Of a DNA stretch of 64,000 bases, positions 1-64,000 are shown in pieces (within the stretch, counting starts at the first letter, position 1; every line of letters begins with the position of its first letter). A program made the position numbers and the translations under genes. The notes beneath the pieces were generated by a model. That model did not search any database. It worked only from the letters and a program-made list of their open reading frames with translations, and was not told the DNA's origin. Source of the stretch: Cyanophora paradoxa CCMP329 (Eukaryota > Plantae > Glaucophyta); NCBI GenBank assembly GCA_004431415.1, contig QPMI01000017.1:682001-746000 (forward strand), in the 5' to 3' direction.

Positions 1-3000
1 TTACATAAAGGATGAGCCGGAGGCAGATGAGGAGGAGGGAGTCAACGGAGACGAGATGCAGATGCCCACAGCTGCGTCAAAGGGCTCAACTCGCACTCGG
101 GCGTGCAAGGCACAGAAGAAGGCGCCGACAAACGAATCGACGTCCGATGAGGAAGACGAGGATCCGGAGGAGGATGATGATGATGACGACGAAGACGAGG
201 AGTACACGGAAGGATCCGGAGGGGAGGAGGAAGAGGAGGAAGAGGAGTGCGAGGAGGAAGAGGAGGAGGAACAGGAGGGCGGGGAGGGTCCCGACGATGA
301 GGCCGAGGAGGGCGAGGAGGAGCTCGAGGGCGAGGCCGCGCCCTCGGAGCCGCGGAGGGCAGGCGGAGCAGGCTTCCTGCGAAGTGTGTATCGCTCGCTA
401 AATGGGAAAAAGTTCTTTGGCAAATTCACCTGGCATCGGACACACGCGCGTTATTATTTTGCTCCATTTTTAGCTTGAACTGACTTCAGTCTCTAGATTC
501 ATGCGGGAACCGCATCTACCCGGGAGGTGAGCTGCCCATTTAATTCATATATAGCCCCTTCCAGCCACCTCTGCTCATGATCGTTTCAACGCGTAGGAAG
601 CAGCCCGCATCCGCGACCGCCTCATCGTAGCCTGCCAGGAGCTCGACCTGTTCGAGGACGCTCCGACACACAACGACATTCCTGATGATGTGTTGTCGTA
701 CCCGCGCTCAGGTTCTCCCCCGCTTACAATTTTAACTGAAGTGGCTAGCTCTAGATCTAGATCTGGTACTGAACTGGGCTGCAGAGTACGAAAACGAGCT
801 GTTCGTTGCGGCGATTCGGCGTGGAGAGCTGCAGCTGCCATCGGCTGTTTCGAAGGCTCCTCGGGACTTTATTGCCGATATTCAGGCCGTCCGCGCGTTC
901 CTCGCCGGCTTCGGAGCCTGGACCTCGACTCGGCGTGCGCAGAAGCGGAAAGGACAATCTAACGCGACGCATACGGTGGCAGGCGAGCAGGAGAACAGAT
1001 TGGGAAAGAAGGGGGAGGCCAAGAGGCGGGCAGAAGATTTAGAGGCATCCTCGAAGTTGGCCATTAATTCCTCCCCGGTCAGGCCTCGGGCGAGGCCGCT
1101 GCAGAAGAAGTTGCCATTAATTCCGACCCGGGCCCAGCGGCCTCGAGGGTCGACGGCAGTCTCTTTGAAACGCGTGTATCCCAACAAAAGCAAGTTTGCG
1201 GCCAAGTTTAAATGGCAGAAGAAGGAGGTGCGTTCCACTTCAGACTTGCTTTGCTCCCACCTTCCACTGCGAATCGATTTCAATTCAGATTTGGACACCT
1301 ACTGCACCTACCCGGGAGGTGTGCTCTGGCCAGTTTTCCCGGACCGGGCCATCCTGCTAATTGAGCTGCTTAGGAAGCGGCCCGCATCCGCGACCGCTTC
1401 ATCGTCGCCTGCCAGGAACTCGATCTCCTGAGTGGCGTCCCATCGAAAGATCGCATCCCTGACAAAAGACTCTCATTCCCGCGCTCCGGTTTTTCCCTGC
1501 TGCTCGAATTTATTGGCGCACGTAAAGAAACGGCTTTCATTGCTAATTATAACACCGGTCGCAGAGTACGAGGGCGAGCTGTTCTTTGCGGCCATTCGGC
1601 GGGGAGAGCTCAAGCTGCCAACTGCTTCTTCCGGAGGTCCTCGAGACGTGCGAGCCGATGTCTGGGCCGTCCGCTCGTTCCTCGAAAAGTTCGAAGTGGC
1701 TCGGCCGTGCTCGAGCGATGGTCAGCCGCAGAAACATATTGCAATTGACTGGAACGAGTAATATTTATGCCAATACGTTATAATTAATATAACAATTCGA
1801 TCACAGAGCACGACACCGCGGAGGGGATGGAGAAGGCTGTCGATGGTGAAGCAGATGCAGCACAATATGCATCCTCGAAACAGAAGTCGAAGGTATTTCC
1901 AATCCTGCGCCCGCGACAGGCACTCGGAAGCTCTTAATAAGGGCTTGCTCGTTGCAGAACAAGATGATCATGACTTCGGTCGGGGAGGCACAAAAGGCAG
2001 CGAAAGGCACAATGCAGGGCGTGAGCTCTGAAGGATCGAAATTTAAAGGATTATTTTCCTGGCAACGGACACAGGCGCGCCTTATATTACCTGTTCTCTC
2101 ACTGGGTCTTGATTTCCAGCCCTTAGATCCGTACACCGAATGCATCCACCCGCGAGGTGACCTGACCATTCAGTCAATTTCAGTTCACAATCAACCTGCT
2201 CACTCCGTCGCTGCAGGAAGCGGCCCGCATCCGCGATCGCTGCATCGTCGCGTGTCAGGAACTCGACCTGTTGGCGGGCGTCCCGCGTAAGGCTCGCATC
2301 TCTGACGACCGGTTGTCGTACCCGCGCTCCGGTTCTTTCCCGTTTGCTTCCAGCAGCAGCTTTCGTCAGAGCTTTTTGACCCATCGCAGAGTACAAGAAC
2401 GAGCCTTTCGTTGCGGCGATCCGACGCGGGGAGCTGCAGCTGCCGAATGCTGCCTCCAAGGCTCGCGATCGGGATGCTCGCGGCGATTTTCGAGTCGTCC
2501 GCGCGTTCCTTGCGAGCCTTGGAGCCATTCGCCCAGAGCCAAAAAAGTCCCATTCAACAGTGGTAGGTGCAGAAAGAGCCAGCGCCAGCATGGACGATGG
2601 CAAGCTTAAGGTCAAGGTGGAAAAGAAGGATCCGGAAGATCTACAACAGGCAGCTCCAGGCCTAGGTGCAGGACACGACGCATCTTCGAAACAAAAGGTG
2701 ACACTAGCTTGCAGCTGGTACCCGCAACAGATCTAGATTTGAAGGCTGACACCGGGAGATGTGCAACACAGAGGAAGGCATCGCCTGCCACACAGACCGA
2801 GGCATCACCTATAGCAAGCCGGCTGCAGCTGCGGATGCCGCCGAGGGTGATTGAAGGAACCGGTTCGATGCGGGGGGTGTACTCTATAGGATCCAAGTTC
2901 ACGGGCGGTTTTACATGGCGTCGGAAGCAGGTGCGTGTCAATCTCCGTCAACCATTCCCTGCAGCTGGTCGTGGAGAGCTGATTTCAGTTTTCAGGTTCA

Positions 3001-6000
3001 TTCGGGAACCGCATCTACCCGGGAGGTGAGCGCTAGCTGCCCATCTAATTTATAAATATATAATTAGTCCCTGCCATCCAGCTTTGCTTACGATCACGTG
3101 CACTTTACTGTGTAGGAAGCAGCCCGCATCCGCGACCGCCTCATCGTAGCCTGCCAGGAGCTCGACCTGTTCGAGGACGCTCCGACACACAACGACATCC
3201 CTGATGATGTGTTGTCGTACCCGCGCTCAGGTTCTCCCCCGCTTACACTTTCAACTGAAGTGGCTAGCTCTTGATCTAGATCTGGTACTGAACTGGGCTG
3301 CAGATTACGAAAACGAGCCTTTCGTCGCGGCGATTCGGCGCGGAGAGCTGCAGCTGCCATTGTCTGATTCGAAGGCTCCTCGGAACATTATCACCGATAT
3401 TCAGGCCGTTTGCGCGTTCCTTGCCGGCTTTGGACTGGCGCCACAGAATCCCAGAAGGTGGATGAAAATCTCTGGTGCACCGGTGGAAGGCGCGCCAGAG
3501 CGCAGCCTGCACCTGGGAGAGGAGAACAGCTTGCTGCCAATCCAGCGTGAGCGGCCGGAAGACGCTTCAACGTTGCGGGGTGTACATCGTGCACACTCGA
3601 AATTTGCAGGTAGCCTCTCTTGGAATCGGAAGCAGGTGCGCATATGCATTCAATGTCCTTCCTTTCTTTGCCGAGCCTTGAATGCACGTAGCTCGCTACC
3701 CCGGCTGTAACTACCCCGGAAGTGCGCGGCTTGAATAATTTGGCTCTCTTGATCATGAATTCCAGCACAGCGCTAGCTTCAGTCCGCTCATGATCACTCC
3801 GTCGCTGCAGGAAGCGGCCCGCATCCGCGATCGCTGCATCGTCGCGTGCCAGGAACTCGACCTCTTGGCGGGCATCCCAACAAAGACTCGCATCTCTGAC
3901 GACGCGTTGTCGTACCCGCGCTCAGGTTCTTTCCCGTTCGCACCTCCAGCTGCAGCCGCTGCTTTCTTTAATCCTGCTGCTTCTGATCGTGAACCCGCTG
4001 CAGATTATGAGAGCGAACCCTTCGTTGCAGCGATTCGGCGCGGGGAGCTGCAGCTGCCGTCTGCTGCGCATGCGTCCGCAGCTGCTCGAGAGGTCCTCCA
4101 CGACTTCCGGGCCGTCCGTATGTTCCTCGCGAGCTTCGGAGTCATTCCTCCAGACTGTGATCGGGCGGCTCAGCCGGACGCGGAAAGCGGTCAGCGATTT
4201 GTTAACCGAGATGAGCAACGCAGAGGTTGCAATTGATACAATGCGACCGCAGAGATTGCCATCAAGAACGAGCTCGAGTCGGGGGGAGAAGAGGAGGAGG
4301 AGGCTAGACAAGACGTCATAGAAAATCCGGAGTCGACGTCAGAAGAGGATGAAGAGGAAGACGACTCAGAATCAGCATCAGAAGGCAGTGAAGAGAAAGA
4401 AGAGGAGGAGGAGGCTCCATCCTCGAAACACAAGGTGATGCAGATTTGGCGCTCGCTTTAGCGCGGGCCGGGGCGAATAATTGAAGGGCGCACATGTACA
4501 CGGGGCCCCCAGCTGCAGGCCACGAGTTGAGTTTGAATTTTAACAGGCGCAGGCGCACCCGCGGGAGTCTGGATCCGTAGTCCCTCTTCGGGGCATCAAG
4601 CGGCAAAATGGGAACAGATTCAGAGGAGTATTCCGTTGGCATCGGAAGACGGTGTGCCACTACAATATTACCCTGTGCATACGTAATATTAGGACCTTCA
4701 ATTTAATTTAATGAGTGAAAATCGCAGATGCATCCCCCGTCCGCACGTACCTCGGAGGCAGGCCAACTTCTTGTCTGCAGGGGTTCAATCTAGCTAATTA
4801 GCAAATGCAGGAGGCTGCGCGCATTCGCGACCGATGCATCGTAGCCTGCCAAGAGCTCGATCTTTTGAATGGCACCGCCGAGAACGAGCGCATCCTCAAC
4901 TTCACATTGTCCTACCCCCGCTTCGGTCGGCCTCTGCTCGATATTTGCTTCGTTGAACTGTGGCACTCAGCTCGCTCCCCGCTTCAGAGTACGAAGGCGA
5001 GCCGTTCATCGCAGCCATTCGGCGCGGCGAGCTGCTGCTTCCAGCGGTGGAGCCCGGAGCTTCTCGGGACAGCCGTGAAGACTTCGACGTCGTCTGCGCT
5101 TTCCTCGCCAAGTATCGGGGCGTCCAGCTGGATGCGAAACAATTTCTCCGAGGCGTCCAGCAAAGAGGGCGCAGGTTCAACGGCCTATTCACCTGGCATC
5201 GCAAGCAGGCGCGTCCCAGATCTAGACCCGCTCATCATGATTTTTTCGTTCTAATTGTGAGGCTGCCACGATCTCTATCCTACAGCACAAGACGCCACCT
5301 TCGTCCACCAAAAAGGCAGGCCCCAATTGCAAACTATTTGTCCTATCTTGCAATTGAGCTGATTGTTGTTTGGTTATGCTGCGCCCGCAGGAGGCGGCAT
5401 GCCATCGCGACCGCTGCATCGTGGCTTGTCAGGAGCTCGATCTGATGCAGGGCGTTCGGACAAGAGATCGCCTCCCCGACGACATGTTGAACTACCCGCG
5501 CTCCGGTCGGCCCTCGCCCTCCGGATATCGATCCCAATTGTCCTCTACATCTCCATGACCAGCTCGCTCTCCGCTTCAGAGTACGAAGGCGAGCTATTCG
5601 TTGCGGCCATTCGGCGCGGCGAGCTGCAGCTTCCAGCGGTGGAGCCTGAATCCGGAGCTTCTCGCAACGCCCGCGACGACTTTCGCGCCGTCCGCGCTTT
5701 CATCGCAAGCTTGGGGGGCTTCGAGGAGGACGCTCAGAGACAAAAGAGCGCCGCCCGCGACACGGCAGCCGCGGGAGCTGCCGATGCGGATGCCGATGCC
5801 GGCGCCGAAAGCGCGGAAGACGAGCTTGAGGCCTCGACCAAGACGTCGACGCGGAAAAAGCAGAAGAAGCAGGAGGCCGCAGCTAGCGCTGCAAAGACGA
5901 GTGACAGTAAGTCGACGTCGTCAAAGCTGACGCGACACGTGCACGACGCCACGGCTTCCTTTGCGTGGCGCGGAGGGCGCTTCACTGCTAGCGGGTTCAA

Positions 6001-7640
6001 AAGCAACGAGGTGCTTCTCTTTCCAATTTCTTTCCAACCTTGCACGACGCACTGCAGGTGTCTGACGGCGCGGACTTCGTTGCGCGCAGGAGGCGGCTCG
6101 CTTCAGGGACCGCTGCATCCTCGCGGCCCAGTGGCTGGACAAGCGCGACAAGCGGCGGGACGGGCCGAGCGAGGGCGACTTGAGCTTCGGGCGCGACGCG
6201 TACAAGAAGGACCCGCTCTTTGGGGCCCTCGAGCGCGGCGCCCTCGACGCCGTCGACGCCTCGCACACGGTGCGCGGCTGCGCGTGCGTGCGCGTGCGCA
6301 CGACGTAATTCGAACCGCGCCACTCCGTTCTAAGCGACGAGGCAGCGGGCTCTGTTTCGAGCGGTGCGGGATCTCGTGCGCGACACGCCCATGGAGGAGG
6401 AACCAGCCGCGGAAGCGGACGAGGCAACAAGCAAAGGTGACGAGGTGGAACAGGAATCGGAGCAGGAGAGCAAGGAGGAAGAGTCGGAAGGCGATGAGAC
6501 GGCGGAAGAGCAGCGGGGCTCGTCTGCGGGCGTCCAATTGCGAAAGCGAAGGAAGAGCGCTGGCAAGGACGACAAAGCCTGTCTGGGAAAAATGGCCAAG
6601 CGGCCGCGGACAGGGACTAAGTTCCTCGATCGGCAGGAATGCGCAGGTGTGCTAGCTCGCTCGTTCATCGGCCTCCTTAGAGGATTCATGATCAATGCTA
6701 AGTTTTATAATCTTTCGCGCAGATTTCATCAGCACTCGTTGGCGAGAGCTCGTAACCCCCCCGGCAAGACTTCTGCTCTTTAATTTCGCTTTAGATTTTT
6801 CGCTTCCGAAGTTCTCTGTAACTTACTTCTCCGAATTCTTCGCAGCTGGATCTTCAGTTCTCCAGAAAACTGTGGGCGAGCGTGCGGCTGCTCGGAGTGC
6901 GGAAATCTGGCAGATCGATATCGAGGGTTGTTTCGCCCCTCACAGCTCCGCAGAAGCTGCGATCGCGCGTCGCCCCCGAGGTGTACGAGGTCGCGCCCGG
7001 CCGCCATGTAGCGGCCTTCTATCTCGAAGCCGAGAAGGTGTGCTCGCTGTTCTATGTTTCTTCGAAGTCTAGATCTTTGACTGCTCAACGTTAACGTGCG
7101 CGTGCCTTGCAATTGGAAGGTGCTGTCCCCGCTCCTCCCGTCCGTCGATGACGCTCAACGCTTCCGCGACCGCTGTTACATCGCGTGGTGCGGACGATGA
7201 GCGGGCCACTCGTACATCGGTAGGCTTCTTTCGAGCTCACCGCGCGCTCTCTGGCGCAGGTTCGGCCCGAAGGGCCCGGGCAGCGAGAGCGAGCCGCTCA
7301 ACTTCCCCCTCGCGGGTGCGCCGTGTCACGCCTCCAACCCACCATGCATATGCCATGTACAGAGCACTCGTTACAGAGTACAAGAAAGAGGCCGTGTACA
7401 AGGAGCTGTTTGGGGGACCGAAGGCCGGGCGGCCCACGGTTGGAGAGAACGACCCCAAGTGCGCTCGACCTGCTTTGATTATATATAATTAGAATATCTA
7501 TAATTTGGTTCAAGGCTCCTGATCATGACAGCGTAAATTAAATATAACGCGTACGTTCCGCGCAGCTGGGAGGACGACGTTGCCCTCGCCGTCGCCCGCA
7601 CCCTCGAGTACATTGCCGTCAAGACGGGGGCGCTCGAGGC
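1..7640 (+). CDS. Multi-exon gene (5' end outside the window) encoding about 9 tandem divergent AP2/ERF-like DNA-binding repeats separated by acidic linkers
   Basis: Repeated spliced unit: RGV...KFxGxFxWxRKQ | 30-nt microexon (e.g. 497-526 IHAGTASTRE) | EAARIRDRxIVACQELDL...L(S/N)YPRS | EYExExFVAAIRRGELQLP. Units begin near 377, 1165, 2012, 2868, 3573, 4587, 5146 and 5935, with a ninth at about 6970-7400 (DDAQRFRDR...LNFPLA|EYKKE). This fits the AP2 consensus YRGV...W...T.EEAARAYD...LNFP. Confidence 0.6.
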
Positions 7641-7736
7641 GCGTGGGGGTCGTCACGCGTTCTAGATCTGTCTAGTTTGTTACACTCGATCGTTGAAATT
7701 CCGAGGCCGCAGGCGTGCTCCGGGTCAAATTCGAAC

Positions 7737-8821
7737 ATGTCACCGGCTCCAGCGCCCAAGCGTCGCCGAACACGATCCGGAGGCGGCGAGAGCGAGGATG
7801 GCGGGCGGGAGGCCCGCGAGAAGGGCAAGCTCAAGGGGAAAGAGCCTGCGCACGCGTCTCTGCCGGCGGCGCCAATCGCAACGGCGCCCGCGCGGCGCGG
7901 ATGGAAGCGCCTTATTTCCGCCGGCGAGAGCGGTGAAGAGCAGGGCACAGCTGCGGCTGCACAGAATGGAGCGAGCTCGAGCTCGGCGAAACGACGTCGC
8001 CATCCGCCGCGGCAAGAGCGAGATCACGATCCCGAGGCGCTGGCGCTGGTGCACGTGCTCGACGGGCCCTCGAGCTCGCTGTTGGGGCAGCAAGCTCATG
8101 ATCAGGGAGCCCCTCCTCTGTCTCTGCCCGCGACCGCGGCCGGCGCCGGTGCGCTCCGCCGTGCCGCGCGCGCCGTGCGACTTGATCATGGCCATTAATC
8201 GTATTCATTCAACTACGGCTGCAGGACTGGCCGTTGTACCCCTCTTCGCCCCCGGCGTGCCGCCGCTCGATCCAGCGACGGTGCTGCAGTGGACGAGCGC
8301 TGCGGTGGCGGAGTGGCTGCGGCAGACGTGCTTCCTCCGGGAGGCTTCTCCAGAGTCCGCCACCCCCATGCCACCCGCGAGCGCGGCCCGGACGTCGCCT
8401 ACAAGCTTTAAGCCCCTCTGATGCTCCGGCCCGCGGCCGCAGGCTCCACTGCCTGCAGCGGCTGTCGCTCACGGGCCGGGTCCTGCTCATGCGCCCGGCT
8501 GCCTCGCTCCGCGAGCGCCTCTTCGCGAAGCAGCGCGAGCTGTACCCCGACGCCGACCGCAAGCTCCTCGACGCCCTCGAGGCGATCCTGGACACTCTCG
8601 ACGACGAGGCGCGCCCGGAGCCTCTAATTATATTATATATATAATTATATATAACGTTAACTGGTCTCTGATTGTCCGGTCTCTGCGCCTGAGCTTTACA
8701 TGGGCCCGGGCCGCTGCAGGTTGCAGTGCTGGTTACCGAAGCGATCGAGAAGTGCGAGGACGCCGCCGTCGCCTGCCAGATCCACAGGCTCTACGACATG
8801 CGCTTTAGGAGTGTGCATTGA
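7737..8821 (+). CDS. SAM-domain-like coding exons, possibly the 3' part of the AP2-repeat gene
   Basis: DPATVLQWTSAAVAEWLRQTCF...LQRLSLTGRVLLM resembles a SAM domain (W+..+V.EWL...G..LL). The last exon VAVLVTEA...RFRSVH* ends at TGA 8819-8821. Confidence 0.4.
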
Positions 8822-8897
8822 TCCACGTTCGGCTTTAGACCAGAGTTTGCGTCTAGATCTTCGAATTCGGATTTACTAGTACTGTACGTATATGTAC

Positions 8898-9358
8898 ACA
8901 TTCAATTGCAATCTATCCATCTTGAAGGCCTAGGAAAGCCGGGGGCGGGCGGGGAGGGGAAGGGGGGGGAGCAAGGGGGGGGGGAAGGGGAGGGGGGGGA
9001 AAGGGGGGAAGGGGAGGGGGGAAGGGGGGGTCCGTACCCAGCTTGTACTCCCCAAACACGCTTTCCCCTCCTCACTTACCCCCCCCCCCCCCCCTCCCCA
9101 TCGCCCCCGCTTCCCCCCAAAACGCGTACGCCCCGCCCCCGTTGCCCCTGTCACAGTGTTACTCTCTAGCTCTATATAGCTAGATCTCGATAAGCGGTGG
9201 CCGGTCCGTTTAATTGGTCGGACGGTCTGCTTTCTCGTTCGGATCGCTGATGCGCTAGCTGTCTATGTATCCATCTACGGCTCGATACCCATCTACTTCC
9301 GCGCGTATATGTATATATATACATTCAATTGCAATCTATCCATCTTGAAGGCCTAGGA
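8898..9358. repeat. 38-bp direct repeats flanking a G-rich tract followed by a C-rich tract
   Basis: ACATTCAATTGCAATCTATCCATCTTGAAGGCCTAGGA at 8898-8935 and 9321-9358. G runs lie at 8941-9030 and C runs at about 9060-9150. Confidence 0.8.
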
Positions 9359-9423
9359 CATCGATTCCGCGCACATCTTTTTCATCCACGCTGCGGCTGC
9401 GCCGGCGCCGGCTATAGCTAGCG

Positions 9424-10726
9424 CTAGGGGTCGAGGGGGTTCCCCGCGGCGAGGAACTGGAGGAGCTCGCCCAGGGTGCACCCGAGGCGCCGCCACGTCC
9501 GCACGGCGCGCCCGAGCCCGTCGAAGTAGAGGTCGGCCCCCCGCGAGGCGGCCCCCGCGGCGGCCTCGGCGGCGTACGCGCGGGCGGCGTCGGCCTCCGG
9601 CGCGTCGTGGGCGGGGAGGCGCGGGGCGAGCCGCAGGAGCGCCGCGAGGCCGACGAGCTCGCAGACGCCCTCCTCTTCCTCCCGCGAGAGCCCCGACAGG
9701 CCCAGGCGCCGCTGGTCCGCCACGAACCTGAGCGGGCCGGGGTTGGCGGGGAGGGGGGTGGGGGGTAAAGGAGCGAGCGAGCGAGCGCGGAGGGGGGGGT
9801 ACGTGTACCAGTGCGTGAGCTCGTGGGCGAGGACGCGGAGGGTGTCGGGGAGGGAGAGGCCGCGCCTGAGGGAGATCCCGAGGGCCTCGTGCGCGGCCAG
9901 GCCCATCCCCGCCGTCCTCCGGTGCCTGCCCGGCGTGAAAAGGTCAGAAGGGACCGGAAGAAGCTTAGAGACGAGCCCCCGCGCGCCTGAAGCAGCCGAC
10001 GAGGGAGCCGGGGGAGGGGCCGGGCCCGAGGCCGAGGCCCGGGCCGCCCTCGCGGTCGTCGTCGAGGAAGGAGAGCTTGAGGAGGGCGTCCTCGGCGAGC
10101 TCGCGCACGCTCCAGGGCGCCTCCAGCAGCCGCGCCGGGCAGTCGCTCCCGTCCCCGAGGCCCCCGAAGGCCCGCATCAGCTCCCGCAGCGCCACGCGCG
10201 CCTCCGCGAGCGTCTCCACGGCCAGCGCGCGCAGCGGGAAGGACTCGGGCGGGCTCCCCCCCTCGCTGGCCCACGGGCTCGGTGGCGCCAGGAGCGCCAG
10301 CGCGCGTGCCGAGAAGATGGACGCGCCGTGCGACGGCCCCGCCACGGGCGGCGGCTCTGGCGAGCTCGAGGCGTGCGCGTCGTCCCGCGCTGCGCGCTGC
10401 GGCGACGGTCTCGGCGCTGCATGAGCCGCTCCGCTAGCGCTGGGCCCGGGCGAAGGCGTTCCTCGCTCGCTGCCGCGGCTGTCGGCTGGCGTCGCCGTGC
10501 GGCCCGTCTTTCGGTTCCGCAGCTGCCGCGCGCGAGCGGCCTCGGCGCGCTGCGCGGCGCTGATCGCTGCCATGTCGGCCGGCTTCGCCCGCTCGTCCGG
10601 CGGCTCGTCGCCGCCTAGCCGCCTGCCTCCCCAGTTCCTGATCGTCCGGCGCACCGCGCTGACCGCCGCGTACGCGATGCCGAGGGCGGCGAGCGCCGCG
10701 GCCGCTGTCACCGGAGCTGGCGCCAT
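9424..10726 (-). CDS. DA1-like zinc metallopeptidase with an N-terminal membrane anchor (spliced)
   Basis: N-terminal hydrophobic ALAALGIAYAAVSAV. VLAHELTHW...LSREEEEGVCEL matches the DA1 peptidase motif (HExxH followed by EEGIC). Confidence 0.65.
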
Positions 10727-11032
10727 TCGCTTGGCGCTCGGAGGCGCGGCGGACAGAATTCGAAGAAGACTTTGTGCGCGCCCTCTCCGATTCCGGTATC
10801 CCCCCCTCGATCAGCCCAGCGCAGCCAGCGCGGGCCCGATCGCACGGCAGACGGCTTCTTAGCGCGCAGGGGCGCAAATCGGAACGTTTTAGCGTGCGAT
10901 CGGAAGCCCGCGTTTGGTGGCGCGGACCGCCGCGCCAATCCGGCGTAGCCTCGGAAGCGGCCGCCTAGCGTGTGCCCAGCCGAGGACATACTTGCAAGTT
11001 GCTTGCAGGGACCGCTGGGTTCGCGCCCGCGA

Positions 11033-12782
11033 ATGGCGGGATCATCGGGCGCCGAGGCGGAGCTCGAGGCACGGCGGGCGGAGCCGGCGGAGCTCGAGGC
11101 GAGGCGCGGCGGGCCGGCGGCGGTGACAGCCGCGAGCGATGCGGCGCCGGAGCCGGTGGATGCCGGGATGAAGCGCGTTCCGGCGGAGGGCGGGCCGGAG
11201 GACGACACCGAGGAGCTCGCCGACTGGTCCGACGCGGAGAAGGAGCGCCTGAAGGGCTCCGTCGACCCGCGGAGGACGCACGTCCTGCTCTCGCCGCTGG
11301 GACAGGGCCGCGCCGACGAGGAGAAGCCGATCGTCATTCTGATCTCCTGGAACAACGTGCGCGCCCGCGCTCGTCCCCGCGCCGCGCCGCGCCGCCGGCC
11401 GGCGAGCGGCGCCGCCGCGCGCGCAGGCGAGCTGGCCGTACGTGTCGAAGTACGCGGAGGTGTGGAACGCGCGGGGCGCCGACGTCATCGCGGTGCGCCC
11501 GCCCCGTAGCTTCGCCCCGCTTCGCTCAGCTTCGAGCGAGCGGGGCCGGCCGCGCAGTTCTGCCCGACGTACCGCGAGACGTACAGCGTGCGCGGCAACT
11601 CGCGCCTCGCGAAGAAGATGCTCTCCCTGTGCGCTCTTCCCCCGCCCCGCCCCGGCCCGCTCGCCTCTCCGCTCCGTCGGCCGACCGTCGGACGCCCGCT
11701 CAGCGCCGCCGCCCTCTGCGCTGGCAAGCGGTGCGCCTGCCCCTGCACGCCCCCGCGACGCCCCACCGCCGCCCTCCGCCGCCCTCGCGACGCTATGCGC
11801 CCCCCGGGCCCCTGCCAGGCGCCCGATCTTCTTCCACCTCTTCTCGGGCGGCTGCTACACCTTCTGGGCCATGATGGAGATGATCTCCAGGTGCCCCCGC
11901 ACCCTCCCAGCCGCGCCTTGGAAGGCTCTGCTGAGCGCCGCGGGGCGGGGCGGGGCGGGCGGGGCAGGGACTTCCGCTTCTTCCACTCGCAACCCGTCTT
12001 CGACGGCCTCGCCGAGTGCTGCGCCGGCGCCGTCTTCGACTCCACCCCCATCGACCCCGACCCCGCGGTACCCCGCCCCGAGGGGGGTACGCCCCCGTCC
12101 TCCTCCGACCCCGGGGCGCAGGTGGCGGCCTACGCGGTGGCGTCGCTGACGATCAGCTACAAGTCGCCCTTCATCAAGCTGGCCTCGCTGCCGATCGAGG
12201 GCGCGCTGCGGCTCTGGTGGCGCCTCTACATGCGGGCCGACATCCGCGTCGCCCAGCGCCTCTTCTGGGAGGAGCTACGCAAGCCCCCGGCGCGCCCGCC
12301 CAGGCCGCGATTCCGGCCTCGTCCTCGGCCTCTGACCCCTCCCTCCGCCCGCCCCCCCGCAGGTGGCGATGCCGCAGCTCTTCCTGTACAGCGAGGACGA
12401 CGCGGTTTCGGACTGGCGGGTCATCGCCGCGCACGCGGAGCACCTGCGGCGCTCGTACGCCGAGCCGATCTTCGAGCAGCGCTGGCGCTCCTCCCGCCAC
12501 GTCCAGGTGCACGCGCGCGCGCCCCCGCCGCCCCGCCCCCGCATAAACCCAGCCTAGCTAGCCTTCACTGCTCCTTGGGGCCTCGGGGGTCCCGCCCCTC
12601 CCCGCCCTCGAGCCCGGCGGCCCGCGCTCTCTCTGACCTTCCGCCCGGGGCGGCAGCACTTCCGGGCGCACCCGCGGGAGTACATCGAGGCCATGGACCG
12701 CTTCCTGTCGGCGGCGATGGCCCGCTGGAAGCAGCGCGCCCCGCACCGCGCCCCGGGGCCCCGCCTCCGCGCCCGCCTCTAG
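11033..12782 (+). CDS. TMEM53/DUF829-family alpha/beta hydrolase-like protein (spliced) ending in ARL, a PTS1-like signal
   Basis: Motifs PIVILISW, KYAEVW, PIFFHLFSGG, AVFDSTP, PQLFLYSEDD and SRHVQHFRAHPREY. Stop TAG at 12780-12782 follows ...LRARL. Confidence 0.75.
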
Positions 12783-12993
12783 CCCCCCGCCCCGCCCCCC
12801 GCTCCAAAAGCTTCATCAAGTCCGCATTCGAAGGACAGGAGGGCCCCTCTGCCCCCCCTCTGCTTAAGTTACTTGCCGGCGAGCCATGGATGTGCCTTCT
12901 ACACGCGTCGACCATAGGACAACTGTAAGGACAACTTCTACACGCGCATCCAAGGCCCCGCCTTGGATGGCCTTCAAGCCCGGCCTTGGCTAG

Positions 12994-14862
12994 TTACTTG
13001 CCGGCGAGCCATGGGAAGACGCCTACGAAGTCGTCCGTGTTCGTGCGGTAGTCGATCAGCACCTGCGGGGCCGAGGCGTGAGCGGGCGAAGGGTGCGGGG
13101 GCGGGGGCAGGGGCCGGGTCGAGCGGCGCGCCTCGTCGCCGGGGTTGATGGTGCGGGTGGCGAAGAGGCCCATCCCCAACAGGTCCTGGCCCTCGTACTG
13201 CCGGCCCCGAGGTCAGAGGCGGAGGCGGACGGGGGTCGAGAGAAGGCTTGGGGCGGGCGGGGCGGGGCGGGGCGGCGAGGCGCGCCTGGAAGGTCCATTC
13301 GAGCTCGGTGGCGTTGCGGGCGCGGCCGTGCCCGTGGTTGATGCGCGTGTAGAAGTTGTCCCAGTCGTCGTAGTGCTCCACGTAGCTCCACATCGCCTTC
13401 TCTGCCTGCCGAAGAGGAGGAGGAAGGGGGCTCGGGGAAGGCCCGAAGAGGAGCAGGAGGAGGCAGGGCGGGCGCACGTTGCCGGGGTCGACGACTGCGG
13501 CGACGCGGATGCGGTAGAACTTGTCCTCGATCGACCTCGCCTGCGGTGCGCGGGGGCCGTGAGGGGGGCGGGCGGGGTACGAAAGAAGGGCGGGGCGCGC
13601 CCTGTCGAGGTCCTCGATCGGCTCCATCTGCCCCTTGGGGGCCAGCCGCGCGGGGACTGCCGCGCCGGCTCAGCTCAGGAAGGCGGCCGGGGCCCTGTAC
13701 CCCCCGGCCCGCGGGCGCACTGATCATGATCTGCTCGCCGCCCTTAATGGTCTCGAAGGCGCGGACGCCCCAGCCCTTCTTCCCCGGCTCGTGCATCAGG
13801 CCCACCTGCGCGCGAGGGGCACGCGCACAGCGCCGGCGTCGGCGGGCGCCGCGGCCCCCCGCCCCCGGAGGCGCGCTCGCTCGCCTTGGGCGTGTGCCAC
13901 GCCTTGAAGCACTGCGAGGGACCGCGCCCCAGCCACTGCGCCCCGCCGCGTTGGGGACGAGACGGCGAGGGGTGTGTGTGTGGGGGGGGGGGGGGGGGGG
14001 GGGGGGCGGGGTACGAGAAACGCGCGCACGGCCTCGACGAAGCGCGTGTCGACGATGTCGGGGTCCTCGCCGATGCCCTCGTTGAGGTCGACCTCGCCCC
14101 GCCGGACCTCGATGCGGCCCCCCTGTCGCCCCCGTCCCCCTCGCCCTCGCCCTCGCCACCCCCCGCCTTCTCCTTCTTCTTCTTCTCCCGCGGCTTCCGC
14201 GGCTTCCGCTCCTTTTTCTCCTTCCCCTCTCCTTCCTCCTTCTTCGCCGCCCCCCGCCGCGCCCGCTTCCCCTTCGCCCCGCCCTCCGCCGCCTGCGCCC
14301 CCGTCAGGCAGGCGGGCCGCGCGGGTGCCGCGGGCCATGCCGGCCCGGCCGCACCGCGCTCTTGTCGCCCTCCTCGCGGCCGCGCTTGCCGGCCTTCGGT
14401 TCGTCGCCGGAGCCCTCCTTGGACTCGCTCTCGGACTCCACCTGCCGCCCCCGGCTCGCGGCTCGCGGCGGCTCGGGGCGCACGGCGCGGCGCAGGCACC
14501 TCCTCTTCCTTTTCCTCCTTTTTCGCCTTCTCCTTCTGCCAGGAAGTCAGCTGACGGCCGGCTCGCGCGCGAAGGCAGCGCACCTTCGGCCGGCCCCGGG
14601 CGCCCTTGTCGCCGCTCTTCTTCACGTCCTCTTTTGCGGGCTTGGCGGGCGAAGGGCGCGCGCGGGTGCGCTTGGACGGCGTCGACTTCTCCTCTGCCTT
14701 CTGCGCCGCGCCCGAGGCCCGTGAGCAGCAGCCCACGTTTGGCGGGCCGCCGGCGGCCTCGGCTGCTACCTAGCAGCGCAGCATAGCTTTGGATTACCTT
14801 CTTCTCTTCATCGGCACTCACGCTCGCGCCCGCGCCCTCTTCGGTCTGGTCGTGGACGACAT
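12994..14862 (-). CDS. SET-domain protein with a Lys/Glu-rich N-terminus (spliced; start uncertain)
   Basis: PGKKGWGVRAFETIKGGEQI, FYTRINHG and LFATRTINPGDEVLIDY are the canonical SET motifs. Confidence 0.75.
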
Positions 14863-15150
14863 GTCAGATCGAGGCTGGCAGTGGGAACACGTCGAGCCCC
14901 GGGGTCGCGCTCTAGACGTTTCCTGCGAGATCGACTCACCGCTGCGCGCCGCGCCGAATCCTTGCCCTGCGAGGTTCCATCAGTTCGAAAACGGGCGTTC
15001 GGTGCGCCGAGGTCATTTACGGCGCACCCGCATGGATTCCGCCGAATTGCCCGTTGCTGCTGAGGGTTCTGTGCCGGGCTGGGCCGGTCGAAAGTGTTTT
15101 TTTGTTCGGCGGGAGGGGGTACAAACGCGGAAAGCATCGCGGGCGCAGCC

Positions 15151-16317
15151 ATGCTGTTTCTCCAGGTTTGCTGCCCACCGATGACTTACGAACGATTGCT
15201 GAGCCGCATATGTGCAGCTCGTTTACTGCCTGTTGCTGACTTATGGCCCGGCGTTCGTCGTGTACAAATCGACGAATCTGTGAGCCTTCCCATTCGTCCG
15301 GAGCGCTTTAGGCCGTCGATGGCCACCGCGCGCGTCCCAGCGGCCGCAGCCTCACGCGCGCCGTCCGCCCAGGTCGGAGTTCAATGCGCTCTTCCCGTGC
15401 CTCTGGGCCGGCCTGTTCTACGGCGCGACGCAGCTCGTAAAGGTGCGCCGCCCGCTCGCGGCGTGCAACGCTTCCCAAACTCCCGCGCCGCAGATGATCC
15501 TGCTCGCGACATTCCTGCCCACGTCCGAGAGCGAGACCTTCGAGACCGGCCTGGTGCGAGATGCGACGGGACACCGCGGCGCTCGGGCGGGCGGGCGGGG
15601 CGGCTGCCGGGGGGCGCCGCCTCGCGAGCGTCCCGGCCGCCGCTCACCGCGCGGGCGCGCAGGAGCTCGTGAAGGCGCTCTTCGGCGTGGTGGACATCGT
15701 GGGCCTGCACTTCGCGCTCAAGAAGACCCGCGCCGGCACCACTGACGTCAAGGTCCTCGCCGTCGGCCTCGGTCCGCCCGCCCGCCCCGCGCCGCCCCGC
15801 CCCGCCCCGCCCCGCTCAGCGGGGCGGCCGGCAGGCTGGGCGATCGCGGAGTCGGTGCTGCAGCGGGCGGCGCCGATCTGGATGGCGGCGCGCGGCATGG
15901 AGTTCGAGTGGTCCCAGGTCCAGGCCGGCATCGAGGCCAACGCAAACCTCGTGCGCCCCTCGCCCCGTCCCTCCCAGCTCAGCTCGGCTCGCCTCGCCTC
16001 TCCGCCGCACAGGCCAGCCCCTGACGCGCGCGCGCCCCGCCCCTCGGCAGCTCTTCCACATCGCGATGTCGGCGATCGTCTTCGTGTACGCGGCGGGCCG
16101 GCGCCAGGAGGGCGGCTCGGGGCGGGAGCCCCTGCTCCTCGTCGTCATGGGCGCCGCCGTCGCGTTCCCCTTCCTGGCGGGCTACCTCCGCCACAAGGCG
16201 GCCGCCGAACCCTGGGCCGTCCTCGGCCTCCACGTCGCCTTCTGCGCCGCCGTCGCTGTCGCCGCCCGCCAGCTCTACTCCCGCTCCGGCGGCGCCACCA
16301 CCCCCAAGGCCCGGTAG
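15151..16317 (+). CDS. TMEM147: Transmembrane protein 147 (BOS complex subunit), spliced
   Basis: Exons: LVYCLLLTYGPAFVVYKSTNL|SEFNALFPCLWAGLFYGATQLVK|MILLATFLP...|KVLAVGLG|WAIAESVLQRAAPIWMAARGMEFEWSQVQAGIEAN. Confidence 0.85.
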
Positions 16318-16528
16318 CCCGCCTGCCGCCAGCGCCCCTTCGCTTCCTAGTAGTTCCAGGGCCGCCTGTCGGTCTTCTTTTGATCCAATCCATCTTTGAA
16401 CGCTACGCTTAAGCTCCCGGATTCGGTCGTGCCTAATCTTTAGATCTTCCTGCCTGCCTGCCTGCCTGCTCCTGCGCTGTGCACTGGCGCTACGCTACAG
16501 CCTATAGCTACCGGAGCCCCGGGCGGGG

Positions 16529-18061
16529 CTACTCCTCGCCCTTGGTGAGGGACGGGGGCAGGAGCGCGAAGCGGAGCGTCGCGGAGCCGCGCCGCGGGAC
16601 CGTCACCTGCCGGGCCGGGGGAAATCAGCGGCGGGGGGTGCAGACGCCGGGGCCGGGGGTACGGGAGGCGCCTCGAAGAGGGCGGTGAAGCGGCCGGCGG
16701 GGGCTTCCCGTCTGAGCACGGGGGGTACGCTCGCCCCGCGCGGGTCCACCCGCCACCTGCCCATGGCCCCGCCGGCCGCCCCGCGTCGGCGGGGCGGAAG
16801 GATGAGAGGGGGCGGGGCGCGGGGCCCCGCGCACCCGGGGCGGAGAGGCCGCTCGACGCGGACGACGGAGGCGGAGGGGAGGCGGCTCTCGATCTGCGCC
16901 GTCGCCCAGAGCCGCCCCGGGCCCCCCGGGCGCTGCCGGCCAGCGTTCCAACCCGTCCCGGAGAGGCGGGCGGGCCGGAGCCGCGCACCTCCTCGGAGTA
17001 GCGGACGCAGACGTCGCGGGGGGCGGCGGCGGCGCCCGGGCCCGAGCGGAGGGCGAGCAGGAGCGGCTGGCCCGCGGCGTGCGCGGCACCGCGCCCCGCC
17101 CGACGAGCTGCGGGGCCGGCTCCGCCCCGGGCGCGGCGGCCACGAGCTGGTGCAGCCGGAACGAGCCTTCCGCGCGCGGGGTCGAACCCGCGAAGGACAG
17201 AGCGCGGCGGGCGGGGGGTACCGCGCGGTATGTCCGACGTGAACGTGCCGGCCTCGAGCGCCAGGGACACCTCGAGCTCGCGGGGCTCCTCCCCCCCGCC
17301 CTCCTCGGGGCAGGGCGCGAGGAAGAGAGTGCGGGCGGGGAGGGAGTCGGCCCGCAGGAGGGAGAGCTGCACGACCGTCTGGTCCTCCAGCGTCACCGGG
17401 TGGGGTACGGCGATGCTCGGGTACGCCACGAGCGGCGCCGGCGCGCCGGCGTCGTCGCCGTACCCGTACCCCTCGCCGGCCTCCCCCGGGGGCACCGGCG
17501 AGCCGTGGACACGCACCCGCGCGTCCCGCAGAGTCACCCCTGCGCGGCAGACAGCGGGCGGCGCGTGGCGGGCGGCGCGATCCGGCGCACCACACGTGTT
17601 CTCGATCAGCAGCCTGGCGGGGTTCCAGATCGTCAGACAGGCCGCCGAGGAGGGAAAGCGTAAGCGGCGGGGGCACCAGCCAGAGATGTCCAGCGTCCCG
17701 CCGCTCTCGGGGCGCCACACCGCGAGGTACTCCTGCGGGGCGGGGCGGGGTGGGGGAGGCCGCCGGCGAGCTTGCGGGCGGGCGGAGATCGTTAGCGCGC
17801 ACCGCGCGCCAGTTGAGGCCCGGCGTCTCGTAGCTTATCTGGCAGGAAGGAGTTGGGCGAGGGTTCGAGAGCGCGGCAGCGCGGCGCGCTGGAATTCGAA
17901 GATACCTCGACAGGCTCGGATGCGGCGTTGACTTCGTTCTCGCTGCACTTCGCCCGCAGCTTGACGAACGGGTAGAGGCACCGGAAGCTGCGCGGCGCCG
18001 TTGCGATTCCGGCTCGCTTCGATTTCGAATTCCAGAACGCGCGGTCTCACGGCTCATTCAT
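16529..18061 (-). CDS. DUF4139-like protein (spliced; 5' end may extend further)
   Basis: ISYETPGLNWRA|EYLAVW...LDISGW...LTIWN, HPVTLEDQTVVQLSLL and C-terminal VTVPRRGSATLRF resemble DUF4139 segments. Confidence 0.45.
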
Positions 18062-18981
18062 GGTGTCCGCGAAGTGGCTCCAGGAGCTGTCCGCATCGGA
18101 GCTGGCGATCGACTGGAGACTGCAGCGCCCCGGCATCAGAGGCGCGAGCGCTCTGCCGCGGCCGCGGCCGGCCAAATTAAATACCTTGTGCTGCGCGGTG
18201 GATGGGGCCGGCTGAGGTGCGTGGGAATCTGCCGCTGAGCCGGTGGCGCAGGCGGAACCGGCATGACCTGCGCGCACGAGCAGCGCGGTTCTGTATGCTC
18301 GACGCCAGCGCGATGCGAGGAGCAAGCGCCTGTGAAGATGTCTCGACGTTCGCGCGCTCGAAGCGGATACGCAGGCTGTCCAAATCGCAATCAGACGGAA
18401 TGTCATGAACTGCGCGGCAGAGCGTCGGCGTTCATGGGAAGCTCGCCGCAAGCAGCCGAGCGCGCCGGCCTCAACAGCGAACAAGCGCCTCGGCCACAGC
18501 GCACCTTCATACGATCTCCTCTGCCTGGTTACGTATCGCCTCTCGGTTATGATTGCCAGCGGGCGCTCGCCGCCGCACGAAGAAGCGCCGTGGATGTCGA
18601 CCTCGACGTCGCGTGCGGCGGCGGGCGATGCTTGCTGCGTGTGCGGCATGCGCGTGGCGCCTTCACCGCGAGCTACACGCGGCGCCGCTCTCGTTTCCAA
18701 GCAAAACACACCTCGTATCGTGCCGTACCCCTCAAGCGAAGCTTTTTGACAGTTTCCGGGGGATCCGCCCGCCCCCGCAGCCACGGCGACCTCAAGAGCT
18801 TGTCTTCTTTGAGCGTACGCGACGCCGCAGCCGGAAGCCGGGTCGCACGCCGCTCTCAAACACCAGCCGGCTCGGCGACGCGAGCAGCGTTCGCTTTGAG
18901 TGGAAAGCTCATACCGTGCCGCCTCACTGCACTCGCGCCTTAGGAGCAGCGCGCAGCGGCAGACGCTAGTGCAAGACAGGA

Positions 18982-21022
18982 ATGCCGCCGAAGCAGTTCG
19001 CGCTCGACGACGACGAGCAGGAGTTCACAGTAGCGGTCATCGACTGGTGCCCACGCCGCGAGCGCTGCGCTCGATCGCAGCGCCCACTTTGAATTGACGC
19101 CCTGCAGCGGAGCGCACACGCTCAAGGCGGGCATCGCTCCTCGCGATGCGCCCTCGGTCGTATTTCCATCTGTGGTCGCTCGGGCCCCGCCGGACCATGC
19201 TGGTGCACTCGGTGGCTCGCTTGGCGGGTCGGGTGATTCGAGCGCCCTGCTGAGCTAGACCGCAGGCCCGTCGCAAGGCGGCGCTTACGGGCGCGTAGAA
19301 TGGTGCGCCGCGCGCCCGCGCGCGCTCGCATGCGCACGCGCTCATCGTCATGGCGCAGGCTGATGGGGAACGAGGCGCTGTGCGGCCGCCTGTCGCCCAC
19401 GCCCGCCCGCCCGCGCCGATGGTTGAGGGCGCAGGGAACGGAGGGACCAGCTGCAGCTGAGGCGGCCGACATCGGGGGTGCGCGGGGCCCGCCGCTTCCG
19501 CGCCGGCCCGCCCGCATGCTCGCGGTGACGGGCGCGGCAGGGGATCGTGACGGACTTCGAAGCGGCGGAGCTGCTCTGGGCGATCGGCATCCGCGAGCTG
19601 AAGGCCCGTCCTTCTTTCGCTCCCGCTCGCCCGCGCCGGGGGCGCTGAGGCGGGGGCAGGCGGATCCGCGGGAGCGGCCGCTGCTGATGGTGGAGCCGCC
19701 GGGGAACCCCCGGACATGCCGCGAGCGCACCACGCAGGTCTTCTTCGAGGGCTTCGAGGCGCCCGCCCGCCCGCCCCGCCCCGCCGCGCCTCGCTTCGCT
19801 CAGGCGGCGGGGCAGGTGCCGTCGCTGTACCTGGCGCCCTCGCCGGCGCTGGCGCTCTACGCGACGGGGCGCCTCACGGCCGTCATCGTCGAGTCCGGCG
19901 AGGAGTGCACCTCCGTCGGCGCGCCCGTACCCCCCGCCCCACCCCCCTCCCTCTCCCCGCGCCTCTACCCCGGCGACGTGCGCCGCGCGCAGTGCCGGTG
20001 GTGGAGGGGTACATCGTGCCGCACGCGGTGGCGAAGATGGACGTGGCGGGGCGGCAGCTGACGGAGCTCATGGCGCGCCTCGTCGCCGACCGCGCCCCCG
20101 CCCTCGACCGCGAGGCCGCCAGGCGAGGCGCCCCTACCCCCCTCCGCCTCCTCCCCCCGACTCCACCCCCCCAGGGACATGAAGGAGAAGCTGTGCTACG
20201 TGGCGGCGGACCGGACCCGCGAGGCGGCCTCGGCGGCCGCCACCGCCCGCCACGAGCGCTCCTGTGCGCCCGCCCGCCCCGCCCCCGCCCGCCCCTCCCC
20301 CAGTCAGCTTTCGCGTTTGCCGGCGGCTGACGGCGGGGCAGTCGAGCTGCCGGACGGGCAGACGATCGTGGTGGGGAAGGAGCGCTTCGAGTGCCCCGAG
20401 GCCCTCTTCGACCCGTCCCTCGTCGGCCTCAGCTGCGCCGGCCTCGGTACCCCCAAGCCGTCTCCCGCGTTGAATTAAGCCGCAGCTGAGGCGGCCCACG
20501 CCGCTCGCAGCGCAGGCGGTGGTCGCGGCGGCGGCGGCGGCGGCGGCGGACCGGGACGAGGGCGCCCGGCGCGAGCTCCTCGCCAACGTCGTCCTCTCCG
20601 GCGGTCCGCCCCCCCCCCCTTCCTCGCCCCTCCTCGCCCCCTCCTCGCCTCCGAGCCGGCGGGGCGGGGCAGGGACGACGCTGGTGGCGGGGCTGGCGGA
20701 GCGCCTCCGCCGCGACGTCGCCGCCCTCGCCTGCCTGCCCCTAAGGCCCGCCCCCGGCCCCGGCCCCGCCCTCCCTTGGTTTCCCTCGCCTCCCCCGCTG
20801 AGCCTGATTCGCGCAGGGCGGTGAATGTGGTGGGGATGCCGGAGCGCAAGTACCTCAACTTCTGCGGCGCCTCCGTCCTCGCCGCCCTCGCCCCCTTCCC
20901 CTCCATGTGCATCCAGGTGCCCGCCCCTCCGCGCCGGCCCGCCGCGCCCTCCGAGCGGCCGGCAGCGCGCCGACTACGACGAGTACGGCCCCTCGATCGT
21001 CCACCGCCGCTGCGCCATATAG
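18982..21022 (+). CDS. Divergent actin-related protein (spliced)
   Basis: VIDC|GAHTLKAG...[20 protein letters not shown]...[13 protein letters not shown]|[60 protein letters not shown]|TT, PERKY and [13 protein letters not shown]. Confidence 0.9.
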
Positions 21023-21196
21023 CCCTTCGTGTGGCTCGGCGCAGCCTGTCGCTTTAGCTAGGAGCCTGGCTTGGGCGATTGATGATAGATATCGATTCAA
21101 TAAATTCTAAAGATCTAGACTCCAAAGAGTATACGGAGTGAGAGGATATCGATCTGAGAGGGTATATACGTATACGTGTACGTGCTCATAATCAGT

Positions 21197-24100
21197 TTAC
21201 ACCTTAATGCCTGCATATTTACAAAGTTGCTTCGCCAGCTGTCCGAAAGAGAACAATATTTCCCGCAGAATGGTGTAAGTCATAATCGCGAAGACCAGTG
21301 TGCCGCCCACTTTCCGACTCCCAGCTAGCCCTGGTCGTCGGCTCTAAGCCGGCAGCTTGCCTTGCCTTGTACCCTTTGTAGCCTGCTATTCCTGGTGCCA
21401 CGTTGTTGCCAACTGGCCCGCTTATTTTAGCCCTGGGCCCTCGCTTGCCCTGCGCGGCGCTCGCTTGCTGTCTGTCGACGTCCCTGTTCTCTGTACTTGC
21501 TGTCTTACGCCGGCTCTGCGCCTGCTGTGTACGTAATGGCACCCGCTTGCCGTCGCCCTACGGTGCTGTACGGGCCTGTCCCTCCCTGCTTGGGGCGCCT
21601 CTGGGCCTAGCCAACTGCTTAGCGCATCCCGCCCAGCGCATGGGGGCTGCTGCGTTGGGCTTCGACTTTTTAGCTCGTATGCCTGGGGACGAACGCTGCG
21701 CTCTTGCCCGAACCCCTGGACAAGCACGCCATCGTTTGCCTCGGCTTGCGCGTACGGCCTCCACTCTCTTGTAGTGGGAAGCGCCTATGCGGCAGAGCTT
21801 AGCAATACGAACCGCATGGTTCATGCCTTTCCACCCGCCACTGCGCCTTTCCTGCTTACGGACCTGGCGCACCACTCTTTCTGTAGTGGGAAGCGTCCGC
21901 CAACCCGTCTATTGAGCCGCATGCGCTCACAGTCATCTAAACGTGCCGCGGCTGCGCTCAAGAGCAAATGCTGATGCAGCCCGCGCGCATGTCGAGTGAA
22001 ACTGTATTGCATTGTATCGGGGGACGACACCACAACGTACTACTAAATGTATTGTATGTGGAGCAACACCCTCTACATCTACACACGTCGTCATACCGAT
22101 CGAATTGCGTGTTGACGCCGATCGAATGATGATCTTCTTGTCGCCGTGGCATGTCGTTTCTTCTCTGGTCCACGTGCAGTGAGACGTATGATGATAAAAG
22201 CTGTCTGAATGAGTATTCTTCATGAACATACCTTCTTCTCGTCGTCGTCTTGTTTTGTCGAGTTGCCCGCATGCTCGTGACATGCCAGGCTCGCAAGGCA
22301 GCTATGAAGCGCCGGTCAATCAATCTTGTCTCTCTGCAGAAAGTACAGAGTCAGCCCGCCAAGACGTGAATGCCCTGGGATAACATGGCCCCAGTCCGCG
22401 CCCGAGGTCTCACCTACGACGGCTGCGATGGCACCTCCGGCTAGCCCGAGGCACGCTCAATGGTGGCGAGTGTATCTGAAGAACGCATGGAGTCAAACCG
22501 CTGCGACGTGAAAGCCCCTGGGATAACATGGCCCCAGTATGCGCCCGAGGTCTCACCTACCCCGCCTTGTGACTCCGCCGGCCGAGTCACTTGGCAACGC
22601 AATGCGGCAAGCTGCGCCGAGCTTGGCCCGCAACGCGTACTCTGCCGCTGCGGCTCTGCTGATCGAGCCTGCGGTCCTACACTACTACACTCTACGTCAA
22701 GTACCTTCTACACTGTGGAACTTTCGACCCGGCGCCGCCGCGGCCCGGCGGCTCGTGTGGCGCGGCGCCGGCTTCGAATTCGAGCTTAGTGCTAGCGCTA
22801 GCACTCGTTTTCCCTTCCGGCGGGATTTAGAGGGTTTGCCCCCGGTTGGCTGGCGGCGCTCCGCGCGCTCTGGCGTCAGGTCGTGGGTCCCTCACCCAAC
22901 TTCCCTTGTTGGGCCCAGTTCCTCATACTGGTGCCGACGGCCTGATGGATTTTAATTTGCCCCTCTGGCCCGCCCGCTGTGGCGCCGAGGACGGCTTTCT
23001 GTGCAGGGACGGTAGCCGGCTTTTGGCTCGTAGTCCGTTCAGCCTCGCCTACGCAGCTTTAGTTCAGCCTTTAGCTCGTAGCGCCGAGGACGGCTTTTTG
23101 TAGCGGGAAGCGTGTGCCGCCCACTTTCCGACTCCCAGCTAGCCCTGGTCGTCGGCTCTAAGCCGGCAGCTTGCCTTGCCTTGTACCCTTTGTAGCCTGC
23201 TATTCCTGGTGCCACGTTGTTGCCAACTGGCCCGCTTATTTTAGCCCTGGGCCCTCGCTTGCCCTGCGCGGCGCTCGCTTGCTGTCTGTCGACGTCCCTG
23301 TTCTCTGTACTTGCTGTCTTACGCCGGCTCTGCGCCTGCTGTGTACGTAATGGCACCCGCTTGCCGTCGCCCTACGGTGCTGTACGGGCCTGTCCCTCCC
23401 TGCTTGGGGCGCCTCTGGGCCTAGCCAACTGCTTAGCGCATCCCGCCCAGCGCACCAGAATGCCTCCAACCTGGAGGAATGAAATGATGACGAGAATGGC
23501 AATCATGCCATTGCGACCTACGCTCGAAATATTGATAAGGAAGCAGAGTGATGCTGAAATAACGACATTTGATACTATGATATAGGGTTTTTGACGCCAT
23601 CATACGTATCTAGCAGTGTGTCGATTACTGTGGCAAGCTCGGTCCAGGTGGGGTAGTCCTGCAGAAATAAAAAATCAGCGAGAAGAATCACTGAGTCAAA
23701 TCATAATCAAAGCTAAGCGTCGTAATATATATATAAGCTAATATTGCCAAGTTGCAAGTTAAGTTGATCATGAAACTTAGAATGCACCGGGACACAGAGC
23801 TTGACGACTGCTCTTATTTTCGAGAGATGAATAAAGCTATCCATCTCTGTTACCAGAAGAATTTCTGTGCTAAATAAAGCAGCAATAAATGGGATAATCT
23901 CGTCAGGGACGAAGTAATGGCAGATAAGGATCATTGTCACATCAAAGAGCAGGAAGACCACCGGTGGAACCAGGGTCCAGAACCAACCGACTTTGATGCC
24001 TGATGAGCGATTGTGGCTGTTTCGATGAGACCAGGCGTGCTTCCGGATCTCTGACCGCAAAGGGCCGTGCTGGAGGAAGAGCATCTTCATTTCAGCGACA

Positions 24101-24210
24101 TCCAGCGCCGACGGGAACTGGTCGATGCCGCGAGCCTTGAACTCGCCGACGACCTCCTCCGGGCTCTTCATGATCAGCTGATGCCTGCGACGGAGCTCTT
24201 GCTCTCGCAT
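21197..24210 (-). pseudogene. Multi-pass membrane protein gene interrupted in its last exon by the LTR element
   Basis: ORF 23713-24210 has hydrophobic segments. Removing 21299-23458 restores the in-frame MIAILVIISFLQVGGIL|VFAIMTYTILREILFSFGQLAKQLCKYAGIKV* (stop at 21197-21199). Confidence 0.6.
21299..23454 (+). mobile_element. Non-autonomous LTR retroelement (TRIM/LARD-like), 2156 bp
   Basis: Two 342-bp LTRs (21299-21640 and 23113-23454) run TG...CA and appear identical. A 4-bp TSD CCAG lies at 21295-21298 and 23455-23458. TGGGGGCT follows the 5' LTR (PBS-like) and a purine-rich tract precedes the 3' LTR. No gag/pol ORF is visible. Confidence 0.9.
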
Positions 24211-24933
24211 GGCGGCTTCGCTGGGTGCGCATGCGGGTGCAGTGCTGAACTTCGGAAGATGACGTTCGAATTCAATTGCGGCCCGTGGCCATAGCCACCA
24301 TCCTGCAGCTGCAGCTGCAGCTGATCATATGCATGATCATGACGGCCATGTAGATTGCGCATGCTAGCTATAGCAGCTGGTGCGGGCGCATCCTGCGCAT
24401 CGATCAGGCCCTGAGGTTCCGAACAAAACAACGCGTACGCTCGAGCTCATTTCCAAACGTCAACGCGCACCGACATGGAGCTATAGCTAGCGCTGTAGAT
24501 CTAGATCACCTCGGAGCTCGTGTAAATGCGCGCGTCTAGATCTTCAACGTCGACCGGGAGCGGCGCCGGCGCGGTACGTGGCCTCCGTAGCAGGCCAGGA
24601 CCGTATGCGCGCGTAGGCTGCCAAAGCCTGCCATATGGATGGCCACTGGCATTGGCCAGTACAGGCCTTTCTGAAGCACCAGTACCCTGGGTGTACGGGT
24701 AGAGGGCCACTAGAGGCAGGCGTGGATGCATGCGCGATCGCGACGTCGACGTCGACGTCCGGTCCCGGTGCGCATGCCGGTCCAGATTCTGTGGGGTCAC
24801 TAGACGGGTACGAGTACTAGCTCCCTGGTGTACACGCGTACACGTACGATCATCGGATCGATATCGGAGCCCAGGCTAGCTATAGTGCACGGTACGAGCG
24901 GCCCCGGTGCACGGCGGCAGCTGAGCAAATGCC

Positions 24934-25287
24934 ATGATGGGCGACTTCTCGTGGATTCCGGGGGTCGGCTCGAGATCCAGCTGGGGGCGCTCGGATGGTC
25001 TCCTCGACAAAGTCAAGAGCATTGACAGAGCACAGCCCATCGCCGCACAGCACTTGGAGAACGCCAAAGAGATTCTTCTCCATCAGCCTTTGAACCCCAT
25101 CAGCTGGGCACTGAACCCGGCACTCGGATCCCTGTACCTTGCTGGTGCCGGAGTGTATGAAGCGGGGAGGTCCGTTACGGGCGGGCTGTATGATCGATAC
25201 AAGCAGTGGAAAGAGGCCCGCGCGGCCGAGAAGGGTGCCCCAGCAGCGCGCGGCTCGATTGGCCAGCTGCCATCCTATATGTTCTAA
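24934..25287 (+). CDS. Hypothetical 117-aa protein
   Basis: Clean ATG-to-TAA ORF with ordinary amino-acid composition and no recognised motif. Confidence 0.3.
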   Translation: MMGDFSWIPGVGSRSSWGRSDGLLDKVKSIDRAQPIAAQHLENAKEILLHQPLNPISWALNPALGSLYLAGAGVYEAGRSVTGGLYDRYKQWKEARAAEKGAPAARGSIGQLPSYMF

Positions 25288-26683
25288 CGCCCACGGCTTG
25301 GCGCAGCTGGCCTTGGTGCTGAGGACACGCGTATGTCACATCTGGACTCCGACGTGCGCCCTGCCCCGGGCCCGGCGCCGGCGCGCGCTGCGCTTGCCCT
25401 CGCGCGCGGCCATTGAGTCGAACTCCGCGCGCCTGCTCCGGTCACGCGCTCAGATCTTCATGCTGAACGAGGATGGCTCCCTCACGGACGGTAATCGCGT
25501 ACCCCCGCCAGCGCCCCGGCCCCCCGGCCTGGACGCATGATCACGCGCCGCCGCAGAGGCGCTGGCGGCGCTCGGGGCGGACGGGGCCATCGAGCTTGAG
25601 GACGGGAGTGTCATCTTCGCCGAGGCGCGCGGCTTGTACCCCCGATCGCCGACCGCCCTGACGTTTGAACCCCCCCTCAGAACGGTGAGCTGCACCGCGT
25701 GCACGTGGACGCGGAGGTGCAGGCGGCGGACGAGGGGTACACGAGCTACAGCGCGGTGCGCGGGCGGGGAACGGGGATCCGTCAATGTTCGAGTCGCGGG
25801 CTGTAGGAGGGATACAGCGGGGCGGAGGAGACGCAGGCGGCCGAGGCGGAGTCTGCGGAGTCTGCGGAGGGGTACGCGTTCGAAGCGCATTCGGACGGCG
25901 GCCTAGCCTACGCGGTGCGCCCCCCCCCTCCTCCCCCCCCCTTCCCCACCCCCCCCCTCCCTCCCCCCACCCTCCCCCGCCCTTTCTTCCGGCTCGGCGC
26001 CGGCGTGGCCGACCTGTACAGCCCCCCCTCCCCCAGGACGGAGACCTGGCGGGCCTGTGCCACGCGGGCCACGAGCCGGCGGCCCTCTGCTGAGAGCCCC
26101 GCGCCCCATCCGAGCTCCGAGGCTCCGGGGCGGCGCCCGTGCCTGCGCTGCTAAACGTAGCTGCAGGTCTTAAGCGGCTGCCCCTGTCGCACTCAGAGCC
26201 CCGGGCGCCCCGCGCCCCGCGCTGGCAGCATCGTGTTCTATGTGGACAGGTCCGGATCCTGTGATTGCTCTCTTAAGCTTACAGCTTCCGTCGCCAAGTT
26301 CTCTCTCTGGTGGAGGTGGCCCTGCTGCCGTGATCATGAGCATTAAAATTTTAGCCACATTCGTGTTCGTCGTTGCCTCGCATGGTGTCGTCGCAAGTAG
26401 ACTGCGCATGAGACTATAGCTAGTGCTGCAGCTGAAGCCCGCGGCAAGCTTGAGACGGCATGCTCAAGACAAACACCATGCATATGCATATGCATGGGCC
26501 TCACAAGAAAGTGGCTGGTGCACTGGGCACGCATGCGCATGCGGCATGCATTTGCACCTTGGCATTGCGGCATGTAGCCGGCGCAAGATCTAGCCTCTGT
26601 AAGATCCAGCCATGGCCACTAATATAAGATGGGGGCGAGGAAGGGGGGAGCGAATGGCGGCGAGGGGAGCTCGAGGGGGCGGG

Positions 26684-28989
26684 CTAGACGGAGCTGCCCA
26701 TGGCGGCCTGGAACTGCTCGTACTTGGGGAGGAAGGAGCCCGTGGTGGGCTTGGTGGCCGCCAGGGCCCCCTCGAGGTCCTCCCGCGTGATGCGCCCGAG
26801 GCGGAGCGCCGCCTGCTGCGCCGCGTCCAGCTCCCCGCTCTCCAGCAGCGCCATCGCCCGCCGCAGCGGCCGCATCGCCGCCTCCCGGCACACCAGCGCC
26901 GCGTCCGCCCCGCTGTACCCCTCCGTGCGCCGCGCGACGGCGGCGAGGTCGATGCGCTCGAGCTCGGCGCGCTCCTCGGTGAGGTGCATGCAGAACATGC
27001 GGAGGCGCGCCTCCTCGTTGGGCAGCGGCACGAGGACGCGCTTCTCAAGGCGGCGGAGCATGGCCTGGTCGAGCTCCCACGGGAGGTTCGAGGCGGCGAG
27101 GACGAAGACGTGCGCGGCGGAGCGGACGAGGCCGTCCATCTGTATGAGGAGCTCGGTCTTGAGGCGGCGGGAGCCCTCGTGCTCGTCCCCGGAGCCGCGC
27201 TGCGCCATCAGCGCGTCCAGCTCGTCGAGGAAGATGGTGGAGGGCGCGTGGTGCCGGGCCACCTCGAAGAGGCAGCGGATCAGCTTCTCCGACTCGCCCC
27301 GCCACTTCGAGACGACCGTCGAGGCCGAGATGTTGAAGAACGTCGTCTGGCACTCTGCCGCCGCACGCGGGCGCGCCCGCGTCAGGCGCGCGCGGATCGT
27401 CTTTGAGGAAAAACCGTACCCGTGGCGACGGCCTTGGCGAGCATGGTCTTGCCCGTACCCGGGGGGCCGTGTACTGCAGGGGTACGTGAGGTGGCGTCCG
27501 CGGGAAGGGGGTACGGGGGCGCACGGAGGACGCCGCGCCAGGGCTGCAGGAGCCCCGTGAAGAGCTGGGGGAATTTGATCTGCGCGGGGCGCCTGAGACG
27601 AGCGAGGGGGCCGAGCGGGAAGCGCGGGAAGGGCGGACGGGCATGACGACGGCCTCCTTCAGAAGGCGCTTGGCCTCGTCGAGGCCGACGACGTCGTCCC
27701 AGCGCACGTTCGGGCTCTCCATCTGGATGTCCCGCTGGATGATGTGCGCCAGCTCCCGCATCTCGTGGTTCCCGAAGTCCGGCAGCGGCTTCAGCAGCCG
27801 CCGCGCGAAGAAGTCCTCCCCGCCCTCCTCGTCCCGCGCCGGCGCCGGCGGCGGCGACGCCTCCGGCCCCTTCGCCGCCCCCGCCCTCCGCGAGGCCACC
27901 GCCGCCTGCGCCGCCCCGCCGTGAGCGGGCGGCGCCGGCGGGGCGGCGGGAGCACTCAGAAAGGGCTCACGGGCGCCATAGAGAAGCCGTCGACGCCGAT
28001 GGGCCCGACCCCCGGCGGGGGCGCCGGCCCGTCCGCCCCGCCGTCCACCTCTGCCGGGCCGGTCGAGCCGGGCGGGAAGGGAGCGCAACGGGCGGAGAGG
28101 GCGGGCGAACCGCGCGGCTTGCGCTTGGCGGCGGCGCCGTTCGCGGCGGGCACGGGAGGCTTCGACGCCCGGCGCTTCGCGTCGTCCTCTGCGAGCCCGC
28201 GTCGGGGGGGGGGGGGGCGCCTCGCATGCGCGCGGCGCTGCGGCGGCGGCGCACGGGCGGCGGCTGCGGGGGCGGCGGCGGGCGGGCTCCCTTCCGGCCG
28301 CGGGGATATGGCCGAGGCTGCGGAGGGGATGCGCGGCAGCGACGGCTCCCTGCGGCGGCGCGCGGGTCGGATCGCGGCGCGCGGGATACGCTTGCCGCTG
28401 AGCGTACTTGGGATTGGATTCCGGCCGCTCTGGCCGCTCCGGTCGCGTGCTCCGCGGCGGCTTGCGGTCCATCACTGCCGGCCACGATTAGCGGAATCCG
28501 CGGCGAGGGTGGCCGGGGGCGCACTGAGCTCGCCGCCTGCGCTCAGGACGCCTGCTCCGACCTTCCGCACGAGCTTGGGCCGCTTGCCGAACTTCACCTC
28601 GTAGTACTCTTCGAACTCCTGCGGGCGCGGTCTCAGACCCGCGCTCGGGCGCCCCGCGGAGTCCGCGCCTGCAGAACCATCATGAGATCGATGTTGTCCG
28701 CCGCGTCGAACTTCTGCAAGCTCATGCCGCTCTCGGCCTGCAGCCGCTCCGAGCTCTCGACGTAACTGGTGCCAGGTCAAACGCTGGCGGCTCAAGAAAG
28801 CGCAGCCGCCCGCACCCGTTGTCAATCAGGTGGCGCGCGATGAGCACAAGGCATGCTCGCTTGCGCTCCTGGTCTATGCGCTCTTGCTGCGGCCACGGGC
28901 TCAGCGCGCATTTGAAAGGTCCGGCGATTGAGCGGCACCTTCTCCTTCGCCTCGTTGGCGGCTTTGATGCTCGCTAGCGTGGACGACAT
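26684..28989 (-). CDS. KATNAL2: Katanin p60 ATPase-containing subunit A-like 2 (LisH plus AAA+), spliced
   Basis: [13 protein letters not shown]...[14 protein letters not shown]|[93 protein letters not shown] and SNLPWELD. Confidence 0.92.
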
Positions 28990-29298
28990 CGTCCCGCTTG
29001 GCCGAAAGCAAAACGCCCGCGGCCCGCCAGAAAAGGGGGTACCACAAGCGAGCCTGGCGAAGATGGTGCGCCGCGCCGGCGCCCCAGCCCGCGTAGAAGG
29101 GACCTGTGCGGCCTTCAGACGCTCTGGACCCCTCCGGGGCGCTGGCTCTGACGCCAGCGCGGAACGCCGTGCTAGTGACGTAGCTAGGCTTGGGCAACCC
29201 AACCACGAACGTGCACTGATGTACGCTTTGCGCGCTCGCAGGATCCGTCCGCCACGCTGCCGCTGACGACGGCTTCGCTGCCCTCCTTCGCTGGCAAA

Positions 29299-32200
29299 AT
29301 GCGGCCGCCAGACGACCCCGGCGGCGGCGCGGCAGGCAAGGCTGCAAACGCTGCTGCGGAGGCAGCGAAAGCAGAGGCGGCTCGGAAGCAGGTCAGCAGG
29401 CCCGCCGCGCCGAGCTGCGCCTGCGCCTGCGCCCGTTTCCCGCATCGGCGCCCGATCCGGACTGAGCGCCGGCGTGGCGAGCACTGCAGATGCTGCAGGA
29501 ATGGCGGCTGACCGTGGGGAAGCTGGGCGTCTCCATCGCGTCGATGCTGGAGGACCTGCAGGGGCGGGGCTGGTGGGGCGGCGCCACGCGCACGCAGCGC
29601 TCTCCCGCGCGCAAGGGCAACCTGCAGCGCGAGATCGAGCGCGTGCGCTCCGTCATCGCCACCCTCGGTGCGCCCCGGGCCCCGCCCGCCGCCCCGCTCT
29701 GCTTTGCTTGACTTGGCACCCTCCGCGCACCGCAGACGGGACGCCGGACCCGGGCCCGCCGCGCATGGGCCTCGCGGAGCGCTCGGAGCGGCCGCCCAAC
29801 TCGAGCCCGCCCCGCTCTGGCCGCCGCATCGTCGAGCCGCCCGCTTCCGCCTCCAAGCCCGGCCCCTCCCGTGCGCCCGCCCGCCCGCCCGCCCGCCCCT
29901 GTCCCGCGCCCGCCCCGCGCCCGCCCGACGCCCCGCCCGCAGCCTCCCCGCCCGCCCCGCCGAGCCCGGCATGTTCCCCCCACTCTCCTCCGGCCCAAGC
30001 CCCCTCGTCTCCGTCCCCGCGACCCCCGCCCCGCCCCCGCCCCGTACCCCCCGGGGAGGCCCCTACCCCCGGCCTCCCGACCTTCCTCCCGGCCTCCGCG
30101 CGTATCGAGCGCTCGACCTTCATGCCCTTCCCTGACGCCGAGCGCTACGAGACCGCCGTCGAGAGTGCGCCCGTACCCCCGCTTTCTTGTCCCCCCTCCG
30201 GCCGACGCCGTACTCCCCCCCCCCCCCGCAGCGGACGCGAGCAACCCGCTCCGGTGGACGGCTTCCATCTTCCCCAGAAGCACCCTGGCGACCGCCAGGC
30301 GCGCCCTTACCCTCCTCCGCTCCGCCCTACCCCCCCCCCCCCCCCCCCCCCCCAGGACGCGGCGCTGCTGCACGCGTGGATGGACGCGGCGCTCTCGCGG
30401 GCCGGCATCTCCGAGGCCAACGCCGTCGGTCCGCGTACCCCCCTCCGCTACCTCTACCCCCCCCTAAAGGGCGCCGGGCAGAGCGGTTCGACGAGGCGCT
30501 GGCGATCCACTCCGTCGTCGCCCTCGAGCTCATGCGCGAGGCGCGGCCCCTCTACCCCCCTCCCCCTTCCCCTTCTCGCCCTCCTTTCTTCTCTTCCCCC
30601 TCCCCCCCCCGTACCCCCTCCTCTCCTCGCCTTTCTGAGCTGTCTCTGCGCCTCCCCCGCAGGTCTCGACGGCGTCGATGGAGCGCGGGCTGCTGCTGGG
30701 CCTCCTCTGGCGGGGCGCCCTCGCCCTCCTCTCCGGCTTCCTCGCCGCCGCCAAGGCCGACCGCGACCGCTTCGACGCCGCCGCCGCCGCCCGTCCGCCC
30801 CCTCCGGCCCGCGAGGGAGCGCAAGTAAGAGGGGCCTGAGGCCGCGCCGCAGAGAAGCGGGAGCGGGCGGAGTGGGAGGAGGAGCGGGCGCGGGTTCGGC
30901 GGACGATCCTCTCGCTGCAGTCGGAGGTCGAGGAGGTGCGGGCGGCCGCGCAGAGGGCCGAGGAGCTCGCCGCCGCCCGCGCCGAGGAGCTCGCCGCCGA
31001 GCGCGCCGCCCACAAGAAGGCCCGCCCCGCCCCGCCCCGCCCGCAGCTCGTCCTCTGCTTTTCATGCTCGCCTCTCAACTGCGGCCGGGGCAGCTGCAAG
31101 CGGACGTGGACCTGTGGATGCCGCAGTGGCGCGAGTACTTCGCCTCGGACCTCGCCGCCCAACTCCCCTCCTTCGGTGGCCGCCCTTCCTCCCCAGCCTT
31201 CTTCTTTTTCGCTTGGAGGGCGCTGAGGGGGCCGGCCCGGCCGGCGGCGGCAGACCTGAAGGAGGGGGTGGCCTTCAAGATGCGGCAGCCGCAGGAGTAC
31301 CTCCGCTGGCGCCGCGCCCGCTCCCGCGCCGAGAGCCGCGCCTCCCGCGTCGCCTCCCGCGCCGCCCGCAAGGCCGCCGCCGCCGCCTCCGCCTCCTCCC
31401 CCTCGGGGAGCTCCCCGGGCCCCTCCGCCTCGCCCGGCCCCGCCGCCGCCAGCGCCGCCGCCTCGCCGGGGCCGGCGGGGAGCCCCGCCCCGCCGCCTCC
31501 CCCGCCCCCGACGCCGTCGCCGGCGAGTCTCTCTTCCTTTCCCCGTCCCCGTTCTCTGTACCCCCTTCCCTAACGGGCGGTGCGGGGCAGAGCTGGCGGC
31601 GCGGGCGGCGGCTGAGGCGGTGCAGTCACCGCGGGACTCGGAGGCGGATGCGGAGGCGGGGGGCACGCCGGCCCCGGCGGGGGCCCCCGGCTCCGCCGCC
31701 CGCACGCCGGCCGGCTCGACGCCCCAGCCCGGGTCCGCGGCGGCGGCGGCGGCGGAGGGCGGGGGGGAGGAAGGGGAGGGGGCGGGGCCCTCGGAGGCCG
31801 CGGGGGAGGGGGCGGCGGCGAGGCCCGAAGGCGAGGCAGGCGAGGAGGGGGAGGAGGAGGAGGAGGACGAGGAGGACCCCGAGGAGGGCGAGGCGCGCCC
31901 GCCTCCCCTCCACCCCGCAAGAGCGCGCCTGAGCGAGGGGGGCCGCGCAGGCTTGGGACGAGGAGGAGAGGGCGAAGATCGACTGGTTCTCCCACCTCGA
32001 GCTCGCCGACGTCCTCCGGTGCCCCCCGCCCCGCCCCGTCCCGCAGCTCCCGCCGGGCCCGCCCCTCTGAACGCGCGCGGGGCGGGGCGCAGGGAGGACG
32101 CCGAGCGCTGCCTGCAGGCGATGTGCGCACGCAGCCCGCCTGCCCGCGCCGCCCTCCCCTCCCTTTGCTCGGGCGCGACCTTGACCCGGGCCCGGCGGCA

Positions 32201-35200
32201 GCGCGCACATCGCGGACCACGGGAAGCTGGTGCTCAAGCAGGAGCTCGCCGCCGCCAAGGCCGACATCGCCGAGCTCTCCGAGACCCGCGACGACATCGA
32301 GGCGCGCCGCCTCTCCTTCAGCACGAGCTCTAAGCTAAAAGCTCTGAGCTCACGCCGGCGCGCGCAGAGGCAGCTGCGGGCGATCAGCGACCTGAACCAG
32401 GAGCTGCTCCTCAAGCTCGAGAAGTGGGAGTCCCGCGCCCAGTCGGACGCCACGACACAGACCGAGCGCCACCGGGGCGCCCACGCGCCGGGGGCCCCCG
32501 CCGCCCCCGGGGAGCCGGCGAGCTACGGGGTGGCGGGGAACCTCTACGCCGAGTGGGAGGAGGAGGCGGCGAGCTTCCAGACGGCGGACGCGGCGCGGCG
32601 CCTCGTCTCGCACGCCTCCGTCCCCGCCGGCTTCCGGCGCCTCTTCTCCACCTACATCTCCGACGGTCCCGCTCGGCCCCCGCCAGAGACGAGCGGGCGG
32701 CCCGGCCGCGAATAGAATAGACCCTTACCCGTCCTTCCGCAGAGTACGTGGCGCAGCTGATGCCGCTGCCGGCGGTTCAGGCCTTCATCTTCGACATCTA
32801 CAGGCGCGCCCGTTCCCGGGCGCCCCGCCCCCAGCGCCGCCGCCTTTCTGGCTGCGAGCCCCGTCTCCTGTGCGCAGCGAGAAGATCGTGGTGGACGCCG
32901 TCGACGACGTCGAGCAGAAGACCAGGCCCGCCCCCCCTCCGCCCTCCGCCTCGAAAGAGGCGCAGGGCGGCCGCTCACGGCCGCTCACGGGCGGGGCGGG
33001 GCGGGCAGGATGACGCTGCCCGACTTCCTCTACGGGTACTTCCTCCGCGAGTACGGCCACCGCCGCGGCCGCGCCGAGCTCGTCCGCCCGCTTCGCCCCG
33101 CCCCGCCCCGCCCGCCGGGCCAGCCCCGGGCCCGGCGCTCACGGAGAGGGCGGCAGCGGCTGGTGGACTTCTTCTCGTCGCTGCGCACGTACTACGAGGA
33201 GTCCGTCCGCGTCCAGGTGCCCTGCGCTGGGCCCTCGTTCGGGCCGAGGCGCCTTGCCTCTTCGTTTGGCTGAGCTTGAAGGACTGCACCCCGCCGCGCC
33301 CGCAGACCTTCTGCTCGCTGCTGGGCATCCCCGCGGGGGCGCGGCCCCTCTCCGTCTTCGCTGTCGACTTCCTCCTGAAGGCCAGCCCCGCGACTCCGCG
33401 AAAGAGCTCTCTTCTTAAGCTTCGGCTGAGTACTGGTACCCCGCAGGTGTTCGGGAGCGTGATGCTGAGCGGGGAGGTGCGGGAGGGGTACGACAAGTCG
33501 CCGTGGCTCCCGGAGGCGGCGGCCGAGCGGGCGCTGCGGGCGTGCCTGGTGACGCGGGCGCGGGCGGAGGGCGGGGGCGCCGAGGAGGCGGAGGAGGCGG
33601 TGCGCCCCGCGCTGGCTCGCCTCGCCGAGCTCGTCCAGTTCAAGGAGGTCCTATCCCCGTCCCCCCCGCCTCCTCTCAGCCCCGCCCCGGCCCTCACTGT
33701 CCTGGGCGCAGGTGCCGGGGCGCGGGGAGGCGCTGACGGAGGCGCTGCGGGAGGTGGAACGGGGCCGCTTCGTGCAGCTCGACCGCCTCCTCGAGCTCGC
33801 CCTCGACGCCTGGCAGGTGGGTGGGTGGGTGGGTGGGGGGGGGGGGGGGGGGGGGGGGGGGAAGAGGGGGGTAGGCGGGGTAGAGTCAGAGGAAGGCTGG
33901 CAGGTGAAGGGCTAGGAAGAGGCGGGGTAGAGTGAGGGGAGGGCCGAGCGCCGAGCGCCACGCCCCCGCCCTCGCTCTTGCCCGGGGCTTGCGCCCCGCG
34001 ACGCCGACGCCGACGCCGGGGGGCCCGCAGGACGACGTCGAGCAGCGGGACCCGCACTACCGCCAGGCCCGCCCCGCCCCGCCCCGCCCCGCCCCCTCGC
34101 TTGAAAAAGCTTATCGCGCCCTCGCCCGCGCCGCCCCGGGGCAGATCTTCAAGGCGGGGACGGTGGAGTGCGAGGGGCGCATGTCCGTCACCGAGTTCCG
34201 CCTCGTCGCCAGCGCCTGCTGCCCCGCCGCCTCCGACCGCCAGGCCCGCCCCGCCACGGCCGTCGATCCCGCCGGCTCGCCTGAGGCTTAGGGGCGGCAG
34301 GTGTGGCGCATGTGCGTGTCGGCGCTGCGGTACTCGCCGGCGGGGGCGGGCCCCGACCGCGAGCTCGGGGCCGCCGGCCGCGCCGACACGATCGGCCTCA
34401 TGGCCTTCGTCGCCACCGCCGCCGCCTACGGCTTCAAGTACGACGACGTGCGCCGCGGGCTCCATATATATTAAATCTCCTATTCGGGGCGCTCTTTTAA
34501 TCTTTTAAACTTTAGATCTTCTTATCGATGCGCTCTCTTAAGGCCTTTCGCTGTTCGGCGCGCAGGACACGAAGCTGGCTGTGCTGCACCGGATGTGGGA
34601 CCTGGCGGAGGAGTCGGTGGCGCAGGCGGTGCGGGGCCTCAAGGACAGCGTCGCGCGGCCCCGCGCCTACGTCAACGCCATCCAGGCCATGACCCGCTTC
34701 AAGCGGGTCCGTCCCTCCCCTTCCCCGTCTTCTTAGCCTAAGCCTCAGCTGAGCCTGGCCATGGCCAGATCCTGGAGGTGTCGGCGAAGATGTCGGCGGG
34801 GCTCTCGGCGGCGGAGATGGACGAGTACATCGACACGTACCGCGCCCTCATCGGCGAGGTCCCCCAGGAGGCCCGCGAGCGCGTCCTCGCGGTGCGTCTT
34901 CGCCTCTGGTCCGGCGAGACTCACGGGCGTCCGGCGGCCCGCTGACCACGGGGCCCCGGGCCCGCGCGCGCAGCACCTGCAGGTCGCCGGCGGGATCAAG
35001 ACCTGGGGCGCCGCGACCGTCGCCGAGTCGCAGGCGCGCCTGCAGGCGCCCGAGCTGGGGCCCGGCCCCCGCCGCCCGCGCCGCCCGCGCCGGCAGCGCC
35101 CGCGCCGGCAGCGGCGCCGGCGCCGCTGCAGGCGCCGAGCTCGACGGCGTCGCTGGCCCGGTCGGGCGCCCCCTCCGTGCAGTCCCACCGCTCCCTCGCC

Positions 35201-35328
35201 CACTCTGCCTCGGCCTCGGCCTCGGCCGCCGGCGACGCCCCGCCCCGCCCCCGACCCCGCCCCGCCCCAGCGGCCGCCCCCGCCCCCGCCCCGCCGCGCC
35301 GGGGCCGCCAACTCCGCCCCAAGCATGA
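29299..35328 (+). CDS. Large multi-exon axonemal dynein light chain domain protein (AXDND1-like) with coiled-coil and TSNAXIP1-like regions
   Basis: PGDRQ|DAALLHAWMD...ALAIHSVVALELMRE|VSTASMERGLLLGLLW fits the Ax_dynein_light pattern. IFDIY.EKIVVDAVDD...LPDFLYGYFLREYG...AEL is TSNAXIP1-like. The likely stop PTPPQA* (TGA 35326-35328) is shared with the duplicate. Confidence 0.55.
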
Positions 35329-35589
35329 GCTATTTTATATACGAATTACGTATGAACTACCGGCCACGGGGCAACTCATCAGCAAGGCCTGCAGATCGCG
35401 CTCAGCGGCTAGCGCTCTTGTGCTCAATCGCACTCCCCCCTAGAGCCGGCCAGCGGCCCCCTAGCTTCCCTTCAGACCCCCTTACCCCCTCAACGCCCTC
35501 GGCTCCCCCCCCCCTCTCCCACCCCACGCTGGCGCCGTGCACGTGGAAGCCTGGGGAGCCGGCGCGGCGGGGGAGCCGAGGGCGCTGGG

Positions 35590-35686
35590 GCTAGCTATAT
35601 ATATATATATATAAGCCTGGGTTGCCGCAGTGCCTCGGAGGTGATATACCTATATATCTATATATATATATATACCTAGCTATAAG

Positions 35687-35717
<31 letters not shown>

Positions 35718-37840
35718 AGTGAGAGCTCAGCGGCTCGAGGATGAGCTGAGCCGGGTCTAGATCTAGATCATCGCGATCGGCAGCACTTCGATCGCGATCG
35801 ACGTCTCTACAATCTATAGGCTATACTGTAGAACTAGTTAATTTAGTACAGGAAAATAATTAGTACTTTGCCAAAACTGCCACTTTGCAGCTGGTAAATC
35901 TTTAGTAGGTCGGTCTTCGCAGCCTCGCATGCGCAGGGCTTTTAATTTGTATGGCGGAGCCAGGACTACCCATGCAAATTCTCGGCTTATAAGCAGGCGG
36001 GAAACATTTTTTTGGTGGATTTAGTAAATCGCCCAAAGACTTTTAGTACTATAAATATGCAGCCCACTAAATATTTCTAGTTTAACAGTAGCTGGCCTAG
36101 CCTAGTAGATATCGTCGTATCGATCATTCGAATTCGCGGCGATCGCGGGTCGCGACTCGCGAATCTCGCGATCGGCGGCGAATATTATATATAGTACTAG
36201 TAATGTACTAGTATGATGGCGATCGGATCTAGCCTAGAGCCTATAGGCCCCATTCATGATCATGATGCGGCATTGATGCCTGCAGCTGCATGCAATTTGA
36301 TGCAAATGATCAAGTTCCGAGTTCGTAAATCTTCATGATCATTTGCGTCCGACGCCGTGACGGTCCGGTACGTCCGGACTCAGGATCGGACGTGACGCCG
36401 TGAATCGCGTGACGTGGATTCGCGTCCGAGCCGGCGCCGGGCCGCCGGGGCCCCCGCGCCGGGCCGGTCCAAGGACCGAGGTCGATTCGAAATTCAATTG
36501 CACCACACTGTGACAGTGACCACACACGTACGGTACGCGCGGCGGTACGAGCAGCACGGTCAGAGCGAGCTGCCAGCCTGGCAGCTGCACGCCGTGACGG
36601 TCTGCACGGTACTGCACCAAGCTGCTGCACCACAGTGTGACCACACACCTACGCGGCGGTACGCCGGGTACGCGGGCGGCGGCGGACCGTACGCCGGGCC
36701 TCGCCGGCGCCGAGCTCAAGTCGACGCCGACGTCGACTCGGCCCGGCCGCGGGCGGGTCGACGGTCAGCGGCCCGTCACTGACTCGACCGGGTCAGGCCT
36801 GGCCGGCCCGGCCCGCGGCCGGCGGGGTGACGCGCCGGGGTCAGCATTGACTCAGCAATGATCAGCCGGGTCAGGCCTGGCCGGGCCAGCAATGACTTAG
36901 TAGTGCACGTGACTCAGCATTAGAATTCGCATTCGCGAATTGAATTGCATTGCATATATACTAGTACTGTACATGCAGCATGCGCAGCATCATGCATATG
37001 GCATATGCAAATATTATGCATACATCCATGTAACGTACAGTTACGTACTACGTAGCCGCTGACTCGGCGGCGTCGGCGCTGATCATGAGCCCGGGGCCGG
37101 CGAGCCTGCCAGCCACTGGGCCAGTGCCAGGCTGCAGCTGTGCAGCCGCGCGCGGCGGCCGGGCCGCGCTGGCTCCGCGGCGGGCGCCGCCGGCCTAGGC
37201 TAGGCTAGGCTAGGCCGGGCCTAGACCAACTTCGTCAATTCTAGATCAAAATAGATCTGACCAACTTGGCAAGGCGGAACTTCGGAAGCTAGCCCGGCGG
37301 CCCTAGTAGGCTAGTAGTAGTAGTAGCCTAGTATACTAGTAGTACTAGTAGTAGGCCTCAGTGGCCGCCTCACCGGTACCGTGGCACTTGTACAAGTACA
37401 GCGTGGCAGTAGCTATCATATATCATAGTATACTGATAGTACTATCATAGTATCTTAGCTATAGTACGGAGTCTACGTATACGGTACGGGTGCTACAGTG
37501 CTACTGGGCTCAGGCTGCTGCTGCAGACTGCGCATGCGGCATGCAGACTCAGTGACTGCGCAGAACTATATAGCTAGGCGCATATGCATGCGGTATGCCG
37601 CAGTGCACGTGCATGAACGCGTACGTGCATGAACGTTTAACGCAACCGTATGCGGCGCCGGCTGCAACTGTAGATATTCTACGTATATATGCGTACTACG
37701 GTATACGCATAAGCACGCTATATACGTATATACGTATATATATACGTACACACGTATATATTGCGTAGATAGCCTAAGTAGCGCGAACTTCGCAATCGCT
37801 ATACATGCACATAGCTAGCTCTAGCGATTGCAACGCGCCA
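35590..37840. repeat. Non-coding low-complexity region saturated with overlapping short palindromes, plus (TA)n and poly-C
   Basis: Examples: TCTAGATCTAGATC, AGTACTAGT, TCATGATCATGA, CATATGCA, TACGTATATACGTA. A poly-C run lies at about 35687-35717. Confidence 0.85.
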
Positions 37841-37842
37841 AA

Positions 37843-40800
37843 ATGATCAGAGGCGCGTATACGTATGCATGCAGGAGTGCTTCTCGCTCGAGCTCAGCGC
37901 CATGCATATGGCCATGGCCAGCTGCAGCTATTGTCTTCGGGCTCTGGTTAATAGCGATTGCGCCGGCGGCTCCGGCCGCTAGAGCGCAGGTCGTGATCTT
38001 GCCAACATCTAGCACTGTCTGCGCTGTTGGAGCGCCCTGCAGCGTGGCATGGAGCTCCGGAGACGGCTACAGTTATGCCAGCATTTGCCGCCAACCCGAA
38101 GGGGGTCGCGACCAACTTTGCTTCACCAAATCAAGCAGCGCGCCCTGGGGGGCAGAAGGACTGGCTCGTTTTACACTTCTCAGTAATGAATACTGGTATT
38201 TATGCAATGCCAAACGCGCTATTGCCATTGGAACCGGTGGGAGGTGCGTATGGGGCGCGCGGGGCGATCTAGATCTTCGGGTCCAGCTTATAATTAATGT
38301 TGGAGGCGATCCGCCATTCGCATACAGATGCACGGGGTACTTCATCATCTCATATTTCTGGAAGGACCCTTCAATTTCTTTATTACAAATCTCTCACACG
38401 GTCCGCTCTGTAGAATTTGAAGGCGGTACGTATACGCTACTAGTACTTGATCTACTTGACGTGTCAAGGTTCTCGTGATCAAATACATGCGCAGCTGAAG
38501 TAGCGATCGAGTCAAGCTCAGCATCCGCACGCGCGTGCACCGCACATGTGCCTTGCAGATTGAGCTGGAGCACCTCGTGGCCTCGCACGTCTAACAGAAC
38601 ATCGTGGTCAGTGAGTTTTAGGATATGCAGCATGAACGCCACACAATCAGCCGTATCCTGGTCGTTTGTGTGGGGTGAGGGTTGTTCTTCGGTGCATAGT
38701 TTTGTGCATCAACAGGACTCAAGCGCTGCGTCAACGTCCGCGGAAATCAGCATTTATATACCATACTTTGCCTTTCGAGTCGGTTGTGAATTCAACGATG
38801 AATTTTGGTATGCAATAACCTTGCGCGGATCATTATATTTAATTAAAATATGTACACATTCTGGCAGGTGCGATGCGTTCATAATTGTCGCCATCGACGA
38901 CGCGTTCATGGCAAAGCGTGCCATTACGATTGTTGCGAGCCCTATTCTTGTGAATAATTGGCACGACTGGTCGTCGGATAAATGCACAGCCTCAAGATCT
39001 CGATTCTTACAAGCTTTGGATGGATATGCACGCTCTGAGAACGAGGGAAGGGGGTGTGGAGTCTACTGGACTGCCCAAGTCGAAATATACCTTCAAATTA
39101 GGCTCGAACTTCCGCCAGTAGACGTTTACATATGCCCTTCTCCATCGTACTCCAGTTCTTCCTGTATCAATGTGCGGAGCGATTTTCGCACATTTATTCG
39201 CATCGCGATCGAGTTCCAGTTCTCACGTGCACGTCTAATTATAAATCTACACGCAGATTTTCATCTCGACAACAGCGAACAGCGCAACATTCTACCCATT
39301 TTTAGAGGATGTAAAGAAGATTTGTGGGTAAGAGCGTACGACAGACAATTGTTTTGATTATCATTTGCCATTCGTGTATATATATTTATATATTGCATGT
39401 TCTATCGATTCGAATTCTCGAATTCGAACTCCGGATCCAGTCTTATTGCTCTGATTTTCGGTTCTGCTACAGGGAAACGCTCAAATGCAATGCGTCCTGG
39501 GTTATTCGGCCTGCGCATGCCAGATGGGCTGAGAGCGATATGTCGACGTCTATCGACGGGACGCGTCCTGTTCTGTTAATGTACACCGGAGTGGCAATCT
39601 CAGAGAGCACAGCGTCGTCGTGTGCGACCTCGGCTCCCAAATGTTCAATATCCTGGTCGTGGTTTGCCACCGGATCCATCTTTTCAAATGGAGCCGGCCG
39701 CGTGCACATATGCAAGAATGTGCATGCCTATATAAACGAGAGGGGTTGGCCAAGTTCTTTGTCTGTAGCTGGAATTCTTCAATCAGGGTCCTGTGTGAAG
39801 GTAACTTCCCAAGACCGCTTGTAATGTTAATAATCATGATCATGCATATGATCATGATCATGAGTAGATCGGTTCTTCTGAAAAGTCGTCAATGGACGCC
39901 GTGATAACTGACAGCATTATCGCCCAAGTCTGCGGGTGCGCACAAGACTGCGCTGTCTGCTCCACTGCGCAGTACTAGTGGGCTTGTTCAATTTACGGGG
40001 CTGTCGTAGGGACCACATCACCACATGCGATGCGATGTGGATCCTGAACGGAGACGATTTCAAGAGTCTGAGGCTTGTGGGAGATAAAATTACAATAGCA
40101 AAAGCCTCGACGGCTTGCTGGAGCCCGCATGGAGCCGTCACCGAAACCTGCTTCCTGTCATGGATAGGAGGGCTGTTACCGATTGAAATCTATGTCTGCA
40201 AAGAAAATAGTTTTGTCAGAGATTCGTGCATGGTGGTAAGTTATTCTTGGTATGCGCACGCTTCGAGCTACGAGCTGTAATTTGCACTGATGAGCCTATA
40301 TATATCCCAACCTACGACAGATTGAAAGAAATTATTCTTCACCTGCACGCAGTTTCACTTACCAACCTGCGAGAGATGTAGTTTCTCGCATTTGCGGGTA
40401 TGTAGGTTTTCAAAAAAAAGTGCACGTATACAAAATATATCTCTCATTAATGATTCCATCTCAAAGTGCAGAAAAGTTTCTTTGCAGCGCATTCTGGGTG
40501 GTACGACCAGCGGGGCAGACAAACACTAATAATACATTGGATGAATCGAGCCCGCTAGCTTTGCACCTTGCTTACACCGAAATCCTGCCTTCCACATCTT
40601 CTCGCTGCTCTTCCACGTCGGGAGTATCCTGCAGAATTCTCTGGTCAGGAGCCTTTTCGAAATACGACATTTACTTCTGCAAAGAACAATCGTTTTCATC
40701 TGCGTCCTGCGTCACTCTTGCGTCCTCGATTTCAACAGCGTCTTTCGAACCGAAGAATCTCTGGGATCTGTACGTTACCCAAGGAACTGTCTATCGATTG

Positions 40801-43379
40801 TGCGGGTGCACTATTTGCGAAGGTGACTTATTTTGCAATTGCGCACATGACATGTCATGTTTTCGAAGGGAGGGGGATATCTCGTGCTCTGGTTTCTGGT
40901 TCATTCGCCCGAACGGTCAGCCCGAGTCGAATCACTTTTCCGAGGCCTCTCGCTATCTTGCGCTACGATCCGACGAGATTGTACTTTCTCCATCCTCGAG
41001 CTCCGCGGGCTATTCGAGCTCGACGTGCTCCACTGGAAGTCGACGGTGTTCGATCTCTTGGACTGGACTTCCTTACCCCTCTTTTGCAATCTACATATGC
41101 GGTTGGCAACTACGATCCCATCCGTTCGACACTAGCTCAAAACTATCGTTCTGTAGTGTGGTAGGCCCTTGCATATGCATATTTGCGCCTTCGCGTTCAG
41201 GTAGCAGATCGTGATATTGCATGCGTTCAGGTAGCAGATCGCGTAACGCGGCAGAATGCTTCGTTTACAATCGAAATTGCTGCAGTTGTAAAAGCCTGCG
41301 GGTGAGTATCTGATATCGATATTTATATTGAATGTTGATTAATTCGGTTTCATGACAATGAACCAAATGGCAGAACCGGATTAGTCGGCTGCAACGCCTA
41401 CATTGTCGTCGAGGCTCAATCACGACTTCCTACAATAAAGAACGCAAGGAATGCTTTGCAATCCACCGCCGCATACGCACTTCAGAGAATTGCAATTGCA
41501 ATCGATGTGCTTCCCATTAAAATAGAGGCGTTCTCGTGCACTTCGCAGCTGTCTCCAATAAACTGCACTGTCGATTGGCTCGTCGACCCCAAGCATATTC
41601 TGAGCGAGCCCGTCGTAGCTAAGCTTGCCGCATCCACAAACATCGATCTGGCATTGTGCCCCATGGCCAACTTGACCGAGCTCGAGCTCGAGCCTACAAT
41701 GATATTGATGGCTCGTCAATGCCGAAACCTGCGGACATATACCTCAAATTCGGTGCGTCTCAAAATTCAATGCAAGTCCAGATTAACATGCAACTGACAA
41801 TACGGCGAATAATCACCATGCGACAACATATTTATCTAGCTTGCACTTGAGCTTGCGAACGTCCACTCTGAGAAATTTGCGCTCGATGACATCGACACCG
41901 ACATACGTACATGCAATCGCGAAAAGTAAAACTTGACTTCTATGTTTTTAAAACTTGGTTTTAGTGGGTATAAACTGCGTTTCCGCAGTCCTTGCAAGCA
42001 TTTGGCCATGCTTTTCTCGAAAAACGTTCAAACGCAAGTCGAGGAAGTTGTAATTCTGGATGTAACCATTTTCAAACCTACGATCGCGATCAATACCAAT
42101 GCTTCTTCATCGAGCTGCTGGGATAGTTGCATCGTCACCTGGAGCAGGGAAGCCAACGTCAACATATTTTTGTGTCCGTTCGCCAAACTCCTCGCCGACT
42201 CTTGTGTTGAGGTGAGCAAAAAGCATGAATGCGATCATGTTTATTGAGGTGCTTTAATATCTGAGAAACGTTTCGCATTCACGTTCAGATTGGCTCAAAC
42301 ATACAGGGGACATCATTCAAATTCGCACTCAAGGAGAGCCAGTACGACGCACTCTGCAGGTACGCATGCGTTCCACGGTTTCATTCCTATCTAACACTAT
42401 TACCTCTTCGGTTTCATTAATATTCTTCTTCTGTCTAACACTATACGACCGCAGATTTAGAGAATCTGCGTATTCGTATGTGAATTGCTCGGCTTTTGTT
42501 GTTGTGCAACCACTGCCTGAGTTCAAGGATGACTTCAGCATGACTCCAGTTGAACTGAGAGGTCCTCCTCGGTCGCAGCTGCAGCCGTCAAATTTTGCAA
42601 CGGGATTTTATTCACAGCTGCAGGAGGAGCGTCTTCTGAAACTTAAATCATCGCTCGCCATAGTCCTCCCTATTCTAATTTCTGGAGTTGTTTCATTGTG
42701 GATAGCACGAAGATGCAGCAGCTTCGATAGAGCGAACTCAATGCAGGAAAACGTGCGACGACTCAGTGCGGGCCACGCGTTACTCTTCCTCGCACAAGCC
42801 CTCTTCATGGCTCTGGCTGCGGGCCTTCCAATGTGGACTGGAGCTGGGGCGAACGAGCCCTCCTCCCCGTTTAGAATGGATCTGCTGCGTGTACATACTC
42901 CAGGGGGGAGCAAAACGTTAATCGAGATCTGCGATGAGGTGACATCGTCTCGTTATCAAGACAGAATCCCAGAATGCGAACTTGCGTGGACCTTTTTCGC
43001 CGCATTTGTGACCGAAATAGCTGGATTTGTCATTTCGTTGATCGGCGTCGCAAGCAATATTCGTTCGTATTTGAACCAGTCAATCCATCCTTCGCACATG
43101 CCCTCTATACTTGCTCTGCACGTTACGTGCGTCTTTCAATCTACAGCGGTTCTAGTCCTTGTTCTTGTCGCTTCGGGTAGATACGTCGGGATACCCCTGC
43201 TCATTTCAGCCCCTCTGGGCCCGTGTGTCGGCCTGCAGCTAGCCGCAATTACCACAGCTACTGCCGGCTGTTATGGCAGCATGCGCGCTCTGCATCTCCG
43301 TGGAGCGATTTTCGCGGCGCCGCCTCTTGGAGACAGTCGTCCGTCTGCTCCCGTCTTCCCGGTCCGTGATTTCATCTAG
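37843..43379 (+). CDS. Predicted surface receptor: signal peptide, about 9 Cys/Ser-rich extracellular repeats, a TM helix and a claudin/PMP22-like C-terminal multi-TM module (spliced, lower GC than its neighbours)
   Basis: Signal-like IVFGLWLIAIAPAAPAARA-Q. Repeats of the form xI..S...C....C.(I/L/V).W...(D/E)IY.C...SC ... C.(G/A)FW.(I/V)RP. ORF 42366-43379 has LAIVLPILISGVVSLWI, then ALFMALAAGLPMW...C...C...FVTEIAGFVISLIG and further TM segments. Confidence 0.55.
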
Positions 43380-43707
43380 ATCTTGAATCGCGATATTTGA
43401 AAAGCACCGCAAGCCCCATCCCTTTCTGCAAATTTGTGATCATGACGCCCACGTGTTCGATTCTGCAGACGCAGGCGGCAACGCATGGCATGCGCACGAT
43501 AGATCCGGAGATCGCAGGTTTAGGGGGCAATTACAAGTACCAATCTCCCAGCTCTAGCTAAAACCTCCTATGTCCCACATATTAAAACGCTTCCTGAATT
43601 TCGAATGGCAAAGTAGCTGAAAGTGTATATCGTAAACACATTGAAGAAATACATAAATTGAGTCCAATACCCAATCAATAATTTCGGTGTTCACCCCCTT
43701 GAGCTTC

Positions 43708-44701
43708 CCCCGACCGCGAGCTGGGGCCGGGGCCGCCGGCCGCGCCGACACGATCGGCCTCATGGCCTTCGTCGCCACCGCCGCCGCCTACGGCTTCAAG
43801 TACGACGACGTGCGCCGCGAGCTCCAGATTAAATTTTCTAGTCGGGGCGCTCTTTTGATATTTAATCTTTAGATCTTATTATTGGGGCGCTTTCTTCTTA
43901 AGGCCTTTCGCTGTTCGGCGCGCAGGACACGAAGCTGGCGGTGCTGCACCGGATGTGGGACCTGGCGGATCCGCCGGGCCGGAGGAGTCGGTGGCGCAGG
44001 CGGTGCGGGGCCTGAAGGACAGCGTCGCGCGGCCCCGCGCCTACGTCAACGCCATCCAGGCCATGTCCCGCTTCAAGCGGGTCCGCCCCTCCCCTCCCAC
44101 CTCCTCCTCGGCCTCTAGATCTTCTCCCAAGCCTAGCCTGGCCTGCATCCAACGACCCCGCCAGATCCTGGAGGTGTCGGCGAAGATGTCGGCGGGGCTC
44201 TCGGCGGCGGAGATGGACGAGTACATCGACACGTACCGCGCCCTCGTCGGCGAGGTCCCCCAGGAGGCCCGCGAGCGCGTCCTCGCGGTGCGCCCTGCTT
44301 GTTCAGAAGAATTCCGGGGCGCTGCACGGTCCGCTGACCACGGGGCCCGGGGCCCGCGCGCGCGCGCAGCACCTAGGCCTGCAGGTCGCCGGCGGGATCA
44401 AGACCTGGGGCGCCGCGACCGTCGCCGAGTCGCAGGCGCGCCTGCACGCCCCCGAGCTCGGGCCCGGCCCGCCGCCGCCGCCCCCGCCGCCCGCGCCGCC
44501 GGCAGCGCCGCCGGCGCCGCTGGAGGCGCCGAGCTCGACGGCGTCGCTGGCCCGGTCGGGCGCCCCCTCCGTGCAGTCCCACCGCTCCCTCGCCCACTCC
44601 GCCTCCGCCTCGGCCTCGGCCGCCGGCGACGCCCCCGCCCCAGCGGCCGCCCCCGCCCCGCCCCCGCCGCGTCTAGGCCCCCAACTCCGCCCCAAGCGTG
44701 A
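43708..44701 (+). pseudogene. Partial 3' duplicate of the AXDND1-like gene (copy of 34351-35328, introns included)
   Basis: Near-identical exons and related introns (ADTIGLMAFVATAAAYGFKYDDVRR...ILEVSAKMSAGLSAAEMDEYIDTYRAL...PTPPQA*). The copy carries extra small insertions, one of them frameshifting at about 43964-43983. Confidence 0.85.
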
Positions 44702-44912
44702 CTCAGTGAACCACGTTTTGTTTTTGCAAGGGGGGAAAGAAGACCGAAGGTCTTCCCCCCTTGCTTCCCGTTCCCTCGCTTCAGCCAAAATTTCTTCTAT
44801 GAGGCCGTTTTCGAGGTCCAGTTTGCAACGCGGGAAAAAAATGGGCCGAAATTCGGTTGCAGCGACACGTGTTTGTCGCTGCGGCCGTCCATGCAAAAAA
44901 AGGTTTTCGAGG

Positions 44913-45420
44913 GCGAAGACCAGTTTTCCTTGACTTGAAGCCTGGAAACCAACTTCTCTCTCATTCCGATCTTCGAATTCCTTAAGCTTCCGCGGTTCTA
45001 GCGAAGACCAGTTTTCCTCGACTTGAAGCCTGGAAACCAACTTCTCTCTCATTCCCGTCTTCGAATTCCTTCCGCGGTTCTGCATGGAACCAGTTCTCCC
45101 TATAGCTAGCTGTCTCCTGTAGATTTCGGCTTCCTCGCAGTGCGTCGCGTACGCCTTGCTCTTCGTTGCGCGGTTCTGCATGGAACCACTTCTCCCTAGC
45201 TGTCTTGCTCGATCTCCTCTAGATTTCCACTTCCTCGCACTGCGCCGCGTACGCCGCACGGAATTTCTTAAAACTTCCGAAGTTCTCCCTAGCTGTCTTG
45301 CTCGATCTCCTCTGGATTTCCACTTCCTCGCACTGCGCCGCGTACGCCGCACGGTACCCGTGCCGCCTGATCTACTTTTGACTGCATCAAGCTTGCACCG
45401 CAGCACGTGCACCGAAGCAC
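44913..45420. repeat. Compound tandem repeat (units of about 80-90 bp), copy 1 of a dispersed repeat family
   Basis: GCGAAGACCAGTTTTCCT...GAATTCC occurs twice and (GCATGGAACCA)...TTCTCCCTAGCTGTC...CGCGTACGCC three times. Homologous to 50840-51125. Confidence 0.85.
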
Positions 45421-46709
45421 GCGCAGCCCGTGGGCCGGATTGGCCCGTACCGCGTAGCTTTTCCTCGCGATCCAGCCTCTGCTCGCAGCCGCATCGCTGC
45501 GCCGACCTCGTTGGCGCCCCGGCCGCTGTCCCTTCGCGCCGGGCGGTCTTGCGAGCTGACCAGCTCTTGCAAGCGGATCAGCGGCAAACCGATCGCGAGC
45601 GTTCGAGTTGCGAATAACAAAGAGCGGCGCGTGTGCAGCTGCAGCGCGTGAACAGTGAGTAAGCGAGATCATTGCGTGCACGAGAATCCGGGCGTGAACT
45701 GATCATGAGCTTCGGCACTGAGCTTACTAAGTTAACGTTAGTGCTCCCGCCGGACGGATTCCGGCACGCCGCGTCCAGCTGGCCGTCAGGAGCGGCCCCC
45801 GACGTCGGCGGTCTCGTGTCTGTGCTCGGAGCGGCTGAGAAGCCGCTGCTCATCCTCGCCGAGTCGTCCGCGAGCTCCCCGACCGGGCTGGCTTCCCCCC
45901 CACGCGCGAGCAAGCCGTCGCCTTCGCTTTAGCGACCGTCGAAGTTAAGCACTCGCGGCTGCACGGCAGGATAGCTTCGTCGTTCGCTTTGTCGGGTGCG
46001 TGAAGATTCATTGAAGTGGACCGCCCATAGCTCACCTCTGTTTATAATTGCCACGGCAGGCCTGCGATCGAGGACCTCCAAATGGGAGTCCTCAACCGCC
46101 TCCGTGACGCCGGCCTCGCGGATATCGAAATTCAAGACCTTGTCTACCAGATGCGCAGCGGGAGCGAGCAGCGCGCCAGCCGCGTGGCTCTGCGGGCGCT
46201 CGAAGCGGCGGGCCGCCTCACCATGCTCTCGCAAGACGGCTCTCTTCAGGACCGCCGCCGCTGGCTGCCGCTCACCCCCATGGGCGACTTCCGCCTCGAC
46301 CCGCTCCAGAAGGCCTGGATCGCCTATGTTTACGGCGAGCCCTCTGCAGACAACACCATCATCTTTTAGCCAGCTGTTCAGGGTTAGGGGTAGGCCGCGC
46401 GAACACAAATGATGCGCAGCGTTTTTCCGCTCCAGACCAGTCTTTCATATACAGTGCGCTGAATCTGGCCTTTCATTCAGGCTTTTCTTTATTCGGTTAG
46501 ATCGCAGCGTCTGCATATCAGCCCTTTTCTACTCTTTGCAATCATATATAATCTGTGTCTATCTTTACTATATATATATAGCTACTTCAACCTGCCGCGC
46601 GCGCTGGGCCGGGGTCGATCTACATCTGCCCCGTGCATGTTCGTGCCACTACTACTCTTTCATTACATCCCGATTCCCCCCTTGCACCCCCGGCGCGCCA
46701 AAACGCGGC

Positions 46710-47035
46710 CGGGCCACTAGTAAGGGAGACTTCGAGACACTCGGACACCTCATGAGCAAGGCCTAGGCCTGCGCATGCAGATAGCTATCGTGCACTCCCC
46801 CAGCACCCCCCTACCCCACGCTAGCTGGCGCTGCAGATCGCTAGCGCTCTCGTGCTCAACTGCAATCGCACTCTCCCCTGGAGCCTGCCAGCGGCCCCCT
46901 AGCTCCCCCCCCCCCCCCCCCCCCCCTCCCTCCCCACTACCCCTTACGTATACCCTACGTATACTACCCCACGCTGGCGCCGTGCACGTGGCGGCCTGGG
47001 GAGGGGAGCCGAAGGCGCTGCAGGCTGGGGCTGGC
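46710..47035. repeat. Diverged copy of 35360-35595 (continuation of the segmental duplication)
   Basis: Shared blocks: AGCAAGGCCT, GCTAGCGCTC..GTGCTCAA, TCGCACTC, GCCAGCGGCCCCCTAGCT and CCCCACGCTGGCGCCGTGCACGTGG. Confidence 0.7.
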
Positions 47036-47958
47036 TACAGGCCTAGGCCTGGATAGTCCCGGAGGTTAGCTCTACTAAGTGAGAGGGTCAGCCGGCCGCG
47101 GGGCCGGGCCCCTCGTGTCGACGTCTAGATCATCGAATCCCCGTGCCGTCGACCTGTAGAGGGAGCACTGGGAGCACTGGGCGCAAAAACCTTTTTTGCT
47201 CGGATAGGTCAGGCCAGGCAGGAACTCGAAGGGGGTTGCCCTCGTACGCGTCCCCACGCGCCGGACCGTATCGGGAGCACTGGGAGCACTGGGAGCGGGC
47301 CCTGCGGCCCGGCCCGTGCGGAGCCCGTGGTAAGCTTGCGGTGCGTGCTTAAGCTTATAAACGCGCGTAGCATCAGCGTCAGTTCCTAGAGCAGCGCATG
47401 CGTTTGAATCAAAATCATGATCACCAGTGCCACGGTGCATGCCGAATTCAAAATTAATATTGCTGAGATCATCGGATGTGCATTCTGGGCCCACGTTAAC
47501 GTCGACCTTAAGCTTGACGAATTATATGAATCCCGTTGCGATATCAACTCAATTGCAATTAAAGAATTGAAGCTTGCCGAATTTCAATCTCGATCTCGCT
47601 GATCACGAGTCGGAGTCAGCGCGAATTTCAGCACCGCGAAATTTGCAGTCGATCTCAATCAGCGCTCAGCGGCTTATGCGATCTTCAACGCCATTTCTTA
47701 GTGAGTTGGGGCTCCCGGCCCGGGCCCATAATTTGATCCAGCTCGCTCGCGAGCTCAGCTTGGCAAGTTCAAAATTGATCGACCACGAAGCTTGAAGGGT
47801 ACAGCCTTCAGAAGTTTGCCCGATCGAATTCGAACGCGGCAATCTCGAGCGCAAGCGCAATTTCGGGTGCGCTGCGCGTCAGGTGCTCCAGAACCGGTCC
47901 CCGCATAAAATCGGCGCTCATATGCGTCAAACGCAGCGAGCGAACGAGCTGTCACGCC

Positions 47959-50421
47959 ATGCCGATTTTTCTCGACTTCGCCGTGCCATTCGGCATACAG
48001 CAGACGCCGAGGAACGCGTTCCTGCCTGTCGCCTCGGATGGCCCGCCGGATCGCTTCGACCCATTCCTCGACGATCGCTTCGATCACGCCTACTTGGGCG
48101 ATTGTACGGCTCGCCGACCGCGATCGCGAGCACTTGCTATATATCGAATTCGAGTGACGTTCCGCGCGCAGTGCATCGTTGGGCGAGTGAGCCCGATGTT
48201 TCCGCCGACGTGAAGGAGGCCGCCCAGAAGTGAGCCGGAGGGCGCCGCGCGTCTCCCGCGCATCGCTCATCTAACGCGGGCTCGCGAAGGACGTTCGAAG
48301 CCTGGCGCCACCCGACCGGCTCGCCGAAGCGCGTCGGGATGGCGCGGAGGGCGCTGCAGGTCTGCCCCCACATGTCTGAGGCTTTTTATCTCCTCGGCTG
48401 CGAGGCGGAGACCCGCGAGGTGCTTTGAAATGCGTCTGCGCGCGATTCGCCGCTGAAGTTTCGCAGGAGGCGCTGCGCTGGTTCGAAAAAGGCGCGGAGG
48501 CGGGCCCGCTGCTCGTCGGCACGCAGGAATTCGAGGCGGCTCGCCGCGAGGGGCACGCTTTCGAACGACCCCTCATGCGCAGCTTCTATCGCGTGCGCAT
48601 GCACCCTTGCATTTGCACATGCATGCGCATGCGTGCTTGAATTCATGATCAAACCCGTCGCGATTAATTATAATATTGATATCTATTCGGCGCCCCCGCG
48701 CGCGCAGTGCCTTTTCGGGGCGGCGAACACGCTGCGCAAGATGGGCAGGTACAAGGAGGCGTACGCGAAGTACAAGCGCCTCCTCGAGTTCGACGCGAAC
48801 CCGTGCGCGCCACGGCCGTGGCTGCGCATGCCCCCGGCCCCTCGAGCTCGAGCTCGGTCGGGATGCAGTCTGCGCCCCACGGCCGCGCGCTGATCGTGAC
48901 CGCGACGGGCCTTCGTTCGCAATGGCAGGCACGCGTACAGCTCGGCGATCAACCCGTACCCGAGCTTCGTAGAGTGCCTGCTGGGCCTTGGCAGGTGGGG
49001 CGAGGCGGCGGCGTACCTCTACTCGCAGGAGGAGGAGATGCTGGCCCTCGCGAAGAAGCCCTCCTCCTACCTCACGTGGACCTACACCCGCATCCTCGTC
49101 GCTCTCAAGGCCCGCGCCCCCGTTCAATACTAATTCTTCAATCCGATTTGCATCTTGTGTCGTCCTAAGAGCCGCCACGCAGCTGGGGAAGGTGCCGGAA
49201 CTTCAGGAGCAACCCGTCCTGAAGGACCTGCTGACCGCCTTCTGGGACGGCGTCTGCGCGACCTGCGCGCGCTTCCACTCCTGCTGCGAGCGCGAGCCCC
49301 CGAGCGCGGAGCGGCTCGCGAGGGGCCACGTCTGCGTGCCGGACCCCGTGCTGGCGCTCCTCTCGGGGGACTCGCTCCCCGAGGGGCGCGACCCGCCCCT
49401 CGTCGAGGCGCACTCCGAGGCGGCCGCCCGCAGCTACGTCCGCCAGTTCGGCAAGCACTGGCGCGGTGCGCGCACGCATGCGCGGTCCCTGCAGCTGTCT
49501 AGATCTGGATCACAAGCACACACGTTTTCGCAGTCCGTTTCTAGATCTAGTCCGTTTTCGCAGTCCGATTTTCGCAGTTGCACCAGTACTAATACTCCGA
49601 ATATTCAATCTATTTAATTTCTAGATTCTCACTTGCAATTGGGGGTGCACGCTCATGCCGCGTGCGCAGCGGAGCCGGAGGCGCTCGCAAAGCTACTCGC
49701 GATGGACCGCATCGTGCGGAGCCGCTGCGGCGGCAATGCGCCCGACCGCGAGTGCCCCCTGAAGGTGCCTCCGCCCGCCCCGCGCCCCGGCCCCGCCGAT
49801 CGCGACTCGGGCCGCGGGGGCAGGTGATCGAGGAGTTCGGCTGCCCGTGCTGCGGATTCTCGGCCATGGAGCTCTTGGGCGCGAGCCCGAGTTCGAACTC
49901 GAAGAGCCCGTCGCCCCCAGCCGCAGCCGCAGCGGGCACGAAAGCGGCTGCCCGCGGGGGCCCCTCGAGCTCGCCGCCGCCCCCGACCGCGAGGCAGCCG
50001 GCGTCCGCGCCCGCGGCGCCTGAAAACCGCAGCGGGGAGAACGAGCCGCCGCCGAACGACGTGCAGGCGTGCGGCAACTGCGGCCGCTCGGGGGACGGCC
50101 TCATGCGGTTCGGCTGCGCCCCTCCAGCGCCCCCCCGAGGTCCCCCGCGCCAGGCCGAGGCCGAGGCGGGTTGGTCAGGTGCGGGGCGTGCCGCCAGGCG
50201 CACTACTGCGGAGAGCGCTGCCAGCGCGCCCACTGGGGCGCCCACAAGGTTTGCAATTAATATTGGGGCCCTCCGGGGGCCCCTCCCCCGCTCCCTTAAG
50301 CTTGGCCCGCCGCGCACGGCCGACCACCCCGCAGGCGGCCTGCAAGGAGGCGGCGCAGAGGGCTGCCGCCGCGCCTAGCGCCGCCACGTTCACCGCTCGC
50401 CTCGCAGCTCTCCGGACGTAG
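47959..50421 (+). CDS. ST7-like TPR protein with a C-terminal MYND zinc finger (spliced; start approximate)
   Basis: EAWRHPTGSPKRVGMARRALQVCP..SEAFYLLG, EALRWFEKGAEAG...RSFYR|CLFGAANTLRKMGRYKEA, and MYND CGNCGR...LMR|CGACRQAHYCGERCQRAHWGAHK|AAC. Confidence 0.7.
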
Positions 50422-50839
50422 ACTCAGATTTCGTCCAACTTGCAATCACGTTGGGCGATATTCGAATCCCTTCGTCTCGCCCATGAGCAGCGGCATGCGC
50501 AGCCCGCGCCTGCAATCCGCTGCATATTTCCGAGTCTCGAGTTCTGTTGACGTTGCTGCCAGCTTGGCAGCGCTGATCATGATCATGATCCATATGCAAA
50601 TCCTTCGATTCGAGCTTAGAAAGTTTCAAACTACTTCTGTATAGAATTTCGCCAGATTCTGAGCTTGAGACATCTGCAGCTGCTTTCCCATGCCTATCAA
50701 AAAGTAAAGGCTGCCAGCCGCTGTGCAGCTGCAGTTAAATATGCACATTTGTACATGTACATGTGTAATCTCGCTGATCGTGATCATAAAATCAAACCTC
50801 TCGTGATCGTGATCGTGTAATCTCGCTGATCGTGATGGG

Positions 50840-51125
50840 AAAACCAACTTCGAATTCTCTCTCGCTCCGGGCTCTCCCTTGGGCGGTTCGGCATGGAACC
50901 ACTTCTCCCTAGCTATCTCCTCTAGATTTCCGCTTCGTCGCACTGCGCCGCGTACGCCGCACGGTACCTTGCGCGGTTCTGCATATGCATGGAACCACTT
51001 CCGAGTTCTCCCTAGCTGTCTCCTCTAGATTTCCGCTTCCTCGCACTGCGCCGCGTACGCCGCACGGTACCCGTGCCGCCTGGACTACTTCTCACTGCAT
51101 CAAGCTTGCACCGCAGCACCGCGGC
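50840..51125. repeat. Copy 2 of the dispersed tandem repeat family (homologous to about 44945-45410)
   Basis: GCATGGAACCACTT...CTCCTCTAGATTTCCGCTTC..CGCACTGCGCCGCGTACGCCGCACGGTACC occurs twice, followed by CTGCATCAAGCTTGCACCGCAGCAC. Confidence 0.85.
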
Positions 51126-51898
51126 CGCCTACCGAGCACGCGCCGCTGCCCGCAGCCGAGCACGCTGCCCGGCACTCGTGCTTGAGCTTGCACCGCAAAA
51201 CCGCTTGCGCCGCTAGCTGCCTAGCTGTGCCGCTGCCCGCAGCCGAGCACGCGTGACCGAGCCGAGGGGTGACCACTGTGACCACCTAAAATCAAGCTTA
51301 AGCTTAAGCTGCCCGCAGCCGAGCACGCGTGACTGATTATACATTTCGATACCACTGTGACCACCTAAAATCAAGCTTAAGCCTATGCATCTGCCTCTGC
51401 CTCTGCCTCTGGCTCCTCATGGCCATGGTCATGATCATGATGGGACCCGGTCTCGGACTCTGATTCCGGGGCCAAGAAGGCCTCGCAAATCGGAAGCCGC
51501 AGGCTCCTGTGCGTTACACTCGACGGTCAGCGATTCAGCAGCGCGCGCGTCGGAGGCGTGGCGACTAGACCTAAGGGACAAGGGACGAACCGGAGGAGTG
51601 CTATCGAGGGATCGTGGATCAAGTCCATGTCGGGGGGCAGATCGACGGCCATGCGAACCTCTTCGCAGAACGTCGAGGTCGCAAGGAAGAGCTGACCCGG
51701 ATTCGAAGTCAGTGATTACGGGAAGGTTGAGAATTAAAGAGGAGACTGCGATATCGCAGCGCCGGCTCGCCTTGTGAGCGGCGGCAGAGGCCGCGGCTTT
51801 CTCCGCCTCGCCGCCGGATGACCGCGCCAGAGCGGCGGAGATGCTCAAAATCCTTCCCGCGATGTAGGAAGCGGCCATGTCGCGGAGCGTCGGATAGA

Positions 51899-52192
51899 AC
51901 ACATAGAGAAACGCGGCGTTTAAACCCTCGGCTTATCTTAATTGATCTTGTTTATATCTCTCGTATATTTTATATCAATCAATCGATAATCTGTGTGAAA
52001 TCTATCGAATTATTTAAATATTTTGATTTTTGTGTATTTCATTTATAATTTATTGATGTTCTATGGTAAATTTATCTTAATTTCGATTTGTCTTACTCGA
52101 ATCAATCGTGAATTTGTATAAGTTTCCGAATAATATAACTGGATCTTAATTAGATCTTGCCTCCGGTTTAAACGCCGCGTTTCTCTATGTGT
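51899..52192. repeat. 294-bp terminal inverted repeat forming an incompletely paired AT-rich hairpin
   Basis: Perfect 28-bp arms: ACACATAGAGAAACGCGGCGTTTAAACC (51899-51926) and its reverse complement (52165-52192). The interior pairs in many 3-6 bp helices separated by bulges. Confidence 0.9.
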
Positions 52193-52310
52193 GATTTTAA
52201 CGCAATAAACGCGATTAATATGCAAATTTGATATAATCACGATTGACGGAACATAAATTTGTGATATAATCACGATTGAAGTAGTCCACCTCCCATTCTA
52301 TCGTAAAACG

Positions 52311-52690
52311 CAAAAATTCACACAGAGTTGCATTACGTCCAATTAAACAATCGATGAGATTGCGGGAAACAAAAATGACCCCATAGTTGCATTACGTCCA
52401 ATTAAATAATCGATGAGATTGCGGGAAACAAAAATGACCCCAGAGTTGCATTATGTCCAATTAAACAATCGATGAGATTGCGATTCGATTTTTACTGTAT
52501 CAAAAATGACCCCAGAGTTGCATTACGTCCAATTAAACAATCGATAAGATTCCTGTTAAATTTCTACTGTATCAAAAATGACCCAGAGTTGCATTATGTC
52601 CAATTAAACAATCGATAAGATTGGATTCTGTTTTTTACTGTATCAAAATTGTGTTTCAAGTGTAACATGTCCAATTAAACAGTCGATAAT
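52311..52690 (+). repeat. Subterminal iteron-like tandem repeats (5 full copies and 1 partial)
   Basis: Core CAAAAATGACCCCAGAGTTGCATTAYGTCCAATTAAACAATCGATRAGATT starts at 52311, 52370, 52429, 52501, 52573 and (partial) 52644. Periods are 59, 59, 72, 72 and 71 bp. Confidence 0.9.
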
Positions 52691-52695
52691 CAATG

Positions 52696-52972
52696 TGTAA
52701 CAGGTGAATCCCAAGGTGTAACGGGTGTAACAGGTAAATCCCAAAGTTTTGGATTTTTCATCTCCTATGAGGAAAGTTTGGGAAACACCTGTTACACCTG
52801 TTACATGACACTATAATCAATGTAAGGAATCGAATATATTAATGCTTTGTTTGATAGATGTAACAGGTGAATCCCAAGGTGTAACAGGTGTAACAGGTAA
52901 ATCCCAAAGTTTTGGGTTTTTGGCCTCCCTAGGAGCGAAGTTTGGGATTTACCTGTTACACCTGTTACACCT
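52696..52972. promoter_or_regulatory. Two copies of a palindromic TGTAACA(GG)/(CC)TGTTACA array, candidate replication origin
   Basis: Copy 1 spans 52696-52805 and copy 2 spans 52859-52972. Copy 2 has a perfect 32-bp stem (52877-52908 with 52941-52972) and a 32-nt loop. Confidence 0.55.
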
Positions 52973-53020
52973 GACGATATTCAATAAGACATGTTATATT
53001 TCTTCAAAATCTCAGTGTGA

Positions 53021-53418
53021 TTAACTCGGAAATCGCGCTGCTATCTGCTTCTCCGCTTTCTCCAACCCTGAAAAGATCTCTGTTATTCTCTCATCTATCA
53101 ATTTAGATATTACGGAGGTCTTACTTTGCGCTTCGGTTCCGCAAGTGAATACATCAATCGCTAACATTCCTTGGTCAGAGTAACAATGAGCGGTGCAATG
53201 GCTCTCATCAAGAAGTAATACCATCGCAAAACCCGGTGGCGAAACACCACCATCGAAAATCTCGCAATGCTTGTGAACAACTCGGATACCTTGCTCTTGT
53301 ATAATAGATTGTAAAAATTGCATTAACCACGTTGTTGTGGTCTCCAAGTTTCCAATCCCACCATCAATGGATGATTGAACTTGTAATCTAACATTACATG
53401 GGAACCGCGATGATTCAT
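53021..53418 (-). CDS. speD: S-adenosylmethionine decarboxylase proenzyme, short prokaryotic/viral type (1-bp frameshift near 53381)
   Basis: VLLLDESHCTAHCYSDQGMLAIDVFTCG contains the autocleavage E-S motif. The N-terminus MNHRGSHVMLDY lies in an adjacent frame, and the span is 398 bp (one short of a codon multiple). Confidence 0.88.
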
Positions 53419-53458
53419 TTATGAATTATATAGAAAAATAAAAAACGAAATTGGTAGG

Positions 53459-53608
53459 ATGCGAACCATCTTAGCGAAAGTATTTCCGTATGAGTTGGTC
53501 GATATCATAATGCTCCATTATCATAAGACATGTCCGAATTGCTTTGATACTTGCATAATAACCAAAGGTAAATGCGGAAAGATGCTCATTTCTCTTTCGA
53601 AACTCTAA
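53459..53608 (+). CDS. Small hypothetical 49-aa protein with a CxxC motif
   Basis: MRTILAKVFPYELVDIIMLHYHKTCPNCFDTC...KL* fills the gap between two genes. Confidence 0.35.
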   Translation: MRTILAKVFPYELVDIIMLHYHKTCPNCFDTCIITKGKCGKMLISLSKL

Positions 53609-53877
53609 TCAAAATATAACATAATCGGTTTCTCTTCTATTACGATTCCCCATGTAGTCTTTTTTCTGTATGCATGAGAGTGTTTCTTAGAACACTGTCT
53701 ACATCCTGACCCCTTTATATGGTTAAATCCATAAGTCTGAAAGACTTTATTACATTGCAGGCATCTCACAGATACCTTCTCTTGCGCCTTTTTATAGACA
53801 GTTTCGGTGTAATCAAACTTATCAAGTCCATGAACCATTATCGCAGACTCAATAAATCTCCTTGTTTTTTCATCCAT
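53605..53877 (-). CDS. DUF723-like zinc-ribbon protein
   Basis: FIESAIMVHGLDKFDYTETVYKKAQEKVSVRCLQCNKVFQTYGFNHIKGSGCRQC matches the F..KA..VHG.KYDY...C..H..F....NH..G.GC..C repeat common in large DNA viruses and phages. Confidence 0.75.
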   Translation of the reverse strand: MDEKTRRFIESAIMVHGLDKFDYTETVYKKAQEKVSVRCLQCNKVFQTYGFNHIKGSGCRQCSKKHSHAYRKKTTWGIVIEEKPIMLYFD

Positions 53878-53898
53878 TCCTCTATATATACCGTAGAT

Positions 53899-54743
53899 TT
53901 ATGGTAGCGGATCGCTACCGCCGATGGGATTATAGAGATTTGTGGTTAGATATTGACCATAGCGGTTTCCTCTTGCGATTGCATCGTTTCTTTCGGCATA
54001 CATAATAACCGTGAATGTTCCTTGTTGTGTTGCCCTAATTATATATTCATCATCTTGCGTATCCAAAAGAGGCAATGAATGGAAAGCAAGACCAAAATTA
54101 TCGACGGGGACTACTTGAACTGTAATACGTGGTCTTGCTCCATCGGTTCTCCTACATAATGCATAAATATCCGCAGGTAGCTTTTCGGTATATCTGTAAT
54201 GGTTTCCCAGCGGTTCTATTATGTCAATTACGGCAGTTTGCAGGTTTATTATAATCGTGTTTATTTTAATAATGTAAGGTTCATTCATACCCGGGCAATA
54301 CGTTCTAATTCTCGTGTTTTCATCATCAGGATTGGGTTGGTCATTTACGATTAGAGGCGCTCCAATGATACCACCAACTCTTAGTCCGTCCCAATATAAG
54401 CGCCTCCGGATCTACATTTAATTGCGCCCCTTCTTGCTTCGTAAGCAAAGTTGGTAACCTTATTATCATCATTGTAACTGTCGGGATCTCCATAATGAGC
54501 GTTGAAGTTCGCATTTGTTACAAGAAGTCTCGTTGTTTTCACCACTCCACTGTTGGTGTCACATCGCAACTCTCTCAGTCTCAGCATATGAGTATCACCG
54601 AAGGTATTGAGAGTTGGTGCGATTTCTGTGGATTCGAGACCATCGATATTATCGATAATAGCATGCTGTAATACGTGGTTTGCGGGCGCAGCTAACGATA
54701 GTTGCGCAGTTAAGATGCGTTCAGGTGGTGCAGGTGCAGCCAT
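53899..54743 (-). CDS. Fibre-associated protein A, about 281 aa (ORFs 54381-54743 and 53899-54288 joined across a 1-bp indel at 54390-54392)
   Basis: Adding one G gives ...SGGAYIGDGLRVGGIIGAP...PNPDDENTRIRTYCPGMNEPY... The C-terminus LPADIYAL...VQVVPV...FTVIMYAERND resembles the C-terminal module of fibre proteins. Paralog of 54763-55607. Confidence 0.6.
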
Positions 54744-54762
54744 TTAATATATCGAAACATAA

Positions 54763-55607
54763 TTATGGGACGGGATCTTCGGGGTATGGTTCATTATAGA
54801 AATTCGATAGTTGAGCATCGGGATTTATGCAGTTAGCAACAGCCCATGCCGCCTCATCATTACGATATCCATAAATCATAATATCATAACCTCCAACCTC
54901 AGATGCCCAAAAATCAAAAGTGTTGGGTTGTGTTGCAGGATTTCTTATAACCCATCCACGCCCTCCATGACCTACCGCTTGAACAATGAATGTATATCCT
55001 TCTACACCTCCATTCTGAGAGCGACACATGGAGTAAATCGCTTTCGGTAAAAGTTGATCAGCCATTTTCCAAGGTCCGTCAATACCTTGGGTTGGGTAGC
55101 ATCATTTATATTTACATTTGCTCGTATGATAGCAAAAGCATATGGGGAATCTCCACATGGAAGAAACATACGCATTCGTTGGGGATTATCTGCATGTTCA
55201 GGTAAGGTGTCCGGAATATCGTTAAACGCAGCAGAAGAGCCAAGCATTCCGGATACTCGGCATCCACCACCAATAACAGCGCCTCCTGATCGGATAACGG
55301 CGGCGGCTCGCGTATTGTCGAATTGGAATGCTTTGATATCTACACCATACGCATCGGGTTCTCCGTTTGCTGATTGAAAATTCGCATTTGTAACCAATAA
55401 TTGAGTTGTTTTTACCACACCCGAATTCTTATCGGCTCGTAGTTCTTTTACGCGAATCACACTGTTTCTATCGAATGCATTACCTGAGTTAGCGCGTTCT
55501 GTCGATTCCATACCACGAATCTCATCGGACACTTCATGTTGTCTGAAATGAATTGCGGGCGCACCCAATGCGTAAACCGGTAATTGCACACGATTGTATT
55601 CACCCAT
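54763..55607 (-). CDS. Fibre-associated protein B, about 281 aa (ORFs 55002-55607 and 54763-55065 joined across a 1-bp indel near 55090)
   Basis: Shares ELRxDxNSGVVKTTxLLVTNANF, RSGGAxIG, LPxxIYxxCR, (I/M)YxxRND and NxYN...DPxP* with protein A. Confidence 0.6.
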
Positions 55608-55656
55608 TGCTTCTTTTACTAAGAAGATAAGAAAAATAAAGCGATCTGTGAGTTAA

Positions 55657-58600
55657 TTATGGTATACCATGACATGTCCAATGGATAGTGCATGTGATAC
55701 TTCGACTTTCAGATAGAGTAGGGGATGCTATGAATGTCACATAGATTGTTGTGTAGTTAGCTGTGGAGTTTGAGATTCCAATTCTAAAATCTACATCCCC
55801 TGGGTTTGTTGCAGGAGTTCCTTGAAGTGTGGCATTTACAACAGGTGTCTGAGTGTAAAAAGGTGGGTCCCAATATAAAACATATGCATGCTGTGTTGTT
55901 TGACCCGCGCTTATAACACCACTTGTGGCTTGATATTTTCCTGATTTGAAACGTCTTTCTATATCATACCAAGATGGAACTTGGCTGATTGTGTTTGTGG
56001 TTCCTGCATTCATCGCATAAAATGCTCTTGCATAAGCATTTCCACGACAGAGCAGTGTTTTATCATAAAAGTTTGCGGAATTGTGGAAGAACCATGTTTC
56101 TTGGTTTGTGGGTGATGCAGGAGTTACTATTGAACCCGATCCTACATACATAGTATTATTTGCTGTGATCGTATTGGCTGTGAATGGATCAAAAGAAGGC
56201 AAATCTGAGATTTCTGATTTAGTGTGAGTATGGGCAAAATCTGTAATATTTGCCTTTGTGTGAGTATGTGCAAAATCTGTGATATCTGCTTTGCTGTGTG
56301 AGTGAGGACCGACAGATGTTGAAGCTGTTGGTTTTCCGAAGATATTATCCCAATGACAGTAACCACTGTGTGAAGTTACAGCAGGGTTTTTGCTCCATCC
56401 AACAGCAATTGGACCGGGTAAATAAATTCTTCCTTTCTGTCCATGAACACCAACTTTGGTTAGTCCTTCACAATTTATTCCAACATACTGTTTGAATTCC
56501 TTTGATGGGTCGATTGCAGTAGAATAGGCATTTACTCGTAAATATGTATACACAGTTGTTGGAGGATAAATTCCCACCACATCAAAGTATCTACAATTGT
56601 AATGACAAGCATAATAGATATAACAAGATTTCATTCCTGTTGGGACATTCCAATACATTTTACAGCTACTACAATCTTCATCAGAAGCAGCCCATGTGTT
56701 CGCCCAAGTATTTGTGTCCCCTGTCAATATTCCTCCGTTGTAATTTCTCCAATCACATGTGCGATCTGTGGAAATAATACTTGTAGCGTCAAAATTTGTG
56801 GGCGCTGTGTATGTTGGCTTGTTAATTAAATCATCATAATTTCCGGTTGTCGCAACAGTTGCAAATGTTGGTTTGTCTGTAATATCATTCCATAAATGAG
56901 TGTGAGCTGTTGCCGGAAATGTTAATGGTTTTTCTGTTATACTACTCCAAGGGTGTGTATGAGCATCGGGCGGAAACAGCAAAGGTTTATTTGTAATACC
57001 TATCCAATCATGAGTATGAGCAGCAGGTGCAAATGTTAATGGTTTGTCTGTGATGTCCGCCCATAAATGAGAGTGAGCAGCAGGAGCAAATGTTAACGGT
57101 TTGTCTGTGATGTCCGCCCATAAATGAGTGTGGGCAAAATCAGTAATTTGAGACTTTGTGTGAGTGTGAGTAGTAGGAGTGAACGCTAACGGTTTGTCTG
57201 TGATGTCCGCCCATAAATGATTGTGGGCGAAGTCTGTTATTTGAGACTTTGTGTGAGTGTGAGCATCAGGAGCAAAGGTTAATGGTTTACCTGTAATGGT
57301 TGTCCATGCATGAGAATGAGCATCAGGAGCAAAGGTTAATGGTTTATCGGTGATGTCGTTCCATAAATGAGAATGGGCAGCAGGAGCAAAGGTTAACGGT
57401 TTGTCTGTGATGTCATTCCATAAATGAGAATGGGAAAAGTCTGATATTTGGTCTTTTGTGTGAGTATGAACATCAGGAGCAAACGTTAACGGTTTGTCTG
57501 TGATATTTGACCACGCAGGTGTGTGGTTCTGTATCCAACCTTGAACCACATTTGATGTGGTATAGTTTGGAATGCTTGCATTTGAAGAAACGATTAAATT
57601 TCTAATATGAACATTTTCAGCAGAAATGCGTAGATTATCAGGAATAACGATTGTTTGCTTTTTTGGAAAGCCAAAATAATCTTGCATATAATATCTCACT
57701 TTTGCCTTTCATCAAATGTCAATGCTCTGTTGAATATAATATATTCCCTACTGCCGTAATGAAATAGGCAACACCCATCCTACTAAAAGTGGAAGGTGGA
57801 AGATAATCCACTTCTGTAATGACTGTGCCTAAATCTTGTCCGTTAAATCCGAAAGTGCAGACATTTGAAGAAACTGTAAAGTCCCAATGATTCGGCGACA
57901 ACTCAGAATACGATGTGGGATAATTTAAGTGTGCTGCTGGGTAAGTCACACCATTGCTTGTATAAGAATGTATACCCATACTGCTACCTGTTGTCCCAAA
58001 GGATACTTTATTAGTTCCATCTGGTGAACTAAAATTTAAGAGATCTACCCACGGTTCCCAAAATCTATAAGAACCTGCAAAGAAGATGGTGATACCTTTT
58101 GACCAATCCACAGTTACGGGATACGGCATTCCAAATTCCCGGCTTGTATATGAATAAGTAGGTTGTTGGGCAATGTTTCGGTTATTGTAATCAGATCTCA
58201 ATTGAGTTATTGTGTTGTATCCTGACCATGGGAAGGTTACCCCGGAAATAAAGGGAATTGCCGTAGTTGCTCTATTTGCAATAAAGGCGTGACTGATGTT
58301 TATGCCGACAGGGACAACATCTAATCTTATTGTTAAGAGGCAATCTGGTATGGCAAAAGCGGGGTCTGTATTAGAAGTAACAGGATAATAGGGTGCGTCA
58401 TAGTATACATCAATGTTTGTATTTTTGTCTCCAATTTGAATTTTTCCTATAACATTCAAGTTGGATGAAATCGTAAGATTTGAGGAAATTGTTCCTCCTG
58501 TGAGAGGCAAGTAATCATGAGTGTGCGCAGAAGGGGCAAACGTTGATGGTTTGTCTGTGATGTCATTCCATAAATGAGTGTGGGCAAAGTCTGTTATCTC

Positions 58601-61600
58601 TGACTTTGTATGAGAATGGGCGAAATCTGTAATTTGTGACTTTGTGTGAGTGTGCGCAGAAGGAGTAAACGTGAGCGGTTTGTCTGTGAGATCTGCCCAT
58701 AAATGGGTGTGTGCAAAATCTGTAATCTCTGACTTTGTGTGAGAATGGGCGAAATCTGTAATTTGAGACTTTGTGTGAGTGTGCGCAGAAGGAGTAAACG
58801 TGAGCGGTTTGTCTGTGAGATCTGCCCATAAATGGGTGTGTGCAAAATCTGTAATCTCTGACTTCGTATGAGAATGGGCAAAATCTGTTATTTGAGACTT
58901 TGTGTGAGTGTGGTGATCTATCCATTCTTGAACCACATTTGAAGCTGTTAATGGAGCAATCCACTCCTGAACCACATTTGAAGCTGTAAATGGAGCAATC
59001 CACTCCTGAACCACATTCGATGCTGTTAATGGAGCAATCCATTCCTGAACCACATTTGAAGTGGTATAGTTTGGAATGATAGCATTTGAACCAACGTGTA
59101 AGTTGTTTAGATAGAGATAGTTTGCTGATATTCGCATATTATCAGGATAGTAAAGAGGTTGAGTTATAGGAAAGCCATACAGCTGTTGAATATAAAACCT
59201 TACCTGTTGCTTTTCAATCTCAGACAAGGCCCTGTTGAAAACAATAAGTTCGGCAGTCTCCCCCCATGCATGCCTTGATCCTATATTATTAAATGTTGAT
59301 GGTGGAAGCCAGTTACCAGCAAGAGTTCCTAAATGCTTTCCATTCATTGAATACGATATGCTATTTGAAGTCACAGTGGTGTCCCAGTATGCACATTTCC
59401 AATTCGTATATTCTTCAAAAGGCATATGCACAGTCGGGAGATTACTATATGTTGGCTGACCGTATTGCATGTTTATTCCAGCTGCTGCATTAATATATCT
59501 ACTCATGCCCCATTTACAGACAGGTGGTGACACAAACCAATCTATATGCGTTCCAAACACACATTCATGCACTCCATAGTTAGCGATATTAAGCACCCCG
59601 TTGGTGTAGTTTTGTGACCTCACACTTCCCACAAAGAAGAATGTTAATCCAGCACTCCAATCAACAGTATTTACTCTATTTGTTGCCAAATCAACAGTTT
59701 GACTACCATAGTTTAAGGTGAGTTGATTGTTTAGTAAAGGATTTATTTTATAGTATGATGTGTATGGTGAATTTCCACCCAGAGAAAATGATGGGATAAA
59801 TGGAACAGCCAATGTTGCTCGGTTAACAATAGTAGTCCCACCTGCATTTTGTAGATGGGCGTAGCCAGATGGTTTTGCAGCTATCAAACAGTTCGGAATT
59901 GTAAATGCAGGGTCAGTGTTGGATGTAATTGGATAATAGGGTGTGTCATAAGTCACATCTAAAACCGTCCCATGAGTTCCTAATTCAATGTTGCTTGACA
60001 CTTTGAGATTACCGGAAATGGTAAGATTACTTGACAGTGTCCCGCCTGTGAGAGGTAAGTAATCTGATAACCATTCTTGAACTACATTCGATGCTGTTAA
60101 TGGCGCAATCCATTCTTGAACCACATTAGAAGAAGTATAATCACTCTCTATGGTAGTTATTCTCGTTGCAAGTGCGGCATCCTCAGTTTGGAGTGCTGTA
60201 ATTGCCTCTTGTTGTGTATAAATACTCTCTTCCAAGCTATTTGTTTTTTCTTGAAGGCTCATAGTCGATACTGTGCCTGAGGTTGATGTAGTCATAATAA
60301 CGTTCGTCGCCAAGAGGGTGCCGGTTACTTTAAACTCATTAGTTCTAACAAGAATCTTGTTGTTATCCAATGGATATGGATTTAAAGGGTCTTCCGGAAA
60401 ACCGTATTTTTGCTGTAAATACCATCTAATATTTTGTAGTTCTGTATCTGAAAGGGTTCTACCATAACAAAGGAGTTCGCATAAATCGAATTTTGAAACG
60501 CTATCACCCACATGTATTTTATTGACATCTTGGCGTGGATATCTTGAATCGGCAGGAACAGATATTGTATCTCTATGTTTTCCATTTACACCAAAATGAA
60601 CAGTTGTGCTTGTTACTCGAATATCGAACATTGTCCAAGAATTCCCTTCTGTTGTTGATATTGGAATGCTCACTAAATCGTAGCCATTCTTATTGACATT
60701 CAAATACCCGCTTGTTTTAGTAATCAACCAACTGAGATTGTTTCCATTCACATGTGTTGAGCCGTCGATTCGTAAAACTGTTTCATTTGGAACGCTTGGT
60801 TTAAATCGAATGACAAATGAGACCGTAATTCCGCTGAAAGGAATAGTATCATAAAGAGTAGAAGTTTGATATTGATAATTGATGAATGAAAATGTGTTTG
60901 TGGTAGCCACCTGGTAGAACTTTTTACTATTTGGACCGAGGAAGCTGAAAGTAACACTGCCGTAACTAACAAGAGTGTTAACTACATTAATATAATTCCA
61001 AACTGAGCCGCCCCTTGCGTAATTTTTGAGTTCATAAACAAGCGCTCCACTCTTCCAATTATCAGAGTTTGCGTTAAAGTGAAGTAGGCAATCTGCTATT
61101 TCCCTTGGATTATATGTAGAGAAATCTTGGGATCCTCTCTCGAACTGATTTCCACTTAGGTGTATCTCTTTACCTACACTCAATGTATCATTGACTGTCA
61201 GATAACCTGTTATGGTTCCACCTGTGAGGGAAGGTAGTTACCTAACCAAGATTGGACAGTTGAAACTGCCGCCAAAGGAAGCAAAGCCGTAGCTAATTCG
61301 GTTCCATCTATGTAATTCTTGTTTTCTAAATAATCCTCTGTGACCACTCGTGATATTGTTTCGTTGTGTATGTTTTTTGCTGCTGCTCTCTGATTGATTT
61401 CCAAGACCCCTTGCTTATCAACATCATTATAATTGGTTTTAATCCACCCTATCTCACATTGCTTATAATCGTCTCGATCTCCAATTAAATCATCAGGTAA
61501 GAGCCGATCTCGACTAAATATTAACTTTGGTCTTGATCCATCAAGAGCGCTTACATCAGTAACGTTAATTTGGATTGCTGCATCTTTGTCTACAAAATTA

Positions 61601-63285
61601 ATTGGATCGGCTGGAAGAGATGGGATAGGTGGTAATGTAACTGTCATCGGGATGTCATCTGGGTAGTAACTTGTTAGATAGATGCCCGGTTTATTCTGCA
61701 TTACTCCAATACCTCCACCTGCTGCAACTAAATTAACTCGTGTAGGTGGTCTGATATATAATTCGCCTTCCATTGTGGTGCCTGCATTTATTCCATGGCG
61801 ATTGACGTAATACGCATCTAACATTAATCTTTCCTCTGTGTCTATATTCTTATAGAGACTCACACCATGTAGCCCATCATTCACAGCATCACCTGCTGAT
61901 GCGAACGTAGGTTGCTGATCGATTTCGTCCCAATTGTGTCTATGTGGTGCTGGTGGAAACTCTTCTGGTGCATCGATTTCGTCCCAAGTGTGTCGATGAT
62001 CTGCTGGTGGGAATTCTTCGGGTATTCTGTCAATATCCTCCCAATCGTGTCTATGATCCACAGGTGGAAATCTATCAGGTTTGTTTTCGATCTCGTCCCA
62101 ATCATGACCATGGGGATCAGGTGGATATGTTTGTGGTTTATTTCGGATGTCCTCCCAATCAACTATAAAATCGAAGAGATCAGGTGCAAATCCATCAGGT
62201 AAAAGCTGTTCGTCATATGGTTCGTAGCGATCGTATGTTATAAGGTTCGGATCGAAACCATCAGGTAACTCATTATCTTCTTCAAATCTTCGATCTTCAA
62301 GAGGTATAACATTCACATCTGGCGCAAGAAGCTCTTCTGTTGGTGGTTGATAAACTGTAAATACTGGTTTGTTTCGGACCTTCTCCCAACTCACGATATG
62401 TTGACCAAAGGCAACGTTCTCTTCTGCTGTGTATTCCCTTCCTGGCTGTTTTTTTGGTGTGAGATCCGGTGGATCCCATGGAAGCGGAAACGGAACAGGG
62501 GTAGGTCCGTAATGCTCAATGATTTCTCTTATTGTTTTCTCACTAACAAGTTTCTCACCGTTTGCATACACATTGCTACCGTGAATATTTCGCCATTGTC
62601 GGGTTCTAATACCAAGGTCTTTGGTGTTTGTCTTCAAAGGTAAATGGTGGCGATCCATTTCGACAAGGTCGGGGTGTAAATGAATGGCTACTGGTTGACT
62701 GGGGCTACTGTCGACCGTGATAGAGTCTTTCTCTTTGGAAGTATCCTGTGGAAGAGTGAAACCAAAAAGTGCGTTAGTTTCTGCATTGTCGACGATGTCC
62801 TTCGGATAAATACTGTTGGTGTGGCGAATCTGATTCTCTTCACCATGTGGGGCTACCTGTAATATCTGAGGGATTTGTGTTATCGCGTTTGATCCTTCAT
62901 TATAAATTCTCAAACCGCTACGATGAACTCCCTTCTCATCCTGGACATTGAATACCAAACGTCCGCTATCGAATCGTGTGGGAATATCGGGATGCGTTCC
63001 ACTGGTTTTAAGTTTCCGTGGTCTCCTTCGAGTTGCCTTGATCTCTGCAACCGCGTTTTTTTTAACATTGCCCAAACTGAAAGCAATGCTAACATCTTCT
63101 TTATCGGGATCGGTTTGGTTCACCGATAAAGCGTGAACCCGGGGATGAGTTTTCGATGGTTTATCGGCGCTCTGATCGATAGAAGCCGACCCTTTGATGG
63201 TGATGTTATCAAAGTTCACATGTTTAGGATTCGTTTTACCACCACCTGATACTGTCTGTAAATTTGCTGGATAATTGAAACTCAT
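55657..63285 (-). CDS. Giant virion fibre/adhesin, about 2540 aa, after repair of three 1-bp homopolymer indels (61228-61230, 57746-57748, 57700-57703)
   Basis: Repairs give YLPLTGGTITGYLTV and VGEYIIFNRALTFDERQKVRYYMQDYFGFP, both matching intact internal paralogous segments. The protein has phage-fibre-like HxH repeats (HTHTKSQITDFA; HxHLWADITDKPLTFAP), three LamG/ConA-like domains (EL..(F/Y).R.LS..E...(I/V)R.Y....YGFP) and a C-terminal gp53/H-lectin-like domain (F..TPVVNAT). Confidence 0.75.
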
Positions 63286-63333
63286 CCTGCTTGCTCTACT
63301 TATACAGATTTATTAAATTTAAGATAAGTAAAG

Positions 63334-64000
63334 ATGCCCCTAAAAGTTGTTCTTAGTTTATCTGGCGGAGGCGCTCGTGGAATCATCATAACAAGGTTGC
63401 TAAAAGAGATCGAAACAAGAACCGGTAAACGCGTTATAGATTTGGTCGATCTCGTAAGTGGAACATCCACAGGCGGTATTATTGCTATCGGTCTCAATGT
63501 GAAAAATCCCGAATTTCCCAATGAACCTAAACTAACTGCGACCGACCTTCACGATACTTACCTCTATCATCTCCCATTGATCTTTGCGAATCCGCGAAAT
63601 ATCATCTCAAATGCACTTTTTAATACTAAATATGATGTATCACCATTAGAAACCGCTATTTTCTCTGTGACTGGGGAAGCTCTCATAAAAGATTCACTAA
63701 AAGACGTGGTTATTACGACATTCGACACAGTGAGTATGAAACCCATTTTTATAGCAAACGATAACGATTACAAGACCATACCAAGTAAGATTGCGGCGCG
63801 ATCCACCTCGGCTGCTCCGACATATTTTGCTCCTGTCGATTACGACGGGATGTGTCTAATTGATGGCGCAATATCAGGTAACAATAACCCAAGCGTTTGT
63901 GGTTACAGTCACGCGAAAAAGATATATGATAACGATGACGATATTATAGTTATTAGCATCTCGTGCGGTGAAGTAAATGAAACGGACGCATCAAACGTCG
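63334..64000 (+). CDS. Patatin-like phospholipase (3' end outside the window; absent from the ORF track)
   Basis: MPLKVVLSLSGGGARG, catalytic SGTSTGG, STSAAPTYF and LIDGA..NNP. Confidence 0.92.
   Translation, partial: MPLKVVLSLSGGGARGIIITRLLKEIETRTGKRVIDLVDLVSGTSTGGIIAIGLNVKNPEFPNEPKLTATDLHDTYLYHLPLIFANPRNIISNALFNTKYDVSPLETAIFSVTGEALIKDSLKDVVITTFDTVSMKPIFIANDNDYKTIPSKIAARSTSAAPTYFAPVDYDGMCLIDGAISGNNNPSVCGYSHAKKIYDNDDDIIVISISCGEVNETDASNV

Follow-up and report, generated by a model that had tools for sequence, protein, structure and literature searches.

A long, imperfect fold-back at the host junction of a multi-copy, probably polinton-like element in Cyanophora paradoxa

How polinton-like viruses (PLVs) without a protein-primed polymerase copy their ends and insert again into a host genome is the question raised by a junction in the glaucophyte Cyanophora paradoxa CCMP329. 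The junction lies within a 64,000-nt stretch of contig QPMI01000017.1 (the window), where GC-rich host DNA gives way to AT-rich DNA that begins with one arm of a large inverted repeat. An original prediction, made from the sequence of the window, took positions 51899–52192 for the opened hairpin telomere of a poxvirus-, asfarvirus- or chlorovirus-like genome, nicked at the stem base and joined to host DNA in an unusual event. We lean, if only slightly, towards a different reading, in which the junction marks the left terminus of an integrated, AT-rich element with many copies, likely a glaucophyte PLV, whose terminal 294 nt are predicted to fold back on themselves and likely prime the element's own DNA synthesis.

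We compared the window with public sequencing runs, 16 of 24 of which hold approximately 80% of the words of positions 51300–56200, all from one organism. Four of these (X1, X7, X12, and X14), one of which is possibly the source of the window itself, were compared as contigs. The features at the terminus are as follows.

51353–51898, no strand assigned: host flank of 61% GC at single-copy depth (contig depth, GC), terminating in ...GGATAGA, a candidate target-site duplication
51899–51926, plus strand: outer arm A of the perfect 28-bp stem, with the first base of the element (complementarity; contig starts in X7, in two families, and in X12)
51927–51966, plus strand: left side of an imperfect stem extension of approximately 40 nt, a 3 × 3 pyrimidine bubble first and then short blocks and bulges (1 of 2000 shuffles; pairing probability approximately 0.55)
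51967–52124, plus strand: T-rich inner loop of approximately 160 nt that retains weak symmetry but has no predicted rod structure (folding, shuffles)
52125–52164, plus strand: right side of the imperfect stem extension (folding and alignment; sister-family contigs of X1 at 52112–52167)
52165–52192, minus strand: inner arm A' of the perfect stem (complementarity)
52311–52689, plus strand: subterminal tandem repeats, 5–6 copies of 59–72 nt (repeat detection)
52695–52972, no strand assigned: second inverted-repeat block, two tandem units of approximately 163 nt, each with a 33–35-bp inverted repeat of 9-mers (repeat detection)

Each of the four runs yielded a single flank contig, at depths of 99.5, 18.4, 2.7, and 138.9, similar to those of host DNA at 50000–50897. 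In X1, X7, and X14 one contig (51353–51928) crosses the junction and reaches 30 letters into the element, one letter short of the 31 that our rule for a bridging contig requires, and the corresponding contig of X12 enters the element by 15 letters. A stop 30 letters in is what a branch of the assembly graph at 51899 would produce with 31-letter words. The join between host and arm is thus present in contigs of all four runs. The element, at 34–41% GC, is clearly set off from the host DNA (61–73% GC), and none of five telomeric repeat motifs was found near the junction. The predicted coincidence of the compositional boundary with the first arm base was not confirmed by base composition: the change point in GC content fitted best at 51933, with 51899 worse by 1.9–2.7 log-likelihood units. 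Composition alone therefore leaves the first base unfixed, and the exact position rests on the contig starts and stops.

These data support a true end of an integrated virus-like element that starts at the first arm base, not an assembly chimera. An artefact of assembly or of fold-back sequencing could draw on the frameshifts and single-base changes that set this copy apart from the common form and make local assembly errors possible, and on the possible identity of one run with the source of the window. The complete 294-nt unit nevertheless lies within single contigs of X7 and X12, the junction recurs in every run compared, and a fold-back artefact would produce a perfect interior where the observed one is degenerate; we regard this explanation as largely refuted and very improbable.

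Several other features of the window were noted in passing. The flank at 51694–51738 can be read as a short stretch which we take to resemble a NUMOD4-like homing-endonuclease motif. A host repeat of very high depth lies at 50855–51388, approximately 500 nt from the junction, and again at 45042–45406, 6 kb away. Farther into the host side, a katanin-like AAA ATPase exon (26684–27658) is 100% identical to the EukProt model tig00000093_g3637.t1, a host gene segment of approximately 1 kb is duplicated at 34351–35328 and 43708–44701 (85% alike), and a 7-kb region at 36500–43500 has approximately 50% GC within host DNA of 70% GC, with a clear Pfam match in none of the four long ORFs tested.

The anatomy of the terminus confirmed much of what had been predicted from its letters. 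The arms at 51899–51926 and 52165–52192 are 100% complementary over 28 nt and enclose 238 nt; allowing up to three mismatches, their sequence occurs in the window only at these two places, with no match expected by chance. All 11 short block pairs listed for the interior are present in register, with offsets of −2 to +1. When the first half of the interior was aligned globally with the reverse complement of the second, the score was 73, compared with 48.7 ± 5.6 in shuffled sequences; it was reached by none of 1000 dinucleotide shuffles and by 1 of 1000 half-wise shuffles. Deeper in the element, 10 of 1652 windows of the same size reached this score, all of them over the second inverted-repeat block (approximately 52640–53060). 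Examined by segment, the outer 40 nt are significantly symmetric (1 of 2000 shuffles), and the segments closer to the apex show weak symmetry or none (92 and 325 of 2000).

Symmetry of sequence did not translate into a folded interior. The whole unit is predicted to fold at −45.1 kcal/mol (z = −8.3), a strong score that is due to the arms: the interior folded alone gave z = +0.31, with 121 of 200 shuffles equally good, and with the arms held fixed 39 of 200 shuffled interiors folded equally well. From arm to apex, the probability of pairing near register falls from 0.99 through approximately 0.55 in the next 40 nt to 0.04 and 0.01. The view of the interior as more than a random loop thus holds for its sequence, and for predicted pairing only in the outer 40 bp or so; a stable rod is ruled out by the shuffle folding and the pairing probabilities. 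An apparent bias towards pyrimidine–pyrimidine mismatches was likewise dismissed as a special signal, as composition explains it (484 of 500 shuffles were as high). In a rod alignment of the interior 72 of 113 columns are paired and 41 mismatched. Measured against one such fixed alignment, 13 substitutions in other copies break a pair in six cases, create one in a single case and leave a mismatch in six, with no compensatory change among them, and the inner 160 nt or so show no sign of a pairing constraint. The accurate picture, as predicted by folding, is a 28-bp stem with a mismatched extension of approximately 40 bp and a loose loop of approximately 160 nt. We also observed that the core of the subterminal tandem repeats (52335–52689) recurs, 74% alike, within the interior at 51967–51989.

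A functionless relic of an old fold-back copying accident, passed on from an ancestor to all copies and now in decay, would account for the fading of symmetry towards the loop and for variants that break pairs uncompensated, and accidental annealing is offered as an alternative for comparable palindromes in a recent preprint (bioRxiv 10.64898/2026.07.28.741278). Neutral decay should, however, be more even than the contrast between perfect 28-bp arms and an interior paired in 72 of 113 columns, and a diverged sister family retains both outer sides of the structure. We consider such an accident improbable.

The terminus is not unique in the genome. In contigs, the element has 6–13 times the depth of its flank (the body approximately 6–10 times), which is a rough guide and not a copy number, and the terminal region stands at approximately 1.0–1.9 times the element body. 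The X7 contig covering 51899–52194 has a depth of 249 against 18.4 at the host junction, a ratio of approximately 13. A second X7 contig, of a sister family with seven differences, also begins at 51899 and reaches a depth of 2003, a ratio of approximately 109 to the host junction and roughly 110–130 times the flank; a contig of X12 likewise starts at this base. The similarity of the sister family is 88% or higher on each outer side, at 51899–51996 in X7 and at 52112–52167 in X1, with no contigs placed on the middle. Its depth ratio is comparable in order of magnitude to the number of published glaucophyte elements, 156. X7 also contains a second GC-rich flank of 255 letters joined to the arm, which is not among the contigs listed for X1; because the final 3 nt of this flank are identical to the body side, the end is possibly 3 nt longer. 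Subtracting the listed contigs from the bin depths left 311 depth units of contigs of approximately 31 nt over the left arm only (49 pieces unlisted), which fits, as indirect evidence, a dozen or so other flanks. Another X7 contig, on 51935–51996 (321 nt, depth 8.9), follows the end for approximately 60 nt before continuing into GC-rich DNA and is likely a truncated or solo end. Contigs of the element's own family and of the sister family share the start base 51899, so the terminus is stereotyped within a family of many copies and is not the product of a one-off event.

The orientation of the loop appears to be stereotyped as well. Contigs of X7 and X1 pass unbranched through the inner arm to 52194, where insertions of an inverted 'flop' isomer with varied flanks would make the graph branch just past the inner arm. 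No such isomer or strand-switch joint was present among the listed contigs of the two runs examined closely (X7 and X1). If both orientations were equally frequent and the flanks random, flop would go unseen with a chance of 0.06 given 6 ends and of 0.002 given 13, provided that the ends are independent and the assembler prunes nothing. A single orientation argues weakly to moderately against a flip/flop telomere; contigs drop rare forms and cannot show closed ends.

These observations bear directly on the possibility of a covalently closed telomere of poxvirus or chlorovirus type, exchanging flip and flop by concatemer resolution and opened and integrated as a rare event. The AT-rich loop with its incomplete pairing, and the tandem repeats behind it, do resemble the ends of Kaumoebavirus and poxviruses (PMC7909422). 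The loop, at 238 nt, is longer than the 102 nt of Kaumoebavirus (PMC7909422), many ends begin at one base, flop junctions are missing from both runs at the chances given above, and none of the 10 element ORFs scanned carries a large-virus core gene. Together with the PLV-like gene set described below and the unconstrained inner loop, this speaks against the telomere type first suggested, and we hold it to be quite unlikely. The premise behind that suggestion, that polintons have open ends and a hairpin therefore marks a large virus, is outdated by the terminal palindromes described for PLVs and virophages in 2026 (bioRxiv 10.64898/2026.07.28.741278).

The portion of the element inside the window amounts to 12.1 kb (51899–64000). 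Behind the repeats it encodes the following.

53021–53347, minus strand: S-adenosylmethionine decarboxylase (AdoMet decarboxylase; Pfam PF02675, E = 2.5e-12)
53605–53877, minus strand: zinc-finger fragment, HNH-endonuclease-like (domain scans)
53899–54743, minus strand: gene of approximately 280 aa, split by a frameshift into ORFs 54381–54743 and 53899–54288, likely a virion fibre or anchor protein (extra base at 54389; relatives)
54763–55607, minus strand: paralogue of the preceding gene, likewise split (55002–55607 and 54763–55065; extra base at 55088)
55657–63285, minus strand: three fibre-like genes (approximately 680, 1154, and 691 aa) with phage-tail repeats, the second with a Laminin-G-like domain (domain scans)
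63334–64000, plus strand: patatin-like phospholipase, interrupted by the end of the window (Pfam PF01734, E = 4.9e-24)

The second inverted-repeat block, situated in the terminal non-coding region, may contain a candidate origin or protein-binding sites. In all four runs the comparison showed one extra base at 54389 and one at 55088, so both paralogues are split only in this copy or assembly. An environmental relative of these paralogues, P0048, is unsplit at 274 aa, and two others, P0049 and P0050, end in C1q. A role as minor capsid proteins was considered for the paralogues and is unsupported: two relatives end in C1q, and the structural model (mean pLDDT 36) is unusable. For a 201-aa ORF of the element HMMER returned four relatives, a word-indexed search found none among 205 candidates, and the atlas gave no usable match. 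Viral contigs contained no relatives of this ORF, of the AdoMet decarboxylase or of P0048, nor any match to the arm motif or the repeat motif (0 each), and their one distant patatin relative (37%, on a 170-kb contig) is uninformative. In metagenomes, 31 loci with an 18-nt arm motif were attributed to chance, as they match at most 23 of the 28 arm bases and none of the 31 has an inverted copy. No double jelly-roll major capsid or minor capsid gene, A32-type packaging ATPase, polymerase or integrase was found among the ORFs in 51899–64000, and the element continues beyond the window.

Which lineage such an end belongs to is indicated mostly by the accessory genes. Table S6 of a survey of PLVs (PMC12220804) lists 156 glaucophyte elements, with AdoMet decarboxylase in 66, lipase in 89, A32 ATPase in 139, an rve integrase in 85, tyrosine recombinase in none, protein-primed PolB in 49 and primase-helicase domains in 38–40. 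Among 21 rows of this table AdoMet decarboxylase and lipases are combined only in glaucophytes, the three other groups with the decarboxylase having 0, 0, and 1 lipase. The lineage itself is poorly placed, as the capsid models of that study recognized a PLV capsid in only 2 of the 156 elements. The present element shares with the Cyanophora PLVs (PMC12220804) the AdoMet decarboxylase, lipase, HNH-type and phage-tail-repeat fibre genes and a high copy number. It is, like PLVs in general, a multi-copy, discretely bounded insertion whose GC content is offset from that of the host, and it combines the decarboxylase, a lipase and fibre repeats, which are accessory and not family-defining genes. The element works like a glaucophyte PLV and, judged by accessory genes with the defining genes beyond the window, probably is one; on present evidence it is not a new virus class. 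The terms 'hairpin' and 'palindrom' are absent from the text and supplements of PMC12220804 as available to us, and no element listed there was matched to the present one.

What could the fold-back do for such an element? Folding pairs the 3'-terminal base of the bottom strand, which ends at 51899, with a template strand that leads on into the genome. This is the geometry of a self-priming end, and it is likely used as one. In the cycle that we propose, the freed 3' end of the bottom strand would fold onto 52165–52192 and prime copying into the genome, and this priming would close the end, with the same loop strand retained every time. A retroviral-type integrase would then expose a 3' end at the stem base, by a nick between the inner arm and the body, and join it to host DNA, after which repair by gap filling would copy the unfolded 294 nt. 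Every insertion would in this way regain the same orientation and the same first base, as observed. Joining via the end at the stem base is a reasonable mechanism, and the cycle retains the original idea of opening there, as the usual path of a large family and with no exchange of flip and flop; enzymes for these four steps were not found within the window. Against self-priming, the interior contributes little stability and its substitutions lack compensation, and approximately one-third of the glaucophyte elements have a protein-primed PolB and need no hairpin primer (PMC12220804).

The latter point leads to the main alternative, an open-ended PLV with protein-primed replication, in which the fold-back within the TIR would only protect or mark displaced single-stranded ends, for packaging or for recognition by an integrase that uses the blunt duplex end. 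This model predicts the same integrated anatomy and accommodates the fixed first base and single orientation equally well, and a PolB of the required type is present in 49 of the 156 glaucophyte elements (PMC12220804). It leaves aside that the terminal base itself is perfectly paired, within 28 bp that put the 3' end on a template, and the palindromic ends of Halocafeteria elements prefer those without protein-primed PolB (bioRxiv 10.64898/2026.07.28.741278). We regard it as possible, though clearly less probable than self-priming.

A bolder extension of the self-priming reading would make glaucophyte PLVs hairpin-ended as a group, their own retroviral-type integrase opening the closed end at the stem base and inserting it, with the long mismatched loop leading to unequal arms and hence to regeneration of one orientation; we offer this tentatively, as rather unlikely. 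If true, it would couple an incompletely paired telomere in the style of large viruses directly to DDE integration, in a lineage of unrecognized capsid with perhaps a hundred such ends in a single genome. The alga can be cultured, and the end described here leads, apart from this extension, to predictions of a fixed nick at 52192/52193 on a closed end, a single loop strand, and snap-back reads.

Fold-back priming has a precedent in parvoviruses, small single-stranded genomes with an HUH nickase. In their rolling-hairpin replication the 3' end folds back and primes, and the duplex end, once extended, contains the palindrome in unfolded form; in minute virus of mice the left end keeps one orientation. 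The terminal hairpins of parvoviruses are similar to the present end in their fold-back 3' priming, but the HUH nickase is theirs, and none was found in the 12.1 kb of the element within the window. The telomeres of poxviruses, asfarviruses, chloroviruses, and Kaumoebavirus (PMC7909422) share with it an AT-rich, incompletely paired terminal loop beside repeats. These telomeres are covalently closed ends of free genomes and exist as two isomers, whereas the end described here has one orientation and a longer, mostly unpaired loop, and is integrated many times. Endogenous phaeovirus elements with a telomere resolvase (PMC13236599) are also integrated algal viruses for which hairpin ends are proposed in the free form; their hairpin site is internal, and a tyrosine recombinase acts at a separate att site, in contrast to a fold-back located at the host junction itself.

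In the literature, we found no description of a hairpin-ended Cyanophora virus, in a search that was light on subscription papers and preprint supplements. The portions available to us of PMC11296320, PMC12085832, PMC12344493, and PMC12220804, and of the preprints 10.64898/2026.10.13.758929, 10.64898/2026.06.19.733378, 10.1101/2025.10.09.676808, and 10.1101/2022.07.28.501842, contain no description of such an end, and the main text of PMC10120064 has no mention of paradoxa, palindromes or hairpins.

The closest parallel comes from endogenous virophages (subtypes 1, 2, 5, and 6) and PLV subtype 4 of Halocafeteria seosinensis, in which terminal palindromes adjoin the target-site duplications and are linked to replicases other than protein-primed PolB and to RVE integrases; a hairpin-priming model was proposed there (bioRxiv 10.64898/2026.07.28.741278). 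There as here, an integrated small DNA virus terminates in the fold-back, which lies at its extreme end and adjoins host DNA, and a role in priming is proposed. The Halocafeteria palindrome measures 52 nt and was found by a screen that tolerated no more than 10 nt of gap and four mismatches, whereas the present unit spans 294 nt around a 238-nt interior with 41 mismatches in 113 columns. It thus falls outside the definition of a near-perfect palindrome, and that screen would miss it. As far as the accessible literature goes, terminal palindromes of PLVs and the idea of priming are known from the 2026 preprint, and the long, mismatched form is new. Screens for short-gap palindromes miss long mismatched ends, and the frequency of fold-back termini among endogenous small DNA viruses may therefore exceed what has been reported.

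Follow-up and report, generated by a model that had tools for sequence, protein, structure and literature searches.

What kind of element begins where the composition of this DNA changes abruptly, and is it still intact? The window, as we call the whole analysed stretch of 64 kb, ends on its right side with 12.1 kb of AT-rich sequence (positions 51899–64000, hereafter the block) that adjoins GC-rich DNA of a different character. We interpret the block as the left end of an integrated dsDNA virus, most likely an endogenous element of the polinton-like virus (PLV) type in the glaucophyte alga Cyanophora paradoxa, and assign to this reading a probability of roughly 0.6. The capsid and replication genes would in this case lie past the end of the window.

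The boundary is marked both by composition and by structure. The GC content is 40.0% in the block versus 64.3% in the host part (1–51898) and, averaged over 200 bases, falls from 61.5% (51700–51899) to 27.0% (51900–52099); position 51899 is the first base of a perfect 28-nt inverted-repeat arm. By our own sum about 98% of the segment 53021–63999 is coding, shared among seven genes which are all readable without splicing. The AT-rich, intronless and gene-dense DNA that a preliminary description had placed directly against host DNA is thus borne out, and dense intronless genes with a GC content far from that of the host are a trait of PLV-type elements. Perfect 12-bp palindromes number 63 in the host part versus 19.0 expected (maximum of 27 in 30 simulations) and 2 in the block versus 3.2 expected, and exact 18-mers of the form s-rc(s)-s are found six times in the host part and never in the block, in keeping with the earlier remark that the block is poor in these host palindromes. 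Neither blastn nor tblastn related the block to any other mid-GC island of the window, and Rfam and tRNA scans found nothing.

To judge from its sequence, the DNA flanking the block is eukaryotic. Short conserved exons of a DUF2053 protein, an actin-related protein and an AAA ATPase are embedded in long spurious GC-rich ORFs, which agrees with the intron-rich host flank described before. The AAA-ATPase exon (26687–27658) shares 99% identity with the EukProt protein tig00000093_g3637.t1, whose name has the form employed in the C. paradoxa PacBio assembly paper and, as ‘Cyanophora_paradoxa_isolate_CCMP329_tig...’, in a published supplement, and the surrounding nuclear DNA is likely that of C. 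paradoxa. For this alga the PacBio assembly paper reports a genome GC content of 67.6%, 9.2 short introns per gene and the retention of PacBio sequence in zero-coverage areas. The features of the block are compiled in Table 1.

Table 1. Features of the block in window coordinates, with strand and basis of assignment.
Feature	Position	Strand	Basis
Terminal 294-bp unit	51899..52192		Repeat search and folding
Tandem direct repeats (five to six copies, 59-72 bp) with the common core ACGTCCAATTAAACAATCGAT	52311..52690		Repeat families D5, D8, D9
Two direct repeats, ~163 bp apart	52695..52985		Families D12 and D13 (93%); pairs I1 (97%), I2, I5
Class-1b (bacterial-type) S-adenosylmethionine decarboxylase (AdoMetDC) homologue	53021..53414	-	Pfam AdoMet_dc
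Small 49-aa ORF	53459..53608	+	Read from sequence
Treble-clef zinc-ribbon protein, 90 aa	53605..53877	-	DUF4379, phrog_4605
Orphan gene B, ~281 aa; two ORFs (120 and 129 aa) via one frame break	53899..54743	-	ORF list, junction reading
Orphan gene A, ~281 aa; two ORFs (201 and 100 aa) via one frame break	54763..55607	-	ORF list, junction reading
Fibre gene, ~2,525 aa; three ORFs (691, 1154 and 680 aa) via three frame breaks	55657..63285	-	Junction reading
Patatin-like phospholipase, first 222 aa, runs off the window end	63334..64000	+	Pfam Patatin (PF01734)

Only the left end of the element is inside the window, and its first 1.1 kb (51899–53020) is a non-coding stretch rich in inverted and tandem repeats. 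In the outermost 294-bp unit, two perfect inverted arms of 28 nt (51899–51926 and 52165–52192, 100% complementary), the left of which adjoins host DNA, enclose a non-palindromic interior of 238 nt with about 27% GC. The arm gave two matches versus none in 100 shuffles. Folded as single-stranded DNA the unit reaches −45.7 kcal/mol (z −7.78), a value equalled by 0 of 100 shuffles, and imperfect pairing extends each arm to about 50 nt; reading the sequence on both sides of the unit revealed no target-site duplication. Further inside, each of the two 163-bp repeats contains a 33–35-nt inverted pair built on GGTGTAACAGGT...AAATCCCAAAGTT. The terminal repeats might serve in replication or integration. 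A low-GC, intronless and gene-dense insertion in a GC-rich host, with a repeat-rich terminus at the junction, is also characteristic of the endogenous PLVs of protists including C. paradoxa (PMC10120064; PMC12220804), whereas the extreme end formed by a unit with perfect inverted arms sets the block apart from them.

The fibre protein starts with an orphan N-terminal region, which is followed by repeated modules, each composed of a Laminin-G-like domain, SNVVQEW repeats and HxH phage-tail repeats, and by C-terminal 200 aa that possibly form a lectin tip. Residues 661–1105 of the 1154-aa ORF can be aligned with residues 1–498 of the 680-aa ORF (34%, E 3e-69), and 30 HxH motifs were counted in the fibre ORFs, as anticipated by the earlier mention of HxH repeats. 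In phage fibres, HxH repeats coordinate metal ions. YmaF (E 1.4e-7) is the only domain match above its curated Pfam cut-off; PTR was matched below it, and Laminin_G_3 was detected on one of the three modules with E 2.3e-4 and 21.8 bits versus a cut-off of 27.6. Tail-protein PHROGs are matched with E-values down to 1.1e-37 and the tail collar fibre of PDB entry 9d93 with 3.3e-8 and 1.8e-8. For the tip, the Atlas offered a look-alike H_lectin cluster (score 0.91, 155 shared features), to be taken as a lead only; H_lectin was found neither by Pfam, even at E 10, nor in the PDB search, and the AlphaFold2 model of the tip (pLDDT 35.6) is too poor for a fold comparison. The first 345 aa yielded 15 weak matches in a full HMMER search, every one above 1e-10 and confined to a single stretch at approximately residues 190–251; 10 of them have uninformative names.

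The fibres of PLVs are modular, extend up to 3.9k aa and carry Laminin_G_3 and phage-tail-repeat (PF12789) domains (PMC12220804), and one C. paradoxa fibre is annotated ‘PTR PTR H_lectin’ in the supplement. The very long modular fibre of the block displays the same trait, based on the PTR, YmaF and Laminin_G_3 matches and the H_lectin look-alike, all but YmaF below cut-off; a modular fibre is a frequent, not a defining, feature of PLVs. The ‘phage-type fibres’ of the preliminary description amount to a single modular gene with Laminin-G-like modules, phage-tail repeats and a possible lectin tip, an architecture published for PLVs. The HxH region resembles phage HxH tail fibres (PTR PF12789; tail collar fibre gp4 of PDB 9d93), whereas neither the remainder of the fibre protein nor its gene context is phage-like. 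On the basis of its families the protein is predicted to be trimeric and would bind host surface sugars via the Laminin-G-like modules and the possible lectin tip, with the HxH repeats perhaps building a stiff shaft.

The patatin gene is oriented divergently from the fibre gene and passes the Pfam cut-off clearly (E 4.9e-24, 86 bits versus 27.7). Its GGGxRG, GTSTG and DG motifs are invariant columns in an alignment of 17 sequences (G11–G13, R15, G16, G43, S45, G47, D177 and G178) and the Ser-Asp dyad is intact. Like the CapV effectors of CBASS systems, the protein scores better on CBASS and defence phospholipase models than on Pfam Patatin, namely E 1.4e-40 on the PADLOC effector PDLC00758 and E 1.8e-35 on NCBIfam CBASS_lipase; in contrast to them, the latter score of 122.7 bits is below the equivalog cut-off of 200, for a query that is incomplete at the window end, and no cyclase is visible in the window. 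The nearest relatives, with 31–39% identity, are situated in ordinary bacterial neighbourhoods (judged from 18 of the 80 loci listed), and a CD-NTase or SMODS gene was present in 0 of these 18 loci (124 ORFs of at least 170 aa, E 1e-5). Two loci of relatives, L004 and L012, turned out to be one 170-kb viral contig, which encodes an amidoligase, an amidase and an HNH protein and lacks a cyclase. With the relatives' loci as a proxy, a CBASS function was set aside as improbable, since nucleotidyltransferase neighbours are missing and the contexts are ordinary bacterial ones. Judging by its family, the phospholipase may open the endosomal or plasma membrane once the virus has been taken up. Taken together, the visible genes would constitute mainly the entry module of the virus, to judge by their families.

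At the other end of the coding part, the AdoMetDC homologue passes the Pfam cut-off (E 2.5e-12, 47.5 bits versus 25), stays under that of the TIGR03330 equivalog (49 bits versus 75.65) and matches phrog_3125 with E 7.9e-12. One frame break is located close to its N-terminus, and its E-S-H stretch sits at what we take to be the expected self-processing site. Homologues of AdoMetDC can instead be arginine or ornithine decarboxylases, according to the literature, and the function is best described as that of a predicted AdoMetDC-type decarboxylase which, by family, might provide more polyamine for replication or DNA packaging. The neighbouring zinc-ribbon protein matches DUF4379 slightly below the cut-off (E 1.6e-4, 22.3 bits versus 24.5), phrog_4605 with E 7.2e-11 and endonuclease-associated PHROGs with 2.5e-9 and 5.1e-7. 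Among the gene names proposed earlier, patatin and AdoMetDC are supported by matches above the Pfam cut-offs, whereas the zinc ribbon matches DUF4379 and not DUF723. The 49-aa ORF is without family match in NCBIfam or PADLOC and may be no real gene.

Orphan genes A and B are tandem paralogues, 50% identical in their front and 31% in their rear parts. No match to gene B was obtained in Pfam, PHROG, NCBIfam or PADLOC. The 201-aa ORF of gene A has 0 homologues among 205 candidates of a word-based search and no usable Atlas match; gene A has no homologue in the viral contigs of IMG/VR, and the AlphaFold2 model of the 201-aa ORF (pLDDT 29.5) is too poor for a fold comparison. We would guess that the two paralogues, which adjoin the fibre gene, are virion or fibre-associated proteins.

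The ORFs of the block are interrupted at six sites only, each of them a one-base shortfall in a homopolymer run, and nonsense codons are absent from the block genes, exactly as claimed beforehand for the indel-repaired frames. Because all breaks are of this kind and no nonsense codon accompanies them, they are most likely uncorrected long-read homopolymer errors rather than signs of decay, and the block genes are consequently probably intact. Apparent gene fragmentation from assembly errors is likewise encountered in endogenous PLVs. The sharp junction with its terminal repeats, the dense intronless genes and the error-like nature of the frame breaks together sustain the earlier notion of an endogenous dsDNA virus that has decayed little, if at all.

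The affiliation of this virus is less straightforward. Hallmark genes for a double jelly-roll capsid, penton, packaging ATPase, protease, integrase or polymerase were not found by Pfam and PHROG within the visible 12 kb, which differs from endogenous PLVs; the class assignment therefore rests on the accessory genes and the prior for the host genome. Moreover, 12 kb without a core gene represent a large share of a PLV of 14–40 kb, which is a point against this class. The databases searched contained no relatives of the orphan genes, so that no related genome is usable for classification, and in IMG/VR the ORFs of 201 and 1154 aa, the patatin and a 27-nt arm retrieved nothing, or else repeat-only or distant matches. 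We nevertheless favour a PLV over a giant virus because of the fibre design, the patatin, which also occurs in glaucophyte PLVs (PMC12220804), the GC contrast and the 366 published capsid-gene hits in the host. This number, split into 272 and 94, is given for C. paradoxa in the supplement of a capsid-gene survey (PMC10120064), in whose supplementary files, as far as searched, the contig name was not found; the main text describes such insertions as generally 15–30 kb long, with a frequent drop in GC and terminal inverted repeats in about 47%. The proposal of an endogenous virus thus persists, but the attribute ‘NCLDV-type’ for its accessory genes is too specific, as AdoMetDC and patatin are of bacterial type and also found in phages and, for patatin, in glaucophyte PLVs. 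Although its proteins are near-orphans, the PLV-type capsid genes of the host genome are already catalogued, and the assignment to a poorly described lineage is therefore only half correct.

The GC contrast also brought to mind the EMALEs, mavirus-like endogenous virophages of Cafeteria burkhardae, which share a low-GC genome in a high-GC host, terminal inverted repeats and the lack of introns. EMALEs, however, comprise 5.5–21.5 kb with 17–21 genes and no giant fibre gene (PMC8547959), and a 7.6-kb fibre gene plus other genes would not fit; this candidate was rejected since host, size and gene content all disagree.

Unlikely, in our estimation, is that a giant endogenous viral element (Nucleocytoviricota) of tens to hundreds of kb starts with the block, the inverted terminus being the remnant of a hairpin-type genome end. 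Viral insertions of this kind are known in algal genomes, and the literature reports a class-1b AdoMetDC of bacterial type from giant viruses of algae (Heterosigma akashiwo virus, Yellowstone Lake and Dishui Lake phycodnaviruses) as well as from phages. Patatins and zinc-ribbon proteins are said in the preliminary description to recur in such viruses; in addition, the 294-bp snap-back unit is placed exactly on the junction and no PLV core gene is present among the visible 12 kb. However, no ORF in these 12 kb matches a hallmark family (large capsid protein, A32 ATPase, PolB, D5 primase-helicase or VLTF3), the fibre is of the type published for PLVs (PMC12220804), the snap-back pairs well over only about 28–50 nt per arm around a non-palindromic interior, and the literature searched contained no report of giant-virus insertions in C. 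paradoxa.

Equally doubtful appears an undescribed lineage of integrated viruses or virus-like mobile elements, neither PLV nor giant virus, for instance with a different capsid type and a borrowed phage-style fibre. The near-orphan proteins, the 201-aa ORF without homologue, the N-terminal fibre region with weak matches to one stretch only and the absence of close loci in IMG/VR would be compatible with such an origin. Against this, accessory genes of PLVs are, we infer, commonly orphans in general, and the known load of PLV-type capsid genes in the host (PMC10120064) makes a PLV the more economical reading. Still less probable is a bolder scenario, in which an intact and still mobile provirus from an undescribed lineage ends with the block and has a snap-back (hairpin-forming) terminus instead of a plain inverted repeat. 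A phage-style fibre that binds metal would then occur together with a bacterial polyamine enzyme and a CapV-like phospholipase, and the phospholipase might be the leading gene of an abortive-infection module of CBASS-like type in a eukaryotic virus.

A phage or bacterial origin, either by misassembly onto the host contig or by horizontal transfer of a phage fragment, can be pictured on account of the fibre repeats matching actinobacteriophage tail proteins, the bacterial type of AdoMetDC and patatin, the bacterial neighbourhoods of the nearest patatin relatives among the 18 of 80 loci listed, and the bacterial contaminant contigs which, according to the assembly paper, were present in the C. 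paradoxa PacBio assembly and had to be removed. By eye, however, a Shine-Dalgarno motif at proper spacing precedes 0 of the 7 true starts, as stated previously, and neither sigma-70-like sites (40 versus 38.9 ± 6.4 in shuffles) nor terminator-like sites (4 versus 8.3 ± 3.4) are in excess. Portal, terminase, capsid and tail-tube families were not detected in the block by Pfam and PHROG, save for repeat-driven PHROG matches, and the similarity to phages is limited to the fibre repeats, covering at most 16% of the 691-aa ORF across 234 records. With a structured terminus at the junction, as expected for an insertion, and the same fibre design in eukaryotic PLVs (PMC12220804), a phage or bacterial source is very improbable.

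As a PLV-type element, the block is probably a well-preserved but fairly ordinary case among the PLVs already known to fill the C. paradoxa genome. It illustrates that what look like pseudogenes in such elements can turn out to be homopolymer errors of long-read sequencing. Glaucophytes are a group with few studied viruses, and the window displays, for one of them, a base-exact host-virus junction, the structure of the viral terminus and a complete predicted entry module made up of fibre and phospholipase. AdoMetDC-type genes linked with polintons were not reported in the literature searched and, if the block is a PLV, this gene would extend virus-encoded polyamine metabolism to PLVs; beyond that, the block adds another copy to a type of element whose abundance in the C. 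paradoxa genome is already established.

The DNA from position 51899 to the window end is shown to be an inserted dsDNA virus-like genome by its junction, terminal repeats, dense intronless genes and foreign composition. At 51899 the GC content falls from 61.5% (51700–51899) to 27.0% (51900–52099); the mean over the block (51899–64000, 12,102 bases) is 40.0% compared with 64.3% in the host part (1–51898), where 2-kb stretches reach 77.5%. From 53021 to the window end ca. 98% of the sequence is coding. The AT-rich, intronless and dense character ascribed to the block in the preliminary description is confirmed. Neither nucleotide nor protein similarity was found between the block and the rest of the window. 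The CpG observed/expected ratio is 0.87 in the block versus 1.13 in the host, with block TpG and CpA values of 1.27 and 1.15, a mild pattern that could stem from coding bias or some methylation-driven decay. On the host side, a 155-aa ORF (51435–51902, minus strand) reaches the junction and crosses it by three bases; it may represent a host exon broken by the insertion.

The first 1.1 kb of the block is non-coding and highly structured (see table). The 28-nt arm of the 294-bp unit has two matches in the window versus none in 100 shuffles. Folded as single-stranded DNA, the unit reaches −45.7 kcal/mol (z −7.78), with pairing confined to ca. 50 nt per arm and an AT-rich, non-palindromic interior. 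A target-site duplication flanking the unit was not found.

Positions of features in the window
Feature	Position	Strand	Remark
DUF2053 membrane protein exon	15498–16409	+	host
Actin-related protein exon	19237–20327	+	host
Katanin-like AAA ATPase exon	26687–27658	−	host
Palindrome examples	24303–24323, 24742–24759, 26478–26495, 50575–50590, 51295–51310		host part
294-bp unit	arms 51899–51926 and 52165–52192		perfect 28-nt inverted arms, exactly at junction
Tandem repeats	52311–52690		five to six, 59–72 bp
Two repeats	52695–52985		spaced 163 bp, 33–35-nt inverted pair in each
AdoMetDC homologue	53021–53414		
49-aa ORF		+	doubtful
Zinc ribbon			90 aa
Two tandem paralogues	53899–54743 and 54763–55607		ca. 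281 aa each
Fibre gene	55657–63285		ca. 2,525 aa
Patatin gene	cut at 64000		divergent transcription

Short conserved exons (DUF2053, actin-related protein, AAA ATPase with lid domain) embedded in long spurious ORFs of the GC-rich part identify the flank as ordinary nuclear gene space. The AAA exon is 99% identical to EukProt tig00000093_g3637.t1, the second-best match being 73%. Genes are named in this style in the C. paradoxa PacBio assembly paper, which reports 67.6% GC and, per gene, 9.2 introns averaging 86 bp; a published supplement labels contigs of the assembly 'Cyanophora_paradoxa_isolate_CCMP329_tig...'. Judged from this identity and the naming, the host is probably C. paradoxa or a species very close to it. 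Perfect 12-bp palindromes are enriched in the host part (63 versus 19 expected) and include 6-bp palindromic units tripled in tandem (e.g. CTGCAG, GACGTC, ATGCAT); this excess is absent from the viral block, in line with the scarcity noted in the preliminary description. Within the host part, an island of ca. 47% GC (37800–43400) carries long ORFs repeating a Cys- and Trp-containing motif, which match neither Pfam nor the viral block; the island may represent either a host gene rich in repeats or an insertion of older date.

Three-frame reading of the junctions and paralogue alignments reduce the ten listed ORFs of the block to seven genes with six breaks. Each break is a single base missing from a homopolymer run, and nonsense codons are otherwise lacking, as noted in the preliminary description. 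Such uniform homopolymer deletions correspond to an uncorrected long-read consensus, whereas decay is expected to mix substitutions and indels; on this sequence pattern the genes are probably intact. The assembly paper describes a way in which such errors could persist, namely Illumina correction with PacBio sequence retained where coverage was zero. The fibre gene and both paralogues end with a Pro-stop as CCATAA followed by A/T-rich bases (55657–55662, 54763–54768, 53899–53904), and the next gene begins 19–49 bases on; these ends may constitute a common gene-end or promoter signal.

Bacterial signals are lacking in the block. A spaced Shine-Dalgarno motif precedes none of the seven real starts, in agreement with the original observation, and promoter-like (40 versus 38.9 ± 6.4 in shuffles) and terminator-like sites (4 versus 8.3 ± 3.4) are not in excess. 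Scans for tRNAs and Rfam families gave no match.

The fibre, which appears as three ORFs (691, 1154 and 680 aa), contains 30 HxH motifs, matches YmaF above and PTR below the Pfam cut-off, and resembles tail-protein PHROGs (E as low as 1.1e-37) and the tail collar fibre of PDB 9d93. The proposed phage-type character is limited to the repeats: matches in 234 phage records cover at most 16% of the 691-aa ORF. Modules sit between the repeat blocks; the first, alone among three, resembles Laminin_G_3 over nearly the full profile, below cut-off (E 2.3e-4). For the last 200 aa, the Atlas points to similarity with an H_lectin cluster (score 0.91); this is a lead to which Pfam, PDB and AlphaFold2 add no support. 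The N-terminal 345 aa are close to orphan. An origin from a phage or a chimera, suggested by these fibre repeats, is very improbable given that phage matches are limited to them and that spaced Shine-Dalgarno motifs are lacking.

As hallmark genes are absent from the window, the class of the element cannot be read from them. We favour a polinton-like virus (PLV), with a probability of roughly 0.6, based on the capsid-gene survey, the published PLV fibre and patatin design and the lack, in the literature searched, of reported giant-virus insertions in this host. The survey supplement gives 366 for C. paradoxa in two groups, and such insertions are generally 15–30 kb long and frequently show a fall in GC content as well as terminal inverted repeats (PMC10120064). 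According to PMC12220804, PLV fibres are modular, comprise up to 3.9k aa and combine Laminin_G_3 with phage-tail-repeat domains; one C. paradoxa fibre is given in its supplement as 'PTR PTR H_lectin', the same design as the C-terminal ORF found here, and patatin is reported from glaucophyte PLVs. Against a PLV count 12 kb without a core gene, which is much, and the lack of a paper linking AdoMetDC to polintons in the literature searched.

The patatin scores 86 bits in Pfam and higher against CBASS and defence phospholipase models, and each of its catalytic motifs falls in columns that are invariant in the alignment. Its best relatives are 37–42% identical; in the 18 loci examined out of 80, they are surrounded by ordinary bacterial genes, among which no cyclic-nucleotide synthase occurs. 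One 37% identical patatin lies on a 170-kb IMG/VR contig (locus L004, on the contig of locus L012, region 1–20606) with four amidoligase-domain ORFs, an amidase and an HNH endonuclease; this contig looks like a large phage unrelated to the element.

The AdoMetDC homologue (Pfam AdoMet_dc 47.5 bits, cut-off 25) scores below the TIGR03330 equivalog cut-off and is 33–40% identical to its best phage matches (three records). According to PMC9992855, the viral and phage homologues are all of bacterial class 1b, occur in many phages and algal giant viruses, and have partly turned into arginine or ornithine decarboxylases. A giant-virus element, to which this gene would fit, is unlikely; in the searched literature, what was read on this host or its group mentions no giant-virus insertions. 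Another lineage is equally unlikely. The zinc ribbon matches DUF4379 slightly under cut-off and PHROGs whose motif accompanies homing endonucleases, and contains no nuclease domain. The tandem paralogues (50% and 31% identical in their two parts) yielded no family, homologue, usable Atlas match or usable AlphaFold2 model; any function assigned by position is a guess.

The visible part probably serves mainly for attachment and entry. Its fibre, a predicted trimer, would bind surface glycans via its Laminin-G-like modules and tip, and the phospholipase might open a membrane following uptake, as proposed for PLV lipases in PMC12220804. The decarboxylase would supply polyamines and the terminal repeats might act in replication or integration. 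The features observed in the preliminary description are confirmed, and its interpretation as an endogenous dsDNA virus with NCLDV-type accessory genes and phage-type fibres is supported in part. In the block one end of an endogenous virus is well preserved, and the virus is probably of a type already listed for this host. Three details are notable: the gene of AdoMetDC type, the CapV-like patatin at the edge of the window and the snap-back unit, which sits precisely on the junction.
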